Shown: positions 1-64,000 of the stretch, piece after piece
Layout: each line of letters begins with the position of its first letter
How positions within the stretch are numbered: the stretch's first letter is position 1
Source: an uncultured Solirubrobacterales bacterium
GTDB lineage: Bacteria; Actinomycetota; Thermoleophilia; Solirubrobacterales; 70-9
Length of the DNA stretch: 64,000 bases
Assembly: GCA_963767475.1 (NCBI GenBank)
Contig: CAVYEI010000002.1
Location: 456,851 to 520,850, forward strand
Reading direction: 5' to 3'
The notes under the pieces: generated by a model
The model's input: only the letters and a program-made list of their open reading frames with translations
What the model was told of the DNA's origin: nothing
Databases searched by the model: none
Translations under genes and position numbers: made by a program

Positions 1-1
1 T

Positions 2-631
2 GCAGAACGCAACCGCACGCGCATCCTCGCCGCCGCCTCCGAGCTCTTCGCAGCCGAGGGAGTCGACGCCTCCCTAGAGGAGGTCGCCGCCCGCGCCGGG
101 GTCGGCGTCGGGACCGTCTACCGTCGCTTCGGAGACAGGGAGGGCCTGATCGACGCCCTCTTTGAGGATCAGCTCGCGGAGGTCGCTGTCCTCGCCCACC
201 GAGGCCTTGAGATGGACGATGCGTGGACCGGGCTCGAGTTCTTCCTGCGTGAATCCACTGCCCTCAGCGTGGCCGATCGGGGTCTGCGCCAGGCGGTGCT
301 CAACCCGGCACGCGGGAGCGAGCTTGCGGCACGCGCGCGCGACACCATTGCGCCGCTGGCGGCGCGGCTCTTTGAGCGCGCCCTTGATGACGGACGCCTG
401 CGCGGCGACCTCGGTGTCTTCGATATCCCGATGATGCAACTAATGCTCGGCGCCCTGGCTGATGTCACCGGCGAGGTCGATCCCGAGTTTTGGAAGCGTT
501 TTCTCGGGATCCTTTTGGATGGGATGCGCACCAGCCGGCAGGCGCCGACGCCGCTGCCGGGTGAGCCGCTGGACGCCGAGCGCTATGCAGCGGCAATGTC
601 GCAGGCCCGCCCGGCGACGCGGCTTCGGTAA
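2..631 (+). CDS. TetR/AcrR family transcriptional regulator (5' end cut by window edge)
   Basis: The frame of ORF 212..631 stays open to the window start. N-terminal HTH reads ILAAASELFAAEGVDASLEEVAARAGVGVGTVYRRFGDREGL, followed by a helical C-terminal domain. Confidence 0.8.
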   Translation, partial: AERNRTRILAAASELFAAEGVDASLEEVAARAGVGVGTVYRRFGDREGLIDALFEDQLAEVAVLAHRGLEMDDAWTGLEFFLRESTALSVADRGLRQAVLNPARGSELAARARDTIAPLAARLFERALDDGRLRGDLGVFDIPMMQLMLGALADVTGEVDPEFWKRFLGILLDGMRTSRQAPTPLPGEPLDAERYAAAMSQARPATRLR

Positions 632-1074
632 GGGGGGTCAGCTGACTGAGGGCGCTTGATGGGGATGAGCAGAACTGCGACATCCGTTCAGCAGCCGATG
701 TGCAGCAGGAGCCCGAGTGGCGCTTCGAACGACGTCCGCACGCGGCCAGACCGGGCTGGACGCGATCTTTCACGGTGCGGCCGACTTTGAACTGGAGCTA
801 GTCGAGAACCGGGACGCTCGACGGTCACATCTCTACCGACCCACCCTCCACTGACCTATACAGATTTCGCCTGCCGGGGCGCGCGTCACCAGGGCTCGAC
901 CGACCAACGACCCTGGCTGTGCTGAGGCAGATCCCTCGCCGTCGAGAAGGATCGACTCTTCCGAACGGACGGAAATGCTCTGGCTCAGGCACAGATCCTG
1001 AAGCGCCAGATCCGATGTAGGCGGCGGCCCGGCGCGCGCGACAGGCAAGTGGGGACCTGCCTATACTGGCCCCA

Positions 1075-1347
1075 TTGACCGACCTATTCCACGCACTCGC
1101 GGCGCCGGCTCGGCGAGCGATTCTGGACGAGCTTCACGATCGAGACGGCCAGACGCTCTTCGAGCTCTGCACCAGGCTGACGATGAAGCACCAGCTCGAG
1201 TTGTCGCGACAGGCGATCTCGCAGCACCTGGACGTCCTGGAAGCGGCCGGCCTGGTAAGCAGCAAACGCCAGGGCAGGTACAAGTTCCACTACCTCGATA
1301 CCGCACCGCTGAAAGCCATCGCGCAACGGTGGTCGATCGAGGCCTGA
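1075..1347 (+). CDS. ArsR/SmtB family winged-helix transcriptional regulator
   Basis: 90 aa. PARRAILDEL...LSRQAISQHLDVLEAAGLV is a typical ArsR HTH. TTG start, with a TATACT -10-like box just upstream. Confidence 0.8.
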   Translation: MTDLFHALAAPARRAILDELHDRDGQTLFELCTRLTMKHQLELSRQAISQHLDVLEAAGLVSSKRQGRYKFHYLDTAPLKAIAQRWSIEA

Positions 1348-1363
1348 CGAGGAGGTAAGACCA

Positions 1364-1759
1364 ATGAGGATCACAGTTTCGAGTGTCCTGGTGGATGATC
1401 AGGAAAAGGCGCTCAGCTTCTACACCGAGACTCTCGGGTTCGTGAAGAAGGAGGATGTCCCCCTTGGCGAGGCCCGCTGGCTGACCGTGGTTTCCCCCGA
1501 GCAGCCAGACGGGACCGAGCTGCTGCTCGAGCCGGACGGCCACCCTGCCGCCAAGCCGTTCAAGGAGGCGCTGATCGACGACGGAATTCCCTTCACGTCG
1601 TTCGCCGTTGAGGACGTCAACGCTGAGTACGAGAGGTTGAGCGCGCTCGGAGTCGAGTTCACGCAGAAGCCGCTCGAGATGCCAACCGTCACCACCGCCG
1701 TGTTCGACGACACCTGCGGCAACCTGATCCAGATCGCGAGCCAGGGCGACGGGCGCTGA
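1364..1759 (+). CDS. VOC (glyoxalase/bleomycin-resistance/dioxygenase) family protein
   Basis: 131 aa, ALSFYTETLGF...GNLIQI pattern. SD GAGGAGG upstream. Starts 17 nt after the ArsR gene, so probably a two-gene operon. Confidence 0.75.
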   Translation: MRITVSSVLVDDQEKALSFYTETLGFVKKEDVPLGEARWLTVVSPEQPDGTELLLEPDGHPAAKPFKEALIDDGIPFTSFAVEDVNAEYERLSALGVEFTQKPLEMPTVTTAVFDDTCGNLIQIASQGDGR

Positions 1760-2340
1760 CGACCACCACGGGTGCCCGGCGGCCACGCCGATCGCTCAGC
1801 CGCTGGTTCCCTTCGGCGTGAGGGGCTTCCGCCCGGCCGGGATTTGCACCCACTAGACGCCGCGTCTTACTAGTCCTGCGGACCTCACGAATGCGGCGTC
1901 GTGGGCCTGTACGAGCCGGCACATAGGGCGGACGTCGCCGAATCCGATCCGCGTCGCCCGCCCTCTCGATCTGGGTGTCTCGCGCCCGGGGCAACGAGAG
2001 CCGAGCTTGAGCCTGGCGCGCGCCGGGATCGCAGGCTTGTCTCCCTCGCGATGGGAGGATCTCCGATCCCGTCGGAGCCGTTCACGGAGTAAGGGGAACG
2101 ACGAAAGGAACGTGATGAGCGTGCCTAGTCGACCTCGTCGCGGAGGCACTCATGCCGGGTTGCTCATCGTCGATTATCACAGCGTCATCGTCGACCGTCA
2201 GCGGCAGAGATGTGGACACTGCACGCGACTCCGACAGCGACCCCATTGGGTCAATGGCGTCGACGACAGTCACAGGCCACTCGGTATCCCGGAGCGTCAC
2301 GCAAGTCCATCGTCCGTGATCCCATAAGCAGCAACCGCGA

Positions 2341-2369
2341 TTGCCGGCCTGCCCAACCCGGCCTAGGTT
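2341..2369 (+). promoter_or_regulatory. Candidate promoter of peptide cassette 1 (TTGCCG-17 nt-TAGGTT)
   Basis: -35/-10-like hexamers with 17-nt spacing lie ~70 nt upstream of the small ORF. The element is retained in all three units, including the truncated one. Confidence 0.35.
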
Positions 2370-2437
2370 GGTCGCGATCGGATGTGGGTTCCGATCGGAA
2401 GTACCGCCTTCGGGCGTCGATTGAAAGGAAGTGGCCA

Positions 2438-2578
2438 ATGCGGTCCACCTCACTCGCTCAGCTCTCGGTTCGTTTCGCCCAGCGCAAGGGCCTGATCGTC
2501 GGGACCGGCGTCGCCCTCGCCGCCGCGGTCGCGCTGTTGCTCGGCGACTCGCACTCGCTCGGGATGACGCACAACTGA
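2438..2578 (+). CDS. Small hydrophobic peptide, 46 aa (MRSTSLAQLSVRFAQRKGLIVGTGVALAAAVALLLGDSHSLGMTHN)
   Basis: SD GAAAGGAAG lies 7 nt upstream of the ATG. Basic N-terminus, a ~20-aa hydrophobic helix and a 10-aa polar tail. A strong hairpin terminator follows. Too short to appear in the ORF track as a separate ORF. Confidence 0.6.
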   Translation: MRSTSLAQLSVRFAQRKGLIVGTGVALAAAVALLLGDSHSLGMTHN

Positions 2579-2652
2579 CGAACGTTTGTGGGGCCTCCCA
2601 CGGCGTTTGAGCCTCGAGCGAGCTCTGGTTTCTGGCAGCTCGCGACGGCTCA

Positions 2653-2687
2653 GGGGCGCGCCGCTTTGCGGCGCGCCCCTCGTCTTT
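2653..2687 (+). terminator. Intrinsic terminator-like hairpin (GGGGCGCGCCGC-TTT-GCGGCGCGCCCC + TCGTCTTT)
   Basis: Perfect 12-bp GC stem followed by a T-rich tail, 75 nt after the peptide stop codon. Confidence 0.65.
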
Positions 2688-3116
2688 AGGCCGGCGAACT
2701 AGAGCAAACGCGAAGAGCAAGCGCCGACGTCGCCCGCCCTCTCGATCTGGGTGTCTCGCGCCCGGGGCAACGAGAGCCGAGCTTGAGCCTGGCGCGCGCC
2801 GGGATCGCAGGCTTGTCTCCCTCGCGATGGGAGGATCTCCGATCCCGTCGGAGCCGTTCACGGAGTAAGGGGAACGACGAAAGGAACGTGATGAGCGTGC
2901 CTAGTCGACCTCGTCGCGGAGGCACTCATGCCGGGTTGCTCATCGTCGATTATCACAGCGTCATCGTCGACCGTCAGCGGCAGAGATGTGGACACTGCAC
3001 GCGACTCCGACAGCGACCCCATTGGGTCAATGGCGTCGACGACAGTCACAGGCCACTCGGTATCCCGGAGCGTCACGCAAGTCCATCGTCCGTGATCCCA
3101 TAAGCAGCAACCGCGA

Positions 3117-3145
3117 TTGCCGGCCTGCCCAACCCGGCCTAGGTT
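3117..3145 (+). promoter_or_regulatory. Candidate promoter of peptide cassette 2
   Basis: Identical copy of TTGCCG-17-TAGGTT. Confidence 0.35.
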
Positions 3146-3213
3146 GGTCGCGATCGGATGTGGGTTCCGATCGGAAGTACCGCCTTCGGGCGTCGATTGA
3201 AAGGAAGTGGCCA

Positions 3214-3354
3214 ATGCGGTCCACCTCACTCGCTCAGCTCTCGGTTCGTTTCGCCCAGCGCAAGGGCCTGATCGTCGGGACCGGCGTCGCCCTCGCCGCC
3301 GCGGTCGCGCTGTTGCTCGGCGACTCGCACTCGCTCGGGATGACGTTCAACTGA
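3214..3354 (+). CDS. Small hydrophobic peptide, 46 aa, variant ...GMTFN
   Basis: Identical to copy 1 except codon 45 (TTC instead of CAC). Same SD. Confidence 0.6.
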   Translation: MRSTSLAQLSVRFAQRKGLIVGTGVALAAAVALLLGDSHSLGMTFN

Positions 3355-3427
3355 CGAAGGTTGTGGGGCCTCCCACGGCGTTTGAGCCTCGAGCGAGCTC
3401 TGGTTTCTGGCAGCTCGCGATGGCTCA

Positions 3428-3461
3428 GGGGCGCGCCGCTTTGCGGCGCGCCCCTCGTCTT
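3428..3461 (+). terminator. Intrinsic terminator-like hairpin, copy 2
   Basis: Same 12-bp GC stem. Unit 3 begins immediately after it. Confidence 0.6.
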
Positions 3462-3552
3462 GTCAATGGCGTCGACGACAGTCACAGGCCACTCGGTATC
3501 CCGGAGCGTCACGCAAGTCCATCGTCCGTGATCCGATAAGCAGCAACCGCGA

Positions 3553-3581
3553 TTGCCGGCCTGCCCAACCCGGCCTAGGTT
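3553..3581 (+). promoter_or_regulatory. Candidate promoter of peptide cassette 3
   Basis: Identical copy of TTGCCG-17-TAGGTT. Confidence 0.35.
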
Positions 3582-3649
3582 GGTCGCGATCGGATGTGGG
3601 TTCCGATCGGAAGTACCGCCTTCGGGCGTCGATTGAAAGGAAGTGGCCA

Positions 3650-3790
3650 ATGCGGTCCACCTCACTCGCTCAGCTCTCGGTTCGTTTCGCCCAGCGCAAG
3701 GGCCTGATCGTCGGGACCGGCGTCGCCCTCGCCGCCGCGGTCGCGCTGTTGCTCGGCGACTCGCACTCGCTCGGGATGACGTACAACTGA
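3650..3790 (+). CDS. Small hydrophobic peptide, 46 aa, variant ...GMTYN
   Basis: Identical to copies 1 and 2 except codon 45 (TAC). Same SD. Confidence 0.6.
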   Translation: MRSTSLAQLSVRFAQRKGLIVGTGVALAAAVALLLGDSHSLGMTYN

Positions 3791-3845
3791 CGAACGTTTG
3801 TGGGCCTCGAGCGAGCTCTGGTTCCTGGCTGCTCGCGACGGCTCA

Positions 3846-3880
3846 GGGGCGCGCCGCTTTGCGGCGCGCCCCTCGTCTTT
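3846..3880 (+). terminator. Intrinsic terminator-like hairpin, copy 3
   Basis: Same 12-bp GC stem plus TCGTCTTT. The CPBP gene starts 52 nt downstream. Confidence 0.6.
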
Positions 3881-3931
3881 AGGCCGGCGAACTAGAGCGA
3901 ACGCCGAAGAGCAAACGCCGACGGAGTAGAC

Positions 3932-4753
3932 GTGGAGCGCAGCAAGAAGCAAAGCCATCCCGGTGGCATCTCGCCGGCGATCGCGATCGTGGCATTGGTC
4001 GTGCTCGCCGCGGCCATTTTCGGTGAAGAACTCATCTCACGCAGGCTCAGCCTCGGGATGAGCGAGACGTCGGAGAGGCTCGGCTGGTGGGACGTAGCGT
4101 TTGCCGTGTTCGAGCACGTCCTGATCCTGGCCGCGGCGCTGATCCCGATCCGCCTGGTCCTTGGTCGCTTGCGGGCATCAGATCTCGGATTGCGGCGTGT
4201 GCCGTGGCGCCCAGCCGTGGCAAGCGCTGTGGCCGTGTACGCCGCTTACGTGCTCGTCGCTGCGATTGCCTTTGCGATCCTCGGAGCACCACCCGAACGA
4301 GCCAGTGCCGACACCTTCGCCGACTCCGACTGGGCTGGGCCGCTGATCACCTACGCGCTGATCGCCTGTGTCGTCGCCCCGCCTACCGAGGAGCTCTTCT
4401 TTCGCGGTCTGATGTTCGGGGCCTTCCGCCGTCGCCTTCGCCCACTTCCTGCCGTGGTCTGCGGAGGCGTCCTCTTCGGCGTTGCCCACGGCCCGCCGCT
4501 TGCGGGAATGCTCGACCTCGCCCTGCTCGGCATCGCCCTTTGTTTCCTTTACGAGCGCACCGGATCGCTTCTGCCCTGCATCGGGGTCCACGCTGCCCAC
4601 AACGCGATCGCTTTCGGGGCAATCGTCTCGCTCCCATTCCCGGCGACCGCCTTGCTGACGACCGTCGGCGTCACACTCGCGACCGGGGTGAGCTGGGCGC
4701 TGTCGACCTCCGCTTCCGAGAGGGCAATTCGTCGGGTCCAGGTCGCCATGTGA
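3932..4753 (+). CDS. CPBP family (CAAX/Abi) intramembrane glutamic endopeptidase
   Basis: 273 aa and polytopic. All three family motifs are present: TEELFFRG (EExxxR), LFGVAHG (FxxxH) and HAAHNAIAF (HxxxN). GTG start with GGAG 6 nt upstream. Confidence 0.85.
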   Translation: MERSKKQSHPGGISPAIAIVALVVLAAAIFGEELISRRLSLGMSETSERLGWWDVAFAVFEHVLILAAALIPIRLVLGRLRASDLGLRRVPWRPAVASAVAVYAAYVLVAAIAFAILGAPPERASADTFADSDWAGPLITYALIACVVAPPTEELFFRGLMFGAFRRRLRPLPAVVCGGVLFGVAHGPPLAGMLDLALLGIALCFLYERTGSLLPCIGVHAAHNAIAFGAIVSLPFPATALLTTVGVTLATGVSWALSTSASERAIRRVQVAM

Positions 4754-4817
4754 GACCGCGACATCGACGACCGCGTGACCCTGGAGACGCGCTCAAACGC
4801 TTAAAGGACGCGACCGC

Positions 4818-5771
4818 TCAGGCGGCGATCACCTGGCCGGCGGTGTCGGCGAAGGCACGGATCCGGGGATCGCGGCTCGCGCGGCGCCAGACGAGCGCAG
4901 TCTCGACCGGCGCCATCCCGACCAACGGGACGAACGTGACCCCCTGCAAGGTCACGTAGTCCGCAACCGCACTTTCGGTGGGATGGACTAGCTCGCCACG
5001 CGCGACGTTCATGAATAGCTCGGCAAAGTTGCGCGGGGGCGGGATTGAGTTGTTCCGGCGGATCGGGCGTCCTTTCGGGGTCCGCGCCGGGATCAAGTCG
5101 CTGACCATGTCCTGCAGGTCGGTGTCGAAGCGAGCCACGGCATACGGGACCAGATCCTCAAGCGTCACCTCGTCGCGTCCGGCAAGCGGATGATCCTCGG
5201 CTACCGCGACGACCCGCCCGTTGCGACCGAGCACGGGTCCGACGGTGAGCTCCGGATGGCTGACTGGCAACCGGGCGGCCATCAAGTCAGCCTCTCCTCG
5301 TATGAGCGGGCCGAGCACGTCGGACCAATCGACGGTGACGCTGACATCCACCGGGCACTCAGGATGACGATCCTGGAAGATTTCGATGATCTCGGTCAAC
5401 CGAGGGCCACCTGCTGCCGGATAGAAGAGCCGCAGGCGTAGGAGACCGACGAGCTCCCGGTCATCACGGTCGGCGCGCTCGAGAACCGAAGCCAGCTGGC
5501 CGAGTGGCGAGCGCAGATCGGAAAGCAGCTCTGCCCCAGCCTGGCTGAGCTCGACGCGGCGGCTCGTCCGCTCGAAGAGAACCTCACCGAGCTTGACCTC
5601 GAGTTCCCGAACGGTCTGGCTTACCCGCGATTGAGTGACCAGAAGGCGCGCGGCGCTGCGACCGAAGTGCCGCTCCTCGGCGACCACAAGGAAGGTGCGT
5701 AGTTCGCGCAATTCAACCTGTTCCCACACCGGGCTCCCAGCGGGACGGCGTCGATGCGTCCCTCGATCCAT
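4818..5771 (-). CDS. LysR family transcriptional regulator
   Basis: 317 aa. N-terminal HTH LRTFLVVAEERHFGRSAARLLVTQSRVSQTVRELEVKLG, then a substrate-binding domain. Confidence 0.85.
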   Translation of the reverse strand: MDRGTHRRRPAGSPVWEQVELRELRTFLVVAEERHFGRSAARLLVTQSRVSQTVRELEVKLGEVLFERTSRRVELSQAGAELLSDLRSPLGQLASVLERADRDDRELVGLLRLRLFYPAAGGPRLTEIIEIFQDRHPECPVDVSVTVDWSDVLGPLIRGEADLMAARLPVSHPELTVGPVLGRNGRVVAVAEDHPLAGRDEVTLEDLVPYAVARFDTDLQDMVSDLIPARTPKGRPIRRNNSIPPPRNFAELFMNVARGELVHPTESAVADYVTLQGVTFVPLVGMAPVETALVWRRASRDPRIRAFADTAGQVIAA

Positions 5772-5919
5772 TAGCGGACCTAATCGCTCCGATCGCGGAT
5801 AGCTCCTTGATCGGCAGATTGAATCAGTTCAAGCTCCATATTGCATCCGTTATGCACCGGCGAACACCCGAACTCAGTTGGCGCCCACGAGCGCAGAGGG
5901 CTGAGCCATACGCCAGGAT

Positions 5920-7017
5920 GTGATCGGGAGCGACGGGCGCCCCTCCGGCAACGGTGCGGGGCGGTTCCCTGCGCCTGCGCCTGGGCCATCGCCAGCGAGA
6001 TTCGCTGCCGTCGAGCTTGAAGATCTTGAGCGCACCCGGGTATCCGTCGCATTCTCTCCACTTGCGACGCTCGGTCTCCTCGTCTTCGATTGCGTGCAAG
6101 AGAGCCGGTTGTTGGGAGGGTCACCGCCCGTGATCCGCGCGATCCGCTCGCACCTACGTGCTCGCGATCTAGAGGTCCTTGGCACACTGGCGAGGCGGGG
6201 TAGCGCACCACCCTCGCTCGTCGGCCAGCGAGTCGCGACCCCGAACGGGTTCGCGCGGATCCTATGCGGCGACCCGGGCCCGGGCGTCAACAGCCTCGCG
6301 GACCAGCTCGAGGCGGTCGCCGAGATCGACCCCGACGAATTCCTGGCCTCGGTCGCCGGTTGTGTCGGCGATAGCCCTAGCGAGTCATGGGCAGCGTTGT
6401 ATTCAGACCCATCACGCTGGCTTCAGGCCTACGCAGGCGCCTTGTTGCGCGCGTGGCAAGCGGTCGGTCCGATCTGGGAGCGCGCGCGAGGCCTTATCGA
6501 GATGGAGGGCGAGCGGGTCGAGGCGGCGCTCGAGCGGGGCGCGGGCGCTGCGCTCGTCGTCGGGCTTCACGGCCGCGCCGCAGCGAGCGAGACGCACTGG
6601 CTCATCCCCACCGACCAGGATCCTCAGACCTACAGGCTGGCGCCGCATCTCGTCATCGCGCCGATGCTCACCGATCCGACGACGACAGCGATCTTCTCCG
6701 ACGGCACCGGGGCGCTGCCGACTCTGTTTTACGCGTGCGCGGGGGGTTCGCGGGCATACAACGGCGAGGCGCCGGCGCCGGCATCGCTCGAGGCCTTGGT
6801 TGGAACTCCGCGGGCTAGGATCCTCGCCGCGCTCGAGCGGCCGCTACGAGCCGGCGAGCTAGCGGCGATCCTGCAAACGGCCCCCGGCGGCGCCACCCAC
6901 CACCTGCGACTGCTAGAGGCGGCCGGACTCGTGATCCGGGTACGCGACGGCCGCTGGGTGGTAGTCGAGCGCACGCGGCGTGGGACCGCGCTGCTCGCGC
7001 TGTATGGGCTGGACTAG
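5920..7017 (+). CDS. ArsR-type winged-helix regulator with long N-terminal domain (DUF5937-like architecture), paralog 1
   Basis: C-terminus reads LEALVGTPRARILAALERPLRAGELAAILQTAPGGATHHLRLLEAAGLVIRVRDGRWVVVERT. Clearly paralogous to 12712..13746 and 19841..20848. The exact start is uncertain. Confidence 0.7.
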   Translation: MIGSDGRPSGNGAGRFPAPAPGPSPARFAAVELEDLERTRVSVAFSPLATLGLLVFDCVQESRLLGGSPPVIRAIRSHLRARDLEVLGTLARRGSAPPSLVGQRVATPNGFARILCGDPGPGVNSLADQLEAVAEIDPDEFLASVAGCVGDSPSESWAALYSDPSRWLQAYAGALLRAWQAVGPIWERARGLIEMEGERVEAALERGAGAALVVGLHGRAAASETHWLIPTDQDPQTYRLAPHLVIAPMLTDPTTTAIFSDGTGALPTLFYACAGGSRAYNGEAPAPASLEALVGTPRARILAALERPLRAGELAAILQTAPGGATHHLRLLEAAGLVIRVRDGRWVVVERTRRGTALLALYGLD

Positions 7018-7080
7018 CCGACGACCAGCTTCGCTGATCGTCCCGAATGCAGTGTTAGCGCCTCGGGCCTTGGAGCGGTT

Positions 7081-7581
7081 TTAGCGCAGCCGAATCGGGC
7101 GGTCCAGGAGGTCGCTGGCAACTTCTGCATCCTCCGGCCCAGCGGCGAAGTCGGCGCAGTTGAATGGCTTGCCGGCAAGCTGCCGCCTGTCCACGGTGAG
7201 TGTGATGCGCTGGTCCTTCACATTTGCACGAGCCTTGAATCGCTTGTTTTCGACGGCAGCAAAGGCCTTTCCGGGACCCGGGAGGTACCCGAGGACGAGC
7301 GCGTTGTCGGAGAAGCACTTGCCACCCTGGGCCTGCGTGCTGAACACCACGGCGATCAGCGACCCGGCCTGCGGCGCCAAGCCGAGCGACAAGCTGGCCT
7401 CCACCGCCCCGCCAGTCTTGTAGGTCGCGGACATGCGCTGGATGTCATGCTGCGGCTCGGCGTCCCCGGAGGGGTCGGAGCCCGAGCCCGAGCGAGTGGC
7501 GCCCAGCGCCGTCGCCGGCGACAGCAGCGCGACGCAGATGGCTAGGAGCAAGGATGGGGGAACGCGGGTCTTCTTCATCAT
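7081..7581 (-). CDS. Secreted hypothetical protein
   Basis: 166 aa. N-terminal signal peptide MMKKTRVPPSLLLAICVALLSPATALG. Confidence 0.6.
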   Translation of the reverse strand: MMKKTRVPPSLLLAICVALLSPATALGATRSGSGSDPSGDAEPQHDIQRMSATYKTGGAVEASLSLGLAPQAGSLIAVVFSTQAQGGKCFSDNALVLGYLPGPGKAFAAVENKRFKARANVKDQRITLTVDRRQLAGKPFNCADFAAGPEDAEVASDLLDRPIRLR

Positions 7582-7815
7582 TGTCTCGATCTGGTTGACG
7601 TCGAGGGCCGGAAGCTACCCGCGATGCGGCGCCACCCAATCGAACTGGGAGATTGGTCGTCCACGACTCCGCATCGCCTGTAATCCATCCCCAATCCGGG
7701 GAGGCCACATACCACCTGGTCCAGCCAAGGCGTGCAAGACGGGGTCCCCTCGACCGCGGGACCAGCGTGGACTCATCGGCGAGCGGGACCAAGAACTTTC
7801 CGCGATCGTTGAATG

Positions 7816-8256
7816 TCAAGCACACCGCCGCTGCGTTCGCGTCCACCAGAGCGTTCGCTCCGGAACACCCCCGGCCGTGGCGCCGACACGGACGATCGAA
7901 GCGGGCTCGCAGGTGACATTGAGTGCCTTGAGCAACCTCGGCCAGGTGGTGGCGACGGACACGTTCCGAGAGTGGGCCCGCAGGATCTCGCCGAGACCAC
8001 GCTCCGCGACGACCCCGAGCACAGCATCCCTGTGGGCGGCCAATACCGCGATCCGCCGCAGCGACCCGAGGAGATGCCCGCTGACGCGAACGCCGGCCGC
8101 GCATTCGACGATCACCGCCCGATCTCCGTCAGCGAGGCGACGAATAGCCAGCGCTTCCAGCCATTCGGCCGTCTCCCGCGTCAGCTCTCCGTCGACGACG
8201 ATCGCCGCCGCTCGATCGTCTGCCTTTCGTGTGCCATTGACCAGTTCGGTTTCCAT
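7816..8256 (-). CDS. STAS domain protein (anti-sigma-factor antagonist-like)
   Basis: Start chosen at METELV, with SD GGAACGAAGGA upstream. AAIVVDGELTRETAEWLEALA...AVIVECAAGVRVSGHLLGSL fits a STAS/SpoIIAA-like pattern. Confidence 0.5.
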   Translation of the reverse strand: METELVNGTRKADDRAAAIVVDGELTRETAEWLEALAIRRLADGDRAVIVECAAGVRVSGHLLGSLRRIAVLAAHRDAVLGVVAERGLGEILRAHSRNVSVATTWPRLLKALNVTCEPASIVRVGATAGGVPERTLWWTRTQRRCA

Positions 8257-8441
8257 CCTTCGTTCCTTTCGTGTTGTTTGAGCGAGCCGTACGCCACCCT
8301 CAGCCATAGATGTCGCCAGCCGGGCAGCGCGCCCCCCATGCCAACCCGGACGCTCACCGGCGCCAAGATCTGATCGCGTTTGCTGATCGCCCGATGTGCG
8401 CTGCGAATTGCTCCTGGACCGTCGCTCGACAGGATCCAGGC

Positions 8442-9542
8442 ATGACACTGACGGCACCCAGCGACTCAGTCCGACCCGCTGGGCCCCGCGTCGACCGCCT
8501 CAGCGGAGTCGACGGGATGATCGTCTTGGACGTGCCGAGCGCGCCGACGAGCGGCGGAGGTACACGCCTCGCGCCCGACGTCACGGAGCCCGAGATGCGC
8601 CTGCTCGCGCGGGCGATGACCTACAAGCTCGCGGTCCTAGAGATTCCAGTTGGTGGGGCCAAGATCGGCCTCCGAGCCTCGCCCGACGACCGGGCCGAGG
8701 TCATCAGCCGTTTTCGCGCCGAGATCGCTCCGCGCCTGGGCTCCGGTGCGCTGATGACTGGCCCGGACCTCGGCACCTATGAGGAGGACTTCGAGGGCCT
8801 CCCGACTCCAGGCGGAGCCGAGGGCATCGCCGCGACGAATGGCAACGGGATGCCTATCGAACAGTTGCTCTCCGGCGCCGGGGTCGTCTCCGCGTTGAGC
8901 GCCGCGTTCGGGGGCGACCTCGAGGGTCGTGCGGTCGCACTCGAGGGCTTCGGGAAAATGGGCCAGAGCATCGCCCTTGCGCTCGCCGCCCGGGGCGGTC
9001 GCATCGTGGCCGTCTCGACCGTGGTCGGCTGCGCAGTCGCTCCGCCCGGAGGCGAGCTCGAGCTCGAGGAGCTCCTCGGGGCGCAGAGGCTATGGGGCGA
9101 TGCCTTGGTCGAGCAGGTCGGACTTCATGCCCACCGGGCGGCGCTTTGGAGCGTCCCCTGTGACGCGCTCGTCCCAGGCGCCCGGCCGGGCGTCCTTGGC
9201 GTGGGTTGTGCCAGGCGCGTCGCCGCAAGAGCGATCATGCCGGTCGCGAATGCTCCCTATACAGCTGGCGGCCTGCGCGCACTTCGCGAGCGCGGGATCT
9301 CCGCCCACGCTGACTTTCTCACGAGCGCCGGTGGAGCGATGGCCTACCTCGCGCCGGCTGTCGCAGGAGCGTCGACCGTCGAGGAGGCCTGCGATGCACT
9401 CGACGATGCCATGGCATCGATCGTCGCTGAAGTACTGGACCACCCGGCCGGACCGTACGCGGGCGCGGTAGCCCGCGCTGAGAGCTTCCTGCACACATGG
9501 CTGGACCCATCGGAGCTGCCAGACGGCCCACCGTTGGCCTGA
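8442..9542 (+). CDS. Glu/Leu/Phe/Val dehydrogenase family protein (leucine/valine dehydrogenase-like)
   Basis: LAVLEIPVGGAKIGL contains the catalytic GGxK box. Rossmann motif LEGFGKMGQS. Sits directly upstream of the 2-oxoacid dehydrogenase genes. Confidence 0.75.
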   Translation: MTLTAPSDSVRPAGPRVDRLSGVDGMIVLDVPSAPTSGGGTRLAPDVTEPEMRLLARAMTYKLAVLEIPVGGAKIGLRASPDDRAEVISRFRAEIAPRLGSGALMTGPDLGTYEEDFEGLPTPGGAEGIAATNGNGMPIEQLLSGAGVVSALSAAFGGDLEGRAVALEGFGKMGQSIALALAARGGRIVAVSTVVGCAVAPPGGELELEELLGAQRLWGDALVEQVGLHAHRAALWSVPCDALVPGARPGVLGVGCARRVAARAIMPVANAPYTAGGLRALRERGISAHADFLTSAGGAMAYLAPAVAGASTVEEACDALDDAMASIVAEVLDHPAGPYAGAVARAESFLHTWLDPSELPDGPPLA

Positions 9543-9548
9543 GTCGCG

Positions 9549-10571
9549 ATGACAGGAGCGACGCTTAACGGGGCAGATCCACGCTCTGTCCCGCATGATC
9601 ATCCGCAAGCCGAGGACATCGCGCTGCTCAAGGACATGCTTCTGCTGCGGGCCTACGATGAGCGCGCCGTTACGCTCCAGCGACAGGGGCGCATCGGCGC
9701 ATATCCGATGTTCTGGGGTGAGGAGGGGATCCAGGCGGGCGCCGTGTCGGCCCTGCGTGCCTCGGACTGGATCTTCCCCACCTACCGTCAGAACGCGCTT
9801 CCGATCCTGCGCGGCCTACCACCCGATCGGGCGCTTCGCTACTTCAACGGCGATCCGCGAGCGTTCTTCGACCCGAAGGAATATGGCTGCGCGCCGCAAT
9901 GCGTTCCGATCGCGACCCATCTCCCGCACGCCGTGGGCTGGGCCTGGGGCCGGAGGATCTCAGGCGCTGACGACGTGGCGATCGCGTTCTTCGGCGACGG
10001 CGCGACCTCCGAGGGCGACTTCAGCGAGGCGCTGAACATCGCCGGAGTCCAGCGCGCACCAGTCGTGTTCATGTGCACCAACAACCGCTGGGCGGTCTCC
10101 ACTCCCGTCGAACGGCAGACAGCAGCCAGCAAGCTCGCGGACAAGGCCTCGGGCTATGGGATCGCCGCCGTCGAGGTCGACGGGTACGACGCGCGTGCGG
10201 TCCGGGACGTGGTCGCCGTCGCAACCGAGCGCGCGCGCGCCGCCGCCGGACCGTCGCTCATCGAGGCGAGCTGCTACCGGATCGAGGCGCACGCGACAGC
10301 CGACGATCCCTCGCGCTATCGCAACCAGGCCGAAGCTGAGGCGTGGCGGGCGCGCGAGCCTGTAGCGCGGCTGGCCCGTGAGCTGATTGCCGAAGGCGAG
10401 CTCACTGCGGAGGAGCTAGAGCAACTCACTGCGGACGCGCACGGGGCGATGCGCGATGCCGCTGAGCAGCTAAACAGCGGACCGCCGATCGGGCGTCGGC
10501 TCTTGATCGAGCACGTGCTCGCGCATCCAACCGCGGTCCTCGAAGCTCAGCTCGAGGGCCGCACCGCGTGA
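9549..10571 (+). CDS. 2-oxoacid dehydrogenase E1 component, alpha subunit (ThDP-dependent)
   Basis: 340 aa. ThDP motif GDGATSEGDFSEALNIAGVQRAPVVFMCTNN. Confidence 0.9.
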   Translation: MTGATLNGADPRSVPHDHPQAEDIALLKDMLLLRAYDERAVTLQRQGRIGAYPMFWGEEGIQAGAVSALRASDWIFPTYRQNALPILRGLPPDRALRYFNGDPRAFFDPKEYGCAPQCVPIATHLPHAVGWAWGRRISGADDVAIAFFGDGATSEGDFSEALNIAGVQRAPVVFMCTNNRWAVSTPVERQTAASKLADKASGYGIAAVEVDGYDARAVRDVVAVATERARAAAGPSLIEASCYRIEAHATADDPSRYRNQAEAEAWRAREPVARLARELIAEGELTAEELEQLTADAHGAMRDAAEQLNSGPPIGRRLLIEHVLAHPTAVLEAQLEGRTA

Positions 10572-11587
10572 GCCTTCCAGAGGTCGCGAGCTCGCCGCAC
10601 ATCATCGGCGGGAGCCCGGTGACTATGGTCCAGGCGCTCAACGCTGCGCTTGATCGGGCCCTGGAGACGACTCCAAGCGTTCTCCTCCTCGGCCAGGACA
10701 TCGGCCCCAACGGTGGAGTCTTTCGAGTCACCGAGGACCTGGCCGAACGCCACGGTGCGGAGCGCGTCGTCGACATGCCGATCGCAGAGGCCGGGATGGT
10801 CGGGGCAGCCGTTGGACTCGCGCTGGCCGGTCACCGACCCGTGCTCGAGGTGCAGTTCGATGCCTTCAGCTATCCGGCGTTCGAGCAGATCGCCACGCAC
10901 GTGGCGCGTTACAGATGGCGTACGAACGGTGCCAGCGCGATGCCCATCGTCATTCGCGTTCCGTTCGGTGGGGGCGTACGAGCGCCTGAGCTGCATAGCG
11001 ACTCACCCGAGGCCCTCTTCTCCCACCTACCCGGGCTGCGTGTCGTTTGCCCCTCGACGCCGGCTGATGCGTTCGCCCTGCTGGGCTGGGCAATCGCTGC
11101 GGACGATCCGGTCGTGTTCATGGAGCCCAAGCGCCTTTACCGCGGTTTACGCGAGCCACTGCGAGCCGAGTACCGCGAGCCGGACGAGCCAGAGGTCGGC
11201 GTGGTGCGCGAGGGCCACGATGTCACGGTCATCGGCTACGGCCCGACCGTTTCCACCTGCGTTTTCGCAGCCGCCGCGCTCCAGGGCGAAGGGATCTCGG
11301 CCGAGGTCCTCGATCTACGCTCACTCTGGCCACTCGACGCCGACGGCATCCTTCACTCTGTTCGCCGGACTGGGCGCTGCGTGATCGTCCATGAAGCCCC
11401 ACAGTCCTGCGGGATCGGAGCCGAAGTCGCAGCGCTGGTCTCGGAGCACGCCCTGCTGGATCTGGAGGCGCCCGTCTTACGCATTACCGGCCCCGACGCG
11501 CCGTTCCCGCTGTTCGCGCTCGAGGAGGAGTATCCGCCGAGCGTTTCGCGGGTTTCCAACGCCGTCCGGACAACCGTCGCTTTCTGA
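10568..11587 (+). CDS. 2-oxoacid dehydrogenase E1 component, beta subunit
   Basis: 339 aa with a transketolase-like pyrimidine-binding fold (VVDMPIAEAGMVGAAVGLA). 4-nt overlap with the alpha subunit gene. Confidence 0.9.
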   Translation: MSLPEVASSPHIIGGSPVTMVQALNAALDRALETTPSVLLLGQDIGPNGGVFRVTEDLAERHGAERVVDMPIAEAGMVGAAVGLALAGHRPVLEVQFDAFSYPAFEQIATHVARYRWRTNGASAMPIVIRVPFGGGVRAPELHSDSPEALFSHLPGLRVVCPSTPADAFALLGWAIAADDPVVFMEPKRLYRGLREPLRAEYREPDEPEVGVVREGHDVTVIGYGPTVSTCVFAAAALQGEGISAEVLDLRSLWPLDADGILHSVRRTGRCVIVHEAPQSCGIGAEVAALVSEHALLDLEAPVLRITGPDAPFPLFALEEEYPPSVSRVSNAVRTTVAF

Positions 11588-12693
11588 TGATCCATCACCT
11601 TGTGTTGCCCGACCTAGGCGAAGGCGTTGCCGAGGGGGAGGTGATCGCCTGGTTGGTCGAGCCCGGGCAGGCCATCGCCGCGGACGAGCCGATCGTTGAG
11701 GTTTCAACGGACAAGGCCGACGTCGTCATCCCGTCCGCGATCACCGGCACCGTTGTGAGCTTGCGCGTCGATGTCGGCCAGGCGGTTTCCGTCGGAACCG
11801 CGCTCGCCCAGATTGACGATGGCCAGGACGGCGAGTCCGAAACCACGCCGCCGACGACGCTGCTCGAGACGCCGAAGGCCCTGCCGTTCGTTCCGGCCGA
11901 CCGCGGCCCGGTCGCACTGCCGGCGGTGCGCGGACTGGCTCGCAAGCTGGGTGTTGAGCTCAGCACCGTGCGCCCAAGTGGCCCCAATGGGCGGGTCACG
12001 GAGGACGACGTGAGGGCAGCGGCCGCCGAGACCGGCAACGGCCTGAGAGAGACGATCGCTCGCCGCCTGACCACCGCCGCTGCGATTCCGACGGTAACGA
12101 ACGTCGACGCAGCGGACTTTGAGGCGGTGCGCTCGGCTCGGCAGTCGCCCCTGGTCGCATGCTCGAGAGCGGTCGTTCTGGCCCTAGCCGACCATCCGCG
12201 GCTCAACGCCTGGCAGCTCGACGACGGATCAGTGGTCGAGAATCCGGAAGTCCACTTGGGCATCGCGACGCAGACGCCGAAGGGACTCCTCGTCCCGGTA
12301 GTCCGGAATGCCCACCTGCTGGCGGCTGAGGAACTCGGCGCGGCGATCGCAGAAAAGGCGGCAACAGCGCGTGAAGGCCGCGCGGCCCCCGAGGAGCTGA
12401 GAGGCTCGACGATCACGATTACAAGCGCCGGCATGCGCGGGGGACTCTTTGCGACTCCGCTCCTCAACCTGCCGGAGATCGCGATCGTTGGCTTGTACCG
12501 GATCGAGCAGCGGCCGGCCGTTCGCGACGGCAAGGTCGTCCCCCGCCACACCGGCAACATCTCGGTGACCTTCGATCACCGGGCGATCGACGGTGTCCAC
12601 GCCGCCGATTTCCTCGGGCGCGTCATCGAGATCCTCGAGCGCTGGCCTTCCGAGCGTTCCGACGCTCAAGACGCGAGTCAGCGGCTCGCCTGA
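11587..12693 (+). CDS. Dihydrolipoamide acyltransferase, E2 component
   Basis: Lipoyl domain with VEVSTDKADVVIP. E3-binding segment. Catalytic motif FDHRAIDG. Confidence 0.9.
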   Translation: MIHHLVLPDLGEGVAEGEVIAWLVEPGQAIAADEPIVEVSTDKADVVIPSAITGTVVSLRVDVGQAVSVGTALAQIDDGQDGESETTPPTTLLETPKALPFVPADRGPVALPAVRGLARKLGVELSTVRPSGPNGRVTEDDVRAAAAETGNGLRETIARRLTTAAAIPTVTNVDAADFEAVRSARQSPLVACSRAVVLALADHPRLNAWQLDDGSVVENPEVHLGIATQTPKGLLVPVVRNAHLLAAEELGAAIAEKAATAREGRAAPEELRGSTITITSAGMRGGLFATPLLNLPEIAIVGLYRIEQRPAVRDGKVVPRHTGNISVTFDHRAIDGVHAADFLGRVIEILERWPSERSDAQDASQRLA

Positions 12694-12711
12694 AAGTCTC
12701 AAGGCGAGACC

Positions 12712-13746
12712 CTAGTCGGCATACAGTCCGAGCAGCGCGGATCCGCGAACACTGCGGTGCACGACAACATGCCGACCATCCCGCTCGCGGATGATCAACC
12801 CCGCCACCTCGAGCGCCCGAAGGTGATGGGTTGCGGCGCCTGGGGTCGCGACAATCGCCTGGGCGATCGCGCCGGCATGGCGCGGCCGGTCGAGGAGCCG
12901 CAGGATCTTGGCGCGCTGGGCGCCCAGGAGCGCGTCCAGAGCCGCCGGCGATGGGAGGACCTCGCCGTTCAGGACCTTCGTCGCCCCCGGCAATGGATAG
13001 TGAATCGCGCTCAGGGTCCCGTCGTCATGAACGTTGGCACGCGCGCTCCCAGGCCCGTTGAGGACCGGTGTGATCACCAGGCCCTCGGCGGGCAGCTGCA
13101 GTTCAAGGGGCTCGTCGTGGGCCATGCGCCATAGACCGTCGCGAACCTCTGCGCGGTGGTGGAAGTCGGCGCTCAGCTCCGGCAGCGCGCCGCGGGCCGC
13201 CGCCGTTTCCACTCGTTCGATCTCGAGTTCGATCAGTCCGCGTGACGCCGCCCACGGCTCTTGCATGCCGTGCCAGACCCTCCCAAGTGCCCGCGCATAG
13301 AGCACGAGCCACCTACGCGGCCGCCGGGCTACCTCATCCCAAGGAGGCGCCGGCGAGGAGCCGCAGGCGAAGGCGATGTCGTCAAGCAGCGCATCGGTCG
13401 ACAGCGTCGCGATTCGCTCGAGCTCCTCGCGGACGCTGTCACTGGACACCTGATCATCGGGCTGGATCAAGCATCCAGGACTGAAGCTGCCGGGCGGGCC
13501 CCCGGTCGGGGCAAGAATTGCGTGATCGGAGGGCTCGAGCTGAGCACGCGCCGCGGCTATCCACTCGGCAGGGGTCCCCCGCCCGGCCCCGGCGACATCG
13601 GCGGCAAGCGTGAACAGCGTCGGCCCCGGAGTGACCGCGACACGTGGCGCCTGGACTTCGAGCAGCTCGAGATCCAGGGTCGCGTATGAGTTTGCATCAT
13701 TGCCAGAGGGCGCGGATTGATTCACGCCCTCACCCACGTCCATCAC
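12712..13746 (-). CDS. ArsR-type regulator with long N-terminal domain (DUF5937-like), paralog 2
   Basis: C-terminus reads LDALLGAQRAKILRLLDRPRHAGAIAQAIVATPGAATHHLRALEVAGLIIRERDGRHVVVHRS. Confidence 0.7.
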   Translation of the reverse strand: MMDVGEGVNQSAPSGNDANSYATLDLELLEVQAPRVAVTPGPTLFTLAADVAGAGRGTPAEWIAAARAQLEPSDHAILAPTGGPPGSFSPGCLIQPDDQVSSDSVREELERIATLSTDALLDDIAFACGSSPAPPWDEVARRPRRWLVLYARALGRVWHGMQEPWAASRGLIELEIERVETAAARGALPELSADFHHRAEVRDGLWRMAHDEPLELQLPAEGLVITPVLNGPGSARANVHDDGTLSAIHYPLPGATKVLNGEVLPSPAALDALLGAQRAKILRLLDRPRHAGAIAQAIVATPGAATHHLRALEVAGLIIRERDGRHVVVHRSVRGSALLGLYAD

Positions 13747-14123
13747 CTGCGGTCAGACTGAACATGGCAATGTCGACCAAGCTCGGGTCGGCACCAGGAA
13801 CGGTCCCGTACTTGGCCCGCCGCTACAAGCATTTCAACGATCGTTAAAGCGAGGGAAGTGGTAGCAGTAGACGTGGTCGTCGATCAGCCTCTAGGCATCG
13901 TGGAAGAGCGCCTCTCGATCGCCGCCAGGATCAAGCTTGTGCAGTTCGTAGGCCTTGGAGATCGTGGGGCTGAGAGGCACGGGTCGAGATTCCCGACCCT
14001 ATGCCGCCTCGCAACCAGATCTGGCCTCTCGGTGATGCGAATTCCAGATCACTGCCTGTCGGGGTCGAATTCAGGGATACACCCGATACCGCGACCTGCG
14101 GGCATCTGCGAGCGTATCGCGCC

Positions 14124-15104
14124 ATGGAGGGCTGGTTCGGAGTGGAGATCCGTCATCTCGCGACACTTATGGCGATCGACAGCGAGCGCTCGTTTCGGGG
14201 GGCAGCGGAGAAGCTCGGATACGTTCAGTCCGCGGTCAGCCAACAACTGGTCAAGCTCGAAGCGTTGGTCGGCGCAAGGCTGGTCGAGCGCTCCAGGGGC
14301 CACAGCCAGGTGGAACTGACACATGCCGGTCGGGTCCTCCTCTCTCACGCCGATCGCGTGCTGAAGCAGCTGGAGGCAGCGCAGACCGACATGCTGGCGG
14401 CAACGGAGGGTCCCCAAGGCGTCCTCCGGGTCGGCGCGTGCGCGAGTGCGGCGACCCGGATCATGCCCAGGGCCCTGGCCCTGCTGGCGAACCGACATCC
14501 AGAGCTCAGGATCGAGTCCACCGACTCGCCGAGCGATTCGCCGTTCTTCGACGGGATCCAAGGTTGCGACCTGGATGTGGCCTTTGCCGAGCTCCCGCTC
14601 GAGCCCGGCACCTTCGAATATCGGCGGCTGCTCTCCGACCCGTGTGTGCTGCTCGTGCACTGGGAGTCGCCCTGGGCGCTGAGCGAGCGCGTGCCGGATC
14701 TCGACGAGATCGCCTCCCTGCCGCTGGTAGCCCATCCCAGCTGGCGCAACGGTGCGCTGATCGACGGATACTTCGAGGCCGCCGGGCTGACCCCTCGATA
14801 TAGCCACCGATCGCACTCGAGCTCTGCGACGCAGGCGCTCGTTGCCGGCGGACTCGCAGCCGCGATCCTGCCGAAGCTCGCCGTGGACCCGCATCACCCG
14901 GATACGACGGCGATCGAGCTCAATGTCCTCCCCCGGACCGCGCTCGCGCTCTACTGGCATGCCGAACGAGCACCACACCCAGCACTGCCGGCGTTCGTCG
15001 ACGCGGTTGAGAGCGTATGCGCTCGCCTCCTGACGCCTGGGGCCCTCGCCGCCGCGCCGCCCATCGAGCGGCCGGCCCCTGCGTCAAGCGCCGTCCCAGC
15101 CTGA
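14124..15104 (+). CDS. LysR family transcriptional regulator
   Basis: Start chosen at MEGWFG. HTH IRHLATLMAIDSERSFRGAAEKLGYVQSAVSQQLVKLE. Confidence 0.8.
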   Translation: MEGWFGVEIRHLATLMAIDSERSFRGAAEKLGYVQSAVSQQLVKLEALVGARLVERSRGHSQVELTHAGRVLLSHADRVLKQLEAAQTDMLAATEGPQGVLRVGACASAATRIMPRALALLANRHPELRIESTDSPSDSPFFDGIQGCDLDVAFAELPLEPGTFEYRRLLSDPCVLLVHWESPWALSERVPDLDEIASLPLVAHPSWRNGALIDGYFEAAGLTPRYSHRSHSSSATQALVAGGLAAAILPKLAVDPHHPDTTAIELNVLPRTALALYWHAERAPHPALPAFVDAVESVCARLLTPGALAAAPPIERPAPASSAVPA

Positions 15105-15209
15105 GCGCCCACTAGAACAGTTGAAGGATTCTGAAAATCCTTGAGCGCGTGTCCGCGTTCGACAATCCTGCCCTCAACATGCGTTAACAAATAGCGGGGG
15201 TGGGAGGTC

Positions 15210-18194
15210 ATGGTGGCGATGCCGACGCTAGGGGCGTCCGGCGCGAACAAGGAACCGCATCCGGCCAGGGTGGCAAGCGAAAAGCTGATCGGGCGAGACG
15301 CTGAGCTGGCTGCGATCGATCTCGCGATCGATCGCGTCGCCAGCGGGCACCCTTGCGGCCTTGCGTTCGTCGGCGAGCCGGGCGTGGGCAAGACGGCTCT
15401 GCTCGGTCAGGTCTGCAGCCGGGCGCGTGCCGCCGGTCTCACCGTAGTCGCCGGCCGCGGCACCGAGTTCGAGCGAGGGGTGCCGTTCGGCGTCCTCGTC
15501 GATGCCCTCGACGCCACACTCGCCTCGCGTGGCGCCAATTGGCCGAACGAGCTCACCGAGGAGCGCCTGGCCTGCCTGGCATCGGTGTTCCCGTCGCTAG
15601 CAGAACTTCGCTCGCCGACGTCCGAGCTGCCGTCTCTCGAGGAGCATCGCTTTCACAAGGCTGTTCGGACCGCGCTCGAGGCCATGGCGAATGACGAGCC
15701 GTTCGTCCTCGCGCTCGACGACGTGCATTGGTCGGATCGGGCCTCTGCCGACCTCCTTGCCCATCTGCTGCATCAGGGGATGCGCGGACCGATCTTGACC
15801 GTGATCGCCTATCGAGCGGCCGAAGCACCGACGGTTCTTCGGCGGGCGGTCGCGGGCGCGGCCCGAGATCGCGACGTGGTGGAGCTTTCGATCGCCCCCC
15901 TTGACGAGGAGCAAGCGGACGAGCTGCTTGGAGGCGACCTGCCGGCAGAGCGGCGGCGAGAGCTGTACCGCGAAACCGGCGGCAATCCCTTCTATTTGAT
16001 GGAGCTCGCGCGTGCGGAAGCCTACGCGGAGGTCGGAGCGAACGTAGCGGACTCGCCCGCCGAGCTGAGGCCGGACGAGGTTCCGACGGCGATCCGCGCG
16101 GCGATCGAGCATGAGGTCGAGGCGCGCTCGCCCGGAGCCCGCGCGCTCACGGAGGCCGCCGCCGTGGTTGGTGAACCTTTCGAGCCCGAGGTCGCCGGGC
16201 ATGTAGCCCAGCTCGGAACTGACGACCTGCCATCGGCACTCGATGAGATCGCGGCAGCGGGGTTGATCCGACCGGCGGACGGGGCTCGTGGCTACGTGTT
16301 CCGTCACCCGATTGTCCGGCGGGCGGTTTACGAGTCACTCGGCGTCGGATCGCGCGCGAGCGCTCATGGGCGTGCCGCCGAGTTCCTCGAGCATGCACGT
16401 GGCCCGCTTCCCGCACGCGCCCACCACGTCGAGCGTTCCGCGCGCCGCGGCGATGCGCAGGCGATCGACCTGCTGCAGACGGCGGCAGCAGCCACGGCGC
16501 CGTTGGCGCCGTCGGCCGCGTCTCGTTGGTTGTCGAGTGCGCTCGACCTGCTCCCCGGTGACGCCACCGCCGAGCGCCGAATTTCCCTCTTGATACCGCT
16601 CGCGACAACCTCCGCCGGCGCCGGCAAGCTCCTCGCAGGTCGCGCTGCCCTAGTCGACGCGCTCCCGTCGCTTTCGGGCAAGGACGAAGTCGGACCACAT
16701 GCCGAGCTGGTCAGCTCGCTCGCCCGACTGGACCACGCAGTCGGGCGCGAGCAGGACGTCCGAGCGGTATTGGAAGACGCACTGCGGGAGAGCGAGGCAT
16801 TGACCGCGCAGCAGGAACTCCGCCTGCTCGTGGACCTGGCGGTGAGCTGCTGGCTCGGCGACGACCCGCACGCGCTTGCCAGCGGCGCGCGATCAGCCCG
16901 CCGACTTGCTGCGGAAATCGACGACCGGGTCAGCTACGCGACCCTCTGCGCATTGGAGGCACTCGCTTGCGGTCGCACCGGGGAACTCGACCTGGCTCTC
17001 GCGCGAACCAAGGAGGCGAGTGGTCTCGTCGACCGCTTGACCGACGCCGGCTTCGCCGCCCGGATCGAAGGCCTGCTGCTGCTCGGGCACGCCGAGCTCG
17101 CGATCGGAGTCCCGGCCGCCGCCGCGCGCCGTCTCGAGCGCGGCCTGCGAATCGCTCGGGCCACCAATCAGGTCGCCTGGTCTGCACTCCTCACCAGTGA
17201 GCTGGCCCTTGCCCGCGCACTTGGAGGCGAGCTCAACGGCGCTTCCGAAGCGGCCGACGAGGCGCTGGCCGCTTCCAGCCTCGACCACCCGGAGCTGGAG
17301 ATTCGAGTCCTTTCTGTCCGGGCAACGGTCCACACGGTCGCGGGGGACCTGAATCGGGCAATCGGCTACGGCGAACAGGCGGTGGCGATCACCGACCGTG
17401 TGCCGCGGTCGGCATTCACTTGGACCGCTCACAGTGCCCTCGCGCGGGCGCGGCTCGAATCCGGTGATCCGGCGCTGGCACGCGACGACATCCTTGCTCA
17501 CGCTGGCGGCGCCGAACTCCCAGTCGTGCCTCACGGCGAGCGCGCACACTGGTTCGCCAAGCTCGCCGAGGCGGAGCTATCCGTCGAGGATGTCGAGCAG
17601 GCCGGGACTTGGACGAAGCTGGCTGAAGAGGCGGCCGACGCATACCCGCTCGGGCGGGCGCGCGGCGAAGCGCATCTCGCCCGCGCCCGCCTCGAGCTTG
17701 CAGAGGGACGGGTTGGCGAGGCCGCGGCGCATGCCCGCGAGGCGGCTGACGCATTCCGCTCGTGCGGGCTGCCGATCGACTCAGCCAAGGCGGAGATCGT
17801 CGAGGGCCGCGGCGCGGCGCGCGCCGGCGACCATGAGTCGGCAATCGGACTCCTGCGTGGGGCCGAAATGGAGCTCCGACGCTGCGGCGCGGACCGCAAC
17901 GCCGACGAGGCCGCGAGCGAGCTCCGCGCCCTCGGAGAGCGAGTCTCCCGGCGTGCTCGACCTCTTGCGGGGACCGAGACCCTCGAGATCCTCAGCCGGC
18001 GCGAGCGCGAGGTCGCGGGGCTCGTTGCCCGCGGGTTGACCAACCGCGAGATCGCCGCCCACCTGTTCCTAAGCACGAAGACGATCGAGACCCACCTCAG
18101 CCGCGCCTATGAGAAGCTCGGCATCTCGTCCCGCGCGGCATTGGCGGTTGCAATCGAACGCGCCCCGGCCGAACCAGGCGAACGCGTTCGATAG
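15210..18194 (+). CDS. LAL-type (large ATP-binding LuxR family) transcriptional regulator
   Basis: 994 aa. Walker A GEPGVGKTAL, a long helical repeat region and a C-terminal LuxR HTH (REVAGLVARGLTNREIAAHLFLSTKTIETHLSRAYEKLG). SD GGGAGG. Confidence 0.85.
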   Translation: MVAMPTLGASGANKEPHPARVASEKLIGRDAELAAIDLAIDRVASGHPCGLAFVGEPGVGKTALLGQVCSRARAAGLTVVAGRGTEFERGVPFGVLVDALDATLASRGANWPNELTEERLACLASVFPSLAELRSPTSELPSLEEHRFHKAVRTALEAMANDEPFVLALDDVHWSDRASADLLAHLLHQGMRGPILTVIAYRAAEAPTVLRRAVAGAARDRDVVELSIAPLDEEQADELLGGDLPAERRRELYRETGGNPFYLMELARAEAYAEVGANVADSPAELRPDEVPTAIRAAIEHEVEARSPGARALTEAAAVVGEPFEPEVAGHVAQLGTDDLPSALDEIAAAGLIRPADGARGYVFRHPIVRRAVYESLGVGSRASAHGRAAEFLEHARGPLPARAHHVERSARRGDAQAIDLLQTAAAATAPLAPSAASRWLSSALDLLPGDATAERRISLLIPLATTSAGAGKLLAGRAALVDALPSLSGKDEVGPHAELVSSLARLDHAVGREQDVRAVLEDALRESEALTAQQELRLLVDLAVSCWLGDDPHALASGARSARRLAAEIDDRVSYATLCALEALACGRTGELDLALARTKEASGLVDRLTDAGFAARIEGLLLLGHAELAIGVPAAAARRLERGLRIARATNQVAWSALLTSELALARALGGELNGASEAADEALAASSLDHPELEIRVLSVRATVHTVAGDLNRAIGYGEQAVAITDRVPRSAFTWTAHSALARARLESGDPALARDDILAHAGGAELPVVPHGERAHWFAKLAEAELSVEDVEQAGTWTKLAEEAADAYPLGRARGEAHLARARLELAEGRVGEAAAHAREAADAFRSCGLPIDSAKAEIVEGRGAARAGDHESAIGLLRGAEMELRRCGADRNADEAASELRALGERVSRRARPLAGTETLEILSRREREVAGLVARGLTNREIAAHLFLSTKTIETHLSRAYEKLGISSRAALAVAIERAPAEPGERVR

Positions 18195-18401
18195 CAACCG
18201 GTGGTGCACCGCCACCACGTCGATGTGAGCTCAGGTCCGGTCGCCGTTCTGGGATCCCACCCCCTCCGCCTGCGCTGCGGCCCCGCCTGAAAACCGGACC
18301 GCGAGGCCGACCGGGCCAGCCTTCGTCGCCGGGAGCGGACGACCGCGCTTGTCAGTCGCTGGGTAGGGGCGCGTCTCGACCTGGTGGCCGTGGGACTTCG
18401 C

Positions 18402-18553
18402 TCAGCGTTTGACGTTGTAGCCGAAGGTCTCGTCGAGCTCTCGTAGTCCTTGCCCTTGACGAACTTCCAGGCCTGTCCATCGGCCCACTCACTGAAGTCG
18501 AACTTCGGCCTTGAGAGCGGTGCGGGCAGACCGTCATCAAGAACTTGTGGCAT
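18402..18553 (-). pseudogene. Small ORF with apparent 1-nt frame disruption (MPQVLDDGLPAPLSRPKFDFSEWADGQAWKFVKGKDY / ELDETFGYNVKR*)
   Basis: SD GAAGGAG lies before the ATG at 18553. After KGKDYE the annotated frame becomes Arg-rich and runs into the LuxR gene. An adjacent frame reads ELDETFGYNVKR and stops at 18402. Confidence 0.3.
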
Positions 18554-18717
18554 CGGTGTACTCCTTCGATCGGTGGCTACGGGGCGGGCGCCGCGCCCAC
18601 CCCTTGATGCCTCGATCGCGGGACCTCGCCCCCCTGAACCGCCCGAGCTGCGGCAAGCCTTGAAAGATCGTTGAATTGCTGGCCGGCGCCACTCCAAGTC
18701 GCGACGCTCCCAGGACG

Positions 18718-19833
18718 ATGAAATGCTGGCGGATGTCTCGTGGGCTTGCGAGTCTGGCGGCGATCGGCGCAGCCGGGGCCCTCCTGGGTGCGATGAGCCC
18801 GGGGGCGAGCGCTGAGGACGAGCATCCGTGTGGCAAGGCGGTCCCGTTCCCGCAGTACGGGCTTGAGCTCCAGCCGTGCCCGATCGGACATTCGCTGCCA
18901 GAGGGCATCCCCGTGTACGCGGAGCCGGTTCCGAGTTCCCCGGGGGGACCGATCCCAGCCCCGCAGGGCTGGCTTCGCAGCACCGAAGGCAAGTACTTCG
19001 AGTGCGACCGTATTTATCCCAACGCCGTCTACTCCCACCCGACGCAGGGGTGGCGCAACATCTGGTGGGCTCGTACGATCAGCGACGAGGGCATCTGGGG
19101 CTGGGTGCCTGAGGTCTTCTTCAGGGGCGGCGACACCTACGAGCCCGACTTCGGCTTGCGCAGCTGTCCCCCGCCCCCCGCTCCCGCCGGGCCTTGCGAC
19201 GGGGTCAGCGCGGACAGCGGGGCCAAAGTTCGCGCCCGATTGCGGGGTGGTCGGCGCATGGCGACCACTCGATATGCGGCGCGTCCGCAGGTCCGTGGTG
19301 TGCTGAAGACAACGACGGGCGAGCCGATCGGTGCGACCGAACTGTGCGTCGTCGAGACCAACTCCCGGGGTCCTGCCGGTCGTACCGTCGCCGGCTCGGT
19401 GATGACCAACGACCGGGGCGAGTTCAAGTACCGAGTGCCGCAAGGCCCGTCCCGGCGCGTCGCGTTCTTGTATCGCTCAGGCTCGATCGCCGCATCCGGC
19501 GCAGTCAAGGTCCGAGTTCGAGCGCCGGTGTCGCTGCGCGCGAAGCCGCACTCGCTCAGGACGGGCGAGACCGTGCGCTTTCGCGGTCGGTTGCGCGGGG
19601 GTACCGGCGTGGCCCGCAGGCTGGTTGAGATGCAGGTTCGTCGCGACGGGCGATGGGAATCCCTGCTCGGCACCACGCGGACCCGCAAGAAGGGCGGCTT
19701 CGGCGACCGCTATCGGTTCCGGTTCTCAGAGGGCGTTCAGCATTACGCGTTTCGGGCACACGTCCCGCCACAGCGGGGCCTTCCTTTCGCCGCCGGATCG
19801 AGCCGGCCGGTGAGGGTGCAGGTCAAGGGATAG
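18718..19833 (+). CDS. Secreted hypothetical protein
   Basis: Signal peptide MKCWRMSRGLASLAAIGAAGALLGAMSPGASA. Cys-containing N-terminal domain. The C-terminal half has a beta-rich pattern (VLKTTTGEPIGATELCVVE...TNDRGEFKYRV) reminiscent of carboxypeptidase-regulatory-like folds. Confidence 0.55.
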   Translation: MKCWRMSRGLASLAAIGAAGALLGAMSPGASAEDEHPCGKAVPFPQYGLELQPCPIGHSLPEGIPVYAEPVPSSPGGPIPAPQGWLRSTEGKYFECDRIYPNAVYSHPTQGWRNIWWARTISDEGIWGWVPEVFFRGGDTYEPDFGLRSCPPPPAPAGPCDGVSADSGAKVRARLRGGRRMATTRYAARPQVRGVLKTTTGEPIGATELCVVETNSRGPAGRTVAGSVMTNDRGEFKYRVPQGPSRRVAFLYRSGSIAASGAVKVRVRAPVSLRAKPHSLRTGETVRFRGRLRGGTGVARRLVEMQVRRDGRWESLLGTTRTRKKGGFGDRYRFRFSEGVQHYAFRAHVPPQRGLPFAAGSSRPVRVQVKG

Positions 19834-19840
19834 AGCCGGA

Positions 19841-20848
19841 TCAGTCGACGTAAAGCTCCAGGAGTGCGCTGCCGCGCGCGGTTCGTTCGACGACCACGTT
19901 TCGCCCGCGGCGAACCCGCAAGATCAGCCCGGCGGACTCGAGCGCGCCGAGCTGATAGCTGGCGGCGCCTGGGGTGGCGAAGATCGCTTCGGCGATGTCG
20001 CCTGCGGTCGCAGACCGGTCGAGACGCATAAGGATCCGCGCCCGCTGGACACCCAGCAAGGCTTCGAGCGAGCCCGGCGCCAGCCGCTCCTCGTCAAACG
20101 CTCGCCATGCGCCGGGGAGGGGGTAGGCCAGCTGGGTCAGCGTATTCGAGTTGTCATCGCTGACCGTGCAGACATCCTCGACCACCAGCGGCGTCACGAG
20201 GAACTCGGTTGCGACGTGCAGGCGCTCCAGCCTTGACACCCGCATTCTCGGTCGCCATTCGTCGCCGACGATCGAGCTGCGCGGATGAAGCGCATCCACG
20301 CACTGCGCGACCGCTCCCAACGCGACGGCGACTCCGACACGCTCAACCTCACGCTCCAGGAGATCCTGTGAGCGCTGCCATATCGGCTCGATCGCCGACC
20401 AGGCGCGTCGCATGGCTTCGGCGTAGTCGCGCAGCCAGCGGCCTGGGTGGCGGAGCACCGGAAGCCATGATTCGAGCGGGCGATCGCCCCAGCCCTCCTC
20501 AACGTCGGCAACGAATGCGTCGACCTCGGCATAGGCGACCGCTTCAAGCTCATCCTCCAGTGTTGAGAGGCCGGGTGTGCAACTCCCCGAGAGCCGGTTG
20601 GGCCAAGTGGTTGTGCCCGGGTCGGCAAGAGGGGCGAGCGTGGCGTAGTCACGCTCGCGCATTCGTGCCCTGACCGCGCTCTTCCATCCCGAGGGTCCTG
20701 CGCCCGCCGCCTCTTCCCTTCCCGCGACCGCTGCCAGAGCGAACATAAACACGGTCGGAAGCGGCGAGATGTTGACTCGAACAGTTGCCGCGTCGAGCTC
20801 GTTCAGCGGGACGTACTCGCGGGCATTCTCAGCGTCACCCGGTGTCAC
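19841..20848 (-). CDS. ArsR-type regulator with long N-terminal domain (DUF5937-like), paralog 3
   Basis: C-terminus reads LEALLGVQRARILMRLDRSATAGDIAEAIFATPGAASYQLGALESAGLILRVRRGRNVVVERT. Confidence 0.7.
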   Translation of the reverse strand: MTPGDAENAREYVPLNELDAATVRVNISPLPTVFMFALAAVAGREEAAGAGPSGWKSAVRARMRERDYATLAPLADPGTTTWPNRLSGSCTPGLSTLEDELEAVAYAEVDAFVADVEEGWGDRPLESWLPVLRHPGRWLRDYAEAMRRAWSAIEPIWQRSQDLLEREVERVGVAVALGAVAQCVDALHPRSSIVGDEWRPRMRVSRLERLHVATEFLVTPLVVEDVCTVSDDNSNTLTQLAYPLPGAWRAFDEERLAPGSLEALLGVQRARILMRLDRSATAGDIAEAIFATPGAASYQLGALESAGLILRVRRGRNVVVERTARGSALLELYVD

Positions 20849-21138
20849 TCAAGCCCTCGCGCCACCCAGCCTGTCTCCTCGAGCGCCAGAAGAGCGGCGC
20901 CAACCATGCCGGCGGAGGTCCCAAGCTCTGCAGCCTTGACCGAGGCCCGAGCGAGCGGCCCAAGCGCACGCTCGCTCTCCGTCGAGGTGGTGTGAGGCCA
21001 AAGCCAGGAGATCTGGTCGATGCTCGCTAACCTGGCCCGATCCGAGGTCTGGACGGCGCCTTGCCTTGGAAAGAGGTAAGCGACTACGTGGCCGTCTTCG
21101 GCCACGGCATTGGTCGGTTCCGCGCCCTGATAAGTCAT
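20845..21138 (-). CDS. Hypothetical protein (97 aa)
   Basis: Its stop overlaps the start of the downstream regulator by 4 nt. No recognisable motif. Confidence 0.35.
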   Translation of the reverse strand: MTYQGAEPTNAVAEDGHVVAYLFPRQGAVQTSDRARLASIDQISWLWPHTTSTESERALGPLARASVKAAELGTSAGMVGAALLALEETGWVARGLE

Positions 21139-21163
21139 CGGGAGCTACTTGGTGAACGCCGCG

Positions 21164-21415
21164 TCATGCGTCCGGGCCTTGGACGCCCCCAAGCGGCCCG
21201 GCTAGGCGAATTCCGCGCGGTTTGCCGTCCGGCCCAATCTCCAGAGATACGAGCTCACCGAGGCCGAGTTGCAGCCACAGACGGCCACGGACGCGGACGT
21301 TCACCCGCCCGCCGTCATCCGTGCGCAAGGACAGCTGCTCGCCGCAGCTGCGTCCGACTACCGTGGCCTCGATCGTGGTCGTGGCATCGACATCGCCTGG
21401 CAACGATCCCGTCAC
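21164..21415 (-). CDS. Hypothetical protein (83 aa)
   Basis: GTG start in a GTGA overlap with the preceding ORF. The composition is beta-rich. Confidence 0.35.
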   Translation of the reverse strand: MTGSLPGDVDATTTIEATVVGRSCGEQLSLRTDDGGRVNVRVRGRLWLQLGLGELVSLEIGPDGKPRGIRLAGPLGGVQGPDA

Positions 21416-21714
21416 ACGGCCAGCCCCAGCGGCTCGGTAAGCAGGGCCCGAACCCGGCCGAGGAACTCGGCGCCGTAGGCCGTCTCGGGGCTGTCGTCCG
21501 ATCCGAGGAGGGACCCCGCCGGCGCTGCATGAGAGACCGGCGCCGGCGGGGTTTCCTCGGTCATCGCAGGAGCTGCGACTCCGGCTTGCGCCGGGCTCGA
21601 CGTCGACGACTCCCCCGAGAGAGGAGAAAGGGGATGGTCCGCCGTCGACGCCGAGCCCGAGGCAAGCCCTTGTTTCAAGACTCGATCGTGCCCGCCCAAG
21701 CCAAGGCCGATCAT
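21412..21714 (-). CDS. Hypothetical Ser/Pro/Ala-rich protein (100 aa)
   Basis: Its ATG overlaps the acs stop codon (ATGA). GC3 is high. Hidden in the ORF track inside the long 21412..22932 reading frame. Confidence 0.3.
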   Translation of the reverse strand: MIGLGLGGHDRVLKQGLASGSASTADHPLSPLSGESSTSSPAQAGVAAPAMTEETPPAPVSHAAPAGSLLGSDDSPETAYGAEFLGRVRALLTEPLGLAV

Positions 21715-23732
21715 TCCTGACCCTCGCTCGCCCGCCGCTTGACCACCTCGTCGAGCTCCTTGACCACGTCGGGATCGCGCAACGTCGTGACGTCGCCCAG
21801 CTCGCGGCCCTCGGCGATGTCGCGAAGCAGCCGGCGCATGATCTTCCCCGAGCGGGTCTTCGGTAGGTCGTCGGCCCAGACGATCCGCTTCGGTCGCGCC
21901 AGCTTGCCGATCTTCAGGGCGACGTGCTCGCGCAGCTCGGCGACCATCTCGTCGTCGCCCGCGAGCTCGCCCTCGAGGGTGACGAAGGCGCAGATCGACT
22001 GGCCGGTGTCCTCGTCGGCTTGGCCGATCACCGCCGCCTCGGCGACCTTCGGGTGGCTGACGATCGCCGATTCGACCTCCGCGGTCGAGAGCCGGTGACC
22101 GGAGACGTTGATCACGTCGTCGACGCGGCCGATCACCCAGAAGTAGTCGTCGGGGTCCTTGCGGGCGGCGTCGCCGACGAAGTACGTCTGCTTGCCGAAC
22201 TTCGAGAAGTAGGTCTCGACGTAGCGCTCGTCCTCCTTGTAGAGCGTGCGCAACATCGCCGGCCACGGGCGGCGCAATGCGAGCAGTCCCTGCTCGTCCG
22301 AGACCTCGTTGCCTTGCTCGTCGAGCACCGCCGCCTCGATCCCCGGCAGCGGCGTGCCGGCCGAGCCGGGCTTCGCGGCCTGGGCGCCGGGAAGCGTCGT
22401 GATCATGATCTGCCCCGTCTCGGTCTGCCACCAGGTGTCGACAACCGGGCAACGCCCGCCGCCGATCACCTTCCAGTACCAAAGCCAGGCCTTCGGGTTG
22501 ATCGGCTCGCCAACGGTGCCCAGCAGGCGCAGCGAGGAGAGATCGTGCTGGTTGGGGTACCTCGCGCCCCACTTCATGCAGGCGCGGATCGCGGTCGGGG
22601 CGGTGTAGAAGATCGTCACGCCGTAGCGCTCGATCAGCTCCCACCAGATGTCCTTGTCGGGATAGTCGGGCCCGCCCTCCCACATCACCGATGTGGCGCC
22701 GTTGAGCAGCGGGCCATAGACGATGTAGGAGTGCCCGGTGACCCAGCCGACGTCGGCGCCGCACCAGTAGACGTCCTGATCGGGCTTCAGGTCGAAGACC
22801 AGCTTGTGGGTCGCCGCGACCCCGGTCAGATACCCCCCGGTCGTGTGCAGGATGCCCTTCGGCTTGGCCGTCGAGCCGGAGGTGTAGAGGATGAAGAGCG
22901 GGTGCTCCGCGTCGAGCTCGGCGGCGGGGCACTCGGCCTCGGCGGCCTCGATCGCCTCGTCGTAGTAGAGGTCGCGGCCCTCGGTCATCGCCACCTCGGC
23001 GCCGGTGTTGCGGACCACGATCACGGTCTCGATCGACGGCACCTCGCCGAGGAACGCGTCGACGGCCGGCTTGATCTCAGCCGCCTTGCCCTTGCGCCGG
23101 GCCGCGTCGACGGTGATCAGCGCCTTGGCCTCGGAGAACTGCATCCGATCCTTGACCGCGTCCGGCGAGAAGCCACCGAAGACGACGTTGTGCGGCGCGC
23201 CGATGCGCGCGCAGGCGAGCATCGCGACGGCGACCTCGGGGATCATCGGCAGGAAGATTCCAACGACGTCGCCGGCCTCGACGCCGCGCTCCTTGAGCAC
23301 GTTCGCGAGCCGCTGCGTGTCGCGAAGCAGGTCGGCGTAGGTGACGTCGCGCTCCTCGCCCTCCTCGCCGCGCCAGTGAAACGCCACCCGGTCTCCGAGG
23401 CCGGCCTCGACGTGGCGGTCGAGGCAGTTGTGCGAGGCGTTGAGCCTGCCGTCGGAGAACCACTTGAAGAACGGCGGGTCGGACTCGTCGAGCCCCTCGG
23501 TGGGCTCGGTGAACCACTCGAGGTCGCCCGCGAGCTTCAGCCACCAGGCATCGGGATCTGCCTTCGCCTGTTCATGGAGCGAGAGGTCCGTGACCAGCGC
23601 GGCCGCGCCGAAGTCCTCGGGCGGCTCGAAGATCTCCTGCTCGAGCAATGTTGTAAGACCGTTGACGGCCTGCGATTGGTCATGGCCAAGCTCCATCAGC
23701 ACTTCGATCCCGGCTGTATCCCCCGGAGACAC
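21711..23732 (-). CDS. acs: Acetyl-CoA synthetase (acetate--CoA ligase)
   Basis: 673 aa. AMP-binding motif LFILYTSGSTAKPKGILHTTGGYL, WWQTETG, and C-terminal PKTRSGKIMRR. The true start may be the internal MELGHD. Confidence 0.9.
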   Translation of the reverse strand: MSPGDTAGIEVLMELGHDQSQAVNGLTTLLEQEIFEPPEDFGAAALVTDLSLHEQAKADPDAWWLKLAGDLEWFTEPTEGLDESDPPFFKWFSDGRLNASHNCLDRHVEAGLGDRVAFHWRGEEGEERDVTYADLLRDTQRLANVLKERGVEAGDVVGIFLPMIPEVAVAMLACARIGAPHNVVFGGFSPDAVKDRMQFSEAKALITVDAARRKGKAAEIKPAVDAFLGEVPSIETVIVVRNTGAEVAMTEGRDLYYDEAIEAAEAECPAAELDAEHPLFILYTSGSTAKPKGILHTTGGYLTGVAATHKLVFDLKPDQDVYWCGADVGWVTGHSYIVYGPLLNGATSVMWEGGPDYPDKDIWWELIERYGVTIFYTAPTAIRACMKWGARYPNQHDLSSLRLLGTVGEPINPKAWLWYWKVIGGGRCPVVDTWWQTETGQIMITTLPGAQAAKPGSAGTPLPGIEAAVLDEQGNEVSDEQGLLALRRPWPAMLRTLYKEDERYVETYFSKFGKQTYFVGDAARKDPDDYFWVIGRVDDVINVSGHRLSTAEVESAIVSHPKVAEAAVIGQADEDTGQSICAFVTLEGELAGDDEMVAELREHVALKIGKLARPKRIVWADDLPKTRSGKIMRRLLRDIAEGRELGDVTTLRDPDVVKELDEVVKRRASEGQE

Positions 23733-23781
23733 GATGCCTCCGCCCGAGAATGCGACGGCTTCGCCACGATGCCACTACTTG

Positions 23782-24681
23782 TCATGGGTGGATCGCTCGC
23801 AAACCTTGCGGCCTCGGCAACTCAAGAGATTGCCGCTGACAGCGCGGCGGTTCGATAGTCGACCCGGATCGGTCATGGCTGGACCCCGAGGCGGTAGTGG
23901 GGGAATGCGATCGGCTCACGTCGAAGCCCAGGGCGGTTGAGATCTCGCCTGCGGTCGTGACCACTCGATCGATCAGCTCTCGTCGCCTCGCGTCGTGAAG
24001 ACGGTCAGCAGCCGCGGCAACGCCGACGGCTGCCAGCGGCACGCGTTCGTGCGAGAACACGGTCGTTGCCACGCAGGTCACTCCGGGCGTGGTGAGTCCC
24101 TCGTCGACCGCATATCCGCGATGGCGGCTTTCGACCAGCGCTCGCTCCAACTCGCCGAGAAGCCGAGGGCCACGCCGGGTGCGCCGCACGAGCTGTTGAT
24201 CCAGCGGAAAGAGGGCTTCGAGATGCGTTCGCGGCAAATGCATGAGAATCGCCCGACCGACCGCCGTTAAGTGAGCTGGCAGTCGCAGCCCGACCTGGCT
24301 GATCAACCGCAGAGGGGCTGACGGTGTTTCTTCCTTTGCGAGATAGAGAACCTCGTTGCCCTGAAGGATCGCCAGGTGGGAGGTCACGCCACATGCGAGC
24401 GAAAGGTCCCGTAGATACGGCCGCCCCAGCCAGGTCAGGGGCTCCCGTCGCAGGTAGGCGGTCCCGAGCGAAAACACTTCCGGCCCGAGCCCCCATGCAT
24501 GCTGGTCGGGGTAGTAGGTAACAAAATCCCGCTCGAGCATTACTTTGAGCAGCTGATAGGTGCTGGATCTCGGCAGACCGCAGCTCCGAGCAATCACCGT
24601 GGCCGGCACGGGGCGCAGCCGCCCCGACAGGAACCGCAGGACGGTCATGACCCGGTCAGCGGAGCGGGCGCCTTCACCCAT
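23782..24681 (-). CDS. IclR family transcriptional regulator
   Basis: N-terminal wHTH RVMTVLRFL...ATVIARSCGLPRSSTYQLLKVMLERDFV, then an IclR effector domain. Confidence 0.8.
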   Translation of the reverse strand: MGEGARSADRVMTVLRFLSGRLRPVPATVIARSCGLPRSSTYQLLKVMLERDFVTYYPDQHAWGLGPEVFSLGTAYLRREPLTWLGRPYLRDLSLACGVTSHLAILQGNEVLYLAKEETPSAPLRLISQVGLRLPAHLTAVGRAILMHLPRTHLEALFPLDQQLVRRTRRGPRLLGELERALVESRHRGYAVDEGLTTPGVTCVATTVFSHERVPLAAVGVAAAADRLHDARRRELIDRVVTTAGEISTALGFDVSRSHSPTTASGSSHDRSGSTIEPPRCQRQSLELPRPQGLRAIHP

Positions 24682-26257
24682 TTGATGCCACCCTTCCCAC
24701 TTGGCGCGAACCGCCGCCTCGTGCTGGCGACTGCGGCGCGATAGCCACTAGTCGTCCAGCCGGGTCGAAACTCACGCGCACGCGTCGACCCGGGGCGAGC
24801 TCGGGCGCCAAGGCCTCGTCGACGCGGAGGGTCGCGGTGCGCCCACCGTCGGTCTTTGTGCAGATCAGCTGACCTTGAACACGCGAAACCACGACGCCGG
24901 CCTCGGTCTCCGTCGGAGGAAACGGAACGACGTTGCCGCGTTCGTCTAGCACGTGGTCGCGGCCATTGCTGACGAACGCGGCGGCGACCGACTGCCCGAG
25001 GGCCACGGCCGAGAGGTGGACCGCCGCCAATCTGAGCACATCCCGGGCGGCGCCAATGCGAAACAGCGATTGCGTCTCGGCCGTTACATCTCCGTCGCCG
25101 GCCCGCAGGACCACGCGTATATCGTCATTCGCCGACAGTCCGGCGACCGCGACAGAGACGTTGGTCCCATCACTCGAGGTAACTGCGGCTAGCGCTCGCG
25201 CGCGACGGATCGACAGACGGCCCAGGAGAAACCGGCTTCCGCCGTGCCCGATCACCACCGGGACCCGGCGGTCCCTTGCAACGCGTACATTCGGAGCCCT
25301 CGGATCGACCTCGACGGCAACAACGGGCACTCCGAGATCACGAAGCGCCAGGCAGAGCCGGAGGCCGACCTGGCCAAGGCCGACGACGACGACATGCTCT
25401 GACCGGGGGATGGTGAGAGAGCCGACGATGCCGCTTAGTCGCGGCTCGAGCAGCCGGTTCACCAGGCCGGCCGTGAAGAGCACCGCACACAGGCCCGCGA
25501 CCAGGATCGCCAAAGAGCTCATCGCCTTAAACCAATCCGGGCCGTCGTCCACGAGCTCGTTGGGACCGATCGTGGCGATTGTTTTGACGGCGCCATAGAA
25601 GGACTCAACGAAGCTGGCGTCAAGCATGAGGACCGCGATCAGCACATCGATGACGAAGACGACGGCTAGGCCGAGGCTCCCGACCACCAGCATGCTCGAG
25701 CCGCTGTCGAGGGGGCGTAACTGCGACTGCATCCAGCGGCGAAGCCGCGCACGACGCGAACGCCCGCGCTCTCGGCGGAGAGTCTCCACGGTCGGGCCGG
25801 CGACACCATCCTCGACGGTGATCTGGCGCCCGGCGGCGTCGACCGTCATCAGGCAAGAGCCCGGCTTGAGGCAGGCAGCCACAAGGCTCGGGGCTGCGGC
25901 ATCCGCCATCGAGATGACCCGGCAGTCCGGCACGGCCCGGGCCAGCTGTGACGCGACTGTCCGCCCGAACATCGTCACGATCAAGCGCAGTCCCGGCCGC
26001 AAATGCTCGACGAGCAGGGCCATTCGAAGGGCCTCGATGTCGTCACGGGAAACGAGGATCACCGCACGAAAGTCCGAACGCACGGCCGTTCGCAATTCGC
26101 GGTCCGTCGGCGCACGCAGCCTGAGGACCTCGGCTCCAGCGGTCCCGAGGGTGGCTTCCAGCGCCTGCGCCAGGTCGCCTCTTCCGACCACGAGGATCGG
26201 GCGGTCGTCGTCCTCGGCGTCCTGCCAGTCGCCGGCGGCCGCCGCCGGCCGGTCCAT
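24674..26257 (-). CDS. Ion-channel-like membrane protein with RCK/TrkA-N domains
   Basis: Start taken at MDRPAAAAG, 14 nt after the upstream stop. Two TM helices flank TIATIGPNE. NAD-type fold VVVVGLGQVGLRLCLALRDLG. Confidence 0.65.
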   Translation of the reverse strand: MDRPAAAAGDWQDAEDDDRPILVVGRGDLAQALEATLGTAGAEVLRLRAPTDRELRTAVRSDFRAVILVSRDDIEALRMALLVEHLRPGLRLIVTMFGRTVASQLARAVPDCRVISMADAAAPSLVAACLKPGSCLMTVDAAGRQITVEDGVAGPTVETLRRERGRSRRARLRRWMQSQLRPLDSGSSMLVVGSLGLAVVFVIDVLIAVLMLDASFVESFYGAVKTIATIGPNELVDDGPDWFKAMSSLAILVAGLCAVLFTAGLVNRLLEPRLSGIVGSLTIPRSEHVVVVGLGQVGLRLCLALRDLGVPVVAVEVDPRAPNVRVARDRRVPVVIGHGGSRFLLGRLSIRRARALAAVTSSDGTNVSVAVAGLSANDDIRVVLRAGDGDVTAETQSLFRIGAARDVLRLAAVHLSAVALGQSVAAAFVSNGRDHVLDERGNVVPFPPTETEAGVVVSRVQGQLICTKTDGGRTATLRVDEALAPELAPGRRVRVSFDPAGRLVAIAPQSPARGGGSRQVGRVASNG

Positions 26258-26271
26258 GGAATCTGTGTCCG

Positions 26272-27531
26272 CTAGGCCCGAAACCGCCACGCCGCGTCCT
26301 CCCGGACGTAATGGGGGCTGCCGTCGACGAACGCCGCTACGACAGGGCTGCGGCCGATCAGACTCGCCGTGCTCTCCAGAGGACCATCCAGAACTGTCAG
26401 GTCGGCTCGCTTCCCGGCTTCGATGCTGCCGCGCACCCGCGATTGCCCCAGAACCCACGCACCGTTGAGCGTGGCGGCCGCCAGCGCCTGCTTTGGACTC
26501 CATCCGTACCGGTGGATCGCGAGAGCGACCGCCAAGGGCATCGTCGCGATCGAGGGTTGATCGGGCGCGAAGTCAGTGGCCACCGCGGCGATTGCGGCCG
26601 AGCCGGCCAGCAGGCGCCCCATCGACTCGCCAACCGTATCGGCGCGAAATAGCTCGCTTCCAGGCGCGAGCACGGCTGCGCAATCGTTTTCGGCGAGCCG
26701 CTGGAGATCGCCGCATCCGATGAAAGCTGCGCCGTCGATGGCTCGCGCCCCGGCGGTCAGCGCGGTGGGTATCGCGCGGGAGTTTGCAGCCCGGCAGCGC
26801 AGACGCAGCCCGAGATCAGTCGCCAGTCGGCCCAAACGGTCAGCCTGGAAGCTCGCGATCGGCGACGCCAGATCGAGTTCGACGGCGTTGACTTGCGGCG
26901 ACACGTTCCGCAGCACGGCGGCAACGTGCTGAGCCCAGGAGCCCGAGGTCGCGGGCTCCGATACGACATCGCTCAACACGGCCGTTGCAACAGCGGTGAT
27001 CGGCGGACCGCTTCCGCTGGGTGCAACGGTCGCGCCCGGCGATGAATCGGGCCCGGCCCATTCCCCGAGTTGGCCAGCGAGGGCCGTGGTACCGGACCTG
27101 AGCATTTGCTCGAGCACGCGGCGGGCAGACCTGGACACGGCGGGCACCGGGCGACCGGTCGTCGGGGCGCCGGCAGCCGAGGCGGGTTGCCCGTTGGCCG
27201 ACCCCCGCACACTCCAGGCCGACAGTGGGATACGAGTACGAGGATCGACGAATCCGGGGATGACCGTGCAACCGCTCGCATCCATCCGCAACTCGGCTTC
27301 TGGAGTCGGCTCGAGCGCCGAGATCATCGTCGAGGCGATGCTGATCGATGATGGCGTCAGTCGCTGTCGGTCAGCCTCGTCGAGACGCACGTAAGGCCGG
27401 CCGGGCTGGTCTGGAAGCAGGACCGCCGCGGCGCGATTGATCCAGACGCTCCGAGCCCCAGCAAGCTGCGAAGTATCGAACCGCTGCGACCGAGATTTCG
27501 ATCTCGCCGCCCGAGCCTCGAAGCCGTTCAT
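26272..27531 (-). CDS. Amidohydrolase-superfamily protein, HutI-like but lacking metal ligands
   Basis: 419 aa. [12 protein letters not shown] replaces the HxH motif (FVDSHTHL in the bona fide hutI at 37682..38851). The C-terminal [15 protein letters not shown] motif is conserved. ATGA overlap with the hutU stop. Confidence 0.6.
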
Positions 27532-29171
27532 CCGACCAGGGATGTACTGGCCATTGGGATTCGAACCCCATGGCGGTCCGCGGCCTCGACGGCCTCGCTA
27601 TAGCCGGCGTCCGCGTGGCGCAGGATCCCGGTCAAGGGATCGGCAGCAAGGGTGCGCTCGATCCGATCCCCGGCCTCCCGAGTCCCGTCGGCGACGATCA
27701 CCTGGCCGGCGTGAAGGGACTTGCCCATACCGACGCCCCCTCCATGGTGGAAAGAGACCCAACTCGCCCCGCAGGCGGTATTAACCAAGGCATTGAGTAT
27801 CGGCCAATCCGCGATGGCGTCGGAGCCGTCTCGCATGGCCTCGGTCTCACGCTCCGGCGATGCCACCGAACCAGCGTCGAGGTGATCTCGTCCGATCACG
27901 ATCGGGCCGCGCAACTCGCCGCTCGCGACCATCTCGTTGAACCGCATCCCGGCCAAATGCCGCTCGCCATAGCCGAGCCAGCAGATGCGAGCGGGGAGGC
28001 CTTGGAAGCTGACCGTCTCGCGGGCCTTGCGGATCCAGTCGACGATGTGCTCTTGGTCGGCGAAGAGCTTCAGAAGGGCCTCGTCGGTGCGATAGATGTC
28101 CTGTGGGTCGCCCGAAAGTGCCACCCAGCGAAATGGGCCCTTGCCCTCGCAGAAGAGTGGGCGGATGTATGCCGGGACAAAGCCCGGATACTCGAACGCC
28201 TCCCCGTCTCCGTGGTCGGCCGCCAGTCCTCGCAATGCGTTGCCGTAGTCGAACGCCTGAGCGCCATTGCGGCCCAGCTCCCGAATCGCGGCGACGTGAC
28301 CAAGGACGCTCTCCCCCACTTGCCGCAGGTACTCGTCCGGGTCCCGCTCCCGGAGTGCGGCTCCCTGCTCGGGCGTCAGCCCGGCCGGGAGGTATCCGTT
28401 AAGCGGATCGTGGGCGCTGGTCTGGTCGGTGACAACGTCGACCTCGACCCCGCGCCGTAGCAACTCGGGGAGGACATCCGCGGCATTTCCGAGGAGCCCG
28501 ATCGACAGTGGCCGCCCGGCGCGGCGAGCCGCCTCGAGCCGGGCGAGGGCGTCATCAAGGCTGACAGCGCGTTCGTCGAGGTACCCAGTCTTGATCCTGC
28601 GCTCGATCCGCTGCACGTCGACCTCGATGCAGAGCGCCGTGCCGCCGCAGAGGGTCACCGCCAACGGCTGCGCTCCGCCCATGCCTCCGAGGCCGGCCGT
28701 GACGACGGTGCGGCCGGTCAGGTCGCCGCCGAAGTGCTGGCGGGCGATCGCCGCGAACGTCTCGTAGGTCCCCTGCAGAATTCCCTGACTCCCGATGTAG
28801 ATCCAGGACCCTGCTGTCATCTGCCCGTACATCGTCAGGCCGGCCGCGTCGAGCTCACGGAAGCTGTCCCACGTCGCCCAGGCGGGCACCAGATTCGAAT
28901 TGGCGATCAGCACCCGCGGTGCCCCTTCGTGGGTCGCCACCACCCCGACCGGCTTCCCGGACTGAACCAGCAGCGTTTCTTCGTTCCCGAGTCGCTGGAG
29001 TTCGGCAACGATCGCCTGATAGCACTCCTTATTCCGGGCAGCCTTCCCGATGCCGCCGTAAACGACCAGCCGGTCGGGATCCTCGGCGACGTCCGGATGC
29101 AGGTTGTTCTCGAGCATCCGCAGGGCGGCCTCTTGTACCCAGCCCTTGCAGCGCAGACCCGAAGCCGTCAT
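27528..29171 (-). CDS. hutU: Urocanate hydratase
   Basis: 547 aa. [19 protein letters not shown] site. Urocanase pattern is present throughout. Confidence 0.9.
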
Positions 29172-29947
29172 TGAGTCACCTGCAGCGACTCAGCTCGAAT
29201 CGCGTCGAGGAGCTCGGCCTTCGGTCCCAGGAAAGCTGGGTCCGAGACCATCTCTGGGGCGCGCGGGCGCGGCAGGTCGACCTCGATCTCAGCCTTGATG
29301 CGGCCGGGACGGTTAGTCATGACCAAAACGCGGTCCGAGATGTAGATCGCCTCCTCGACGTCATGCGTAACAAAGAGAACCGTGAGCCGATGCTGCTCCC
29401 AGACCGAGGTCAGGAGCTCCTGCATGAGCTGCCGGGTCAAGGCATCGAGCGCGCCGAACGGCTCGTCCATGAGCAGGACCAGCGGGTGGTAAGACAGGGC
29501 CCGAGCAATCGCGACACGCTGACGCATGCCGCCTGATAGCTGGTTGGGAAGAGCGTCGGCGAAGTCCTCCAACCCGACCATGCTCAGGTGAGCGTCGGCA
29601 ATCTCCCGCCTTTCGGCCTTCGATGAGCAGCTGTCGCGCAGAGCGAACTCGATGTTCTGGCGCGCAGTGAGCCAGGGGAACAATGTGTAGGACTGGAAGA
29701 CGACGCCACGGTCGCGCCCTGGCCCGACGACCAGCTCACCGTCGACGCGCACCTCCCCGGCGGACGGCTCCTCGAGCCCGGCGACGATCGACAGAAGCGT
29801 GCTCTTGCCGCAACCGGACGTGCCGACGAGGGTGACGAACTCATTCGTTGCCACGGAAAGCGTGGCATCGCTCAGAGCTTCGACCTCCGACTTTTTGTCG
29901 GCGAACGTCTTGCCGATGCCTCGAACGTCCAGCTTCGTATCGGTCAT
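29168..29947 (-). CDS. ABC transporter ATP-binding protein (NitT/TauT family type)
   Basis: Walker [10 protein letters not shown], signature LSGGMRQRV, Walker [12 protein letters not shown]. Confidence 0.9.
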
Positions 29948-30831
29948 CGCCGCTCCTCCGCCCAGGAGAAGAGCCGTTTGCCGCTCGCCTTCATCAACTG
30001 ATCTGTGAGTAGGCCGAGCACACCGAGCACCAACAGGTAGCCGATGATCGTCTCGGTCTCGAAGAAGCGCTGAGCGGTCACGATCCGGTATCCCAGTCCC
30101 GAGGTCGCGGCGACTAGCTCTGCGAGAACCAGCCAGGTCCAGGCCCAGCCGAGGCTGATCCTCATCGAATCCCAGATTCCTGGGCCTGCGGCCCGGACGA
30201 TGATCCGGCTCAGGATTGCCCGATCCTTGAGACCCAGGGTGCGCCCGACGTCGATGAAATCGCCCGGAATCCGCCGGACGTTGTCCATGATCAGCAGGAC
30301 CTGCTGGAAGAAGGTCCCGAGCCAGATGATCAGGAACTTCTGGGTTTCGTCGGTTCCCACCCAGACGATCGTCAGAGGCACAAATGCGACGACCGGCATG
30401 TAGCGGACGAAGTCCACGAGCGGCTCCAGCGCAGCCTCCCAGATTCGGTAAGAGCCCGCCAGGACACCGAGCGGGATTGCCATCGCAGTCGCGATGGAGA
30501 ACCCGATCAAGATGCGATAGGAGCTGATCCCGATGTCTGACCAGAGCGTCCCGTCTTTGGCCAGCTCCACCAGCCGGTTGACGACGTCGCCGGGCCCGGG
30601 CAGGAACAACTCGTCCACCCAGCCCGCAGACGTGGCCACGTACCAGACGATGATCAGGGTGACGAAGACCGAGCTCGCCACACCCACCCAGGCGCGTGTG
30701 GACATCGAGCCACGCAGCGCCAGCGACCCCCGCTGGCGCTGCGCCCGGCGGCGGGGCTGAGCTGTGGTGGCCTCAGCCGCCGGCTTGGAGGAGGCGGGGT
30801 TGGCCTCCGTTGGGCTCGAAACCGGAGTCAC
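29944..30831 (-). CDS. ABC transporter permease
   Basis: 295 aa and polytopic, with an EAA-like loop (GRTLGLKDRAILSRIIVRAAGPGI). Confidence 0.85.
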   Translation of the reverse strand: MTPVSSPTEANPASSKPAAEATTAQPRRRAQRQRGSLALRGSMSTRAWVGVASSVFVTLIIVWYVATSAGWVDELFLPGPGDVVNRLVELAKDGTLWSDIGISSYRILIGFSIATAMAIPLGVLAGSYRIWEAALEPLVDFVRYMPVVAFVPLTIVWVGTDETQKFLIIWLGTFFQQVLLIMDNVRRIPGDFIDVGRTLGLKDRAILSRIIVRAAGPGIWDSMRISLGWAWTWLVLAELVAATSGLGYRIVTAQRFFETETIIGYLLVLGVLGLLTDQLMKASGKRLFSWAEERR

Positions 30832-31871
30832 TACTTACTCGCCGCCTCGACGAACGCCGGATCGATCAGGCCGTCGTAGTCAGGCTCAGCGCTCAGGATG
30901 CCGGCGTCCACGCCGACTTGAGCAACGGCCGGAACCGTCTCGTCTGCAAACGAGCCCGTCAACTCGGTCTTGTTCTGCTGGAGGTCGAAGAACTCGACGC
31001 CCTTGAACGCCGTCTCGAGGTCGGCGACGCTGGCGCCGACGCCCTCGGCGATGATGGCCTGCGCGGCTTCAGGATCGGAGCGATAGAACTCGATCGCCTT
31101 GTTCCAGGCCCGCATCAGGCCCGCGATCTGCCCTGGTCGCTCGCTGAGTGCGTCGCCACTCGCGATCAGCACGTCGCTGATCAACCCGGGCTTCTCGCCA
31201 GCGGTGTAGAGCAACTTGAACGACGAATTCTCGTTGAGGGCCGTGGTCAGATACGGCTCGTACGTGACGGCCGCGGGCACCCGTCCGGCGATGGCAGCGC
31301 TACCGGCATCAGCCGCGGGCAGCGGCACCTTTTCGACGTCGTCGATCGTCAGCCCTTCCTGTTGGAGGGCGTAGCGGAGGAGGATGTCGCTGGTGGTTCC
31401 CTCTTCGTAGGCCACGCGCTGGCCCTCGAGGTCGGCGATGGAACTGATGTCGGGACCGGCCAGCACTGCGTCAGCCGTCGTCGAGACGTCCTCCAGCAGC
31501 ACGATCTTGGCCTCCAGGCCAGCTTCAATCAGCTTGAGAGCGGTGTGCGTGGCGACGTTGGAGACCGCCATCTTCCCACTCGCGAATGCCGAGTTCAGGT
31601 CGTTGTCGGTGGTGAAGTTCGTCAACTCCACGTCGAGGCCCTCATCGGCGAAGTACCCCTCCGCCTGGGCCACGTACCACGGCCCGTAACCGATCCAGGG
31701 CTGGATGCCCATCTGAATCGTGCCGCTCTCGGGCTCTGCCGGGATCTCCCCTACGGGACCCGCGGGCTCGGCGTCATTGCTGCCGCAGGCCACCAGGGTC
31801 GCTGCGAACACGATCAGGGCCGCCAACAGAGCGAGCGGCCTCTTGCCGTCACGTCGCTTCACGCACGTCAC
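30831..31871 (-). CDS. ABC transporter substrate-binding lipoprotein (NMT1/THI5-like, sulfonate/nitrate/taurine type)
   Basis: Lipobox LVACGS. Periplasmic-binding-protein pattern. Confidence 0.75.
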   Translation of the reverse strand: MTCVKRRDGKRPLALLAALIVFAATLVACGSNDAEPAGPVGEIPAEPESGTIQMGIQPWIGYGPWYVAQAEGYFADEGLDVELTNFTTDNDLNSAFASGKMAVSNVATHTALKLIEAGLEAKIVLLEDVSTTADAVLAGPDISSIADLEGQRVAYEEGTTSDILLRYALQQEGLTIDDVEKVPLPAADAGSAAIAGRVPAAVTYEPYLTTALNENSSFKLLYTAGEKPGLISDVLIASGDALSERPGQIAGLMRAWNKAIEFYRSDPEAAQAIIAEGVGASVADLETAFKGVEFFDLQQNKTELTGSFADETVPAVAQVGVDAGILSAEPDYDGLIDPAFVEAASK

Positions 31872-33216
31872 CTCCTGTCGCTACTAGTCCAGCGGCGCGG
31901 ATTCGCGCCGCTGCTGCATGAGCCGGGAAGCCCTCCCACTCGGCGAGTGCCAGGGTTGCGCTGCTCAGCCTCTCCATACCCCCCTTATCGAGACGGGCGA
32001 TGGATACGGTCTTAGTGAAGGTCTCGGCCGTAACGCCCGACGAGACCCGAGCGAAGCGGTTCGTCGGCAGAGCGGCCGGCACGCCGATCGTGTAGTTGGC
32101 CGCCGCGAACGGTGTGTCCTGACCGATCAGAATCTCGGCGGCGTGGTGGAGCTCTGGGACCATCCGCTCCGGATTTTTAATCGCAAGCTGGAGGTGCTCG
32201 GGCGCGTAGGTGTTGGCGAACTCGACCGCGCTCGCGAGATCGTCAACCAACACGGCGCCTCCGACCCGGCCAACCGCGGCAAGCGCGTAACTCCGGCGTG
32301 GCTCGGGGAGGGCCGCGAGCTGCTCGGCGACGGCGCCTTGGACGGCCTCGACGAGGTCGCGGTCCACCGTAACCAGGATCGCCGCCGAGTCACTCCCGTG
32401 CTCGGCCTCGCTGAGAAGATCCGCCGCGACAAGACGCGGGTCCGCAGATGCATCAGCAATGATCATGCTCTCAGTCGGACCGAGCACCATCACCGTCGCG
32501 GTTCCGTAGCGCTGGACCTCCATCTGAGCGATCTGGACGGGAGTGCTCCCGGGACCGAGGACCTTAACCGCCTGGGGGATGGTCCTCGTACCGAAAGCGA
32601 GCGCGGCGATCCCGGCCGGGCCGTTGGTCCGAAACACGCGGGCGATGCCCAGCTCCGACGCCACGGCAAGAACGGCCGGGTCAACCCGTCCGTGCTGGCC
32701 CGGGACAGGCGGCACCACGATCGCAATGTCCGGAACGCCGGCGACGACCGCCGGTGTCGCGATCTGGATCAGCGACGAAGGATAGGAGCCCTTGCCACTG
32801 GGAACGAACAGGCCGGCGCTTGGGATCGGCACCACACGCTGCCCGACCTCCACGCCCGGCTCAAGCTCACGGAGCCAGTTCCGCTCACCGAGTGCGAACC
32901 CGTTGAAGGCGCGTACGCGCCCAATCGATGCGCGGATGGCATCGAGGAGGTCGTCCGAAATCTCCGTCTCGGCCCGGGCGAACTCATCCTCGGTCACCTC
33001 GAGGCCGCCGGGATCGACCGAGCACCCGTCGAACTCGAAAAGTGCTCGAGAGACGGCGTCGTCGCCGTTGTTCCGGACGTCCTCGATCAGGCGCCGGATG
33101 GCTGCGACCAGATCGGGGTCGAGCCCATCGCGCCCACGGCTGAGCAGGTGCTCCCGGCCGGCGGAATCGAGTTCTCGCCAGTTGATGACACGCACTGGCC
33201 CCACCGTCGAGCTCAT
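31849..33216 (-). CDS. Histidinol dehydrogenase family protein, non-canonical subfamily (paralog 1)
   Basis: 455 aa. LGPTESMIIADASADPRLVAADLLSEAEHGSDS aligns to the HisD signature, but with E in place of Q before AEH. Confidence 0.75.
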   Translation of the reverse strand: MSSTVGPVRVINWRELDSAGREHLLSRGRDGLDPDLVAAIRRLIEDVRNNGDDAVSRALFEFDGCSVDPGGLEVTEDEFARAETEISDDLLDAIRASIGRVRAFNGFALGERNWLRELEPGVEVGQRVVPIPSAGLFVPSGKGSYPSSLIQIATPAVVAGVPDIAIVVPPVPGQHGRVDPAVLAVASELGIARVFRTNGPAGIAALAFGTRTIPQAVKVLGPGSTPVQIAQMEVQRYGTATVMVLGPTESMIIADASADPRLVAADLLSEAEHGSDSAAILVTVDRDLVEAVQGAVAEQLAALPEPRRSYALAAVGRVGGAVLVDDLASAVEFANTYAPEHLQLAIKNPERMVPELHHAAEILIGQDTPFAAANYTIGVPAALPTNRFARVSSGVTAETFTKTVSIARLDKGGMERLSSATLALAEWEGFPAHAAAARIRAAGLVATGGDVREAT

Positions 33217-34526
33217 GGATAAAGACCTCGTGTGTCGTGGGCCTCGGCGACCCGCTGCACCGCGAGAAGCATCGCCGCGTCACGCAATGAAAGGCAACGC
33301 TCGCCGGCGACCGCGAGGACCGCCCGGCAGGCCGCATCGAGCTGCTCGGTGACGCGCCGATAGACCTCCTCGTCTGAGAACGCCCGTCCGTTGGCCTCCT
33401 GGAGGGCTTCCAGGTGACTCGCTATTACTCCCCCGGCATTCGCGAGGATGTCGGGGACCACCACGACTCCGGCCTCGCCCAAGAGGCGATCGGCGGCCAC
33501 GGAGATCGGGCCGTTGGCGGCCTCGACGACGATCCCCGCTTTGACGCCAGGCGCATTGGCGTCGCCGATCACGCCGGCAACGGAGGCCGGGATGAGCACG
33601 TCGCAGTCGGCTTCCAGCACTGACTCGCGATCGACAGGCTCGCCGGCACTGCTCGTCATCACCGTCCCATGCTCGCCGGCGGCGCTAAGCAGTGCGGCGT
33701 GATCGAGGCCATCCGGATCGAGGCGCCCCCCAGCCACGTCCGACACCGCGACGAGGCGAAAATCACCTCGCTCGGCCAGCGCCTGGGCCGCGGCCCGTCC
33801 GACCTCCCCGAAGCCGGCAATCGCAACTCGAATCGGCTTCGGCACCCGATGTTGGTTGCAGATCACCTCGAGCAGATGAGCGACACCGTGGCCCGTGGCC
33901 GTGCGGCGTACATCGGTCCCCCCCACGATCACCGGCTTGCCGGTGACCGGCGAACCAAAGGCACCTCCAGCCAGAGAGCGATATGTATCAAGGATCCACG
34001 CCATCTCCCGCGCGCCGGTTCCGATATCTGGCGCCAGCACGTCGCGGCCCGGACCGATTATCGGGGCGACCTCGCTCGCGTAACGCCTTGTGATCCGCTC
34101 GAGCTCATACGGAGTGTGGCTTTCCGGCGCGCAGCGGACGGCTCCCTTGGCGCCGCCGAACGGAATATCGGCCAAAGCGCATTTCCAGGTCATGCGCATC
34201 GCCAAAGCCTTGGTCTCGTCGAGAGACGCGAGATCGTGATAGCGGAGCCCGCCCTTCGCCGGACCCCGGGTCAGGCTGTGCTGGACCCGGTACCCGCGAA
34301 ACGTCTTGACCTCTCCTGAGTCGAGACGCACCGGAAGACTGACTTCAAGCGAGCGCCGTGGTCGCCTGAGGAACTCGCGCTGGCCGTCGTCGAGGTCGAG
34401 CAGATCGGCAGCGCGCGCGAACTGCGCTTCTGCCTCGCTGAGGTCGGCTGTCCCGAGGCGGTCAGCATCGGCCGCCTCCACCAGGGGAACGGGCTGAGCT
34501 ACGGGGCTGGGCGGTGCGGAAGTCAC
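33213..34526 (-). CDS. Glu/Leu/Phe/Val dehydrogenase family protein
   Basis: 437 aa. ALADIPFGGAKGAV catalytic-Lys box. Rossmann motif IAGFGEVGRAAA. GTG start is uncertain. Confidence 0.8.
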   Translation of the reverse strand: MTSAPPSPVAQPVPLVEAADADRLGTADLSEAEAQFARAADLLDLDDGQREFLRRPRRSLEVSLPVRLDSGEVKTFRGYRVQHSLTRGPAKGGLRYHDLASLDETKALAMRMTWKCALADIPFGGAKGAVRCAPESHTPYELERITRRYASEVAPIIGPGRDVLAPDIGTGAREMAWILDTYRSLAGGAFGSPVTGKPVIVGGTDVRRTATGHGVAHLLEVICNQHRVPKPIRVAIAGFGEVGRAAAQALAERGDFRLVAVSDVAGGRLDPDGLDHAALLSAAGEHGTVMTSSAGEPVDRESVLEADCDVLIPASVAGVIGDANAPGVKAGIVVEAANGPISVAADRLLGEAGVVVVPDILANAGGVIASHLEALQEANGRAFSDEEVYRRVTEQLDAACRAVLAVAGERCLSLRDAAMLLAVQRVAEAHDTRGLYP

Positions 34527-34567
34527 TGCTTGAAAGGTTGCGGGGCGGATAGGACGACCTCAGATAT

Positions 34568-34599
34568 GGGATACCGTCCAATTCGACAGTCGGTATCCC
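34568..34599. promoter_or_regulatory. Perfect 9-bp inverted repeat GGGATACCG-N14-CGGTATCCC in a divergent intergenic region
   Basis: Lies between the minus-strand operon start (34526) and the plus-strand IclR gene (34661). Candidate operator. Confidence 0.4.
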
Positions 34600-34660
34600 A
34601 TCGCGTCAAACATGCCTTGTCAAGGGCATCTTGCGCCGAATCTGCTTATATATGGAAAGG

Positions 34661-35524
34661 ATGGTGGTCTCAAGCGGATCGGCGGACCGGGCGCTGGAGA
34701 TACTGACCGACCTATCCGAGAGGGCCCTGCCGGTCGCGACAACGGTCCTATCGCGCGAGCATGGGATTCCCCGCTCCAGCCTGCATCGGCTGCTGCACGG
34801 CTTGGAGGCGCGCGGGCTGGCACGCTACGACGAGAACTCGCGAGGTTGGGTGCTTGGGTCCGAGGCCGCAGCGCTGGTCCCGGGCGTTGTGACGCTGGAC
34901 GATGGTCTCAGCGTCCTCGAAGCTTTCGACCGACAGACTCTCGATCTCGACCCCGACACGATCGCCGAGCGCAGCGGCCTGGACGCCGAACGAGTTCGCC
35001 GCGTCGCCCGGCAGCTCGAGAGCCACCGGCTCCTGACGAGAGACGGCACCGGCTACACGCTCGGCCCGCACCTGGCCGCGCTCGCTGCGCGGTTCGAACC
35101 GTTCGAACAGTTGCGGGCGGCAGCGCGACCCGTGCTGACGGATCTTCGAGATGCCACCGGCGAGACCGCCAGTCTGGTGATCCGCGACGGGAACTACGCG
35201 GTGTATCTGGATCAGGCCGAGAGCCGGCATGCACTGCGCCATGCGGGCTGGGCCGGTCGGTCGATTCCGCTGGAGGGCACCGCCGCCGGCGCCGCCCTGT
35301 CCGGTCGGGGCCGCGGCCCGCACGAGGCGACCGACGCGGTCGAGATCGGCGTGGCCGCCATCGCGCAGGCTGTTCGGTACCCACCGATCGGGGCCGCGGC
35401 CGTAAGCCTGATCGCCCCAGCTTCCCGACTCATGGGACAAGCGCGGCTGGACGCGCGCGCCGCCGTAGCGGAGGCAGCAGATGAAGTCGTGGCCCGGCTG
35501 GAGCGGAGTGCTCAGTCAAGCTGA
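34661..35524 (+). CDS. IclR family transcriptional regulator
   Basis: SD GGAAAGGA before the ATG at 34661 (alternative ATG at 34652). wHTH RALEILTDLSERALPVATTVLSREHGIPRSSLHRLLHGLEARGL. Confidence 0.8.
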   Translation: MVVSSGSADRALEILTDLSERALPVATTVLSREHGIPRSSLHRLLHGLEARGLARYDENSRGWVLGSEAAALVPGVVTLDDGLSVLEAFDRQTLDLDPDTIAERSGLDAERVRRVARQLESHRLLTRDGTGYTLGPHLAALAARFEPFEQLRAAARPVLTDLRDATGETASLVIRDGNYAVYLDQAESRHALRHAGWAGRSIPLEGTAAGAALSGRGRGPHEATDAVEIGVAAIAQAVRYPPIGAAAVSLIAPASRLMGQARLDARAAVAEAADEVVARLERSAQSS

Positions 35525-35534
35525 CGCTGAGGCG

Positions 35535-37685
35535 TCATGCGACCAAGAACCGATCGAGAACATTCTTGGTGATGCGCGCCACGTTGTTCTGGTATCGCGA
35601 GTGGGACAGGGCGCTTGTCCAGGAGATAGACCCGACCGAAAACACGAATCCGTTTCCGGGCGTTTCGAACAGCACCATGTCGGCGCGGATGAACGGATCG
35701 GAGGTGAGAGGAACGTAGTCCTGGAAGCCACGCGCTCGGGCGAGCACCAACGCATGGTCCGGCGAGCCGAGGAGAGGGTCGAGGCCATCCACCTCGTACC
35801 CGGCAGCCCCGCCGAAGCCCAGGCCAAAGTCGCCGATCGCCTCGTCGTCGCCGATGCCCTCGAACACGAACGCGGCCCGCGGGTCGAAGCTGTCGGCCTG
35901 GCGCTTGTAGAACGTCGCACCGCAAAAGCCCATGCCGACCGACTCGACGCCGACGAGCGCGCGTGGCGTCTCCTTGCGCTGCGACCAACGGCCGCCCGGC
36001 TCACCCGTAGCGGCGAGACGCCCTTCGCCGGGCTCGCTCTCCCAGAGGTCGGCGTGGCCGAGCGACCGCCGAACCTCGGTGACGTGGTCTCGCTCGGGAT
36101 GAACCCCGGTCACCATCGTGAACCCGTTGCCCCCCAGGTACATCAGCCGTCCGCCCGCGCCGAGATAGCCGTCCAGCGCCCTCATCTGCGAGTGGGTGGT
36201 GTATTCCGGATGACTTCCGGTGAGCACGGTCCGGTAGCGGCCGAGGAGGTCGTCCCCATGTTCGTGCACGTCCTCGTCGACGATCAGGTCGTGCGGGACC
36301 CGCTCATGGCGCAGCCAGTCGAGCAGGTAGAGGTCCGCGCCGAGGCCGTGCGGCGCTCCCGTCAGCCAGTAGCGATATGAGGGCCGTAGGCTTGGAAGGG
36401 GCCGGAGGCGGGAGGCGTGAACCACGCCCGAGCCGTCCTCGTGACGGTTGTATTGACTGAGCAGCCCGGTGGCAGCGACGTAGTGATCGTCTTCGCTCTC
36501 GATCACTGGGTCGAAAGGGGGCACGATGCGCTCGCCGGCGTATGCGAGATAGGTAAACGTCGGCAGCCAGACCGCGACCGCGGCCTTGGGCTCGCGCGAC
36601 CGGACCAGGAATGGGACCCTGTCGGTAGCACCTGACTCGGTTTCGAGCCGCAGTGCGTAGACGCCCGACTCGAGCTCCGGGAGTTTGATGCCGACATCGC
36701 TCTCCCACCCTGCATCCTCGAGATCGTCGGCGTGAAAGTGAATCGCCGCATACTCGGCCGGGGCCAGGCGCCAGTCGTAGGCCTGCCCCGACCACAAGTG
36801 TCCGGTCACCGCTCTCGTCGGCATGTTCACCAGGTCGGCATGCCATGAGTTGGCGCCGCAGTCGACGACTCGAGCCGTAGGTATCCCGATCGAGAAATCC
36901 CACGCCGCAAGAACGCCTTGAGAGGCTCTGTACTCACCTGCGGCGCTAAGACGTCGGATCTCCTCCGGCGCCGCCGCGCGCTCGAGAACGACTGGGGCCT
37001 CGAGCTTGCCGTCAAAGTGCCCCCGGGGGCGGCGGTCGCGATCCAAATGAGCGGCGATCAGATAGGGAAGCCCGTCCGCATCCAGCCTTTCGGAGCTGCA
37101 GCCTGTCGTTCTGCGGCTCGCGCTCTCCACAAACCCCGGCACGGTGGATTCCGGCTCGTGGTGGATCGCGGCCACCCCGTCGAGTCGCTCGAAGGTCGCG
37201 ATGACGAGATGCCACATTCGAGGCGCCAACGCGCGCTCGGTGCGGACGGCCGTGTGGCCGCCGATGATGAGCGCGACGTCGCCTTCGGGCATGAGGAACA
37301 AGCCATAGCCGCGTGACGAGCCGGGGCTCTCGAGCCACCTGGCCAGAAGGGCCTGCTTGCGGCCGCCGGGGCGGGTGGCGTAGACCCGGACGGCGAGAGA
37401 GAGAGCGTCGGGCGTCGGGCTGGAGGCACTTTCGCGAGCCACGGCATACGAGCCACGATCGATGCCCTGGAGCCGGGCCGCGTGGCTTGAGCCATATCCC
37501 GTGATCGGCTCTTCAACCGAGCCAGGCCCATCGGCCGAGGTGTCGCCGTGGAGCAGGCGCACCAGGCCCGCCTCGTACGGTTCGGGACTGCTGACCATAA
37601 AGCGCAAACGCTCGCCCGGCGCGGCGACCAGCGCGTCCGCGTATCCGGTCAGCTTGTCGCCGGCGCCCCGATGATCGGCAGTCAA
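35535..37685 (-). CDS. Large hypothetical protein, N,N-dimethylformamidase large-subunit-like
   Basis: 716 aa. The N-terminus LTGYADALVAAPGERLRFMVSS resembles, from memory, the start of DMFase beta-subunit family proteins. 4-nt overlap with the hutI stop. Assignment made without a search. Confidence 0.45.
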   Translation of the reverse strand: MTADHRGAGDKLTGYADALVAAPGERLRFMVSSPEPYEAGLVRLLHGDTSADGPGSVEEPITGYGSSHAARLQGIDRGSYAVARESASSPTPDALSLAVRVYATRPGGRKQALLARWLESPGSSRGYGLFLMPEGDVALIIGGHTAVRTERALAPRMWHLVIATFERLDGVAAIHHEPESTVPGFVESASRRTTGCSSERLDADGLPYLIAAHLDRDRRPRGHFDGKLEAPVVLERAAAPEEIRRLSAAGEYRASQGVLAAWDFSIGIPTARVVDCGANSWHADLVNMPTRAVTGHLWSGQAYDWRLAPAEYAAIHFHADDLEDAGWESDVGIKLPELESGVYALRLETESGATDRVPFLVRSREPKAAVAVWLPTFTYLAYAGERIVPPFDPVIESEDDHYVAATGLLSQYNRHEDGSGVVHASRLRPLPSLRPSYRYWLTGAPHGLGADLYLLDWLRHERVPHDLIVDEDVHEHGDDLLGRYRTVLTGSHPEYTTHSQMRALDGYLGAGGRLMYLGGNGFTMVTGVHPERDHVTEVRRSLGHADLWESEPGEGRLAATGEPGGRWSQRKETPRALVGVESVGMGFCGATFYKRQADSFDPRAAFVFEGIGDDEAIGDFGLGFGGAAGYEVDGLDPLLGSPDHALVLARARGFQDYVPLTSDPFIRADMVLFETPGNGFVFSVGSISWTSALSHSRYQNNVARITKNVLDRFLVA

Positions 37686-38851
37686 TGGCCCGCTACCAGC
37701 TCCCCGCCGAGAAAGACCGCGGCCGACAATGGAACCCCAGGTCGGTAAACCAGGTGGGCGTAAGTTGGAGCCTCGAGAAGGAGGGCGTCGGCCCGAGAAC
37801 CGGGCGCGAGCCGTCCGAGATCGTCTCGACGCAGGGCGACGGCGCCACCGATGGTCGCCGCCTGCAGCGCTTCCTCGATCGTCATTCTCAGATCCCGCAC
37901 GGCGAGCGCAATCACGAATGGCATCGAGGTAGTGAAGCTCGATCCCGGGTTTGTGTTCGTCGCCAGGGCGACGTTGACGCCGGCATCGATCGCCCGTCGT
38001 GCGTCCGGATAGGGCTGGCGCGTCGAGAAATCCGTCGCTGGCAGGTAGGTGGCAACGGTGCGGCTGCCGGCCAGCGCTGCGATGTCGTCATCGGAGAGAT
38101 ACGTGCAGTGGTCCACCGACGCGGCATCCATCTCGACCGCGAGGGCCGCGCCAGGGCCGGGGCCAAGCTGGTTGCCGTGAACGCGTAGGCCCAATCCCGC
38201 CTGCCGCCCGGCCTCGAGCACGCGAAGGGACTGCTCGCGGTCGAACGCTCCTCGCTCGCAGAAGACATCGATCCAGCGAGCGTGCGGCGCGCAGGCTTCG
38301 AGCATCGGGCCGCAGACCAGGTCAACGTAGGCATCGGGATGCCCGTTGTACTCCTCCGGCACAAGATGCGCGCCGAGGAACGTCACATCGTCAGTCAGCA
38401 TCGCGGCCAGCCGGCAGAGGCGCTCCTCGGAGTCGACCGATAGGCCATACCCGGACTTGACCTCCTGGTGAGTGATGCCGCACGCGATCGCTTCGGCGCC
38501 TCGCGACCGCCCCAGCTCGAGAAGCTCCTGGTCGGTGGCGCTTCGCGTCGCCTCGGTGGTGACCTGGATGCCGCCGGCTTCATACGGCGCCCCGGCCATC
38601 CTCGCCGCGAACTCCTCGCCCCGGTCGCCGGCAAACAGCAGGTGGGTGTGGCTGTCGACGAAGCCCGGGATGAGGCAGCGTTCGCCTGCGTCGAAATGCC
38701 GGTCGCCTTGTGCACCGGTCGGTTCGACCGCCTTTACGACGCCGTCCTCGACGACCAACGCAGCGTTGTGAACGACGCCGAGAGGCCCCTCGCCCTGCGC
38801 GGGATCGTTGCTGACGAGCACCCCGATGCGATCGATGACCAGAGCGCTCAT
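37682..38851 (-). CDS. hutI: Imidazolonepropionase
   Basis: 389 aa. IPGFVDSHTHLLFAGDR, HGNQLG, SVDHCTYL and ALATNTNPGSS metal/active-site motifs. Confidence 0.9.
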   Translation of the reverse strand: MSALVIDRIGVLVSNDPAQGEGPLGVVHNAALVVEDGVVKAVEPTGAQGDRHFDAGERCLIPGFVDSHTHLLFAGDRGEEFAARMAGAPYEAGGIQVTTEATRSATDQELLELGRSRGAEAIACGITHQEVKSGYGLSVDSEERLCRLAAMLTDDVTFLGAHLVPEEYNGHPDAYVDLVCGPMLEACAPHARWIDVFCERGAFDREQSLRVLEAGRQAGLGLRVHGNQLGPGPGAALAVEMDAASVDHCTYLSDDDIAALAGSRTVATYLPATDFSTRQPYPDARRAIDAGVNVALATNTNPGSSFTTSMPFVIALAVRDLRMTIEEALQAATIGGAVALRRDDLGRLAPGSRADALLLEAPTYAHLVYRPGVPLSAAVFLGGELVAGH

Positions 38852-40173
38852 TCCCAGGCCTTAGCGATCGACTCGCGCAGCTCGCGCGGAACGTCCAGCT
38901 CACAGTGCTGTCCATCGCGGACGATCTCGCGACCTCCGCAAACAACTCGGGCGACGTCGGCAGCCGTCGCGGCATACACGGCAAACTCAAGCGCCGTGTC
39001 GACCTCCACGCCGGCGGCCCGCACGCCATCAAGCCTGACGGTCAGCAGGTCCGCCGGGGCCCCGGGAGCCAGCGACCCGGCCGCTGGCCAGCCGATGGAC
39101 GTGTGACCGCCGGCCGTGGCCGCGGTCAGGAGCGCGTCGGTCCGGTGTCGCCCTCGCTGGCCGCTTTCGAGGCGTTCGTCAAGCTCGATTGCCCGTGTCT
39201 CCTCGAAGCCGTCGATGATCGCGTGAGAGTCGGTCCCGACCGCCAGCGGGCTCCCAGCCCGGGCAAGGTCCGCGGCCGGGCCGATGCCGTCCGCCAGGCT
39301 CCTTTCGGTCGTCGGGCATATGCAACAGCACGAGTGCGACGCACCGAGGAGCTTCACGTCGGCGTCACTGAGGTGGGTGGCGTGCACTGCCGTGAAGGAG
39401 CTACCGAGGGCTCCAGCGTCATCCAGCACCGCGCTGGGGGTTCTGCCATACGCCGCCAGACAGGCTTCGTTCTCCGCCGGCTGCTCGGAGACGTGAGCGT
39501 GTAGCGGCCATTCCCGCTCGGCGGCGAACTTAGCGACCGCGCGGGCTTCGTCGGGAGCAACGGCGCGAACGCTGTGAATCGCGGCGCCGAGGACTGCTCC
39601 GTCGCACGCGGTCAGGAGATCGGCGCGCTCAGCCCAGGCCTGGACCCGCCCGTCGGAGAACCGCCGCTGGATCTCGTCGGGCTCCTCACCGATGCCCCCA
39701 TGCAGGTAACAGGTATCAAGCAGTGTTATGCGGATCCCGGCCTGCGCCGCGGCCTCGGTCAAGCGCACGCCGATCTCATTCGGATCGTCGTACGGTTGTC
39801 CTCGAGGCCCGTGATGCAGGTAGTGAAACTCGCCAACGGCGGTGAAACCGGCGAGCGCCATCTCGCCGAAGACCGCCCGGGCCAGGCGAAAGTATCGGTC
39901 GGGGTCGAGCTTGGCCGCGAGCTCGTACATGCGCTCCCGCCAGCTCCAGAAGCTGTCGTCGCTCTCGGTCCGCCCGCGAAGGGCACGGTGAAAGGCATGC
40001 GAGTGAGCGTTGGCAAGACCGGGAAGGGTGAGGCCGTCGAGTCGGGTGGCGTCGGCCGGGCACCCCGTGACACGCCGCACCGACGCGATCCGGCCGCTGT
40101 CCGTCTCGATCAAGATCGAGTGCTCAGCCCGGTCTCCCCCCAGCCAGGCCAATTGGCACCAGTATTTGGTCAC
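38848..40173 (-). CDS. hutF: Formimidoylglutamate deiminase
   Basis: 441 aa. LPGLANAHSHAFHRALRGRTE is the typical HutF N-terminal motif. Amidohydrolase fold. Confidence 0.8.
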   Translation of the reverse strand: MTKYWCQLAWLGGDRAEHSILIETDSGRIASVRRVTGCPADATRLDGLTLPGLANAHSHAFHRALRGRTESDDSFWSWRERMYELAAKLDPDRYFRLARAVFGEMALAGFTAVGEFHYLHHGPRGQPYDDPNEIGVRLTEAAAQAGIRITLLDTCYLHGGIGEEPDEIQRRFSDGRVQAWAERADLLTACDGAVLGAAIHSVRAVAPDEARAVAKFAAEREWPLHAHVSEQPAENEACLAAYGRTPSAVLDDAGALGSSFTAVHATHLSDADVKLLGASHSCCCICPTTERSLADGIGPAADLARAGSPLAVGTDSHAIIDGFEETRAIELDERLESGQRGRHRTDALLTAATAGGHTSIGWPAAGSLAPGAPADLLTVRLDGVRAAGVEVDTALEFAVYAATAADVARVVCGGREIVRDGQHCELDVPRELRESIAKAWE

Positions 40174-40745
40174 GAGCCGACTCGCTCAACGAACGTGCTG
40201 ATGCGGGTCACGAACTCATCCCGACGGAAGCGCTCGAATTGCTCCCATGTGCTCAGGGTGGTCGGATCGAGTACGCGATCGAGAAAGAGCACGCCGTTGA
40301 GATGATCGATTTCGTGCTGGAACGTCCCAGCGGTCAATCCGCGATAGACCTGGTCGTGGGAAACCCCGTGGCGGTCGAGGTAGCGGAGGCGCACCTTGAC
40401 GTGGCGCAAGAGCTCGCCGCGCAGATTCGGTATGGACAGGCAGCCCTCGTTGATCGAAACCGTCTCCCGATCCAGTGGCTCGATTACAGGATTGATCAGA
40501 ACTGTCAGCGGCAGCGGCGGCTTGTACGGATAGCGTTCGTTGTCGGCCACCTCGGCCACGGCGATGCGCACCGTGTGGCCAACTTGATTCGCTGCCAGTC
40601 CGGCGCCGCGAGCGTGGCGCATGGTCTCGATCATGTCGTCGATCAGCTGTTGAGTGTGCGGTGCCGTGAGCTCTTCGACACTTACGTCGCGCGATGGCTC
40701 GCGCAGGGTCGGATGCCCAATCTCGAGGATCGGCAAACCGGCCAT
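40170..40745 (-). CDS. def: Peptide deformylase family protein
   Basis: 191 aa. All three PDF motifs are present: GAGLAANQVG, EGCLSIP and QHEIDHLNG. ATGA overlap with the hutF start. Confidence 0.85.
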   Translation of the reverse strand: MAGLPILEIGHPTLREPSRDVSVEELTAPHTQQLIDDMIETMRHARGAGLAANQVGHTVRIAVAEVADNERYPYKPPLPLTVLINPVIEPLDRETVSINEGCLSIPNLRGELLRHVKVRLRYLDRHGVSHDQVYRGLTAGTFQHEIDHLNGVLFLDRVLDPTTLSTWEQFERFRRDEFVTRISTFVERVGS

Positions 40746-40770
40746 CGCCTACGACACCCGCTTCATGTCT

Positions 40771-42384
40771 TCAGGCCAGCTCTCCGACGACCTGCTCCAC
40801 CTCGGTCCGCAGTAGCCCGGAAGCGAGCAGCGATTCGACCGCGGCGAGCTCTGGTGCGAGCCAGCGGTCTGCCCCGGCACCCGGTACGAGCTGGCGTACC
40901 GCACGCAGCGCTGCTTGTGTTCCTGGAGCCGGCTCCAGCGGCGCTCGCAGTTCCAAGGCCCGCGTCCCACAGGCTATTTCCACCGCGAGGATCCGCCGGA
41001 GGTTGGCGATTGCCGATCGGAGCTTCCGCGCAGCCCCCCACCCCATAGAGACATGATCCTCCTGCATTGCGCTGGTCGGCAGCGAGTCGGTGCTCGCCGG
41101 GACCGCCAGCCGGCGATTCTCGGCAACCATTGCCGCCTGCGTGTACTGAGCGATCATCAGCCCCGAGTTGACCCCGGCCTCCGGAGCCAGGAACGGGGGC
41201 AGGCCATGCGACCGACTCGGGTCGAGCAGACGATCAGTACGGCGCTCGGCGATGGAGCCGACCTCGCTGGCGCCGATGGCCAGAAAGTCGCAAGCCATGG
41301 CCACCGGTGCGCCGTGGAAGTTGCCGCACGACTCGACCCGCCCATCCGGGAGGATCATCGGGTTGTCGATCGCCGACCTCAGCTCGGCTTCGGCGACGAA
41401 GACGGCATACGCGTGCGTATCTCGCGAGGCCCCATGGACCTGAGGCGTACACCGAATCGAGTAGGCATCCTGAACGCGTGGGTCGTTCTCCCGGTGACTG
41501 GCAACGACCTCCGATCGATCGAGCAGGCGGCGCAGGTTCGCGGCGCTCAGCGCCTGGCCCGGCTGGGGGCGCAGCGCGATCAGGTCGGCCGCGAACGCGC
41601 GGTCGGTGCCGAGCAGGGCCTCGGTTGTGATCGAGGCGGCGAGGTCGGCCAGCGTCAAGAGGTCGGCCAGATCCTCGAGCGACATAACCAGCATGCCGAG
41701 AATCCCGTCGGTGCCATTGATCAGGGCCAACCCTTCTTTGGGTCCGAGCGCCAGCGGACGGAGGCCGACGGCAGCGAGACCGTCCGCGGCGGGCACGATC
41801 CGATCATGCTGATCAAAGATTTCGCCCTCGCCAATCAGGGCCAATGCGCACGCCGCCAGTGGCGCCAGATCGCCGCTCGCACCCAAGGAGCCATGCTCGG
41901 GTACCACCGGATCCAGGTCCGCGTTCAGCATCGCGAGCAAGCCGCCCGCCACGAGCGGGCTGGCGCCCGAGCGCCCCATCGCGAGCGACCGAGCCCTCAG
42001 GAACATCATCGCCCGGACGACCTCGCGCTCAACGGGCGGTCCCATTCCCGCCGCATGTGAGCGGATCAGGGCCAGCTGGAGCTCTGCCAGGCGTTCGGGC
42101 GGAATACGCGTATGCGCCAGCGACCCGAAACCGGTAGAGATTCCATAGGCGGCATCACCACTCTCGGCGATGCGGCCGACTGCGGCGTGTGACCGCTCCA
42201 TCGCGCCATCGGCGTCCTCGCCGAACCGCACTCGTGCTCGATGCCGGGCAACCGCCACGACGTCGGGCCGTGACACACCGTCTGTTCCGATCTCGATTTG
42301 ATCCACAGGTCCCATCCTGACGATCACCTGACGGGTCGATTCACCAGTCCGACGTAAAAGCGTCCAGATTCCGGGACGCGTCAC
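40771..42384 (-). CDS. hutH: Histidine ammonia-lyase
   Basis: MIO-forming triad in SLGASGDLAPLA. HAL/PAL fold throughout. The true start may be the internal MGPVDQ (42315). Confidence 0.9.
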   Translation of the reverse strand: MTRPGIWTLLRRTGESTRQVIVRMGPVDQIEIGTDGVSRPDVVAVARHRARVRFGEDADGAMERSHAAVGRIAESGDAAYGISTGFGSLAHTRIPPERLAELQLALIRSHAAGMGPPVEREVVRAMMFLRARSLAMGRSGASPLVAGGLLAMLNADLDPVVPEHGSLGASGDLAPLAACALALIGEGEIFDQHDRIVPAADGLAAVGLRPLALGPKEGLALINGTDGILGMLVMSLEDLADLLTLADLAASITTEALLGTDRAFAADLIALRPQPGQALSAANLRRLLDRSEVVASHRENDPRVQDAYSIRCTPQVHGASRDTHAYAVFVAEAELRSAIDNPMILPDGRVESCGNFHGAPVAMACDFLAIGASEVGSIAERRTDRLLDPSRSHGLPPFLAPEAGVNSGLMIAQYTQAAMVAENRRLAVPASTDSLPTSAMQEDHVSMGWGAARKLRSAIANLRRILAVEIACGTRALELRAPLEPAPGTQAALRAVRQLVPGAGADRWLAPELAAVESLLASGLLRTEVEQVVGELA

Positions 42385-42467
42385 CGGCGCCGGCCGTTCG
42401 GACCAGCTCGCCGGCTGACGACCAGCCGCCGCCGGAATGGCTTAGGCGAACGTATGTTCGGTCTCAG

Positions 42468-42532
42468 GGCAAAAAAAGAGAGAGTTACCCGCGCAACCGG
42501 GCGGACCACCTCCGAAGAGGAAGTCCGCCCGG
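42468..42532 (-). terminator. Terminator-like hairpin plus T-run downstream of the HisD-like paralog 2
   Basis: On the minus strand: GGGCGGAC-loop-GTCCGCCC, then a second small stem and CTCTCTTTTTTTGCC. Confidence 0.45.
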
Positions 42533-42612
42533 CCGACTCGAGCCACGGCTCAGGCGGACCTGCGCCGGAGTTGCCTGAAACTCAGGGCGTCAGCGCTGCT
42601 GTGCGTGGACGG

Positions 42613-43938
42613 CTACGGCCGTCGACGCACTGACACCGTCGCCGCGTGGGCGGGGAATCCCTCGTGGGCAGCCAGCGCCTCAACTGTGGGCGCAAGCCGC
42701 CAAAACGCCTCCTCGGTGAGGCTGGCGACAGCGGAACGCACCAAGTACGTCGCCGCAGTCACGCCGCTCGAGACCTTCGCGAATCCAGTCGTCGGCAGCG
42801 TTGCCGGCGTGCCGGTAGCGAAATTTGACATCGCGAAGGTCGTCCACGGGCCGAGCAGGATCGTGCCCGCATAGCGGATCAACGGCATCCACGCCTCTGG
42901 GTCCGCCACCGCCAGCAGTAGGTGCTCTGCGCCGTAGTCGTTCGCGATCTCGGCGGCTTGGGCCATGTCCGCCGCGAGGATCAGCCCTCCATTCATGGCG
43001 ATTGACGAAACGGCGTATGTGCACCGCGGTTCCGGCAAGCGCTCCAGCTGTGGGGTCAGCTCGTCGACGACCGACTCGAGCAGCCGGCGATCAGTCGAGA
43101 TGAGGATGGCCGACGAGTCCGACCCGTGCTCGGCCTCGTTGAGGAGGTCAGCGGCCAGAACCTTCGGATCGGCCGAGCCGTCGGCGATGATTGCCGCGTC
43201 GGTCGGGCCGAAACCGACCTCGACGACCGTCCCGAATTGCTGGACGAGCATTTGCGCGAGTGTCACACCGCGCCCGCCGGGACCGACGATCTTGCCGACC
43301 CTGGGGACGGATTCCGTGCCGAGAGCCATCGCCGCGATGCCAGCCGGTCCATTGCAGCGGAAGATATCTCGAACACCGAGCTCGTCGAGGGCGACCAGTG
43401 TCGCGGGATCGATGGTTCCGTCGTGCAAAGGCGGAACGCCGACAACGATTCGCTCAACCCCGGCGACCACGGCGGGGGTAGCGATCTGAATTGCGACCGA
43501 CGGATAGGACCCTTTCCCGCTAGGAACAAAAAGTCCGACGCTCGGTATCGCGCTCGCACGCTCACCGAGCATCGTGCCGTCGGGCCTCACAGCTTTCCAG
43601 GACGCGCGATCGCGGATCAGCTCGTTGAACTGTCGTGATTGAGCGATCGACGTCCTGATGGCCTGCAGGAGCTGGTCCGACACGAGGCTGCGCGCACGCT
43701 CGACTTCGCCCCGATCGACCCGCAACCGGCTCGCAGGGACGAGGACGTCGTCGTAAACACGAAGGGCTTCCACCAAGGCCGTGTCGCCGTGGACCCGAAC
43801 GCGGTCGACGAGCGCCTGGATCGACGTCCGGATATCGGAGTTCGGCCCGAGGCCCGCGGCGTTCCCGCCGCGAGTAATTACCCGTGCTCGCTCCGACTCC
43901 GTCGCGTGGGACCAGTCGAGGATCGTGAATGTTGTCAT
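42613..43938 (-). CDS. Histidinol dehydrogenase family protein, non-canonical subfamily (paralog 2)
   Basis: 441 aa. FGPTDAAIIADGSADPKVLAADLLNEAEHGSDS. SD GGAAGGAA. Confidence 0.75.
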   Translation of the reverse strand: MTTFTILDWSHATESERARVITRGGNAAGLGPNSDIRTSIQALVDRVRVHGDTALVEALRVYDDVLVPASRLRVDRGEVERARSLVSDQLLQAIRTSIAQSRQFNELIRDRASWKAVRPDGTMLGERASAIPSVGLFVPSGKGSYPSVAIQIATPAVVAGVERIVVGVPPLHDGTIDPATLVALDELGVRDIFRCNGPAGIAAMALGTESVPRVGKIVGPGGRGVTLAQMLVQQFGTVVEVGFGPTDAAIIADGSADPKVLAADLLNEAEHGSDSSAILISTDRRLLESVVDELTPQLERLPEPRCTYAVSSIAMNGGLILAADMAQAAEIANDYGAEHLLLAVADPEAWMPLIRYAGTILLGPWTTFAMSNFATGTPATLPTTGFAKVSSGVTAATYLVRSAVASLTEEAFWRLAPTVEALAAHEGFPAHAATVSVRRRP

Positions 43939-44024
43939 GGCTGAATTCCTTCCGTTCCAACTGCTTCAGGTCTTGACTCTTGCTCGGGTCTCAAGATGAG
44001 ATCCGGCTTCCGTGCGGAGGCCAC

Positions 44025-44801
44025 CTATGCCCCCGATTCGCCGCCGTCGACCGCGAGCACGACACCGCTGAGGTACGAGCCGGCCGTCGACGCGAGGTAC
44101 AGGGCCGCACCAGCCAGGTCGTCGGACGACCCCAGCCGACCCAGCGGGATCGCCTCCGTGAACCGCCGCTGCTCGATTGGATCTGCCAGCAGACCGCGCG
44201 TCATATCCGTGGCGAACAGCCCTGGAGCGATCGCGTTGACCGTGACAGTGGGAGCGAGATCCCGCGCGAGGTGCCGGGTCATCATGTGAACGGCCGCCTT
44301 CGAAGCGGCGTACCCGTAGTTCGGGACCGGCGATACGGCGATTCCGTCGATCGATCCTATGTTGATGACGCGGGACGGAGCCCCAGGACGGGCTGCGGCG
44401 CGCAGCGCGCCGGCCAGAGCGAGGGTCAGCTGGAGGGGCGCCTTGAGATTCACCGCCAGCAGCTGATCGAGCTCGTCTTCTGGGTGCTCACCTCGTTCAT
44501 GGAGCAATGTCGCCCCGGCATTGTTGATCAGCACGTCCAGGCGAGGCTCTTCGTTGAGAACCTGCGTGACTAGACGCTGCCGATCGGCGACGCGCGATAG
44601 GTCGGCGGTCGTGCTCGAGCACCGGGTGTGCGTGGCGACCTCAGCGACGACGCTGCTTAGCGCCTCGCGATCCCTGCCCGTCAGGTGAACTCGGGCGCCG
44701 GCGCGACCGAACGCGACCGCCAGCATCCGGCCGATGCCACGGCTGGCGCCGGTGATGAGCACACGTTTTCCAGACACGGAGAAGAGATCTCCGGGATGCA
44801 T
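44025..44801 (-). CDS. SDR family oxidoreductase
   Basis: ITGASRGIG cofactor motif, NNAG, and YAASKAA (YxxxK). Confidence 0.85.
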   Translation of the reverse strand: MHPGDLFSVSGKRVLITGASRGIGRMLAVAFGRAGARVHLTGRDREALSSVVAEVATHTRCSSTTADLSRVADRQRLVTQVLNEEPRLDVLINNAGATLLHERGEHPEDELDQLLAVNLKAPLQLTLALAGALRAAARPGAPSRVINIGSIDGIAVSPVPNYGYAASKAAVHMMTRHLARDLAPTVTVNAIAPGLFATDMTRGLLADPIEQRRFTEAIPLGRLGSSDDLAGAALYLASTAGSYLSGVVLAVDGGESGA

Positions 44802-44844
44802 GTCCTGTTCCTCTCATCGGGTTCGGGCCTTCGGCCCAAGGGGA

Positions 44845-44878
44845 CTGCTCGGCCGCGCGGGAAGGCGCGGCCGAGCAG
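44845..44878 (-). other. Perfect 14-bp GC-rich intercistronic stem-loop
   Basis: CTGCTCGGCCGCGC-GGGAAG-GCGCGGCCGAGCAG, between the PRTase-like and SDR genes. No T-run. Confidence 0.6.
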
Positions 44879-44890
44879 TGAACGAGAAAC

Positions 44891-45784
44891 TCAGAGCGCG
44901 AGCAACTGCTCGTAGAGCCCACGGTCCTTAAGCATCTCGGCAAGCGCGCGGAGCGCGTCGGTGGCGCCCTGGGCGTCGCCGCCGAAGATCTTCGCCATCC
45001 ACTCAGGCTCGTCGATGTACGCGTGGCTGGTGCCGTCCTCGAACCGGATCGCGTTCGTCAGGATCCAGTCCTTGGTGAAGTAGACATCCGTGTCCCACGA
45101 GACTGGGTAGGTCTCGCCGCGAAGGAGGACACCCTGGACCGGGCGCCAGCCCCGACGGTGGAACCCATCCTGCGTCGCCTGGCAGGCGATGAACCCGAGG
45201 GTCGAGATCTGCGCCTCCGGCCGCAAAGCGAGCAACTCGTTGACGACGGCCTCGGTGCCCTTCCCAGTCTGGATGCAATCGTCGATCACGGCGATTCGCG
45301 GCACGCGGTCGTGCTTCGGGATCCGCGCGACCGCCTCACGGCACTGCTCCGCGAGCCCGGCACCCTTGCTGACGCCGATCTCGAAACCCGAGTAGAAGGC
45401 GTCCGTCCGGTCACTCAGATAGTGGGTGACCCGAACGTTCGCAGCTTGCTCGCTCAGGTCTCGACCGTGATCCCGGCGGAAGACCTCCTGAAGCGTGTCG
45501 GAGGCATACCCACCGTTGCACCCCTGCGAGACCAGCAGGTCATAGGCGACGCCGCGGTCGGCGAGCTCCCAGGCGAGCTGGATCGCTGCGCCGTCCCACG
45601 TCGACAGGGTGAGGTCCTGACGACTGGGGTCAAGGCATGCGAGCGCCTGGTTGAGGTACCGGCCGACGCCGCGCAAGGCGTCGGCGGCCTCGGCGCTGGT
45701 GCCGCTCGATGAGGTCAACCTGCGCACGTGGTGCGTCAGGTCGTCGAAGACGTAGAGGTGCTTGATGACGTTGTTGTCAGTCAT
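44891..45784 (-). CDS. Phosphoribosyltransferase-like protein
   Basis: 297 aa. PRPP-loop-like RIAVIDDCIQTGKGTE. The N-terminal ~150 aa is unassigned. Confidence 0.5.
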   Translation of the reverse strand: MTDNNVIKHLYVFDDLTHHVRRLTSSSGTSAEAADALRGVGRYLNQALACLDPSRQDLTLSTWDGAAIQLAWELADRGVAYDLLVSQGCNGGYASDTLQEVFRRDHGRDLSEQAANVRVTHYLSDRTDAFYSGFEIGVSKGAGLAEQCREAVARIPKHDRVPRIAVIDDCIQTGKGTEAVVNELLALRPEAQISTLGFIACQATQDGFHRRGWRPVQGVLLRGETYPVSWDTDVYFTKDWILTNAIRFEDGTSHAYIDEPEWMAKIFGGDAQGATDALRALAEMLKDRGLYEQLLAL

Positions 45785-45973
45785 TTCTTTTCTCCATTTG
45801 CGGTTTGGTGACTTCGGTTTTTGCGATCTGTTGGGTCGACGGCCCCACGGCGGGCCGCGAGGCCACCCAGGCCGCCAGTCAGGGACGACGCCGTAAATGC
45901 GCCTTCACCTCCCTCCTTAATGAGTGGAGCGCGCGAACGGCAGGTGTCGCGCGCGATCGTCACCGAGCCCGGT

Positions 45974-46945
45974 TCACGTCCCCAGTGACTCGGCCAACAC
46001 CTCGGGCCCATGACCCTGGTTGACGACCTGTTCGGCGAGGTGGTCGTCCACCGCGACACCATGGCCGACGAAGGAGTTGCTGATCTGAACATCCGGGGCG
46101 ACGGTCGCGCGCTCTCCGATCACGGAGTTCTGGATCCGCGCTCCGGCCGAGATCGTGGCCTCGGGTCCAATCCAAAACCAGCCCGAAAGCCTCGCCTCGG
46201 GATCAACGTTCGCGGACGGCGCCACGTATCGCATTTCTCTGTCGGCGTGAGCGGACCAAATCCGTCGCCACGTTCCCAGGTCACGCCAATACCCCCTGCC
46301 GAACGTAATCCGGACCCGGTAGCCCTCCTCGATCAGGAGGGGAATGAACTCGTCGGCCCACGGATCTTCGGCCTGGTTGGGAATATCGGCCAGGCGCCTG
46401 AGTGCCCGAGGCGACGTCACTGTCATTCCGATCTCGTGTGCCACCACGGTGTCGCCGGACCCGGGCACGACGATGCCGTCGCGGTTCAGGGAGAACTCGC
46501 GTGGCTTTCCGAATTGACCATCCCCGCTGGCGTCGCGGACGGCGGCCACTGTCACGTCGGCAGCCAGGACCCGGTGCGTCGTGAGCGCCGTTCCCCAGCT
46601 GGGGTCGAGGAGAAGATCTCCGTTCAGCGTCACCATGGGCGTCATGGACGTTTGGGCCCAAGCGAGCAGCCACTCATACACGCCCGGCCAATCCAACACG
46701 TGCACCGGCTCACACCGAAGCGCCGAGTTGCGGACCGCCTCCCGCAGCAGGTCGAGCTCGCACGTTGGCCGCGCGAGAAGTGTCGCCTTCACGACACCCC
46801 AACTCCTCAGCAGTCCTAGCTGGCGTCGGACGAGAGGCTCGCCCAAGAACGGAATCAGAGCCTTGGATGGCACGGCGGGCCCGAGCCGCCGACCGAAGCC
46901 GCTCGAGAGAATTGCAGCCTCGAATAGCTTGTCGAACGTCTGCAT
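45974..46945 (-). CDS. Sugar-phosphate nucleotidyltransferase with C-terminal hexapeptide-repeat (LbH) region
   Basis: AAILSSGFGRRLGP...SKALIPFLGEPLV, GYWRDLGT, and I/V-G-x hexapeptide repeats at the C-terminus. Confidence 0.75.
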   Translation of the reverse strand: MQTFDKLFEAAILSSGFGRRLGPAVPSKALIPFLGEPLVRRQLGLLRSWGVVKATLLARPTCELDLLREAVRNSALRCEPVHVLDWPGVYEWLLAWAQTSMTPMVTLNGDLLLDPSWGTALTTHRVLAADVTVAAVRDASGDGQFGKPREFSLNRDGIVVPGSGDTVVAHEIGMTVTSPRALRRLADIPNQAEDPWADEFIPLLIEEGYRVRITFGRGYWRDLGTWRRIWSAHADREMRYVAPSANVDPEARLSGWFWIGPEATISAGARIQNSVIGERATVAPDVQISNSFVGHGVAVDDHLAEQVVNQGHGPEVLAESLGT

Positions 46946-46984
46946 CGTTCGTTCCTTCCTGAGTGTGCGTGGTTTACCGCGACC

Positions 46985-47034
46985 GACGGATCGGCTCCTC
47001 GCGCCCCTTCGGGGCCACGAGGAACCGATCCGTC
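46985..47034 (-). other. Long (about 21-bp) intercistronic hairpin
   Basis: GACGGATCGG CTCCTCG CGCCCC TTCG GGGCCA CGAGGAA CCGATCCGTC, between the cupin and nucleotidyltransferase genes. Confidence 0.6.
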
Positions 47035-47041
47035 AGCGTCG

Positions 47042-47440
47042 TCAGCCAGCCGAGTCCGGCAGCGGCTCGCCGGTCTCGAACTCATCAGCGAGCGTGAAGG
47101 CGGGCGAGTTGGCCGCGATCATGATCACCCGCTCGCCTGAGTTGTTCCGACTCCCGTGGCTCATGCCCGGCGGGATCGAGATCCCGTCGCCGGCCCGGAT
47201 CTTGAACATCTCGCCGTCCAGGAACAGGTCGAGCTCACCCGAGACGATGTAGAGAATCTCGGAGCCGGTTTTGTGGACCACAGGTGTCCGAATCGCACCG
47301 GGCTCGATCACCAGGTAGTCCATCGAGAGACTCCCGAGGTTCCCGAGGACGTGCATCCTCATGTCCGCGGTGAGACTGCTCCAGGACCCGTCGTCGAGAT
47401 TGGGAACCGTTGAGACATGCTGCCTCGGGTCGCTCGTCAT
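47042..47440 (-). CDS. Cupin domain protein
   Basis: Start at MTSDPRQ, in an ATGA overlap with the ThDP enzyme stop. Cupin motifs VHKTGSEILYIVSG and IPPGMSHGSRN. Confidence 0.75.
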   Translation of the reverse strand: MTSDPRQHVSTVPNLDDGSWSSLTADMRMHVLGNLGSLSMDYLVIEPGAIRTPVVHKTGSEILYIVSGELDLFLDGEMFKIRAGDGISIPPGMSHGSRNNSGERVIMIAANSPAFTLADEFETGEPLPDSAG

Positions 47441-49197
47441 CGCGCAGCCCCCTCGATGCCGAAGAAGGGCGAAGGCGCCGGAGCGGGGTCGATGATCGCG
47501 TCGATCACGATGGGCCGCGCCGCAGCCAGAGCCCACTCGAGAGCCTGATCGAGCTCAGCCCTTGTCGTCACTCGCCTCCCGTCGGCACCAAGTGATCGAG
47601 CCAGACCAACGAAGTCGGTCGGAGGCAGATCGACGGCGACCGGCCGGTGCCCCTCACGCTCGAACCAGGCGCGCTGGGTTCCGAGGGTGCCGTTGTTGAA
47701 GATCACCCAGGTAACGGCCGCCTGCTCAGCCACGGCCGCAGAGACCTCGAGACCGGACATCAGAAAGCCGCCATCGCCCGTGGTGGCGATGACACGCTCG
47801 TGCGGCATCTCCCTGCGCGCCAGCCAGGCGCCGAGCGCGCCAGCCACGGCGTGCCCCATCGCCCCGAGGCCCGCATTGAGGACGAATCGGTCATCACCGC
47901 GCGTTCGCAGGTAGCGCTCGACCCAGTACGCGTTCTGGCCGATGTCGGCGACCACGCTGGTCCGCCCGTCGAGATGCGCGTTGATGGCTTCACAGACCTC
48001 GACCGGGTGCAGCAGGGCGCCCGCCTCCAGTTCGGAGTCGGGGTGCTCGCGACGAAGACGCTCTGCGCGGGAGAGGCCATTGCCTACCTTGGACGCCCCG
48101 ACCATCGCCTCTGCGAGCCCGCGGACGAACGCACCAGCTTCCGCGTTCAACCCGAGGCTCGCCATGTAGTTGTTTGTCAGCTCCCGACGATCGATGTCGA
48201 CTCGGATCAGCCGGTCCGGCGGCATCGGGATCGACCAGCCCGAGGTGGACAGCCATGAGAAGGCGACCCCCAGCGCCAAGACCACGTCGGCCTCGGCGTG
48301 AAGGGCGTGGTTTGCGGCCGCGCGCCCGTAGATTCCAATCGGTCCGAGGACGAGCGGGTGACGCTCATCCAGGTAACGCTTCGCCGCGAACGTCCCAGCG
48401 ATCGGAACGTCCAACCGCTCCGCGAGCTCGATCAGCTGAGCCGCGGTCGCCGGCGAGCCGATGCCGCCGCCGGCGAGGATCAAGGGACGCTCGGCTTGCG
48501 CCAGTCGCTTGACGACCGCGGCGACCTCATCCGACTTCGGCTCCGGGCCCGCGCTTACGGCGCGAAGAGAAAACTCGGGCAGATCTCCGACCATCGACGG
48601 CACCTCGGCCGTGAACAGATCCGAGGGAATGTCGATGTGGACCGGGCCGGGCCGGCCAGCCTGGGCGAGCCGGATCGCCGACTCGAAGCAGCGTCGCAGC
48701 TCGTGGACCTTCTTCGGCTGGTAGGTCTGCTTCGTTGTCGCCTGGAACATCAGCGGGATGTTGGGTGTCCGACCACGGCCAGTGCCCTCCTGGATCCCGT
48801 AGCGCCCGAACTCGCCGGTCTCAGCCTGAGCCGTGATCAGGAGCATCGGAACACTGTCCATCCACGCTGCAGCCGCTCCTCCGAGAAGGTTGATCGCCCC
48901 CGGCCCAGAGGTGGACATGGCGACACCAATGTCGCCGGTGATGCGCGCGTGGGTGTCTGCCATGTACGCCGCACCCTGCTCGTGACGAGCCAGGGTGATA
49001 CCGATGTTGACCTCGTCCAGCGCGTGCCAGAGGGGGAGGATGCGCTGTCCGGATATGCCGAACGTGTGTTTAATCCCAGCCGCAGCGAGGAGTGCCGCGA
49101 CCAGCTCGGCACCGGTCCACGCCCGCTGACCCAACTCACCTTTGTCGCCTCCGTTGCGCGGCTGCTGGCCGTCGCTACGGGTCTCGTCGTGACTCAT
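47437..49197 (-). CDS. Thiamine-diphosphate-dependent enzyme (acetolactate synthase large-subunit-like)
   Basis: ThDP motif GDGGFLMSGLEVSAAVAEQAAVTWVIFNNG. N-terminal Pyr domain GIKHTFGISGQRILPLW. Start chosen at MSHDE. Confidence 0.8.
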   Translation of the reverse strand: MSHDETRSDGQQPRNGGDKGELGQRAWTGAELVAALLAAAGIKHTFGISGQRILPLWHALDEVNIGITLARHEQGAAYMADTHARITGDIGVAMSTSGPGAINLLGGAAAAWMDSVPMLLITAQAETGEFGRYGIQEGTGRGRTPNIPLMFQATTKQTYQPKKVHELRRCFESAIRLAQAGRPGPVHIDIPSDLFTAEVPSMVGDLPEFSLRAVSAGPEPKSDEVAAVVKRLAQAERPLILAGGGIGSPATAAQLIELAERLDVPIAGTFAAKRYLDERHPLVLGPIGIYGRAAANHALHAEADVVLALGVAFSWLSTSGWSIPMPPDRLIRVDIDRRELTNNYMASLGLNAEAGAFVRGLAEAMVGASKVGNGLSRAERLRREHPDSELEAGALLHPVEVCEAINAHLDGRTSVVADIGQNAYWVERYLRTRGDDRFVLNAGLGAMGHAVAGALGAWLARREMPHERVIATTGDGGFLMSGLEVSAAVAEQAAVTWVIFNNGTLGTQRAWFEREGHRPVAVDLPPTDFVGLARSLGADGRRVTTRAELDQALEWALAAARPIVIDAIIDPAPAPSPFFGIEGAAR

Positions 49198-49330
49198 CTC
49201 TTGGGACTCACCTTCTTTTGTGGGCGGGGTCGGGGTGACCACCGCCTGGACTGGCCTCGGCGTCGCCGAAGCCAAGCGCTGCGCCGCGGAGTCGAACCGC
49301 GGCGCAGCGACCAACCGTCAGGCGTGCGGA

Positions 49331-50242
49331 CTAGCCGCGGGCGCGAAAGAACCTGCCGAGCGCCGCGCTCAGCGATTTCAGGACCCGTGCGCCTGCCCGG
49401 GCGTAGTACTTCACCTCAACCCAGTAGTTGTGGCCCCAATGGAACGCCGCCAGGGCGCGACTCATGATCGAAGATCGCAACCACGCGGGGCATCCGGGCA
49501 TGTCTCGGAGTGAGGCCCGAATGCGTGCCCGTATGGCCATTCGATCGCGGGTAGACATCGTCACCATTTGGGTGTGGAGACCAACGACCGTGCCTTGGCG
49601 CCGGTAGTTGTAGACGGGCTCCGTGGTTTGAACGAGCGGTCCGCGTAGAGCGAGAGCGATCGTCAACGGCCAGTCCTCGGCGTGGCTGACGTCCGCGAAC
49701 CCGCCCGCGGCACGCACCTCATCGGTTCGCAGAAGGGCGCCATGCAACGGATACGCGAGCCGGGTCGAAAAGAAGAGCGCCACCAGCGATGGCTTCCCTG
49801 TCAACGCTCGGTGCAGCCTTCGCATCCATGGATGTGGCCAAGGATCAAGGCGTTCGTCGCCCGAATCACTGTTCCAAAGCACCTGAGCGCCTTGGAGAGC
49901 CACCGCGTTCGGGTGTCGGTCGCGCAGCTCGCACAGGTAGCGCAGGGCTCCCGGAAGCAGCGCGTCGTCGCAATCGAGAAAGACGACCCAGGGCGTTGCG
50001 ACGTGTTCGAGTCCAAAGTTGCGGCTGGAACCGAAGCTGGCGCGGCGGGTTATGCGCATCACCTCTACTCCCTGCCCCTGCCGAACCGGGACCTTGGACT
50101 CGTTGTCGATGACGAGGATCCGCACCCGAACATCTTGCGACCTCACAGAGTCGATGCAGTTAGTGAGCCACTCCTCTGGCAGATCCCAGTAGGGGATGAC
50201 GACCGTGATGTCGGGGTCGTCCGGAATGTTCAATTCGTTCAC
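49331..50242 (-). CDS. Glycosyltransferase family 2 protein (copy A)
   Basis: GTG start after SD GGAGGAAAC. ITVVIPYWDLPEEWL and FLDCDD (DxD). Paralog of 51607..52551. Confidence 0.75.
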   Translation of the reverse strand: MNELNIPDDPDITVVIPYWDLPEEWLTNCIDSVRSQDVRVRILVIDNESKVPVRQGQGVEVMRITRRASFGSSRNFGLEHVATPWVVFLDCDDALLPGALRYLCELRDRHPNAVALQGAQVLWNSDSGDERLDPWPHPWMRRLHRALTGKPSLVALFFSTRLAYPLHGALLRTDEVRAAGGFADVSHAEDWPLTIALALRGPLVQTTEPVYNYRRQGTVVGLHTQMVTMSTRDRMAIRARIRASLRDMPGCPAWLRSSIMSRALAAFHWGHNYWVEVKYYARAGARVLKSLSAALGRFFRARG

Positions 50243-50361
50243 CGTTTCCTCCAATAGAACGGCCGATCCGCGCGGCCGTAGCAAGCGTGGCCACGCGGGA
50301 GCACCGGTTGGCGTCAGCCCGAACCGCTGGGCGCCAACCGGTGCGTCTGTCAGACGGTGCT

Positions 50362-51492
50362 CTAGACCGCGAGGGTCTCCAGGTACAGGCGCTCGTATCC
50401 GGATGCGAAGGCGTCGACCGTGTAACGGTCGGCGACACTGGCTCGGCACCTCTCGCGGTCAATCTGCGGGATCGCCGAAACCAGCTCCACAAGCTCGGGA
50501 GTGGTGAGAGCCAGGAACCCGTTGAGACCGTGCTGCACGATTTCGCCGACCGCGCCATCCGGGAATCCGAGCACTGGAGTGCCGCAGGCGAGGGCCTCAA
50601 CGATCCCAAGGCCGAACGGCTCGCACCACTTCGCCGGCCAGAGCAGGGCGGCGGCGCCCGCTAGCAGGTCGATCTTGGCCTGCCCGCCGACCTCACCCAC
50701 GTACGAGATGCGGTCGCCGTCGACATGCGGGGCTACGTATCCATCGAAGAACGCTTCCTGTCCACGGTGAACAGGGCCAGCGAGAATCAGGCGCATGCCC
50801 GAATGCTGAGCGATCTCAATGGCCCGGTGGGGGCCCTTCAGCTCCTGGACCCGTCCCATCCACAGCAGGTAGTCGCCGCGCTCGCGACGCAACGGCCAGG
50901 CGGACACGTCGATCGCGTGGTTGATCACCGTCGCCTCGACAGATGCCGGGGACCCGTCAACCTCGGCGTTGAAGAACCGGCACGTCCCGCCGGCGCAGTT
51001 CAACTGCCCCTGGCTGATGGCCGCCAGCTTGACCTCGTGGTGGTAATCGGCATAGAAGCGCCCGACCGGCGGGTTCAGCTGACCATGCATGGTGTGGACC
51101 ATTGGGACGCTGAGGCGGTCCGCCATACCCACCGCCATGAATCCACTGTGATCGTGAACCAGGTCGAAGGGCTCTGCGGCAGTCTCGATCGCCGTGAACG
51201 CTCGCGACACGTGATGCGCTTCGTATGGCGGACGCAACGGCGTTCCCGCATGGGCCTTATCGAGGACGGGACGCACCATCGCGAGCGAGGTCGAGCCCGG
51301 AGGGCAGAAGAGCTCGACGTTGTGGCCACGCCGCACGAGCTCGTCTGTGAGCATCGCGACGACCAGCTCGGTTCCGCCGTAGCCTTTTCGCGGCGGCACC
51401 TCAGCCCAAGGCCCGGCCAGCATCGCGATCCGCAGGCTGCGGTCGATCGCGGACCCGCGAGCCGACTTGAAGTTTGCGTTGTTTCGTTCCAT
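50362..51492 (-). CDS. Glycosyltransferase family 4 protein (copy A)
   Basis: YGGTELVV N-terminal motif. EX7E region CEPFGLGIVEALACGTPVLG. Confidence 0.8.
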   Translation of the reverse strand: MERNNANFKSARGSAIDRSLRIAMLAGPWAEVPPRKGYGGTELVVAMLTDELVRRGHNVELFCPPGSTSLAMVRPVLDKAHAGTPLRPPYEAHHVSRAFTAIETAAEPFDLVHDHSGFMAVGMADRLSVPMVHTMHGQLNPPVGRFYADYHHEVKLAAISQGQLNCAGGTCRFFNAEVDGSPASVEATVINHAIDVSAWPLRRERGDYLLWMGRVQELKGPHRAIEIAQHSGMRLILAGPVHRGQEAFFDGYVAPHVDGDRISYVGEVGGQAKIDLLAGAAALLWPAKWCEPFGLGIVEALACGTPVLGFPDGAVGEIVQHGLNGFLALTTPELVELVSAIPQIDRERCRASVADRYTVDAFASGYERLYLETLAV

Positions 51493-51606
51493 TTGAGTGT
51501 TCTCCGTTTCTCTTTCTTTCAGGACGCCGTCGCGCTCTAGAGCTCTCAATCTGAGACGCAACGGACGCGTGGGGGCCGCGCGCGAGGATGGCCCTCGCGG
51601 GGCCGC

Positions 51607-52551
51607 TCAGTTGCCGATCCCGAGCCTTCGCGAGGTCCGCTGGAGCACTTCGGTCACTCGGCAGCGGATGAGAACCTCGTGCAGGTGATGGAGCGCAGCC
51701 AGAGCCCACCGGGTCGGCCGGATCTTCAGCCACCCGCTCGTGGCTGGCTCATTGATGAGGTGCTGGAGGATGCGTGCACGCACGTCAGCTCGCGTTCGCG
51801 AAGGAAGGCGCCAGACCTCGCGTCCGCGCGCCCGCGTACCGTCATCGCGGCGAGGCGCGGTACTCAGGGTCGCCGTCTGGAGCTGGCGGCGATACGCGTA
51901 GGTCGGAACTCGCGTCTGGATCATTCGCCCCCGAAGGCTCATGGACACGAGTAGTGCCCAATCCTGTGCTTGCCGCCAGTCCGCGAATCCACCTGCCTCG
52001 CGGACAGCTTCCGTTCGTAGAAGCGCACCGTGCATCGGAAAGTTGCAGCGGATCGCGGCCAGGAAGGCCGAGGCGCGCCGCGAGCCCTGGAGGCGCTTGG
52101 CGATCCAGCGCATCCATAGGTAAGGCCACCGGTCCAGAACCTCCTTGGACTCATCCGAAAACCAGAGGTGTTGCCGCCCTTGCACCCCGTGCGCTTCCGG
52201 GTGTTCGTCGATCAGGCCGCGCAGGTACCGCAGGCTGCCCGGCAGCATCCGGTCATCAGCGTCGAGGAAGGCGACGAGCCCGGTCGTGACGTGCTCGAGG
52301 CCGATATTCCGCGCTACACCGACCGTGCCTTGCTCCGCGATCCGAACGACCTCAACGCCCTCGAGCTCGGGGATCGGCACCGACGAGCAGTTGTCCACTA
52401 CGAGGATCCGAGCCGGTTCTTCTTGCTCGCGTACCGAATCGACGGCGATTCGAAGCCACTCCTCCGGCAGGTCCCAGTACGGAATGACGACCGTGATCCG
52501 GGACGCATCGGGCTCCCCAGACTCAAGAGCAAACCGATCCGACAGTTCCAT
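51607..52551 (-). CDS. Glycosyltransferase family 2 protein (copy B)
   Basis: SD GAAGGAGA. ITVVIPYWDLPEEWL and FLDADD. Confidence 0.75.
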   Translation of the reverse strand: MELSDRFALESGEPDASRITVVIPYWDLPEEWLRIAVDSVREQEEPARILVVDNCSSVPIPELEGVEVVRIAEQGTVGVARNIGLEHVTTGLVAFLDADDRMLPGSLRYLRGLIDEHPEAHGVQGRQHLWFSDESKEVLDRWPYLWMRWIAKRLQGSRRASAFLAAIRCNFPMHGALLRTEAVREAGGFADWRQAQDWALLVSMSLRGRMIQTRVPTYAYRRQLQTATLSTAPRRDDGTRARGREVWRLPSRTRADVRARILQHLINEPATSGWLKIRPTRWALAALHHLHEVLIRCRVTEVLQRTSRRLGIGN

Positions 52552-52723
52552 TCCTATCTCCTTCGAGAGGCAACTCCAACCGCGCTTTGCAGCCGGAGAC
52601 CGCGCGGAGTTGACTCCGCGCGTCATGCCGATCGCCGTAAGGGCGTCGGTCAAATGCCAGCGGACCGGCGTCCCCACCAGTTGGACGTGTGGGGACGCCA
52701 GCGCTGACGTCCGGCAGGTGTTC

Positions 52724-53806
52724 CTATCGGCGAGCCACCTGTCGGTAGATCTCTTCGTAGCGGTCAGTCATCGCGCCGACACTGAAGCGCTCGGCGACGG
52801 CTCGGCACGCGTGCGGGTCGATCTCGCCGGCGCGCCGCGCAGCGTCCGCCATGCTCGGCACATCGTCGACGAGATAGCCGCTGACACCGGGAACGATGAT
52901 CTCGCGGGCGGCCCCTTCGTCGAAGGCGATGGCAGGTGTCCCCACGGACATGGCCTCGAGCATCACAAGGCCGAACGGCTCACACCAACGGATCGGCAGC
53001 ACCAGCGCTCGGGCCCGTGAGAACAGTCGCCATTTCTGCTCGCCGGCGATCTCGCCGACCCAGGAGATGCCGTCCGTTCCCAGGTGCGGGCGGACCATGC
53101 CCTCGAAATAGTCGCCGCCGTAGCTGGGGACCGGACCTGCGAGCACGAGCGGCAGGCCCGACAGCCGTGCAACTTCGATCGCGCGATGCGGACCCTTGTC
53201 TCGAGTCATCCGACCGACGAAGAGCAAATAGTCCTCCTTCTCCTCAGCCACAGGCCAAACGTCGAGACCGTTCCACACCACAGACGCGTCGAGCTCGAGG
53301 TTGGGCGGCTCCGCTCGACGACATCGCCCGGCCCCGCAGTCCAGCTGGCTCTGGCTGATGGCGACCAATCGCGCCTTGTGTCCGTGCTGTGCGTAGAACC
53401 CGGCGGGGTCGCCGTTGAGATGCCAGTGCATCGTGTGAACCATCGGCACGGCGAGGCGATCGGCCATCGCCAACGCGACGTAACCGCTGTGGTCGTGAAC
53501 CACGTCGAATGGCGGATCGGAAGCCTCGATCGCTGCGAACGCCCGCGCCACGTGATCAGCCTCATAAATCGAACGATTGCCACCATTCGGGTAGGCGTGG
53601 TGGAGGAGCGGCCGGACTACGGCCGACGACCTCGAGCCGGGTGGTGCGAAGAGCTCGACCGAGTGTCCGCGGCGTACAAGCTCGTCGGTCAATGGGAGGA
53701 TGACCGCCTGGATGCCACCCTGAGCGGACGGAACGGGACGGGTGTGAGGGGCGAGAAGGGCGATACGAAGTAGCTCACTCGGAGCGCGCCGAATGTCGTG
53801 ATTCAT
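52724..53806 (-). CDS. Glycosyltransferase family 4 protein (copy B)
   Basis: SD AGGAAGGA. CEPFGLVMLEAMSVGTPAIAF EX7E region. Paralog of 50362..51492. Confidence 0.8.
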   Translation of the reverse strand: MNHDIRRAPSELLRIALLAPHTRPVPSAQGGIQAVILPLTDELVRRGHSVELFAPPGSRSSAVVRPLLHHAYPNGGNRSIYEADHVARAFAAIEASDPPFDVVHDHSGYVALAMADRLAVPMVHTMHWHLNGDPAGFYAQHGHKARLVAISQSQLDCGAGRCRRAEPPNLELDASVVWNGLDVWPVAEEKEDYLLFVGRMTRDKGPHRAIEVARLSGLPLVLAGPVPSYGGDYFEGMVRPHLGTDGISWVGEIAGEQKWRLFSRARALVLPIRWCEPFGLVMLEAMSVGTPAIAFDEGAAREIIVPGVSGYLVDDVPSMADAARRAGEIDPHACRAVAERFSVGAMTDRYEEIYRQVARR

Positions 53807-53818
53807 GACTCATCCTTC

Positions 53819-55138
53819 CTAGGAGTTCAGGGTGCTAGCCCGGCCGATGCCTTCGTAGACCAAGCCGGCGGCGCGAACCTGGGCCGGGTCGAGGTAGTTG
53901 CGGCCGTCGATCAGGAGGGGGTTCGCCATTCGGCGACCCAGCCGACGCCAGTCGAGGTCGGCGAACTCCGGCCACTCTGTTACGAGAATCGCCGCATCCG
54001 CGCCGGCCAACGCGTCCTCCGCCGATCCAGCCAGCTCGACCGCGGGCAGCAGCCTCGCCGCTCGACGCGCCGCGACCGGGTCGTAGGCCACGACTCGCGC
54101 CCCCGCGCCTTGCAAGCGCGCGGACAGCACGAGACTTGCCGCGTCGCGCATGTCATCGGTGTTGGGCTTGAAGGCCAACCCGAGCAGAGCGACACGCCTT
54201 CCGACGAGTGAGCCGAGGTGCTTGACCAGCTTTTGCACGACCCGCCGCTTCTGCAGTTCGTTGACCTCGATCACGGCGGTCAGCAACTGGAAGTGGTAAC
54301 CGGTATTGCCTGCCAGCACCTTCAGCGCGCTGACGTCCTTCGCGAAGCAGGAGCCGCCATAGCCGATGCCCGCGCGGAGAAAGCTGGGAGCGATCCGGGT
54401 GTCGAGCCCCATTCCCCGCGCCACCTCGACGACGTCAGCACCGGTCTCGTCGCAGACGTTCGCGATCTCATTGATGAACGAGATCTTTGTCGCCAGAAAG
54501 GCATTTGAGGCCAGCTTGATCATCTCGGCCGAGGCGACGTCCGTTCGCACCACCTCCGCACCCGAGTAGTCATAGAGGCGCTGCACCGCATCCGCGGCGC
54601 CCTGATCGTCGCCCGCAACTCCGATCACGACCCGCGCGGGGTTGAAGAAGTCGTCGACCGCCGAGCCCTCTCTCAAGAACTCGGGGCATGAGACGTATCT
54701 CAGTCCGGGCTTGGCACGACGAAGAGCGTGCCCGGTGCCAACCGGGACCGTGCTCTTCATGATGAAGACGTGCTCGCCCCCGCAAGGCACACCTCCCAGC
54801 ACCGCTCTTACCCGCGAGAGATCGGCGTCCCCGGCGTGCGTCGACGGAGTGTCGACACAGCAAAAGATCTGCCGCGTCTGTCCGACGAGCAGGTCCATGG
54901 ACGTGGTGAAATGAAGGCGTTCGCGGTTCTTGACGACGAGCGCGGCGAGCCGCGGTTCGTGGATAGGCACCTCGCCTTCGGAGAGCGAGGCAACCTTGTC
55001 GTCGTCGACGTCCATGACGATCACCCGATGGCCAAGCTCAGCGAAGCCGGCCGCCGTCACGAGCCCGACCCAGCCGGCACCAACCACGCCGATTGTGGTG
55101 GGCCGCTGGACCGCCTCTGAAGATGCGTGTTCTGACAT
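53819..55138 (-). CDS. UDP-glucose/GDP-mannose 6-dehydrogenase family protein
   Basis: IGVVGAGWVGL Rossmann motif. Catalytic Cys in GIGYGGSCFAKDV. Confidence 0.85.
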   Translation of the reverse strand: MSEHASSEAVQRPTTIGVVGAGWVGLVTAAGFAELGHRVIVMDVDDDKVASLSEGEVPIHEPRLAALVVKNRERLHFTTSMDLLVGQTRQIFCCVDTPSTHAGDADLSRVRAVLGGVPCGGEHVFIMKSTVPVGTGHALRRAKPGLRYVSCPEFLREGSAVDDFFNPARVVIGVAGDDQGAADAVQRLYDYSGAEVVRTDVASAEMIKLASNAFLATKISFINEIANVCDETGADVVEVARGMGLDTRIAPSFLRAGIGYGGSCFAKDVSALKVLAGNTGYHFQLLTAVIEVNELQKRRVVQKLVKHLGSLVGRRVALLGLAFKPNTDDMRDAASLVLSARLQGAGARVVAYDPVAARRAARLLPAVELAGSAEDALAGADAAILVTEWPEFADLDWRRLGRRMANPLLIDGRNYLDPAQVRAAGLVYEGIGRASTLNS

Positions 55139-55209
55139 CACAGCTCCTATCTCGAGGGTGGATGGCGGCGGATCGGCCGCCGGTTTGAGGGATCTCTGAG
55201 CCCCTCGCA

Positions 55210-55242
55210 GGCGCCTCCACCCGAGACTCGAGTGGAGGCGCC
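55210..55242 (-). other. 11-bp GC-rich stem-loop after the aminotransferase gene
   Basis: GGCGCCTCCAC-N11-GTGGAGGCGCC. Confidence 0.55.
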
Positions 55243-55286
55243 GCCGTTTGGCTCAGCGAAACGGGATCTGTGGTTCAGTCACCGGG

Positions 55287-56408
55287 TCAGGGCTGTCCGT
55301 CAACCGCTGCACGCGCTCGTTGGATGGCACTGAGGACGAGTCGGAGGTCGTCCTGCAGAGGCACGCTGATGCGTGCCCATCCCGGAAATCCCAGCCCCGA
55401 CATCTCGCGAACGTGGATCCGTGAAACGTCCGCCATGCGTGCCACGACAGCCGCTCCCTGGGAGCCGAGATTCGCGAGGACGAAGTTGGCTTCCGACGGG
55501 AGGGCCTGGATTCCGAGCTGCTGCAGTTCCCAGACGAGCGACGCTCGCACCCTGCGATTCGCGCTCACGACCCAACTGATGTGCTCCTGATCGGCGAGTG
55601 CCTCCGGCGCTGCCGCCAACGCGATCCGGTTGACGTTGTAGGGCAGCGCGTTGCGCTCGGCCAGCATCGCGGCAATGACGGCCTCGTCACCGACGGCGTA
55701 GCCGACCCGAAGGCCCGCCAAGCCGTAGGCCTTCGAGAACGTTCGAAGAACCACCACGGACCCACCGTCGATGTGCTCCAGGCCACTCTGGAAGACGTCC
55801 GGGTCCGGGTCAGCGAACTCGGCATATGCCTCATCGAGAACCAACACGGTTCCGGTCTGCCGAGCGGCCGCAACCAGCGCCGTGACCTGATCGCGGTTGA
55901 GCGCAGCGCCGGTGGGGTTGTGAGGATTCGCCAACATCACCGGTGCCGGTCCCACCATGGCGTCGATGACCGCATCCACGTCGATTGCCGAGTCACGCAG
56001 CGGGACTATCCGAGCGGGCTGTCCGGCGATCTCCATCGACGCGGCATAGCCGGCGAAGGTGTTCGTCGTGGTCACGCCGAGCCCCGCCAGGCTGACCGTG
56101 GCCTGGGCGATCAGCAGGATCAGCTCGTCCGTGCCGTTGCCGAGAACGACGTTGTTCAGCGAGATCCCGTAGTGGTCCGCGATGGCGCTGCGCAACGGCT
56201 CGCCGTCAGAGTGGGGGTAGAGGTTGAGACGCGTCAGCTCAGCGGCGGCCGCGCGCTCCGCCCTCGAAGATGGCCCGTACGGGCTCTCCGACAAGGCGAG
56301 CCGCTTAACGCCCAGCGGGTCGTGAGCGTGGGGCTGCGCCTGGAAAGGCGTCAGCGTGGGGAACTGGCGCACAAGGGTCCTGTAGTCACGGCTTGGTTTG
56401 TCGGTCAT
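55287..56408 (-). CDS. Histidinol-phosphate aminotransferase-like (class II PLP aminotransferase)
   Basis: Start at MTDKPS. YPHSDGEPLRSAIADHYG. PLP-lysine box VLRTFSKAYGLAGLRVGY. Confidence 0.75.
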   Translation of the reverse strand: MTDKPSRDYRTLVRQFPTLTPFQAQPHAHDPLGVKRLALSESPYGPSSRAERAAAAELTRLNLYPHSDGEPLRSAIADHYGISLNNVVLGNGTDELILLIAQATVSLAGLGVTTTNTFAGYAASMEIAGQPARIVPLRDSAIDVDAVIDAMVGPAPVMLANPHNPTGAALNRDQVTALVAAARQTGTVLVLDEAYAEFADPDPDVFQSGLEHIDGGSVVVLRTFSKAYGLAGLRVGYAVGDEAVIAAMLAERNALPYNVNRIALAAAPEALADQEHISWVVSANRRVRASLVWELQQLGIQALPSEANFVLANLGSQGAAVVARMADVSRIHVREMSGLGFPGWARISVPLQDDLRLVLSAIQRARAAVDGQP

Positions 56409-56612
56409 TCCATTGACCTCTCTGTTTCGGCAACGCGCTTGCTCCGTTGCTTCGAGTGACCCTCCGGCGGAGTTGCCAGGGGCCAGCGCCGCATCCGGGG
56501 GTCGAACCCGTGATGCGGCTGGGAACCGGTCAGCGCCATCCTCCTGACGCCGCCTACTGCATCGTCTCCAATCTTGGGGTGACAAATGCCGATCGCCCTG
56601 CGGCGGTGCGCC

Positions 56613-57206
56613 TCAGCTCAGACCCTCTGGAAACCGCCTTGGAGCGAGCGCGCCGGAAACCACACGGGCAAACACCTCTTGGACGCGCAAGGGCTCATCC
56701 CCGAGCTGCTTACTGCACTCAGCCAAAAGAGCGTTGAGGTCCGGCATGGCGCCGTACTCGACGTACCAGCGGTCGAGCTCGTCGAGTGGCCTCCCGCTGA
56801 CGGCGCCCGAAACGATCGACGCTAGGAGCGTCCGCCGATCCGCGCCGCGAGATGCGGTCTCGCGGATGCGCCAGAGCGCGATCGCGGTCAGGATCGGGGT
56901 GCCCAGCGCAAACATGCACAGGATCAGGAGGACCTTGCCCGCGATAGAGCCGCTCGCGAGACCGCCGAGAAATCGCATGCTTTCCTCGGGACCGAACTCC
57001 ACCAACAGCCTCACGATCGCGGCTGCTAGTACGAGTTGGCAGACACACACGCCGATGTAGCTCCGCAGCCATGCTGGGATGCGCTCTGCTTCCGGCGTGA
57101 CCACCACCTCGATGAGCCAGCCAAGCGTCACGACAATCATGAGGATCGCGAGCATGAACGCTGCAATCATCGGGAAGTGCTCCCAGTGACCAGTCACGGT
57201 CATCAT
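56613..57206 (-). CDS. Hypothetical integral membrane protein
   Basis: SD GAAGGAG. Four predicted TM helices followed by a soluble ~70-aa tail. Confidence 0.5.
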   Translation of the reverse strand: MMTVTGHWEHFPMIAAFMLAILMIVVTLGWLIEVVVTPEAERIPAWLRSYIGVCVCQLVLAAAIVRLLVEFGPEESMRFLGGLASGSIAGKVLLILCMFALGTPILTAIALWRIRETASRGADRRTLLASIVSGAVSGRPLDELDRWYVEYGAMPDLNALLAECSKQLGDEPLRVQEVFARVVSGALAPRRFPEGLS

Positions 57207-57258
57207 CTCCTTCTTGGGATGGATTTGGAGGCTTTCGGCCTCCTCGCGCCTGAACGGT

Positions 57259-57534
57259 TCAGGCGCGGAGAGTCCGCAGCGCGAACGCAGCACTCCGGTT
57301 GGTGTGGACCAGACGCTTTGCCTCGCGGATGCACGCGCCCCGGATTCGCGGTGCCTTGGTGCCCTCGCCGTACGCCTCCGGCAACTGCTTGGCCATCATC
57401 TGGGCGACCAGGGCTCGGCCTTCCTCGCCCAGGTTGAAGACTGCGTTCAGGGCGGCGCCCGGCCTCAACGTGGCGCGCTCAGCCAGGTCCATCAGGTGCT
57501 CGAAGGAGTCGGTCAGGTTGGTGGTCGTGGACAT
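57259..57534 (-). CDS. Hypothetical protein (91 aa)
   Basis: SD GGAAGGAA. Helical composition. No motif recognised. Confidence 0.4.
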   Translation of the reverse strand: MSTTTNLTDSFEHLMDLAERATLRPGAALNAVFNLGEEGRALVAQMMAKQLPEAYGEGTKAPRIRGACIREAKRLVHTNRSAAFALRTLRA

Positions 57535-57642
57535 GAGGGGGTGGTTCCTTCCGTGACGGGCCGCTCATTGCTGAACGGTTGAGAAGATGTTCTCTTCGTT
57601 CGCTGTTACCGGTGGATCGACGATCGGGTCCGCCAGGGGGCC

Positions 57643-58710
57643 TCACATCACCACGAGGGCCTTGATCAGCGAAGCCTCACGCGGTTGCCACGCCATCGCG
57701 TGGAACGCGTCGTTGATCTCGTCGAGGCCGTAGTGGTGAGTTAGCACCGGTCCGAAGTCGAAGCGAGGAGACGCAAGGATCGTGAGTGCGGTCTCGGTCG
57801 CTCGGACGAGGTAGGACAGGTCTCGGCCCGAGCATTCGACGAGCTCGATCCCGCTGCGCGCGGCCTCCGAGATGGTCTGCCTCGGGGCGTCGACGCCCCA
57901 TCGATAGCCGACCTTGGCGACCTTCCCGCCTGGTATGGCGGCGCTGCCCTTTCGCGTGACCTGGAGCGCAAGCGGAACGCCTTGCGGCGGGCCCCAGGTG
58001 TCGAACGTGACGTCCGCGCCGTCAGGGCCCAGGAGGTCGTGCACGGCATCGATCGCCTCCTTGGCGATGTTGACCACGCGGGTAGCACCGAGTCCCTCGG
58101 CGACCGTGAGCGGATGGTCCCGGCGCCCGATGACGATGACCTCGCTTGCGCCGATAGAACAGGCGGCCGTCAGCATCTGCGCCACACCCCCAGTGCCGAG
58201 GATGACGACCTTCTGGCCCTTGACCTGGCCAACGTCGTCGAGGAGGTGGATCGCGAACCCGAGCTGATGTGCGAGCAGCGGGTAAGCGACCGAGGGACCG
58301 ACTTTGACGCAGCGCGTCGCCGGGACGATGACCTCCTCCCCGAAACCCGACAACGGACGCTCTTGCAGCGGGATCACAAGGTCGCCGGGCCTCACGTGGT
58401 TCACGCCCCAACCGACTCGCCTTACCCGACCCACGGCCTCGCCGCCGATCGAAGGTGCTGCGGACGTGCCCCGGTAGACGGCCTTCCAGAACTGGTCGTT
58501 CAAGAAGAACTGCGACTCGAGACCGTTGACGCCGCAGGCGTTGATCTGGACGCGGACCTCCTCGTAGCCCAGGTCGCGAGGCGGCTCGTGCCGGAAACCT
58601 ATGTCGTGATAAGCGTCGAGCTCTGCGAACTTCGTCAATTCGATCGCCTTCTTAGATGGATGGGACCCGCGTCCGGGGTGCTGTCGGGGCACCGCGGACG
58701 CAGCGGTCAC
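57643..58710 (-). CDS. Medium-chain dehydrogenase/reductase (MDR) family oxidoreductase
   Basis: GroES-like N-terminal region EEVRVQINACGVNG, which lacks the second Zn ligand pattern. Rossmann motif VVILGTGGVAQ. Confidence 0.7.
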   Translation of the reverse strand: MTAASAVPRQHPGRGSHPSKKAIELTKFAELDAYHDIGFRHEPPRDLGYEEVRVQINACGVNGLESQFFLNDQFWKAVYRGTSAAPSIGGEAVGRVRRVGWGVNHVRPGDLVIPLQERPLSGFGEEVIVPATRCVKVGPSVAYPLLAHQLGFAIHLLDDVGQVKGQKVVILGTGGVAQMLTAACSIGASEVIVIGRRDHPLTVAEGLGATRVVNIAKEAIDAVHDLLGPDGADVTFDTWGPPQGVPLALQVTRKGSAAIPGGKVAKVGYRWGVDAPRQTISEAARSGIELVECSGRDLSYLVRATETALTILASPRFDFGPVLTHHYGLDEINDAFHAMAWQPREASLIKALVVM

Positions 58711-58825
58711 TGCGTGTTCCGACTCAGCTCAGCCGCCGAGGCAGGGTGGCTGCTCGCCCTCGTTGAGGACGCCAACCTGGCGATACCGCTCGCCGATGAT
58801 TCCTTCTGATCCTTAGGCGACATGA

Positions 58826-59338
58826 CTAGTAGATGGGCCGGAGCGCGACCACGCGCAAGACGAGACCGGTGTCGGTTAGCCCGCACTCGACGTCCATCTG
58901 GACCTTGCCGCCGCTGTCGGCGCTCAGCACCAGCGCGGCGACATTCTTGCGGGGGTCGTCGGAACCGTCGTACTTGGCCTCCGACAGCCATGGATACGCG
59001 GGGCAGATGGATCGGATGTCCGTCGGACGGTCGTCGCACCGCAACGCAATCCGCACGAGCGCCACCACGTCGTCGTCCGCCATCAGCAGGCGCCTGACCC
59101 AATCCTCGGGCGGTTCGTCGTCCTCGCTTTGGTCGTCGGCAAACTCGACCCGGACCCGGTCTCCCCGCAACGCGCGGTTGATCGAGGCGCGGGGGCCCAT
59201 CGCGCTCTTGCCGACGACCACCATGGCGAGAACCAACCCGAGCACCACTATGAGGGTCGGATCGCTCGCGATCGCCTCGAGCAGAGTGCCACCCACCAAG
59301 AAGGCGGCGATGAGACCGAAGACGACGTAGCCGATCAC
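58826..59338 (-). CDS. Hypothetical membrane protein (2 TM helices plus acidic soluble domain), orphan-operon gene 5
   Basis: GTG start in a GTGA overlap with the upstream stop. VIGYVVFGLIAAFLVGG and LIVVLGLVLAMVVVG helices, then EFADDQSEDDEPPEDW. Confidence 0.5.
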   Translation of the reverse strand: MIGYVVFGLIAAFLVGGTLLEAIASDPTLIVVLGLVLAMVVVGKSAMGPRASINRALRGDRVRVEFADDQSEDDEPPEDWVRRLLMADDDVVALVRIALRCDDRPTDIRSICPAYPWLSEAKYDGSDDPRKNVAALVLSADSGGKVQMDVECGLTDTGLVLRVVALRPIY

Positions 59339-60081
59339 GACTGCTCCTTTCCGCCCAGGATGTCGGTCGCTTCGCCCAGCCAGAAGCGGCGTACGTAAGG
59401 GCCCCAGTCCGGGCTCACCCTCCACTCCAGTGAGTACGTCTGCCACCGGGACTGGCTGGTGACGATCAACGACGGCCCGTCGCTCTCGCTGCCGGGGCGC
59501 CACTCGAAGCGTCGGTCCCCGAACGTGCCGGCACCCTGCGCTCCGAGCTCGCCAGCCTGCCAGCCGCGCCCGATCGCGTCCCACTGCCGCATGCTCTCGG
59601 CCGCGTTGTAGTGGATGCTGCACGTGTTGGCGCGCATGGCCTCCTCCACTGGGGTCGTGGACATGAGCAGGCCGCCCGCCAGGACCAACTCCTCCGTGTC
59701 GTCCTCGCGTTCTGTCGCGTGCCATCGGCCAGCACTGACGGCGTAGACGTACGGCTTGCCGGCCGTGCTCAGCCGGAGCTCCACCGAGTACGCGCGCGGC
59801 GCGGTGTAGTAGGACGGGCGCTGGACCCAGAGCCGCATGCTGCCCGCGCTCGTTCCGGGTCGCCAGGCGAACGCCGAGACCGTCGCCAGTTCAGTGGCGG
59901 CCCGGAAACCGGTGGCGCCGTAGGCGCCCCCAACCCAGAGGCGGTTGACCTCGGCCGCGATCGTGCGAGCGTCGCCCCTCGGGAACTGAAGGTTCAGCTC
60001 TTCCACCAGCGCGGCTTTCGCACTCGCTCGCCAGCAGAGTCCCTCGAACGCGATCAGGGTCTCGGTACGGGAATCAGTCAT
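59335..60081 (-). CDS. Hypothetical protein, paralog of 60551..61324 (orphan-operon gene 4)
   Basis: SD GAAGGAGA before the ATG at 60081. Segments shared with the paralog: FAWRPG..MRLWVQRP vs FAWTPG..LRLYVQAP, and SLEWRVSPDWGPYVRRFW vs SLEWALSPRWGAFVRSFW. Confidence 0.6.
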   Translation of the reverse strand: MTDSRTETLIAFEGLCWRASAKAALVEELNLQFPRGDARTIAAEVNRLWVGGAYGATGFRAATELATVSAFAWRPGTSAGSMRLWVQRPSYYTAPRAYSVELRLSTAGKPYVYAVSAGRWHATEREDDTEELVLAGGLLMSTTPVEEAMRANTCSIHYNAAESMRQWDAIGRGWQAGELGAQGAGTFGDRRFEWRPGSESDGPSLIVTSQSRWQTYSLEWRVSPDWGPYVRRFWLGEATDILGGKEQS

Positions 60082-60125
60082 GGGGTGTCTCCTTCGCGAA
60101 GGCTTGGACATGGCTAGGGATGGGC

Positions 60126-60455
60126 TCACGCCGGCCGGCGCGGGAACAGGTTGCGCTCGCGGAGGTGCTGCTCGGCCTCGAGCTGGAGCTCGAAGCCGGG
60201 GCGCCCGGCCTTCCCGGTCCAGGTGTGGAGGACCTTGACCTTGTCCTCGTCGAGGCCCCAGGGGTGAAGCTCCGAGACGGTGAAGGTGGCCTGGTCGGTC
60301 CCGGCGTCGACCTTTTCCTCGATCAGGAACCGACGCATGGGCTCGAGGATTCCGAAGGTGATGAACTGGCCGTCGGACCGCGGGGTGACGATGGTGGTCA
60401 TGTACTCGATGTGCTGGCGCGCGGGGCGACCGAACAGCATCGGGGTGTCGTTCAT
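60126..60455 (-). CDS. Hypothetical protein (109 aa), orphan-operon gene 3
   Basis: SD AGGAGG before the ATG at 60455. No motif recognised. Confidence 0.5.
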   Translation of the reverse strand: MNDTPMLFGRPARQHIEYMTTIVTPRSDGQFITFGILEPMRRFLIEEKVDAGTDQATFTVSELHPWGLDEDKVKVLHTWTGKAGRPGFELQLEAEQHLRERNLFPRRPA

Positions 60456-60550
60456 CTTCAACCTCCTGGTTGGTGTCGGAACGTCTGCTTGGAGACGGGT
60501 GAGGTGGCGAGGACTACTCGGCTACTCGATCTCGGATCGGATGGATGGGC

Positions 60551-61324
60551 TCAGAACCAGCGGCCGCCGGTCACCTTGTTGACCCAGGCCCGCCAGCCGC
60601 TCAGGTTGGGGTCGGGGCGGTCGTCAGCGTCGCCAGTCCAGAAGCTGCGAACGAAAGCGCCCCAGCGCGGGCTCAGGGCCCACTCCAGCGAGAAGGCCCG
60701 TTCGCCGCTGCGGTGGCGCGCCACCGTGGTCGTGATCACGGTGCGCTCGTATGGGTCCGGGCCTTCGCTCCAGCGGATCTCGCGGTCGCCGATCAGCCCC
60801 GAGCCGTTGGGCGAGTAGTTGCCCTCGAACCATTCCTTGGCGGTGAAGGCGGCGGCGCCGAAGGTCCCGGTCGCGTCCTCGAGCGCGCAGCCGAGCTCCT
60901 TGTCCATCTGCTGCTCGACCGACTCCAAGCACTGGAGCTTGTCGACGATGATCAGCTCGCCTCGGTCTTGGGGGTGGCCTGTGTCGCGGCGCCCGCCGAT
61001 GCCGAAGCGGTGGGCGCAGGGCCACTCGTCGCCCGGCGTGATCCAGAACTCGATCCAGTAGATGCGCGGAGTCTCGACGCTGTCGCGCGGGGCCTGGACG
61101 TAGAGGCGAAGCTCCTGGGGGTCGGCGCCGGGGGTCCAGGCAAAGGCGTCGAACGTGGCGGCCTTCTCGAAGCCGGGCTTTGCGACCAGACCTCGCTGGA
61201 GCAGGCTCTGGACCTGAGCGAGGGCGCTGTTGGCCTGCAGCTCGGGGTGGGCGAGCGCGGCTTGCATCTCCTGCTTGACGGACGGTTGGCACGGAAGTTT
61301 TCCGAGGCGGACCGAAGAGGACAT
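60551..61324 (-). CDS. Hypothetical protein, paralog of 59335..60081 (orphan-operon gene 2)
   Basis: SD AGGAAGG before the ATG at 61324. See the paralog evidence above. Confidence 0.6.
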   Translation of the reverse strand: MSSSVRLGKLPCQPSVKQEMQAALAHPELQANSALAQVQSLLQRGLVAKPGFEKAATFDAFAWTPGADPQELRLYVQAPRDSVETPRIYWIEFWITPGDEWPCAHRFGIGGRRDTGHPQDRGELIIVDKLQCLESVEQQMDKELGCALEDATGTFGAAAFTAKEWFEGNYSPNGSGLIGDREIRWSEGPDPYERTVITTTVARHRSGERAFSLEWALSPRWGAFVRSFWTGDADDRPDPNLSGWRAWVNKVTGGRWF

Positions 61325-61399
61325 TGGCAATTGCCTTCCTGGATGGATCGCCGCCCCGGCGGGGTGGCGATCGGGTGCGATGTATGCGAGGGAGAACGG

Positions 61400-62182
61400 C
61401 TACGGCTCGAAAGCAGCGGTCATCGGACCGGGAGTGAAGCCCTCGATGAGCAGATCTGGTCCCATCGTGATCTCGGCGCTCGATCCGGGCATCGCGGAAC
61501 GGCGGGCCTCGATCACCTCGAGCACGCGCTTAGCGATCGTCCTGAGCGAGCCGGCGCGGCGACCGAGACCCTTCATGAGCGGGGCGGCGATCGCGGGGTC
61601 GAAAGCTCCGAGCTCTGCCGCGAGGAGGTTCTGGGCGTGTCCGAACTCCCGGTTGCACTCGTGGCAGAACTCGACCGGGATGCCCCCGAACCTCCCTCGG
61701 TACTCGGACCGCCGCTGCTCGCAGACAGCACAAGGAGGCATCGGCGGCCTGGTCACGTTCGGGTCCGGAGCAAAGCGGGCGCCATCGCTGGCGAACCAGC
61801 CATAGCGCTGGTCGTAGTAGTGGTACCAGAAGTTCACCAGGACGTCCGGAATCCAGAAGCGGCCACCGAGCCGGTACCAGCGGGTGGGGATGTCTCGCGG
61901 CGAAAGGAGGCTGTGCTCGGTGGTGGCGGTGGTCAGCTCGACGCCGGACGTGAGGGGGTTGCCATCGGCGTCCTCGATGATGCGGGGGCAGTCGCCCTCG
62001 TCGTATGAGGTGAAGCCGGCGGCCTCGAGGAGGTCACGCTCCGCCTCGGCGGCGATCCGAACGGCGGGCTCCCCATCCGGCCAGTTGAGTGCCGCGACTT
62101 CGTACTGGGCGGTCAGACAGGTCTTTACCAGGGTGGGGTCCAAGGGCGGCACGGTGACGATCACATCGTTGCGGTCGGACAT
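61400..62182 (-). CDS. Hypothetical protein with CxxC...CxxC zinc-ribbon-like motif (orphan-operon gene 1)
   Basis: SD GGAGGA before the ATG at 62182. PPCAVCEQRRSEYRGRFGGIPVEFCHECNREF. The ORF track extends this frame up to 62575 (see findings). Confidence 0.55.
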   Translation of the reverse strand: MSDRNDVIVTVPPLDPTLVKTCLTAQYEVAALNWPDGEPAVRIAAEAERDLLEAAGFTSYDEGDCPRIIEDADGNPLTSGVELTTATTEHSLLSPRDIPTRWYRLGGRFWIPDVLVNFWYHYYDQRYGWFASDGARFAPDPNVTRPPMPPCAVCEQRRSEYRGRFGGIPVEFCHECNREFGHAQNLLAAELGAFDPAIAAPLMKGLGRRAGSLRTIAKRVLEVIEARRSAMPGSSAEITMGPDLLIEGFTPGPMTAAFEP

Positions 62183-62275
62183 GGATCCTCCAATGCGAAG
62201 AGGGCGCGAAGCAAAAAAGGGGGCGGGTACGGCGAAGGCCGAAGGCGCCAACAGCGCCCTGGTCCGCATCAGCGC

Positions 62276-62300
62276 AGGCGAGGGCCTCGCAGGCCCCCGC
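62276..62300 (-). other. GC-rich hairpin (attenuator/terminator-like) between the small ORF and gene 1
   Basis: Minus strand GGCGGGGGCCT-GCG-AGGCCCTCGCC. A second stem (GGCGC-TGTTG-GCGCC) and the run CCCCCTTTTTTGC follow. Confidence 0.45.
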
Positions 62301-62374
62301 CTACTCCGAGAATGGGTGCAAGGTCGAACAGTCCGCCGTCGATCGACCGCGACTGTCCGAGGGGGTTGAGATGT

Positions 62375-62575
62375 CACCGAGGCGATGCCGTCGGGCATGG
62401 CCATGGAGGTGGTTGCCAGGGCGCTCTCCAGGGCGGGCCAGTGGGGAGTTGGGGTGAGGGTGTAGATGGTGGTGGTGGTGGTGATGGTCTTGGAGGAGGC
62501 CTTGCGCACGATGCCGCTAAGGCTGGTGGACATAGGTCGGGGGCTCAAGGCCTTGGTCGACATGCTGGAAACCAT
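62375..62575 (-). CDS. Thr-rich small ORF (MVSSMSTKALSPRPMSTSLSGIVRKASSKTITTTTTIYTLTPTPHWPALESALATTSMAMPDGIASV...), 3' end unresolved
   Basis: SD AGGAGGA lies 5 nt before the ATG. GC3 is about 90% over these 67 codons and then collapses. There is no in-frame stop before gene 1. Confidence 0.45.
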
Positions 62576-62719
62576 ATGTGTCCTCCTACCTACTCAAAAG
62601 CGCCAATCCAACGGGATCGCCAGCGGGTCCGCGAAGCGGAGCCTGGTGACTGGTGATCTATGTAGTTGGTGGACCGTGGCGGCCCGGAAAGCGCATGTAT
62701 AAGGGAAAGAAGTGCCTAC

Positions 62720-62747
62720 ATTGTACCCCGCTGAAGGCCTGGATCAA
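62720..62747 (-). promoter_or_regulatory. Near-consensus promoter TTGATC-16 nt-TACAAT (minus strand)
   Basis: Reverse complement of 62742-62747 is TTGATC and of 62720-62725 is TACAAT. Lies ~140 nt upstream of the small-ORF ATG. Confidence 0.55.
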
Positions 62748-62818
62748 TGCCTTTTTCGGCCTGTTTGCAGGGTTTTTCGCCGATTCGACGCCTTCAGCGA
62801 AGCTTCGCCGAAGGCCGC

Positions 62819-62839
62819 ATCTGGCTCTATGAGCCAGAT
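62819..62839. promoter_or_regulatory. Perfect 9-3-9 inverted repeat ATCTGGCTC-TAT-GAGCCAGAT
   Basis: Located ~75 nt upstream of the -35 box of the orphan-operon promoter. Either an operator candidate or an RNA hairpin. Confidence 0.35.
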
Positions 62840-63360
62840 CCCGGCGATTTGGGGTAGAGGGCTTCGTCGATGCACTAACGAAGCGGAAAGGGGCTTCCTG
62901 ACGCATTCGACGCAGCCCAGGCGGGTCTACCGAAGACCGGTCGCGACATAACGAAGGGCGCCCTGGAAGCCCGGCTTGTGACGAGCGGCGACGAAGCTCA
63001 TGGCGAAAAGGCGTCTCGGCCGCAGCTGAAAAGCCGCTGCCTCAACGTGCCAATGGCCCGAAGGGCCGGGCCCTTCCCCCGGCCCGGGCCGAGCTTCTCC
63101 GTGACTCCACGTGACGGACGCCCGGAACGGTTAGGGGCCTGGCGTCGGCAAGTTCCCGGCGTCGAGCCCGGGGCAATCCGGTCGGCCCTTGGAGGACAGG
63201 TCAGGGCCGTCTCTGCGGGCCTTGGTCGGTTGCTTCGCAGGCCCGTCGCAGCTTCCGATCCGTCCCGGCCGCTCGTCACACGTGTGGCCCTTGCCTGGGT
63301 GCTGGACTGCAGCGACGGCGCCGCGGACCCGTGGTCGGCGAACTCAGCCCGACGTACAAG

Positions 63361-63501
63361 ATGATGGATCTGTCCGACGTCAGTGGTCTCGCCCTCGTTG
63401 CCTACACCGCCGAGGCGGGCTCAACGTCTGCCGAGGCCCTCGACCTCCTCGGGAGCTGGACCGCGACGATCGACGTGGCCGAGGCGGCAGAGCGAGCCTA
63501 A
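63361..63501 (+). CDS. Possible small ORF or C-terminal gene remnant (46 aa, MMDLSDVSGLALVAYTAEAGSTSAEALDLLGSWTATIDVAEAAERA)
   Basis: High GC3 but no SD. The frame stays open upstream without a convincing start. Confidence 0.25.
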   Translation: MMDLSDVSGLALVAYTAEAGSTSAEALDLLGSWTATIDVAEAAERA

Positions 63502-63679
63502 GCGCGCGGCTCTCCGGATCGCTGTCGCATTCACGCGACCCCGACAGCGGTGCCGTGTCGGACCGTGCCGCATCGGCAACTAGGATGCCTCCCGCCGCTC
63601 GCCGCAAACGAGGTGTAAGCCGAGGGCAGCATCACAGGCACCTGTACCTGTCCACCTGATGAACAACGGAGGCGTCGAT

Positions 63680-64000
63680 ATGCCATCTGAGACGAGTCCC
63701 ACCAACAGCGGGCGAGCCCATGTGGACGCTGCGCGTGAGTTTTTCGAGCTCCTGAACCAAAAGGACGTCGATGCGTGGGGCGAGTTGTGGCACGAACAGG
63801 GGAGGATCATCGTGCCGTACCCAGCGGAGGGGTTTCCTGACTTGATCGAGGGCAAGGACGAGATCGTCGGCGGCTTTCAGGCCCTATTTGCCAATTTCGA
63901 CACGTTCGAGACCGAACTGACTGGGGTGTATCCGGCGGCGGACTCGGACGCCGTGTGCGTGGAGTACCGGGTCCACGCAACCCTGGTCGGCGGCACCGTG
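63680..64000 (+). CDS. SnoaL-like / NTF2-fold protein (3' end beyond window)
   Basis: SD GGAGG 7 nt upstream. AAREFFELLNQKDVDAWGELWHEQG is the typical SnoaL/NTF2-like N-terminus. Confidence 0.6.
   Translation, partial: MPSETSPTNSGRAHVDAAREFFELLNQKDVDAWGELWHEQGRIIVPYPAEGFPDLIEGKDEIVGGFQALFANFDTFETELTGVYPAADSDAVCVEYRVHATLVGGTV

Follow-up and report, generated by a model that had tools for sequence, protein, structure and literature searches.

The stretch of DNA analysed here (the window, 64,000 nucleotides from an uncultured Solirubrobacterales bacterium) carries three copies of a 46-codon ORF directly followed by a gene for a CPBP intramembrane protease. This arrangement raises the question of whether the small ORF is a gene and, if so, how its product relates to the protease.

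Organisation of the tandem cassettes and the CPBP gene

A repeat search and a three-way alignment bear out the three cassettes of promoter, 46-codon ORF and hairpin that a first-pass annotation of this DNA had placed before the CPBP gene. The cassettes are arranged head to tail over positions 1952-3925 with start-to-start spacings of 776 nt and then 436 nt (Table 1), and were missed by TRF because the period exceeds 500 nt. Units 1 and 2 share 618 identical nt ending at codon 44, and unit 3 retains the original 3' flank into the CPBP gene. The annotation had described unit 3 as 5'-truncated to exactly the minimal cassette; the truncation holds, but the unit also retains approximately 80-90 nt upstream of the -35 element, including the CGTGATC box. 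Copy 3 also exhibits a 19-nt deletion that takes out one 3'UTR hairpin (hairpin A). The first ~360 nt of unit 1 (1952-2314) have no coding signal, with flat GC1/2/3 in every ORF, and no sequence similar to this part was found in other loci. The array is genuine and not an assembly artefact, since the copies carry distinct variants and an independent short-read contig agrees. This contig (L001) is an exact match to the window and starts at position 3869 inside the last hairpin, where the repeat would break a short-read assembly. Two tandem duplication events would have produced the three cassettes in the source genome, and the identical 5' parts of the copies are probably maintained by gene conversion.

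The promoter is the only match on the + strand of the cassette in a scan for TTGNNN-16..18-TANNNT, and it is found at a fixed position 64-72 nt ahead of the start codon in nine cassettes, including that of the distant locus L018. The upstream CGTGATC box is shared with L007, L009a/b, L013, L019 and L010 and is a candidate regulator-binding site. The leader measures ~62 nt rather than the ~70 nt given previously, and its fold is an RNAalifold consensus with one compensatory pair plus G-U changes. The three 3'UTR hairpins are conserved in L013, L014, L017 and L019; in their alignment 94.7% of cells are paired and seven pairs have changes on both sides, a result reached by 1/500 shuffles. The other loci thus uphold the promoter, leader and terminator assignments of the first-pass annotation, as these elements are conserved in both position and structure. 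A search of Rfam with the peptide RNA and UTRs provided no match at the gathering score, and the weak E-value matches were spurious.

The CPBP ORF matches PF02517 with an E-value of 1.3e-23 (83.5 bits, cut-off 22.4). All three catalytic motifs reported earlier are present, namely EExxxR (E153-E154-x3-R158), FxxxH (F182-x3-H186) and HxxxN (H220-x3-N224), and they are kept in 20 homologues. The AF2 model of the protein (pLDDT 90.5) has SpdC (6u0o_A) and Rce1 (4cad) as its best Foldseek matches, with a probability of 1.00 and a TM-score of ~0.5, and the CPBP profile also reaches 4cad by sequence (E = 0.005). Scores against all named CPBP subfamilies (NCBIfam equivalogs) are far under cut-off, with 26.8 bits against a cut-off of 270 for the MroQ model NF046050 and 36.9 against 130 for MrtS. 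Assignment to MroQ, myxosortase MrtX/MrtC, MrtS/MrtJ or the PEP-CTERM CAAX subfamily was rejected on these scores and on the lack of a Cys-containing C-terminal sorting motif in the peptide. The gap between the end of hairpin C and the GTG is 58 nt, not 52 nt as first stated, and no CPBP promoter was found within it.

Table 1. Features of the peptide cassettes and the CPBP gene (positions in the window)
Feature	Position	Strand	Basis
Repeat unit 1, full 776 bp	1952..2727	+	Repeat search, alignment
Repeat unit 2, without ~45-nt tail 3' of hairpin	2728..3461	+	Repeat search, alignment
Repeat unit 3, 5'-truncated, start ~80-90 nt before -35	3462..~3925	+	Repeat search, alignment
Upstream box CGTGATC, ~19 nt ahead of -35	2315-2321, 3091-3097, 3527-3533	+	Conservation
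Promoter TTGCCG-17-TAGGTT	2341-2369, 3117-3145, 3553-3581	+	Motif scan, positional conservation
Leader, ~62 nt	2376-2437, 3152-3213, 3588-3649	+	RNAalifold, single-sequence fold
Leader 5'-terminal hairpin GATCGGA..TCCGATC at predicted +1 (~2376)	2376-2396	+	
Leader second hairpin	2404-2417	+	
Leader SD GAAAGGAAG	2423-2431	+	
Small hairpin spanning start codon	2431-2448	+	
Peptide gene allele H, 46 codons, MRSTSLAQLSVRFAQRKGLIVGTGVALAAAVALLLGDSHSLGMTHN	2438..2578	+	
Peptide gene allele F (...GMTFN), 46 codons	3214..3354	+	
Peptide gene allele Y (...GMTYN), 46 codons	3650..3790	+	
Structured 3'UTR (copy 3 without hairpin A)	2587-2680 (copy 1), 3362-3455 (copy 2), 3803-3873 (copy 3)	+	
3'UTR hairpin A	2587-2602	+	
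3'UTR hairpin B	2609-2651	+	
Hairpin C, 13-bp GC, predicted terminator/attenuator	2652-2680, 3427-3455, 3845-3873	+	
SD-like GGAG ahead of CPBP	3923-3926	+	
CPBP (Rce1-like/Abi) glutamic intramembrane protease, 273 aa, GTG start	3932..4753	+	PF02517

The peptide family and its pairing with CPBP genes

The family comprises 19 distinct peptides of 40-55 aa. The ORF is intact in every locus, pairwise dN/dS values are mostly 0.2-0.6, and the GC3 of the peptide ORF (0.89) is of the coding type and similar to that of the neighbouring genes. By these measures, the small ORF is judged to be a genuine conserved gene family, as the first-pass annotation had supposed. No match for the peptide was found in Pfam, NCBIfam, PADLOC or the literature, which, together with the Rfam result for its RNA, is consistent with the earlier view that the system is undescribed.

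Each peptide is composed of a basic N-terminal region (...RFA(E/Q)RKG), a helix of 19-20 Ala, Val, Leu and Gly residues and a short conserved tail. The C-terminus hardly varies (LL[LF]-G-D-x-[HQ]-S-[IL]-G-M-T-[HYF]-[ND]), with G36, D37, G42 and M43 invariant among the 19 peptides and the variable residues at 44-46, where position 45 is H, Y or F. The N-terminus and helix are conserved too, so that conservation extends over the whole length. All positive residues fall within the N-terminal 17, and the helix and tail are neutral to acidic and uniformly hydrophobic; by the positive-inside rule, the tail is predicted to face outward (N-in/C-out). The peptide contains neither Cys nor a GG motif.

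Residue 45 is also the sole protein difference within the window, encoded by CAC, TTC and TAC in the three copies (H, F and Y), which agrees with the earlier description of the array as multi-allelic. The 320 nt preceding codon 45 contain one variable site, whereas six substitutions and two indels fall in the ~111 nt that begin with codon 45 and reach hairpin C (Fisher p = 0.0015 for variant density before versus from codon 45). This pattern suggests concerted evolution with variation kept at the family's variable residue, an argument for selection at codon 45 that is based on two nucleotide differences only.

The first-pass annotation had proposed checking whether the gene pair recurs in relatives, and it does. 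A CPBP gene or its N-terminus is directly 3' of the peptide gene in the DNA of eight other loci (L002, L007, L008, L009, L014, L017, L018 and L019), and the gene table of contig P0043 gives the same order, for a total of the window and nine further loci. The sole exception is one contig in which the peptide is followed by an SDR gene and not by CPBP. In every locus, CPBP starts a short way (3-60 nt) past the hairpin, and the peptide is encoded once in L007, twice in diverged copies in L009 and three times in the window. The flanking genes are otherwise unrelated across loci: a third conserved gene was not found beside the pair, no receptor, exporter/transporter or modification enzyme is conserved in the flanks, and the regulators located nearby (ArsR/HTH_20, LysR, TetR, MerR, LuxR) vary by locus and are non-orthologous. 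Comparison of near-identical strains (L010/L011 versus L014) reveals deletion and rearrangement derivatives, and the locus looks accessory. The nearest loci belong to Solirubrobacterales-type MAGs, and across the loci compared the two-gene module is confined to a narrow group of high-GC soil actinobacteria. On this comparative evidence, the peptide and CPBP together are a real, undescribed two-gene system.

Three additional peptide-CPBP pairs are inferred from contigs whose lengths match.

The relation of the peptide to the protease

The conserved residues of the peptide extend to the stop codon, and the ORF is separated from CPBP by a hairpin, which begins only ~16 nt past the stop codon in L009. 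These features would suit a cis-regulatory leader peptide, in which ribosomes translating the small ORF, or stalling on it, set the downstream hairpin and hence CPBP expression, as in the TnaC, SecM and MifM sensors. However, in most loci the stop codon is separated from hairpin C by 75-100 nt containing two other hairpins, the upstream duplicate cassettes cannot act on CPBP in cis, and conservation extends through the N-terminus and helix as well as the tail. The helix would also still be in the ribosome tunnel at termination, which would make force-sensing impossible, and a leader peptide is scarcely credible here.

The first-pass annotation had also proposed a type I toxin-antitoxin-like array, in which the hydrophobic ORFs are toxins under the control of an antisense or overlapping sRNA and are amplified like ldr, ibs and sho of E. 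coli. The likeness to those loci consists of tandem cassettes with their own promoters, here three, each with a small hydrophobic ORF (<60 aa, a 46-aa transmembrane peptide) and a highly structured mRNA with 5', 3' and start-codon hairpins. This proposal fares poorly, as a scan for an antisense partner found none. In 12/12 cassettes, the strand opposite the ORF lacks a TTGNNN-16..18-TANNNT motif between -120 and +260, while the sense promoter is fixed; such a motif scan could miss atypical promoters. The tight pairing with an intact CPBP protease, seen in at least nine other loci, is foreign to type I toxin-antitoxin systems, a conserved polar tail at the C-terminus would be atypical for a pore-forming type I toxin, and Rfam provided no match. 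Such an array is very unlikely.

In the Foldseek search, SpdC bound to SagB (6u0o) matches the CPBP model best; in this complex, the CPBP fold binds the single-pass transmembrane helix of a partner. The peptide could likewise be a non-cleaved membrane partner whose helix docks on CPBP, with one of the two modulating or localising the other and without processing. The small-xxx-small motifs read in the peptide helix suit packing, and both genes co-occur strictly, the SDR contig apart. However, SpdC is catalytically dead and SagB is a full-size enzyme, whereas the window protease retains all catalytic residues and its candidate partner has 46 aa. The separate strong promoter, the hairpin before CPBP and the two to three copies would also give far more peptide than protease, an unusual stoichiometry for a subunit, and a tail that is strongly conserved except at a single hypervariable position resembles a recognition or product sequence. 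We regard a non-cleaved partner as improbable.

A stronger competitor, though still unlikely, is that the peptide is a membrane-active toxin or bacteriocin, perhaps a multi-allele cocktail, or a self-toxic peptide, and that CPBP provides Abi-type immunity and not maturation. Catalytic motifs are also needed for Abi immunity, as Kjos et al. (2010) are reported to have found. The gene order, with between one and three tandem peptide genes ahead of Abi/CPBP in one transcription unit, fits as well, as do the variability of both peptide copy number and allele sequence and the apparently accessory nature of the locus. An immunity role has been reported for some CAAX proteases (PMC9298176). Against immunity, the peptide has no double-glycine leader, and no ABC exporter or C39 peptidase was found within ±4 kb in L007, L008 and L009, among the window cassette flanks or in the smaller flanks of L014 and L018. 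Its charge is restricted to the N-terminal 17 residues, unlike that of cationic amphipathic class II or leaderless bacteriocins, and conservation is strongest in its short polar tail rather than in any amphipathic helix.

The reading preferred here, to which we give somewhat less than an even chance, is that the peptide is a dedicated CPBP substrate, a pro-peptide cleaved to a product that carries the conserved tail. With its own strong promoter, 5'-terminal stem-loop, good SD and multi-hairpin 3'UTR, the peptide would be made in large excess, and CPBP, with no promoter of its own, would be expressed solely through read-through of the hairpin. The peptide would enter the membrane N-in/C-out and CPBP would cut at or within its helix, freeing a small tail-bearing product that may act as a diffusible signal or other bioactive peptide. 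A positive-inside reading of CPBP would place the catalytic residues closer to the cytoplasmic side, which would favour a cut at the N-terminus of the helix over release of the short tail alone. Peptide-pheromone systems (Agr, RNPP/Phr, Rgg/SHP) are characterised by a short precursor with a membrane-targeting N-terminus and a short C-terminal active region that varies between alleles. The architecture and the variable residues 44-46 would fit this pattern, any mature product being putative, but the receptor or regulator encoded next to such peptides was not found beside the pair.

A more specific form of the pro-peptide reading is possible but doubtful. The single adjacent CPBP would be the sole maturation enzyme, converting a 46-aa signal-anchor-like precursor to a secreted peptide with ...GMT[H/Y/F][N/D], and residue 45 would be a specificity ('pherotype') determinant kept diverse by selection against gene conversion. 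If so, a single cell would send out three signals related to one another, or else three variants of an antimicrobial, and the locus would represent a previously unrecognised actinobacterial peptide system.

Comparison with known peptide and protease systems

The plnEFI, plnJKLR and skkABI operons also feature tandem small peptide gene(s) followed by Abi/CPBP in one operon, with catalytic motifs that matter. Their proteins PlnI, PlnLR and SkkI protect the producer in lactic acid bacteria. The peptides of these operons are cationic and have double-glycine leaders and dedicated ABC exporters, none of which is featured in the window, and the operons belong to Firmicutes whereas the window is from a deep actinobacterial lineage.

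The enterococcal and streptococcal pheromones processed by the S2P protease Eep (cCF10, SHP) and the Phr/PapR peptides start as precursors of 20-50 aa that combine a basic N-terminus with a hydrophobic helix, and their last few residues become the signal after intramembrane or extracellular proteolysis. This layout resembles that of the window peptide. These systems differ in their use of S2P or secreted proteases and in an adjacent receptor (Rgg, RNPP), where the window pair has no conserved neighbour.

A precedent for the pro-peptide reading is SilX of Streptococcus anginosus, a CAAX protease in a peptide-signalling/bacteriocin locus that is implicated in SilCR processing and production of the mature signal, not in immunity (PMC9298176). 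SilCR has a GG-type leader, the SilDE exporter and a neighbouring two-component system, and the window has none of these. In the MroQ-AgrD system, which matures the agr pheromone of Staphylococcus aureus, MroQ strips the N-terminal leader of AgrD (PMC9388083). There, as putatively in the window, a catalytically intact CPBP/Abi protease trims the membrane-associated N-terminal part of a ribosomal peptide of ~46 aa to give a short extracellular signal with its specificity in a short variable stretch (PMC9388083). Sequence similarity between MroQ and the window CPBP is weak (26.8 bits). AgrD needs AgrB and forms a thiolactone, whereas the window peptide has no Cys and neither AgrB nor AgrCA is encoded next door. 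The AgrD helix is amphipathic and that of the window peptide is a full hydrophobic transmembrane helix, and mroQ does not adjoin agrD, whereas the window CPBP gene directly adjoins its peptide gene.

The triplicated cassette and its protease gene

The module is composed of three in-register copies of a peptide cassette followed by one gene for a CPBP protease, and a repeat search of the window put the starts of the copies 776 and 436 nt apart. The borders of the units were set by three-way alignment of the copies, which confirmed both the tandem repeat described upstream of the CPBP gene by the first-pass annotation and the 5' truncation of its third unit. TRF did not detect the array, whose period is longer than the 500 nt that the program allows. 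An independent short-read contig (L001, run ERR11593888) is identical to the window, and its first base falls at 3869 within the last hairpin, the place at which a short-read assembly would be expected to break on the repeat. All three 46-aa ORFs are present, unnamed, in the public annotation for the 1.86 Mb source contig.

Every unit carries the promoter TTGCCG-17-TAGGTT, a hairpin at the predicted +1, the SD GAAAGGAAG, the peptide ORF and a GC hairpin. This hairpin had been described correctly in place, at 12 bp instead of the 13 bp found, and the CPBP ORF does directly follow the last hairpin, at a distance of 58 nt rather than the 52 nt given at first. As had been proposed, the downstream gene product is a CPBP/Rce1-like protease with all three catalytic motifs (PF02517, E = 1.3e-23), and EExxxR, FxxxH and HxxxN are kept in 20 of 20 CPBP homologues examined. 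The best structural matches to its AF2 model (pLDDT 90.5) are SpdC (6u0o) and Rce1 (4cad).

Features of the peptide-CPBP module and its surroundings (window coordinates unless a locus is named)
Feature	Coordinates	Remarks
Repeat unit 1	1952-2727	three-way alignment
Repeat unit 2	2728-3461	three-way alignment; ~45-nt tail after hairpin missing
Repeat unit 3	3462-~3925	three-way alignment; 5'-truncated; original 3' flank into next gene kept
Peptide ORFs	2438-2578, 3214-3354, 3650-3790	46 codons each
CPBP ORF	3932-4753	
Start-codon hairpins	2431-2448, 3207-3224, 3643-3660	GTGG-N-CCAC
Stretch before first cassette	1760-2330 (copy at 2728-3106)	~570 nt
Minus-strand sigma-70-like site	2201->2173 (again 2977->2949)	CTGACG-17-GATAAT, extended TG
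Regulators near module	1075-1347, 4818-5771, 5920-7017; L008:1699-3599; L009:4684-5340	ArsR/HTH_20-type, LysR-type
CPBP frame break	L009:3904-4003	annotated start 4001 downstream

Over 618 nt, as far as codon 44, units 1 and 2 do not differ. When the three copies are compared, one site varies in the 320 nt 5' of codon 45, against 6 substitutions and 2 indels in the ~111 nt from codon 45 to the end of the GC hairpin (hairpin C), a significant contrast (Fisher p = 0.0015). One indel is a 19-nt deletion in copy 3 that removes the first 3'UTR stem-loop (hairpin A), and units 1 and 3 also differ in the tail beyond hairpin C. Purifying selection cannot be the cause of the 5' identity, since it extends over 300 nt that are not conserved. 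Most simply, the copies would go back to an older duplication; gene conversion or unequal crossing-over would then have made their 5' parts uniform, leaving the 3' parts distinct. The sole coding difference among the copies is codon 45 (CAC/TTC/TAC, giving H/F/Y), which is also the position that varies between H, Y and F across the family. The pattern fits selection keeping the residue-45 alleles different, but with two nucleotide differences behind it this is no more than suggestive. In other loci, too, copy number varies, and does so independently, with one copy in L007, two in L009 (dS 0.27 between them) and, by gene table, a 47-aa gene just 5' of the peptide gene on the contig encoding peptide P0043. 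The pattern within this genome is a small, clean case of concerted evolution plus retained allelic diversity.

The stretch between a VOC/glyoxalase gene and the first cassette promoter shows no sign of coding and resembles nothing in the other loci. All ORFs of the repeat other than the peptide exhibit a flat GC1/2/3 profile, and the 70-aa and 123-aa ORFs of its 5' part gave nothing significant in Pfam or NCBIfam; the stretch is therefore treated as non-coding. It is possibly an unannotated sRNA or a gene remnant. The minus-strand sigma-70-like site is an additional feature here.

A rare peptide family linked to CPBP genes

The small ORF is a gene. Its GC1/GC2/GC3 of 0.66/0.51/0.89 resembles that of neighbouring genes, pairwise dN/dS (Nei-Gojobori, ten loci) lies mostly at 0.2-0.6 with dS up to ~2, and the ORF is unbroken in every locus, in contrast to the broken or neutrally evolving homologues that would have counted against the first-pass annotation. 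A word-indexed protein search with the single peptide returned its own three alleles only. The HMM searches that the first-pass annotation had suggested recovered three related clusters among 1.84 billion cluster representatives scanned in full with HMMER and, by a profile search of a 5.8-billion-cluster collection, 15 besides its own. Together with ORFs read in fetched loci these give 19 distinct peptides of 40-55 aa; the family is rare, at only ~19 distinct sequences among ~15 billion predicted proteins. The peptide has no match among Pfam, NCBIfam or PADLOC models, and a metagenome scan with its profile gave no tblastn-confirmed match. A degenerate DNA pattern of the tail had one metagenome match, on the low-GC contig L012, which was treated as chance, and 0 in viral contigs.

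The N-terminus of the peptide features positive charges and the recurring motif RFA(E/Q)(R/H)KG, followed by a 19-20-residue Ala/Val/Ile/Leu/Gly helix and the right-aligned C-terminus L-L-[LF]-G-D-[SAPGT]-[HQ]-S-[IL]-G-M-T-[HYF]-[ND]-stop, whose G, D, G and M do not vary in any of the 18 sequences lacking an insertion. The positive-inside rule predicts an N-in/C-out orientation, with a tail of ~10 residues outside. Lasso-peptide, mycofactocin and other RiPP readings were dropped because modification enzymes were not found nearby and the peptide lacks the residues needed (Cys altogether, Asp/Glu at core positions 7-9). The idea that the tail binds metal (D, H, M, H) was set aside because family members can carry Q, Y or F in place of His.

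Neighbourhoods were fetched for both CPBP and peptide homologues, and a locus was called linked when a CPBP gene, or a recognisable CPBP N-terminus at a contig end, lies directly 3' of the peptide. This is the case in eight loci read as DNA (L002, L007, L008, L009, L014/L015, L017, L018 and L019) and, from the gene table only, on the contig encoding P0043 and the CPBP P0007. L002, the only useful relative from the genome-contig scan with the CPBP, is a Solirubrobacterales MAG with a 48% identical CPBP and a distant 40-aa peptide ending in ...AITHDV; the distant proteobacterial CPBPs L003-L006 were left out. In L009 the CPBP is preceded by a tandem pair of peptide genes that have diverged (...GMTYD and ...GMMYD). 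Same-sized contigs indicate that P0037/P0010, P0039/P0005 and P0044/P0014 are probably further co-located peptide/CPBP pairs. The sole exception is P0030, which is followed by an SDR gene (2058-bp contig, JGI sample 3300067032). The peptide-CPBP link is real, and the recurrent synteny looked for by the first-pass annotation is borne out. The P0030 contig also holds another ~47-aa gene at its end.

The genes flanking the pair vary between loci, and no conserved third gene (receptor, exporter or regulator) was found beside it across the loci. ArsR/HTH_20-type and LysR-type regulators occur near the module in the window, L008 and L009, the latter type also as a 70-aa HTH fragment just 5' of the L008 peptide; BLASTP shows no orthology among these neighbours and they were rejected as a conserved regulator. 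Conservation is thus confined to the two genes of the pair. In L009, the first CPBP transmembrane segment is out of frame with the remaining gene, which points to a frameshift pseudogene or else to an error in the long reads. Run ERR11593888 also holds the distant, lower-GC member L018 (peptide MATRFAQVYASISGREGYIAAAAALVVTAAAVLLFGDAQSIGMTHN, 284-aa CPBP, closest relative L008), so at least two lineages with the module co-occur in that sample.

Promoter, RNA structures and altered modules

In nine cassettes, including that of L018, the sense-strand motif TTGNNN-(16-18)-TANNNT is unique and ends 64-72 nt before the start codon. The same motif is absent from the antisense strand between -120 and +260 in all 12 cassettes inspected. 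A type I toxin array was one of the first suggestions for this locus; with no antisense promoter motif in these cassettes and the protease synteny left unexplained, we consider it very improbable. Most loci contain a CGTGATC box ~19 nt 5' of the -35, a candidate regulator site. One further match to CGTGATC...GATTGS in the window, at 53551, lies within an opposite-strand glycosyltransferase gene and was taken as chance.

The predicted transcript begins with a stem-loop (GATCGGA..TCCGATC) that shows a compensatory change in L013 (GACCGGA..TCCGGTC). A second leader hairpin varies in sequence between loci, with modest support from six sequences. Hairpins A, B and C are all present in the 3'UTR of the window, L013, L014, L017 and L019; in an alignment of these five, 94.7% of cells are paired and both sides have changed in 7 of 34 pairs, values reached by only 1 of 500 column shuffles, with slid controls falling to 35-54% pairing. 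Hairpin C (GGGGCGCGCC...GGCGCGCCCC) occurs in all loci including L002. Only ~3-60 nt separate it from the CPBP start across loci and no promoter motif was found in this gap, so the CPBP would have to be transcribed by read-through. Hairpin C is probably a partial terminator, or a processing or stabilising element, that sets a high peptide-to-protease ratio. Rfam gave no meaningful match at gathering thresholds over the whole window or at permissive E-values over 1750-4000. That the small ORF is a cis-acting leader peptide for what follows is scarcely credible to us. The conserved promoter, the 5' stem-loop and the 3'UTR with its three hairpins may be useful parts for high-level expression in these organisms.

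The CCAC arm of the start-codon hairpin encodes the conserved Ser-Thr at residues 3-4, and the pairing is also found in L007, L009a/b and L019. This hairpin could limit translation initiation and may partly explain the Ser-Thr codon conservation.

The module is altered in several strains. In L010 (~1690-1800) and L011, compared with L014:3904-4421, the CGTGATC box, promoter (ATTGCCG-17-TAGGTT) and leader start run straight into the CPBP ORF at its middle; everything between, from the peptide gene through its 3'UTR to CPBP codon ~123, is deleted. The CPBP 3' half in these strains is 98.8% identical to that of L014. Evidently, the module is dispensable and decays in nature. In L014 (3100-3300), L015 and L016, the canonical promoter and leader are missing and the first ~17 peptide codons are unrelated sequence (MTATVRSAARATAVKSGG...), with the helix, tail, 3'UTR hairpins and full CPBP retained.

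Proposed peptide processing and comparison with known systems

We tentatively favour a reading in which the peptide, a membrane pro-peptide with high expression, serves the CPBP as its dedicated substrate. The peptide would be made in quantity, the CPBP would cleave it, and a small product bearing the conserved tail would be released. A positive-inside reading of the CPBP would place E153/E154 and H220/N224 toward the cytoplasmic side, so that the cut may fall at the RKG/helix junction and not at the outer end, leaving ~29 residues of helix plus tail. The small residues 38 and 40 could also form a signal-peptidase -3/-1 site, releasing [LI]GMT[HYF][ND]. There are precedents for such processing: the N-terminal leader by which AgrD associates with the membrane is cleaved off directly by MroQ, a short variable linker determining specificity (PMC9388083), and the CAAX protease SilX is implicated in making the SilCR signal, not in immunity (PMC9298176).

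Abi-type immunity to a membrane-active peptide would have the same gene order, but the GG leader and exporter are absent and the helix plus tail is non-cationic; we regard immunity as unlikely, though the rival to be taken most seriously. A peptide acting as a non-cleaved transmembrane partner, as in SpdC-SagB, is harder to accept: the CPBP catalytic site is intact and a stoichiometric excess of peptide is implied. We consider it distinctly improbable.

To our knowledge, substrates are known for very few bacterial CPBP/Abi proteases, and we know of no peptide signalling or bacteriocin system characterised in soil Thermoleophilia-type actinobacteria, a poorly studied group. Peptide genes adjoining Abi/CPBP genes are known in Firmicutes, and MroQ is a known case of CPBP-dependent peptide maturation. 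Literature searches yielded no description of the peptide-CPBP module. What is new is the peptide family itself, without a Pfam or NCBIfam model; the lineage, soil actinobacteria of high GC, the closest loci being those in Solirubrobacterales-type MAGs; the strictly minimal arrangement of two genes together with its conserved promoter and RNA structures; and the allele array within one genome. MroQ-AgrD is the clearest known case of a CPBP substrate and its genes are unlinked, whereas here the candidate substrate gene is immediately 5' of the protease gene, in a compact module that recurs across the lineage as a directly testable enzyme-substrate pair.

Follow-up and report, generated by a model that had tools for sequence, protein, structure and literature searches.

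The nine-gene operon on the minus strand at positions 23782-34526 of the window, a 64,000-nucleotide stretch of DNA from an uncultured Solirubrobacterales bacterium, is best read as a system for importing and oxidising an imidazole alcohol, since its HisD-like enzyme (HisD') is not biosynthetic and belongs to a subfamily whose genes are found time and again together with imidazole-pathway and Hut genes. We consider it moderately likely that the cell takes up an imidazole three-carbon alcohol or polyol, oxidises it to an acid, makes histidine from this acid, and breaks the histidine down through the Hut pathway. An earlier, sequence-only reading of this DNA had an imidazole (amino-)alcohol imported, oxidised, and fed into the Hut pathway through hutU. 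Import and oxidation stand as the best reading, but entry is more likely at histidine than at hutU, because in other loci it is an ammonia-lyase gene that adjoins the HisD-like gene.

All nine open reading frames were present, and the gene number, junction sizes, and families listed earlier agreed throughout with the ORF calls and profile searches. The junctions, in gene order, are overlaps of 4, 23, 1, 4, 4, and 4 nt, a gap of 14 nt, and an overlap of 8 nt, so that seven of the eight are overlaps of 1 to 23 nt. The 14-nt gap requires the ATG at 26257 as the start of the TrkA_N gene; two observations favour this start, namely that the longer 5' extension lacks the coding GC pattern and that the orthologue in a related locus (L021) aligns only from there. 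Terminator signals did not exceed those of shuffled sequence. The arrangement exceeds chance, and the linkage of HisD-like, importer, and hut genes recurs in other loci. The nine genes are best explained as one translationally coupled, presumably cotranscribed, catabolic unit.

The HisD' gene (HisDa; 31849-33216, minus strand) encodes a PF00815 protein (389 bits) that passes the TIGR00069 model (379.8 bits versus a cut-off of 243.8) and resembles HisD (EC 1.1.1.23; E. coli 1KAE, Brucella 4G07), the enzyme of these two family models, in fold and length. The zinc sphere of HisD consists of Gln259, His262, Asp360, and His419' (PMC11382572, section 2.6). HisD' retains both zinc-ligand histidines (His262 and His419), Glu414, and the catalytic Glu326/His327 pair (APEHL in all 119 homologs), and would be expected to carry out the same chemistry, the removal of four electrons that turns a primary alcohol into an acid. 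Unlike HisD, it carries Glu in place of the axial Gln259 and Asn in place of the equatorial Asp360, an amide/carboxylate swap at two of the four protein zinc ligands, and the Asn366-His367 pair of the GDYxxGxNHxLPT motif is Pro-Ala; all four substitutions are invariant in 119 of 119 homologs. The subfamily forms a clade separate from 19 canonical HisD proteins (support 100/100) in which HisD' has a normal branch length, and the neighbors of HisD' are catabolic. The sequence-only reading would have failed had this been a normal biosynthetic enzyme in an organism with no other hisD; a canonical hisD adjoins hisB on another contig (C6), HisD' is not in a his operon, and HisD' is not the biosynthetic hisD. 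Members of the subfamily are at present labelled "histidinol dehydrogenase" in public annotation. A second paralog of the subfamily, HisDb (42613-43938, minus strand), has hutH just downstream of it and an SDR gene on its upstream side; it is 47% identical to HisDa, has the same Glu, Asn, Pro, and Ala residues, and falls inside the Glu/Asn clade on a long branch.

The family is known to use substrates other than imidazoles, since HpsN is the DHPS-3-dehydrogenase of the hpsRNOP pathway in Cupriavidus pinatubonensis (PMC11382572). HisD' and its importer could accordingly act on a sulfonate of the DHPS or cysteinolate type, as had been suggested earlier, or on another small alcohol, unrelated to urocanate metabolism, and the binding protein is indeed nearest to the aliphatic-sulfonate subfamily model and to SsuA structures. 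However, it scores just below the SsuA_fam cut-off (156 bits versus 163.5); its TauA score is 46 bits (cut-off of 304). The HpsN motif G-R-Y-A/S-H, which carries the zinc- and sulfonate-binding His126 (PMC11382572), is absent from HisD', which has G-K-G-S-Y at that place; HpsN keeps the Gln/Asp zinc ligands, whereas the HisD' subfamily has Glu/Asn; and HisD' scores 240 bits to HisD structures versus 171 bits to HpsN. No sulfolyase family (SuyAB, Xsc, or CuyA) was present among the neighbors of the window and of 13 related loci, as judged from their annotation, and the neighbors are instead paralogs of IGPD and HisC, histidine ammonia-lyase (HAL), and hut genes. A non-imidazole substrate is therefore very unlikely, and the sulfonate alternative is not supported. 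Because HpsN oxidises a diol with normal Gln/Asp ligands, the ligand swap alone is no sign of a hydroxy substrate. HpsN offers a close logical template for the imidazole-alcohol reading: it is a HisD-family enzyme recruited to catabolism with short-chain dehydrogenases, acting on a three-carbon diol ahead of hydroxyacid oxidation and transamination. By this analogy SDR/MDR would correspond to HpsO/P, HisD' to HpsN, and the FMN-dependent oxidase described below to sulfolactate dehydrogenase.

We compared the operon with 13 further loci, taken from the metagenomes and genomes of actinobacteria that are related to this one and for the most part belong to its class. Around the HisD' subfamily we found a recurring set: an IclR regulator, a Zn-ADH, a HisC-like transaminase (HisC'), a divergent IGPD (IGPD'), an SDR, HisD', an NMT1-type ABC importer, and an FMN-dependent 2-hydroxyacid oxidase (FMN_dh), which ends the full module with or without a PTE-family hydrolase. 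The SDR and FMN_dh are the most constant neighbors of HisD'. IGPD' is a conserved subfamily of its own, with 267 homologs that are 72-83% identical and with the changes HH to HV, RR to ES, and K to R; the HisC' proteins narrowly miss the hisC cut-off. Besides these two, the HisD' subfamily is repeatedly linked to histidine ammonia-lyase, urocanase, HutI, and HutF; urocanase or histidine ammonia-lyase lies less than 10 kb away in 7 of the 13 loci, in at least two hut operon layouts. The order is IclR-MDR-IGPD'-SDR-HisD'-SBP-perm-ATPase-FMN_dh-hutH-hutU-PDF-hutF-hutI in L053 and L054 (in L054 neither IclR nor MDR was found), MDR-IGPD'-HAL-SDR-HisD'-hutU-hutF-hutI in L055, GDH-HisD'-PTE-hutU-hutI-hutF-TrkA_N-ABC in L021, and HisC'-HisD'-HAL in L023, while in L022 the full module is followed by PTE-hutU-hutI; L059-L061 add to this synteny. 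Members linked to hut genes are spread through the clade, and the hut operons to which they are joined follow two different layouts. About half of the subfamily loci (L046-L048, L056, and eight genomes of families f40 and f78) have no hut gene within 10 kb. The window operon is best explained as a trimmed copy of this recurrent, undescribed actinobacterial module, in which the front block has been replaced by a glutamate dehydrogenase (GDH) gene. IGPD', SDR, MDR, HisC', and FMN_dh are all missing from the window copy, which leaves the HisD' step as the only one that it encodes; the best FMN_dh homolog in this genome (53% identical) is on contig C5.

Since the module has paralogs of exactly hisC, hisB, and hisD, HisD' could instead be a second histidinol dehydrogenase in a phosphate-free replay of the IGPD, HisC, and HisD steps whose main role is to provide histidine, not to break down a new compound. 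The TIGR00069 score, the retained catalytic Glu/His pair, and the lack of an enzyme for a hydroxyacid product in the window version are consistent with such salvage. We nevertheless regard it as unlikely, given that two of the four zinc ligands and the Asn366-His367 pair are altered in every member, that SDR and FMN_dh would have no role in that route, and that the fusion to hut genes and the catabolic-type IclR/ABC set point to degradation.

The Hut pathway appears to be divided between two operons. The hutU gene of the nine-gene operon (27528-29171, minus strand) scores 902 bits to TIGR01228 (cut-off of 375), falls below the cut-offs of the thiourocanate models, and is predicted to encode an ordinary urocanate hydratase. 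The gene that follows (HutI', 26272-27531, minus strand) encodes an amidohydrolase that fails the hutI model (86 bits versus 298), has lost the HxH motif to RxR together with further metal ligands, and retains 61 of 118 family-conserved columns versus 112 of 118 in the HutI of L021; in a search of 5.8 billion proteins its best homolog shared 39% identity with it. HutI', described earlier as a ligand-less HutI paralog, is by these features a degenerate imidazolonepropionase relic rather than a partner enzyme. The nine-gene unit thus lacks a functional imidazolonepropionase, and the true hutI (37682-38851) belongs to an adjacent operon upstream (hutH, PDF-like, hutF, hutI, and DMFase-like; 35535-42384, minus strand), in which hutH (637 bits), hutF (611 bits), and hutI (334 bits) score above their cut-offs and a DMFA2_C domain match marks the DMFase-like protein. 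No hutU was found in this adjacent operon, and the 25 nt between hutH and the PDF-like gene leave no room for it. Since the upstream operon has no hutU, the two operons complement each other. Together hutU and the adjacent hutH, hutI, and hutF, all of which pass equivalog models, match the five-step HutF branch of the pathway (hutH, hutU, hutI, hutF, and a deformylase), whose end product, glutamate, fits the GDH of the operon; the difference is that hutU here stands apart from the other hut genes, embedded after the importer and HisD', and that the hutI copy linked to it is dead.

With its relic hutI and a divergent IclR gene that is itself partly degenerate, the island may be undergoing decay in this genome. 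The whole region could even be rearranged, partly decaying, horizontally acquired DNA in which HisD', the importer, and hutU simply lie side by side without a coherent function. The partial effector domain of the divergent IclR, the absent front block, and a second, genus-type hut cluster in the genome fit this explanation, as do the absence of the HisD' subfamily from 42 other genomes of the genus searched and 44 genomes of the family sampled and the closeness of hutU to the copies of another family (it shares 77-80% identity with the hutU of L021, L022, and family f3 genomes, versus 67% with the genus-type copy). On the other hand, the branch of HisD' is of normal length and none of the residues invariant in the subfamily is lost; the intact hutU, ABC, and GDH genes share 53-80% identity with their partners in other modules; the arrangement of GDH, HisD', and the binding protein is repeated in L021 and L059; and the upstream hut operon, which has no hutU of its own, makes the window copy useful. 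We therefore consider mere juxtaposition improbable.

The first gene of the operon (33213-34526, minus strand) has ELFV domains and looks like a true GDH. It scores 362 bits against the Thermotoga GDH and retains the motifs GPAKGG, MTWKCA, GGAKG, APD, and GGVxxS; GPAKGG, GGAKG, and GGVIAS align with the Thermotoga enzyme, and the glutamate-binding Lys and Ser (Lys89 and Ser380 in C. symbiosum numbering) and the catalytic Lys (Lys125) are present. The best NCBIfam equivalog, GdhB_Halo, gave 413 bits against a cut-off of 620, which says little because these models are lineage specific. With its glutamate-specific residues retained, the enzyme described earlier as "Glu/Leu-DH-like" is not supported as anything unusual. 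The importer is a complete NitT/TauT-type set. Its NMT1/SsuA-type binding lipoprotein (30831-31871, minus strand; PF09084/PF13379) has the lipobox LVAC-G, and the gene directly follows HisD' in L022, L053, L054, L059, L060, and L061. The permease (29944-30831, minus strand; PF00528) is 47-66% identical to those of L021, L022, L053-L055, and L057, and the ATPase (29168-29947, minus strand; PF00005) is 64-72% identical to those of other modules. The eighth gene (24674-26257, minus strand) encodes a two-TM pore protein that has an N-terminal Rossmann-like domain together with a TrkA_N/RCK domain (TrkA_N, 2.9e-18, 66 bits; Ion_trans_2 weak, E = 0.0095) that is 57-60% identical to its orthologue in the equivalent cluster of L021; in both, sequence and hydropathy place TIGPN rather than T-V-G-Y-G at the filter-like position.

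In the proposed route, the lipoprotein-dependent ABC system would import an imidazole-bearing three-carbon alcohol or polyol, candidates being imidazolyl-propanediol, imidazole glycerol, and histidinol; our literature search found no documented abundant natural source of these compounds. HisD' would then oxidise the primary alcohol to a carboxylate in an NAD-dependent, four-electron reaction, yielding either histidine or imidazole-lactate or imidazole-glycerate, which would reach histidine through imidazole-pyruvate. Were the product anything other than histidine, unlinked paralogs would have to supply the further steps. Histidine would be converted to glutamate by hutH, hutI, and hutF from the adjacent operon, hutU from the nine-gene operon, and a deformylase, the HutG role presumably being taken by the PDF-like or DMFase-like protein, and GDH would deaminate the glutamate or recycle it for a transaminase. 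We infer the substrate, the direction, and the order of steps.

More tentatively, and with somewhat less than an even chance, uncultured Thermoleophilia and their relatives may have an undescribed pathway in which HisC', IGPD' with its altered metal/phosphate pocket, HisD', the SDR/MDR pair, and the FMN hydroxyacid oxidase act on an unphosphorylated imidazole polyol that the cell imports (imidazole glycerol and imidazolyl-propanediol are examples) and make from it histidine for the Hut pathway. Such a pathway would be the imidazole analogue of the DHPS/sulfolactate route, although with imidazole-pathway paralogs and hut genes as partners in place of sulfolyase genes. Coote and Hassall, in about 1969, reportedly found that Pseudomonas/Comamonas degrade imidazolyl-lactate via imidazolyl-pyruvate and histidine, and we know of no genes assigned to that pathway. 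The order of hydroxyacid oxidation, transamination to histidine, and Hut is what FMN_dh, HisC', and HAL would suggest by analogy, but the HisD', IGPD', and SDR steps have no counterpart there. If the proposals hold, the histidinol dehydrogenase family would have, next to HisD and HpsN, a third functional branch in the HisD' subfamily, with a different zinc coordination set; the conserved divergent IGPD and the HisC paralog would gain a function, as biosynthetic enzymes recruited together into catabolism; imidazole alcohols or polyols would be an unrecognised nutrient with a new feeder route into Hut in abundant uncultured soil actinobacteria; and one genome would hold two partial hut operons complementing each other.

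The last gene of the operon (23782-24681, minus strand) encodes an IclR-family regulator (HTH_IclR and IclR_C), and an IclR gene heads the full modules of L022, L023, L047, L053, and L060. A divergent IclR-like gene (34631-35524, plus strand; Pfam HTH_IclR, 4.3e-15; partial IclR_C, 4.8e-14), with a coding GC-frame pattern of 0.77/0.54/0.78, occupies the apparent 1-kb gap upstream of the operon. We infer the roles of these regulators. The 104-nt divergent promoter region between the IclR-like gene and GDH holds a perfect palindrome with 11-nt arms, ATGGGATACCG-N14-CGGTATCCCAT (34566-34601), which is unique within the window, had no match in 100 shuffles, and is a candidate operator. The sequence-only reading had included neither the divergent IclR-like gene, the palindrome, the adjacent hut operon without hutU, nor HisDb.

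The nine consecutive genes at 23782-34526, all on the minus strand in the ORF listing, were identified with Pfam and NCBIfam models. From the upstream end, they encode a Glu/Leu/Phe/Val-type dehydrogenase (33213-34526; Pfam ELFV domains), the HisD-like protein HisD' (31849-33216; PF00815, 389 bits), an NMT1/SsuA-type binding protein (30831-31871; PF09084/PF13379), an ABC permease (29944-30831; PF00528), an ABC ATPase (29168-29947; PF00005), urocanate hydratase (27528-29171; TIGR01228, 902 bits against a cut-off of 375), the amidohydrolase HutI' (26272-27531; only 86 bits with the hutI model, cut-off 298), a TrkA_N protein (24674-26257; PF02254) and an IclR regulator (23782-24681; HTH_IclR and IclR_C). 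Together with the junction count, which returned overlaps of 4, 23, 1, 4, 4 and 4 nt, a gap of 14 nt and an overlap of 8 nt, these results confirmed the operon of the sequence-only reading in coordinates, gene order and junctions. The 14-nt gap presupposes the ATG at 26257 as the start of the TrkA_N gene; this start was preferred because the longer 5' extension lacks a coding GC pattern and the orthologue in metagenomic locus L021 aligns only from there. The promoter scan found no sigma-70-like site, and the terminator scan gave matches only at the background level. Only 49 nt beyond the last operon gene, the IclR regulator, an acetyl-CoA synthetase gene follows in the same orientation (21711-23732, minus strand) and might be co-transcribed with that gene.

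The apparent gap of about 1 kb upstream of the operon is occupied by a divergent IclR-like gene (34631-35524, plus strand). The 104 nt between the first operon gene and this gene contain a perfect palindrome, ATGGGATACCG-N14-CGGTATCCCAT (34566-34601), which occurs once in the window and had no match in 100 shuffles. The nine-gene unit is therefore served by a divergent control region of its own, in which the palindrome is the obvious operator candidate. The product of the IclR-like gene has two stretches resembling an HTH, and its IclR effector domain is limited to the first 70 positions; the gene may be rearranged or degenerate.

Farther upstream, the same strand carries a hut operon of hutH (40771-42384), a PDF-like gene, hutF, hutI and a DMFase-like gene. 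This operon lacks hutU, and the spacer between hutH and the gene after it is only 25 nt long. The Hut pathway is split in the window genome, with hutU in the nine-gene operon and hutH, hutI and hutF in the neighbouring one. A complete genus-type cluster, hutH-hutU-PDF-hutF-hutI, is located elsewhere in the genome (contig C2:720-727 kb). The genus-type hutF (C2:721526-722848 in the window's genome, G000; 7527-8785 in locus L051) matches as four separate pieces, suggesting a frameshifted or broken gene, unlike the intact hutF of the window. Beyond the neighbouring hut operon is a second HisD-like paralog, HisDb (42613-43938, minus strand), which is 47% identical to HisD' and sits on a very long branch in the tree. 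An SDR gene precedes HisDb (42613-44801, minus strand, for the pair), and hutH follows it across a 228-nt spacer that holds an inverted repeat with 16-nt arms (42497-42532). This arrangement echoes the SDR-HisD'-HAL order (HAL, histidine ammonia-lyase) of other loci.

We then compared HisD' with HisD proteins of known structure. It retains the catalytic Glu-His pair as well as two His ligands, while four positions differ: SQAEH is replaced by SEAEH, GDY by ANY and TNH by VPA. The changes Gln259Glu, Asp360Asn, Asn366Pro and His367Ala are invariant across 119 homologs of 56-73% identity, and Glu326, His327, His262, Glu414 and His419 are retained in the same set. HisD and HpsN, the DHPS-3-dehydrogenase of the HisD family, coordinate zinc through the same ligand set (two His, one Asp, one Gln), and the hallmark of HpsN is the motif G-R-Y-A/S-H (PMC11382572). 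In HisD', Gln/Asp has become Glu/Asn, so that amide and carboxylate are exchanged between two ligand positions, and we infer that metal binding is retained but retuned. At the place of the HpsN motif, HisD' has G-K-G-S-Y. Because of the zinc-ligand changes and this different motif, HisD' qualifies neither as a typical HisD nor as an HpsN, and the suggestion that the operon handles a sulfonate-type substrate was not supported. In the maximum-likelihood tree, the HisD' subfamily forms a clade of its own (support 100/100) that excludes 19 canonical HisD proteins, among them those of the same order. HisD' is also not the sole HisD of the organism: a third hisD, on contig C6, directly adjoins hisB and has the canonical residues QAEH, APEHL, GDYAAGSNHVLPT and VH. 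A search of genome contigs with the single HisD' query returned only canonical HisD from unrelated phyla (33-39% identity).

The gene contexts of HisD' were compared in 13 other loci with the subfamily and in eight genomes of families f40 and f78. Locus L060 contains IclR, a Zn-ADH (MDR), a HisC-like transaminase (HisC'), a divergent IGPD (IGPD'), SDR, HisD', an NMT1 binding protein, permease and ATPase. L061 follows this order from HisC' onward and continues with a PTE-family hydrolase and an FMN-dependent 2-hydroxyacid oxidase (FMN_dh), while L022 has the whole module set followed by PTE, hutU and hutI. In L053 and L054, the one-strand order is IclR, MDR, IGPD', SDR, HisD', ABC, FMN_dh, hutH, hutU, PDF-like, hutF and hutI, except that neither IclR nor MDR was detected in L054. 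L055 carries ABC, MDR, IGPD', HAL, SDR, HisD', hutU, hutF and hutI, and L023 carries IclR, MDR, HisC', HisD', an overlapping HAL, a 436-aa protein, FMN_dh and SDR. The window copy forms a supported subclade with L021 (GDH, HisD', PTE, hutU, a true hutI at 302 bits, hutF, the same TrkA_N protein and ABC genes) and L059 (GDH, IclR, a 70% identical HisD' and a binding protein). The tree and gene orders show that GDH stands in this subclade in place of the MDR-HisC'-IGPD'-SDR block; import and the HisD' reaction are the only steps encoded there.

A gene for urocanase or histidine ammonia-lyase occurs no more than 10 kb from HisD' in the window and in 7 of the 13 other loci; about half of the subfamily members have no hut gene nearby. 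Since HisD' is linked to two different hut layouts and the hut-linked members are spread over its tree, the connection with imidazole catabolism is characteristic of the subfamily and not an accident of the window. The proposal that the operon imports and oxidises an imidazole alcohol for the Hut pathway was thus supported in outline by a recurrent module with hut genes. A literature search confined to papers available without subscription found nothing relevant on this gene combination or on imidazole-lactate or imidazole-glycerol catabolic genes. The conserved 436-aa protein directly follows HisD' or HAL (L023 12867-14177; L047 11332-12586, where it is in three pieces). It had no Pfam or NCBIfam match and is possibly a missing pathway enzyme. 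L045 (14185-21341) has a urocanase homolog (54% identity across the portion covered) that adjoins hydantoinase A/B and a gene resembling acetone-carboxylase gamma, and an SDR-HisD'-FMN_dh trio lies about 10 kb away; the urocanase region may represent a different imidazolone or hydantoin branch.

IGPD', which public annotation names imidazoleglycerol-phosphate dehydratase, constitutes a separate conserved subfamily; its 267 homologs, of 72-83% identity, all come from Thermoleophilia-type metagenome bins. In six members, HH of the first metal motif is changed to HV, RR of GIRRFG to ES, and Lys of the second motif to Arg. The corresponding positions in plant IGPD structures contact a metal and the phosphate, and the changes would fit a substrate without a phosphate ester. 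The IGPD' proteins of L022 (8645-9286), L053, L054, L055, L060 and L061 have the C-terminal sequence AGVKGTLD. The HisC' transaminases scored just under the hisC cut-off (273.5 and 241.8 bits versus 276.55). The window operon is a shortened version of an uncharacterised module that recurs in other loci and in which the HisD, IGPD and HisC paralogs all form distinct subfamilies; this takes the finding beyond a single odd operon.

The window dehydrogenase, named Glu/Leu-DH-like in the sequence-only reading, aligns with Thermotoga GDH at 362 bits. It retains both residues that bind the glutamate side chain (Lys of GPAKGG, Ser of GGVxxS) as well as the catalytic Lys. It reads as a true glutamate dehydrogenase, and a role as a histidine, amine or new amino-acid dehydrogenase was rejected on account of the retained glutamate-binding residues. 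The window hutU is ordinary, scoring far over the urocanase cut-off and under both thiourocanate models. A special urocanase clade tied to HisD' was likewise rejected, since the hutU genes found near HisD' share 65-80% identity with that of the window and occur in at least two ordinary hut layouts.

All full modules could be read as a funnel to histidine, with the substrate inferred from gene neighbours, and three routes are each compatible with the module enzymes. In a phosphate-free replay of biosynthesis, IGPD' would convert imidazole glycerol to imidazole acetol, HisC' would form histidinol, and HisD' would oxidise histidinol to histidine. In an imidazole analogue of the DHPS pathway, SDR and MDR would interconvert imidazole acetol and imidazolyl-propanediol, like the dehydrogenases HpsO/P, and HisD' would oxidise the diol to imidazole-lactate, like HpsN; FMN_dh would then yield imidazole-pyruvate, and HisC' or another transaminase would yield histidine. 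If oxidation came first, HisD' would produce imidazole-glycerate, IGPD' would dehydrate it to imidazole-pyruvate, and HisC' would aminate the product. SDR and FMN_dh are the most constant neighbours of the module; the DHPS-like route would use both, whereas the biosynthetic replay would leave both idle. In the subclade of the window, L021 and L059, the substrate might yield histidine directly, or unlinked enzymes might complete the conversion. GDH would clear Hut-derived glutamate or recycle 2-oxoglutarate for a transaminase.

The HisD' subfamily was found in none of 42 other same-genus genomes searched (36 plus six more), none of 44 same-family genomes sampled, 6 of 400 sampled genomes within the class, and 11 of 400 genomes of the phylum sample, nearly all of the latter from one family. 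The window hutU is 77-80% identical to hutU of another family, f3, and of metagenomic loci L021 and L022, but only 67% identical to the hutU carried by all same-genus genomes. The distribution and these identities fit acquisition of the unit by transfer. Base composition was dropped as a sign of transfer: the GC3 of the operon (0.72-0.85) is inside the genome spread (mean 0.81, SD 0.10) and gives no evidence either way. Among the f40 and f78 isolates, the HisD' gene of the one f40 genome annotated has housekeeping genes as neighbours, hrcA-dnaJ on one side and MFS transporter-lepA on the other, which gave no functional clue. No module or hut gene was found within 10 kb of HisD' in the eight f40 and f78 genomes. 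The Glu/Asn HisD members at L037-L044 are a Phe361/Cys365 variant.

HutI' has RxR in place of HxH and has lost the other His ligands, in agreement with its earlier description as a ligand-less paralog. A role as a partner enzyme was not upheld: HutI' keeps 61 of 118 family-conserved columns, against 112 in the HutI of L021. Among 5.8 billion proteins, the closest relative of HutI' shares only 39% identity with it, and all its relatives are ordinary imidazolonepropionases with mutual identities of about 70%. Of the operon genes, the one for HutI' shows the weakest coding GC pattern, and hutI still follows hutU in L021, L049 and L050. HutI' can be read as a degenerate relic of a hutI that once followed the window hutU, its reading frame having stayed open against a GC-rich background; a newly acquired non-catalytic role is conceivable.

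The TrkA_N protein carries a Rossmann-like domain at the N-terminus and an RCK domain, together with two transmembrane helices that flank a pore-like loop of sequence TIATIGPN. The filter position reads TIGPN, versus TVGYG, and the L021 orthologue (16582-17991; 57-60% identical) has the same TIGPN, the gene being hut-linked in both loci. The protein resembles an RCK-gated pore whose filter is not of the potassium type, and one guess is that it handles ammonium or cations during the pathway, which, with GDH acting on the glutamate, would free as many as three ammonia molecules from each histidine.

Follow-up and report, generated by a model that had tools for sequence, protein, structure and literature searches.

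A protein of the peptide deformylase fold as the probable N-formyl-L-glutamate deformylase of actinobacterial hut operons

Introduction

Which enzyme removes the formyl group from N-formyl-L-glutamate in a hut operon that has hutF and no recognizable hutG? The five-step Hut pathway requires a formylglutamate hydrolase after HutF (PMC12772324). The question is raised by a locus in a 64-kb stretch of DNA from an uncultured Solirubrobacterales bacterium, here called the window, in which a gene for a peptide deformylase (PDF)-like protein, the Def-like protein, lies among the hut genes and directly precedes hutF. An earlier note on this DNA proposed that this protein replaces HutG.

The hut locus

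The operon lies on the minus strand in the order hutH, def, hutF, hutI and a large gene, an arrangement that the earlier note had read from the open reading frames and that profile matches bore out. The histidine ammonia-lyase gene, hutH (40771-42384, minus strand), matches TIGR01225 with 637 bits (cutoff 539) and PF00221 with 590 bits. These coordinates are those of the longest ORF; the family matches start near residue 29, and the true start is possibly downstream. Formimidoylglutamate deiminase is encoded by hutF (38848-40173, minus strand), with 611.5 bits against NF006681 (cutoff 362) and 467 against TIGR02022 (cutoff 413), and the product of the enzyme is N-formyl-L-glutamate. The imidazolonepropionase gene, hutI (37682-38851, minus strand), follows, with 334 bits against TIGR01224 (cutoff 298). 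Urocanate hydratase is encoded by hutU (27528-29171, minus strand; TIGR01228, 902 bits, cutoff 375), which is inside the window but apart from the operon.

The def-like gene occupies 40170-40745 on the minus strand, begins with ATG and encodes 191 amino acids, the proposed PDF-fold N-formyl-L-glutamate deformylase. Its TGA stop (40172-40170) and the GTG start of hutF (40173-40171) share four base pairs, read from the sequence as GTGA (40170-40173, minus strand), which couples the two genes translationally. The overlap had been noted before and stands, but not its earlier reading as ATGA. Overlaps of 4 bp are also found at hutF/hutI and between hutI and the last gene (35535-37685, minus strand). 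The latter had been described as amidase-like; the gene is there, but its 716-aa product is homologous over its full length to the large subunit of N,N-dimethylformamidase (DMFase; PF20254, 248 bits) and belongs to the formamidase family. The window thus has a second formamidase-family gene coupled to the operon. Convergent with the operon end is a gene on the plus strand (34631-35524) for an IclR-family regulator (PF09339, PF01614), a possible candidate for regulator of the operon. A scan of 33-44 kb found no promoter-like sites and terminator-like sites no more often than by chance.

Pfam scans of about 50 ORFs in the window found no match to PF05013 (FGase), PF00491 (arginase-type HutG) or the M20 family. 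The earlier claim that the window has no FGase-family hutG holds for these ORFs.

The Def-like protein

By sequence, motifs and fold the Def-like protein is a member of the peptide deformylase family. PF01327 is its sole Pfam match (158.6 bits, cutoff 22.8), and among NCBIfam models it scores 123.5 bits with TIGR00079 (cutoff 103.95) and 157 bits with NF001159 (cutoff 125). It therefore still stands above the NCBI equivalog cutoff for a genuine peptide deformylase. The AF2 model has a pLDDT of 82, with a core above 90, and its best Foldseek match is the Leptospira PDF (LiPDF) 1sv2 with a probability of 1.00 and TM scores of 0.79/0.88. The close relatives form a tight family of 191-aa proteins with 67-76% identity, named only "peptide deformylase".

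All three motifs quoted in the earlier note, GAGLAANQVG (residues 47-56), EGCLSIP (100-106) and QHEIDHLNG (143-151), were found. The core of motif 1, G47-A-G-L-A-A-N-Q54, is encoded at 40584-40607 (minus strand), and 64 hut-linked sequences show no variation at its residues G47, A48, G49, A51, A52 and Q54. Motif 2, E100-G-C-L-S104 (40434-40448, minus strand), with the metal ligand Cys102, is invariant in 64/64. Motif 3, Q143-H-E-I-D-H148, is preceded by G140-T141 (together 40302-40328, minus strand) and provides the ligands His144 and His148 and the catalytic Glu145; H144, E145 and H148 are likewise invariant in the 64-sequence alignment.

In E. coli PDF the hydrophobic S1' pocket for the methionine side chain is formed by Ile44, Ile86, Leu125, Ile128 and Cys129. 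Published work places E. coli Ile44 and Ile128 (Ile42 and Ile130 in AtPDF1B) in the lining of the Met-binding S1' pocket, and in S. agalactiae PDF this pocket is lined by the residues that correspond to Ile44, Leu125 and Cys129 of the E. coli enzyme (PMC3101196, PMC5071857). Compared with the E. coli enzyme, the Def-like protein has Ala48 for Ile44, Gly140 for Ile128 and Thr141 for Cys129. Leu137 is kept, and so, in most sequences, is Ile98. G140 is found in 63 and T141 in all of the 64 hut-linked sequences. Thus two S1' positions carry far smaller residues, Ala and Gly, in the hut-linked proteins. The lid (CD) loop, R71-Y-P-Y-K-P-P77 (40512-40532, minus strand), has a subfamily-specific Tyr74-Lys75, and R71, Y72, P73, Y74, K75 and P76 are invariant across the same 64 sequences.

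Directly before motif 2 stands Asn99 (40449-40451, minus strand), which among the proteins compared marks the hut-linked group of the actinobacteria: 64/64 hut-linked sequences have Asn at this position, and 15/15 non-hut-linked relatives have W, Y or F. Asn99 was considered as a specificity switch and ruled out, because PDF domains fused to HutF (described below) have I, V, F, Y or A at this position. It is at most a lineage-specific feature.

Conserved linkage with hut genes

The distribution of def within hut operons, a check suggested by the earlier note, was surveyed by synteny in 80 species-representative loci plus two further loci (L001, L002). A def gene with at least one hut gene was found in 65 of the 80, and in 67 loci when L001 and L002 are included; the linkage thus recurs, in two actinobacterial classes. 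By their titles all but two of the 65 are actinobacterial, mainly Acidimicrobiia and Thermoleophilia; the two are titled only "bacterium". The most frequent order is hutH-hutU-def-hutF-hutI. hutF is directly 3' of def in 57 of the 67 loci, and the estimated gap between them is at most 30 bp in 50 loci, with a 4-bp overlap in 17. In L014 and L016 the gene after def is hutI, and the stretch available there has no hutF. The linkage is kept where operons are rearranged, as in hutH-hutF-hutI-hutU-def (L042) and hutU-hutF-hutI-def-hutH (L064, L072). A gene that stays among the hut genes after rearrangement is a poor fit to a housekeeping gene placed there by chance.

Clustering of the neighbours at 63 loci found no family besides hutHUFI and def in more than nine loci. 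Independent Pfam-annotated contexts repeated the gene order, and within 10 kb they had neither FGase nor arginase nor M20 genes. The window and the 82 loci, covering about 10 kb on each side, were also searched with Def and Fmt of E. coli and Def of M. tuberculosis as queries; with these approximate sequences neither fmt nor a second def was found besides the known gene, a result that says little at this coverage.

Fusions with HutF in microbial eukaryotes

A PDF domain is also found fused to HutF itself. One clean example, P0255, is a protein of 659 aa with PDF at residues 1-190 and HutF at 211-657, the latter scoring 377 against the hutF model (cutoff 362). At 90% clustering it is joined in a group of four full-length variants, which were seen on at least 17 contigs (JGI, Logan and ENA). 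Altogether about 16 clusters of PDF-HutF fusions, 642-736 aa long, were seen; they include EukProt/MMETSP entries, for example Paraphysomonas, and their genomic contexts are eukaryotic in appearance. Apparent fusions from long-read MAG contigs (P0229, and possibly P0138, P0140 and P0150) were discarded, the sequence of P0229 being garbled and frameshifted; weight is therefore put on the P0255 family alone, since independent assemblies contain it repeatedly.

In the fusion PDF domains every catalytic residue is intact, and A48, RYPYKP and G140-T141 are common to them and the operon-encoded proteins. Joining the PDF domain to HutF itself points to consecutive rather than alternative reactions.

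Relatives and tree

The closest relatives that are not hut-linked form a Myxococcota group with 52-57% identity, in which most of the "signature" residues are present. R-Y-P-Y-K-P occurs in this group (with one Arg at position 75) as well as in every fusion PDF domain that covers the loop. No hut genes were found within 8-10 kb of the Myxococcota relatives, one of which overlaps by 4 bp the M24 (Met-aminopeptidase-like) gene directly upstream of it. Because the signature residues occur in these proteins too, they are not a proven marker of N-formylglutamate specificity. In neighbor-joining trees the fusion clade had bootstraps of 200/200 and the hut-linked proteins together with the Myxococcota group 148-154/200. 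The hut-linked group alone had 29/200 and 65/200, which does not support its monophyly.

Comparison with known systems

The closest known type is the Leptospira interrogans PDF (1sv2/1y6h; PF01327, EC 3.5.1.88), which has an enlarged CD loop. The two share the fold, the three motifs, the Cys-His-His site, the Glu and Gln residues, and a long CD loop with R-Y-P; identity to Leptospira-type PDFs is 40-43% over the Foldseek alignments. In the lid loop, however, Tyr-Lys is inserted where G-T or D-A stands in the PDFs of Leptospira and Burkholderia, and the S1' residues Ile/Val44 and Ile128 of ordinary PDFs are replaced by Ala and Gly. The aromatic residue before EGCLS has given way to Asn in the actinobacterial hut-linked group. 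Unlike an ordinary PDF, the Def-like protein is co-translated in a catabolic operon and is HutF-fused in eukaryotes, and it is proposed to act on a free N-formyl amino acid rather than on a peptide.

With Pseudomonas HutG, the N-formylglutamate amidohydrolase of the FGase family (PF05013, EC 3.5.1.68), the Def-like protein would share the reaction and the step after HutF. The two proteins have no sequence relationship, and their folds and metal sites differ. Because the Def-like protein matches PF01327 only, it would be an analog of HutG and not a member of the FGase family, although its placement in the pathway is HutG-like, its gene lying beside hutF among the hut genes. The HutG/HutE formimidoylglutamase of the arginase family (PF00491) also closes the Hut pathway with release of glutamate. 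That enzyme, however, acts on N-formimino-glutamate, yields formamide and makes HutF dispensable, whereas here hutF is present and coupled to def.

M20 hydrolases appear in a similar setting. On an Acidobacteria contig an M20 gene is directly upstream of hutF with an ATGA overlap, and oomycetes have HutF-M20 fusion proteins. With PDF in some lineages and M20 in others beside or fused to HutF, the partner slot is taken by different hydrolases. The M20 (COG0624) candidates thus share with the Def-like protein the slot at hutF and the logic of displacement but belong to a different family; the Def-like protein has no PF01546 match and by sequence is not of the M20 type (PF01546/PF07687). An M20-type candidate from Streptomyces avermitilis was assayed and had no deformylase activity (PMC3223725, Table 3), so the assignment of M20 proteins as "alternative N-formylglutamate deformylase" is itself unproven.

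Proposed function and alternatives

The presence of def in hut operons and the PDF-HutF fusions make removal of the formyl group from N-formylglutamate the most likely role. As judged from sequence, the Def-like protein is quite probably a PDF-fold metallohydrolase that was recruited to histidine catabolism and deformylates N-formyl-L-glutamate, a non-orthologous counterpart of HutG (EC 3.5.1.68) in function. The replacement of HutG suggested in the earlier note gains support from the def-hutF linkage across the 67 loci, the fusions, the invariant catalytic residues and the altered S1' pocket. In the proposed pathway HutH, HutU and HutI would convert histidine to N-formimino-L-glutamate, HutF would convert this to N-formyl-L-glutamate and ammonia, and the Def-like enzyme would hydrolyze N-formyl-L-glutamate to formate and L-glutamate. 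The chemistry would be that usual for PDFs, with the metal on Cys102, His144 and His148, Glu145 as the general base, and the oxyanion stabilized by Gln54 and the Leu103 amide. Ordinary PDFs act poorly on free N-formyl amino acids, so the proposal needs a real change of specificity. The subfamily-specific changes, Ala48 and Gly140-Thr141 in S1' and Tyr74-Lys75 in the lid, may have fitted the active site to a small dicarboxylate in place of a formyl-Met peptide; Asn99 would count among them in the actinobacterial group only.

An ordinary peptide deformylase, housekeeping or an auxiliary paralog, that acts on nascent formyl-Met peptides and merely resides in the hut operon would also have full motifs, scores above the equivalog cutoffs and a fold nearest to the active Leptospira enzyme. 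The Myxococcota relative that overlaps an M24 gene is in a normal context for N-terminal processing, and no second def was seen in the roughly 10 kb inspected on each side of each gene. Such an enzyme would not be expected, however, to be hut-linked in 67 loci, usually coupled to hutF and even where operons are rearranged; its fusion to HutF in eukaryotes would have no rationale for a ribosome-associated protein, and two of the key hydrophobic residues of S1' have given way to Ala and Gly. An ordinary PDF is thus unlikely. Action on a different substrate of histidine catabolism, either N-formimino-L-glutamate, giving glutamate and formamide, or another formyl or formimino intermediate, is less likely again. 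Attack of a metal-bound hydroxide on a formimino carbon would be chemically similar, and L014 and L016 have def followed by hutI without hutF in the available sequence, but a hutF gene with an equivalog score adjoins def in 57 of the 67 loci and the fusion of PDF to HutF points to consecutive reactions.

The formyl group might instead be removed by another protein. A canonical HutG of the FGase or M20 type could be encoded elsewhere in the genome, with the Def-like protein redundant or regulatory, since the sequence covered was 64 kb here and about 20 kb in each of the other genomes. Yet these lineages otherwise keep their hut genes close together, no gene of this kind recurs near the 63 clusters, and the fusion proteins argue for a catalytic role, which makes this explanation very unlikely. 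The 716-aa DMFase-like protein could be the real N-formylglutamate hydrolase of this genome, with Def in another role. It matches over its full length the DMFase large subunit (PDB 6lvb, 359 bits) and an N-acetyl-beta-Phe acylase (PDB 8huy, 346 bits), and its gene has a 4-bp overlap with hutI. Three residues that are reportedly the iron ligands of DMFase (Tyr399, Tyr440 and Glu521; Arya et al. 2020) are kept in the alignment. But in none of the other loci did a homolog turn up within 10 kb of the hut-def cluster, whereas Def is always present, and the protein could equally free histidine from an N-acyl derivative. As a conserved substitute for HutG the DMFase-like gene was therefore rejected, and even for this genome it is the least likely explanation.

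Significance

A broader proposal, held a little less firmly than the function of the Def-like protein itself but still rather likely from the comparisons, is that the PDF subfamily marked by Ala48, R-Y-P-Y-K-P and Gly140-Thr141 consists of small-molecule N-formyl-amino-acid (N-formylglutamate) deformylases with no role in protein maturation. It would be a third independent solution of the last Hut step, in Acidimicrobiia, Thermoleophilia and possibly Myxococcota, with bifunctional PDF-HutF enzymes in chrysophytes and other protists. In the literature searched, nothing relevant tied PDF to formylglutamate, hut or HutF. No PDF-fold enzyme is known to have been assigned to small-molecule catabolism before; if the proposal is true, this would apparently be the first.

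Every named member seen is annotated as "peptide deformylase", the function for which the Def-like protein of the window also scores above the equivalog cutoff. The hut-linked proteins are also natural S1' variants of an antibiotic target and so bear on PDF specificity, and the PDF-HutF and M20-HutF fusions offer a clean system for non-orthologous displacement and possible substrate channelling. If true, the proposal would explain eukaryotic proteins labelled only "formimidoylglutamate deiminase". Many Actinomycetota have no annotated formylglutamate hydrolase, and in Streptomyces the M20 protein put forward before did not pass its test (PMC3223725). If true, a HutG of the PDF type would fill this gap in two abundant soil and freshwater classes of actinobacteria.

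The def gene and its operon

The def gene (window positions 40170-40745, minus strand) starts with ATG and encodes a 191-residue homologue of peptide deformylase (PDF). It matches PF01327 with 158.6 bits and, among the NCBIfam models, TIGR00079 with 123.5 bits (cutoff 103.95) and NF001159 with 157 bits (cutoff 125). The three PDF motifs quoted for it in the earlier note were all found in the ORF. Pfam and NCBIfam profile matches confirmed the operon order read from the sequence, with hutH (40771-42384), def, hutF (38848-40173; NF006681 611 bits, cutoff 362), hutI (37682-38851) and a large gene as neighbours on the minus strand. The def stop and the hutF start do share 4 bp, with the sequence GTGA rather than the ATGA first reported. 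Further 4-bp overlaps join hutF to hutI and hutI to the large gene.

As the earlier note had stated, the window has no FGase-family HutG gene: when about 50 of its ORFs were scanned with Pfam, none matched FGase (PF05013), arginase-type HutG (PF00491) or M20 peptidase. Neither the 64-kb window nor any compared locus has fmt or a second def, a scale at which their absence is uninformative.

Linkage to hut genes across genomes

The closest family of the window Def is a tight set of 191-residue proteins with 67-76% identity, whose sole name at source is "peptide deformylase". A synteny survey of one genome per GTDB species yielded 80 loci, against which the window Hut proteins were compared by tblastn. 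With Myxococcota left out, all 65 loci with a Def of at least about 52% identity were hut-linked. Their record titles indicate about 37 Acidimicrobiia, about 18 Thermoleophilia (Solirubrobacterales, Conexibacteraceae) and about 10 less precisely named members; the titles are actinobacterial in all but two, which read only "bacterium". Together with two further loci, L001 and L002, linkage of Def to at least one hut gene was found in 67 loci, and the occurrence of def within hut operons thus extends beyond the window, mainly to two actinobacterial classes. Every member of the group seen in Acidimicrobiia and Thermoleophilia is hut-linked, which is unexpected for a universal housekeeping gene.

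The most frequent gene order in these loci is hutH-hutU-def-hutF-hutI. hutF lies directly downstream of def in 57 of the 67, and the estimated gap is at most 30 bp in 50 loci, with a 4-bp overlap in 17. The linkage is kept in rearranged operons, such as hutH-hutF-hutI-hutU-def (locus L042) and hutU-hutF-hutI-def-hutH (L064, L072). In three independently annotated contexts of the same arrangement, genes for an FGase, an arginase or an M20 protein are absent up to 10 kb away. Clustering of the remaining ORFs around 63 hut-def clusters, up to 4-5 kb away, gave no other gene family in more than 9 loci; def is thus the one fifth gene that these operons universally have. The commonest other neighbour, a PhyH-family (PF05721) dioxygenase-like gene that matched no NCBIfam family, separates hutU from def in about nine Acidimicrobiia hut operons (L001 9174-10004; also L002, L015, L019, L021, L027 and others). 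At loci L014 (10001-11796) and L016 (1259-2988) hutI directly follows def, with no hutF in the sequence covered; hutF may be elsewhere, or the pathway there may be different.

Fusions of PDF with HutF and alternative HutF partners

An exhaustive search of protein cluster representatives gave 24,691 PDF representatives at an E-value of 0.001 or below, only 101 of them at 1e-30 or below, and the top matches include proteins joining Def and HutF. One of these, P0229, was rejected as a genuine fusion; its garbled sequence is a frameshift artefact of long-read assembly, and some other fusions are likewise artefacts. The 659-residue P0255 consists of a clean PDF (1-190), a linker and HutF (211-657), with both halves above curated cutoffs (NF006681 377 bits, cutoff 362; NF001159 130 bits, cutoff 125). 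At least 17 contigs (JGI, Logan, ENA) carry the four full-length variants found in its 90% cluster. With P0255 as query, about 16 clusters of fusions of PF01327 with an amidohydrolase, 642-736 residues long, were obtained. Eukaryotic transcriptome collections supplied several of these, with the chrysophyte Paraphysomonas among the sources, and the genomic contexts look eukaryotic, with neighbours such as Oscp1, ankyrin/LRR, EF-hand and ABCC-type transporter genes. Six other representatives of 330-514 residues (P0156, P0201, P0218, P0230, P0248, P0260) have two tandem PDF domains, seen as two separate query matches.

The P0255 search also showed that in oomycetes (Phytophthora, Pythium, Lagenidium, Globisporangium) an M20 peptidase is fused at the HutF C-terminus, in proteins of 827-861 residues named "formiminoglutamate deiminase" (P0296, P0308, P0332, P0345, P0351, P0386, P0390, P0392). 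On an Acidobacteria contig (L094 6835-9314) an M20 gene immediately precedes hutF, the two sharing ATGA, and in Pseudomonas an FGase takes this place (PMC12772324). Different hydrolases thus occupy the slot beside HutF, and two of them (M20 and PDF-like) are also fused to it. Exchangeable partners of this kind are the classic mark of a single pathway step undergoing non-orthologous displacement. An M20 protein was predicted from SEED as an "alternative N-formylglutamate deformylase", and the Streptomyces avermitilis protein tested negative; the gap of the missing deformylase was therefore known, and is still open in that record (PMC3223725). Despite that negative test, the present data revive the M20 family as a candidate HutG analogue in oomycetes and Acidobacteria.

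Residues, structure and relatives

The catalytic and metal-binding residues G47, G49, Q54, E100, G101, C102, L103, H144, E145 and H148 are invariant in 64 hut-linked sequences. The AF2 model of the protein has a core pLDDT above 90, residues 155-191 being poor, and superimposes best on Leptospira PDF (TM 0.79/0.88). The methionine-binding S1' pocket of PDF includes Ile44 and Ile128 in E. coli (Ile42 and Ile130 in AtPDF1B), and in S. agalactiae is lined by the equivalents of E. coli Ile44, Leu125 and Cys129 (PMC3101196, PMC5071857). The S1' positions in hut-linked Def are Ala48, Leu137, Gly140 and Thr141. Its lid (CD) loop reads R-Y-P-Y-K-P; G-T or D-A takes the place of Y-K in the PDFs of Leptospira and Burkholderia. 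A48, Y74-K75 and G140-T141 are common to hut-linked Def and the HutF-fused eukaryotic PDF domains. We infer that the larger, more polar pocket and Lys75 may accommodate the glutamate side chain and carboxylates. Position 99 is Asn throughout the actinobacterial hut-linked group, and relatives without hut linkage have an aromatic residue there; in the fused domains it is I, V, F, Y or A, so Asn99 cannot be a general determinant.

Myxococcota (L055-L074; also L090-L093) have a tight 191-residue PDF-like family with 52-57% identity to the window Def. It keeps most signature residues (A48, the Y-K loop, G-T), with Tyr or Phe at 99, and lacks hut genes over a distance of 8-10 kb. The family occurs in several contexts: with an M24 peptidase (one co-translated), with a methyltransferase and GST, or divergent from nuo genes. 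Rokubacteria and related sequences (47-51% identity) are of the Leptospira type. In NJ trees the hut-linked and Myxococcota sequences grouped in 148-154 of 200 bootstraps and the fusion clade in 200 of 200; monophyly of the hut-linked set was unsupported.

Other genes of the window

The large gene (35535-37685, minus strand) encodes a full-length 716-residue homologue of the N,N-dimethylformamidase (DMFase) large subunit (PDB 6lvb, 359 bits), homologous also to N-acetyl-(R)-beta-phenylalanine acylase (PDB 8huy), and is therefore itself an amidase/formamidase-family candidate. No DMFase small-subunit gene was noted alongside it. The residues that bind iron in DMFase are conserved. Among about 70 hut-def loci, tblastn found this gene in the window genome alone. 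Its product might free histidine from N-acylated forms or have a formyl compound as its substrate.

About 8.5 kb past the operon end lies hutU (27528-29171, minus strand; TIGR01228 902 bits). A 419-residue HutI-like amidohydrolase gene (26272-27531, minus strand; hutI model 87 bits, cutoff 298) overlaps its end, a paralogue additional to the genuine hutI. The two hut blocks are separated by genes for an IclR regulator, a glutamate dehydrogenase (33213-34526), a HisD-like protein of the histidinol dehydrogenase family (31849-33216) and an SsuA/NMT1-type ABC transporter (29168-31871), and a second HisD-like gene (42613-43938) sits upstream of hutH, the last four features all on the minus strand. 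The HisD-like paralogues, transporter and glutamate dehydrogenase suggest that the hut genes are part of a larger island handling a compound related to histidine, for example histidinol. In the Thermoleophilia relative L017, too, hutH is preceded by genes for a HisD-like protein and a binding protein. The plus strand at 8310-12693 encodes a Glu/Leu/Phe/Val dehydrogenase-family protein and, after it, E1 alpha, E1 beta and E2 of a 2-oxoacid dehydrogenase complex. The set resembles a gene cluster for branched-chain amino acid catabolism; it is unrelated to def, yet consistent with an amino-acid-degrading lifestyle.

Proposed function

The earlier proposal that def is a non-orthologous replacement of HutG gains support, short of proof, from the strong, independent comparative evidence of the 67 linked loci and the HutF fusions. 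Full-text searches found no paper linking peptide deformylase to formylglutamate, histidine utilization or HutF. The deformylation reaction and both protein families are already known; what appears new is that a PDF subfamily is assigned a role in the Hut pathway, and that PDF is fused with HutF.

Judged from sequence comparison, the Def-like protein is probably an N-formylglutamate deformylase. HutH, HutU and HutI would convert histidine to N-formimino-L-glutamate, from which HutF would release ammonia to give N-formyl-L-glutamate. The Def-like enzyme, made from a transcript shared with hutF and often by coupled translation, would then use standard PDF chemistry to hydrolyse the formamide bond, yielding formate and L-glutamate, and this glutamate could be used by the glutamate dehydrogenase encoded nearby.
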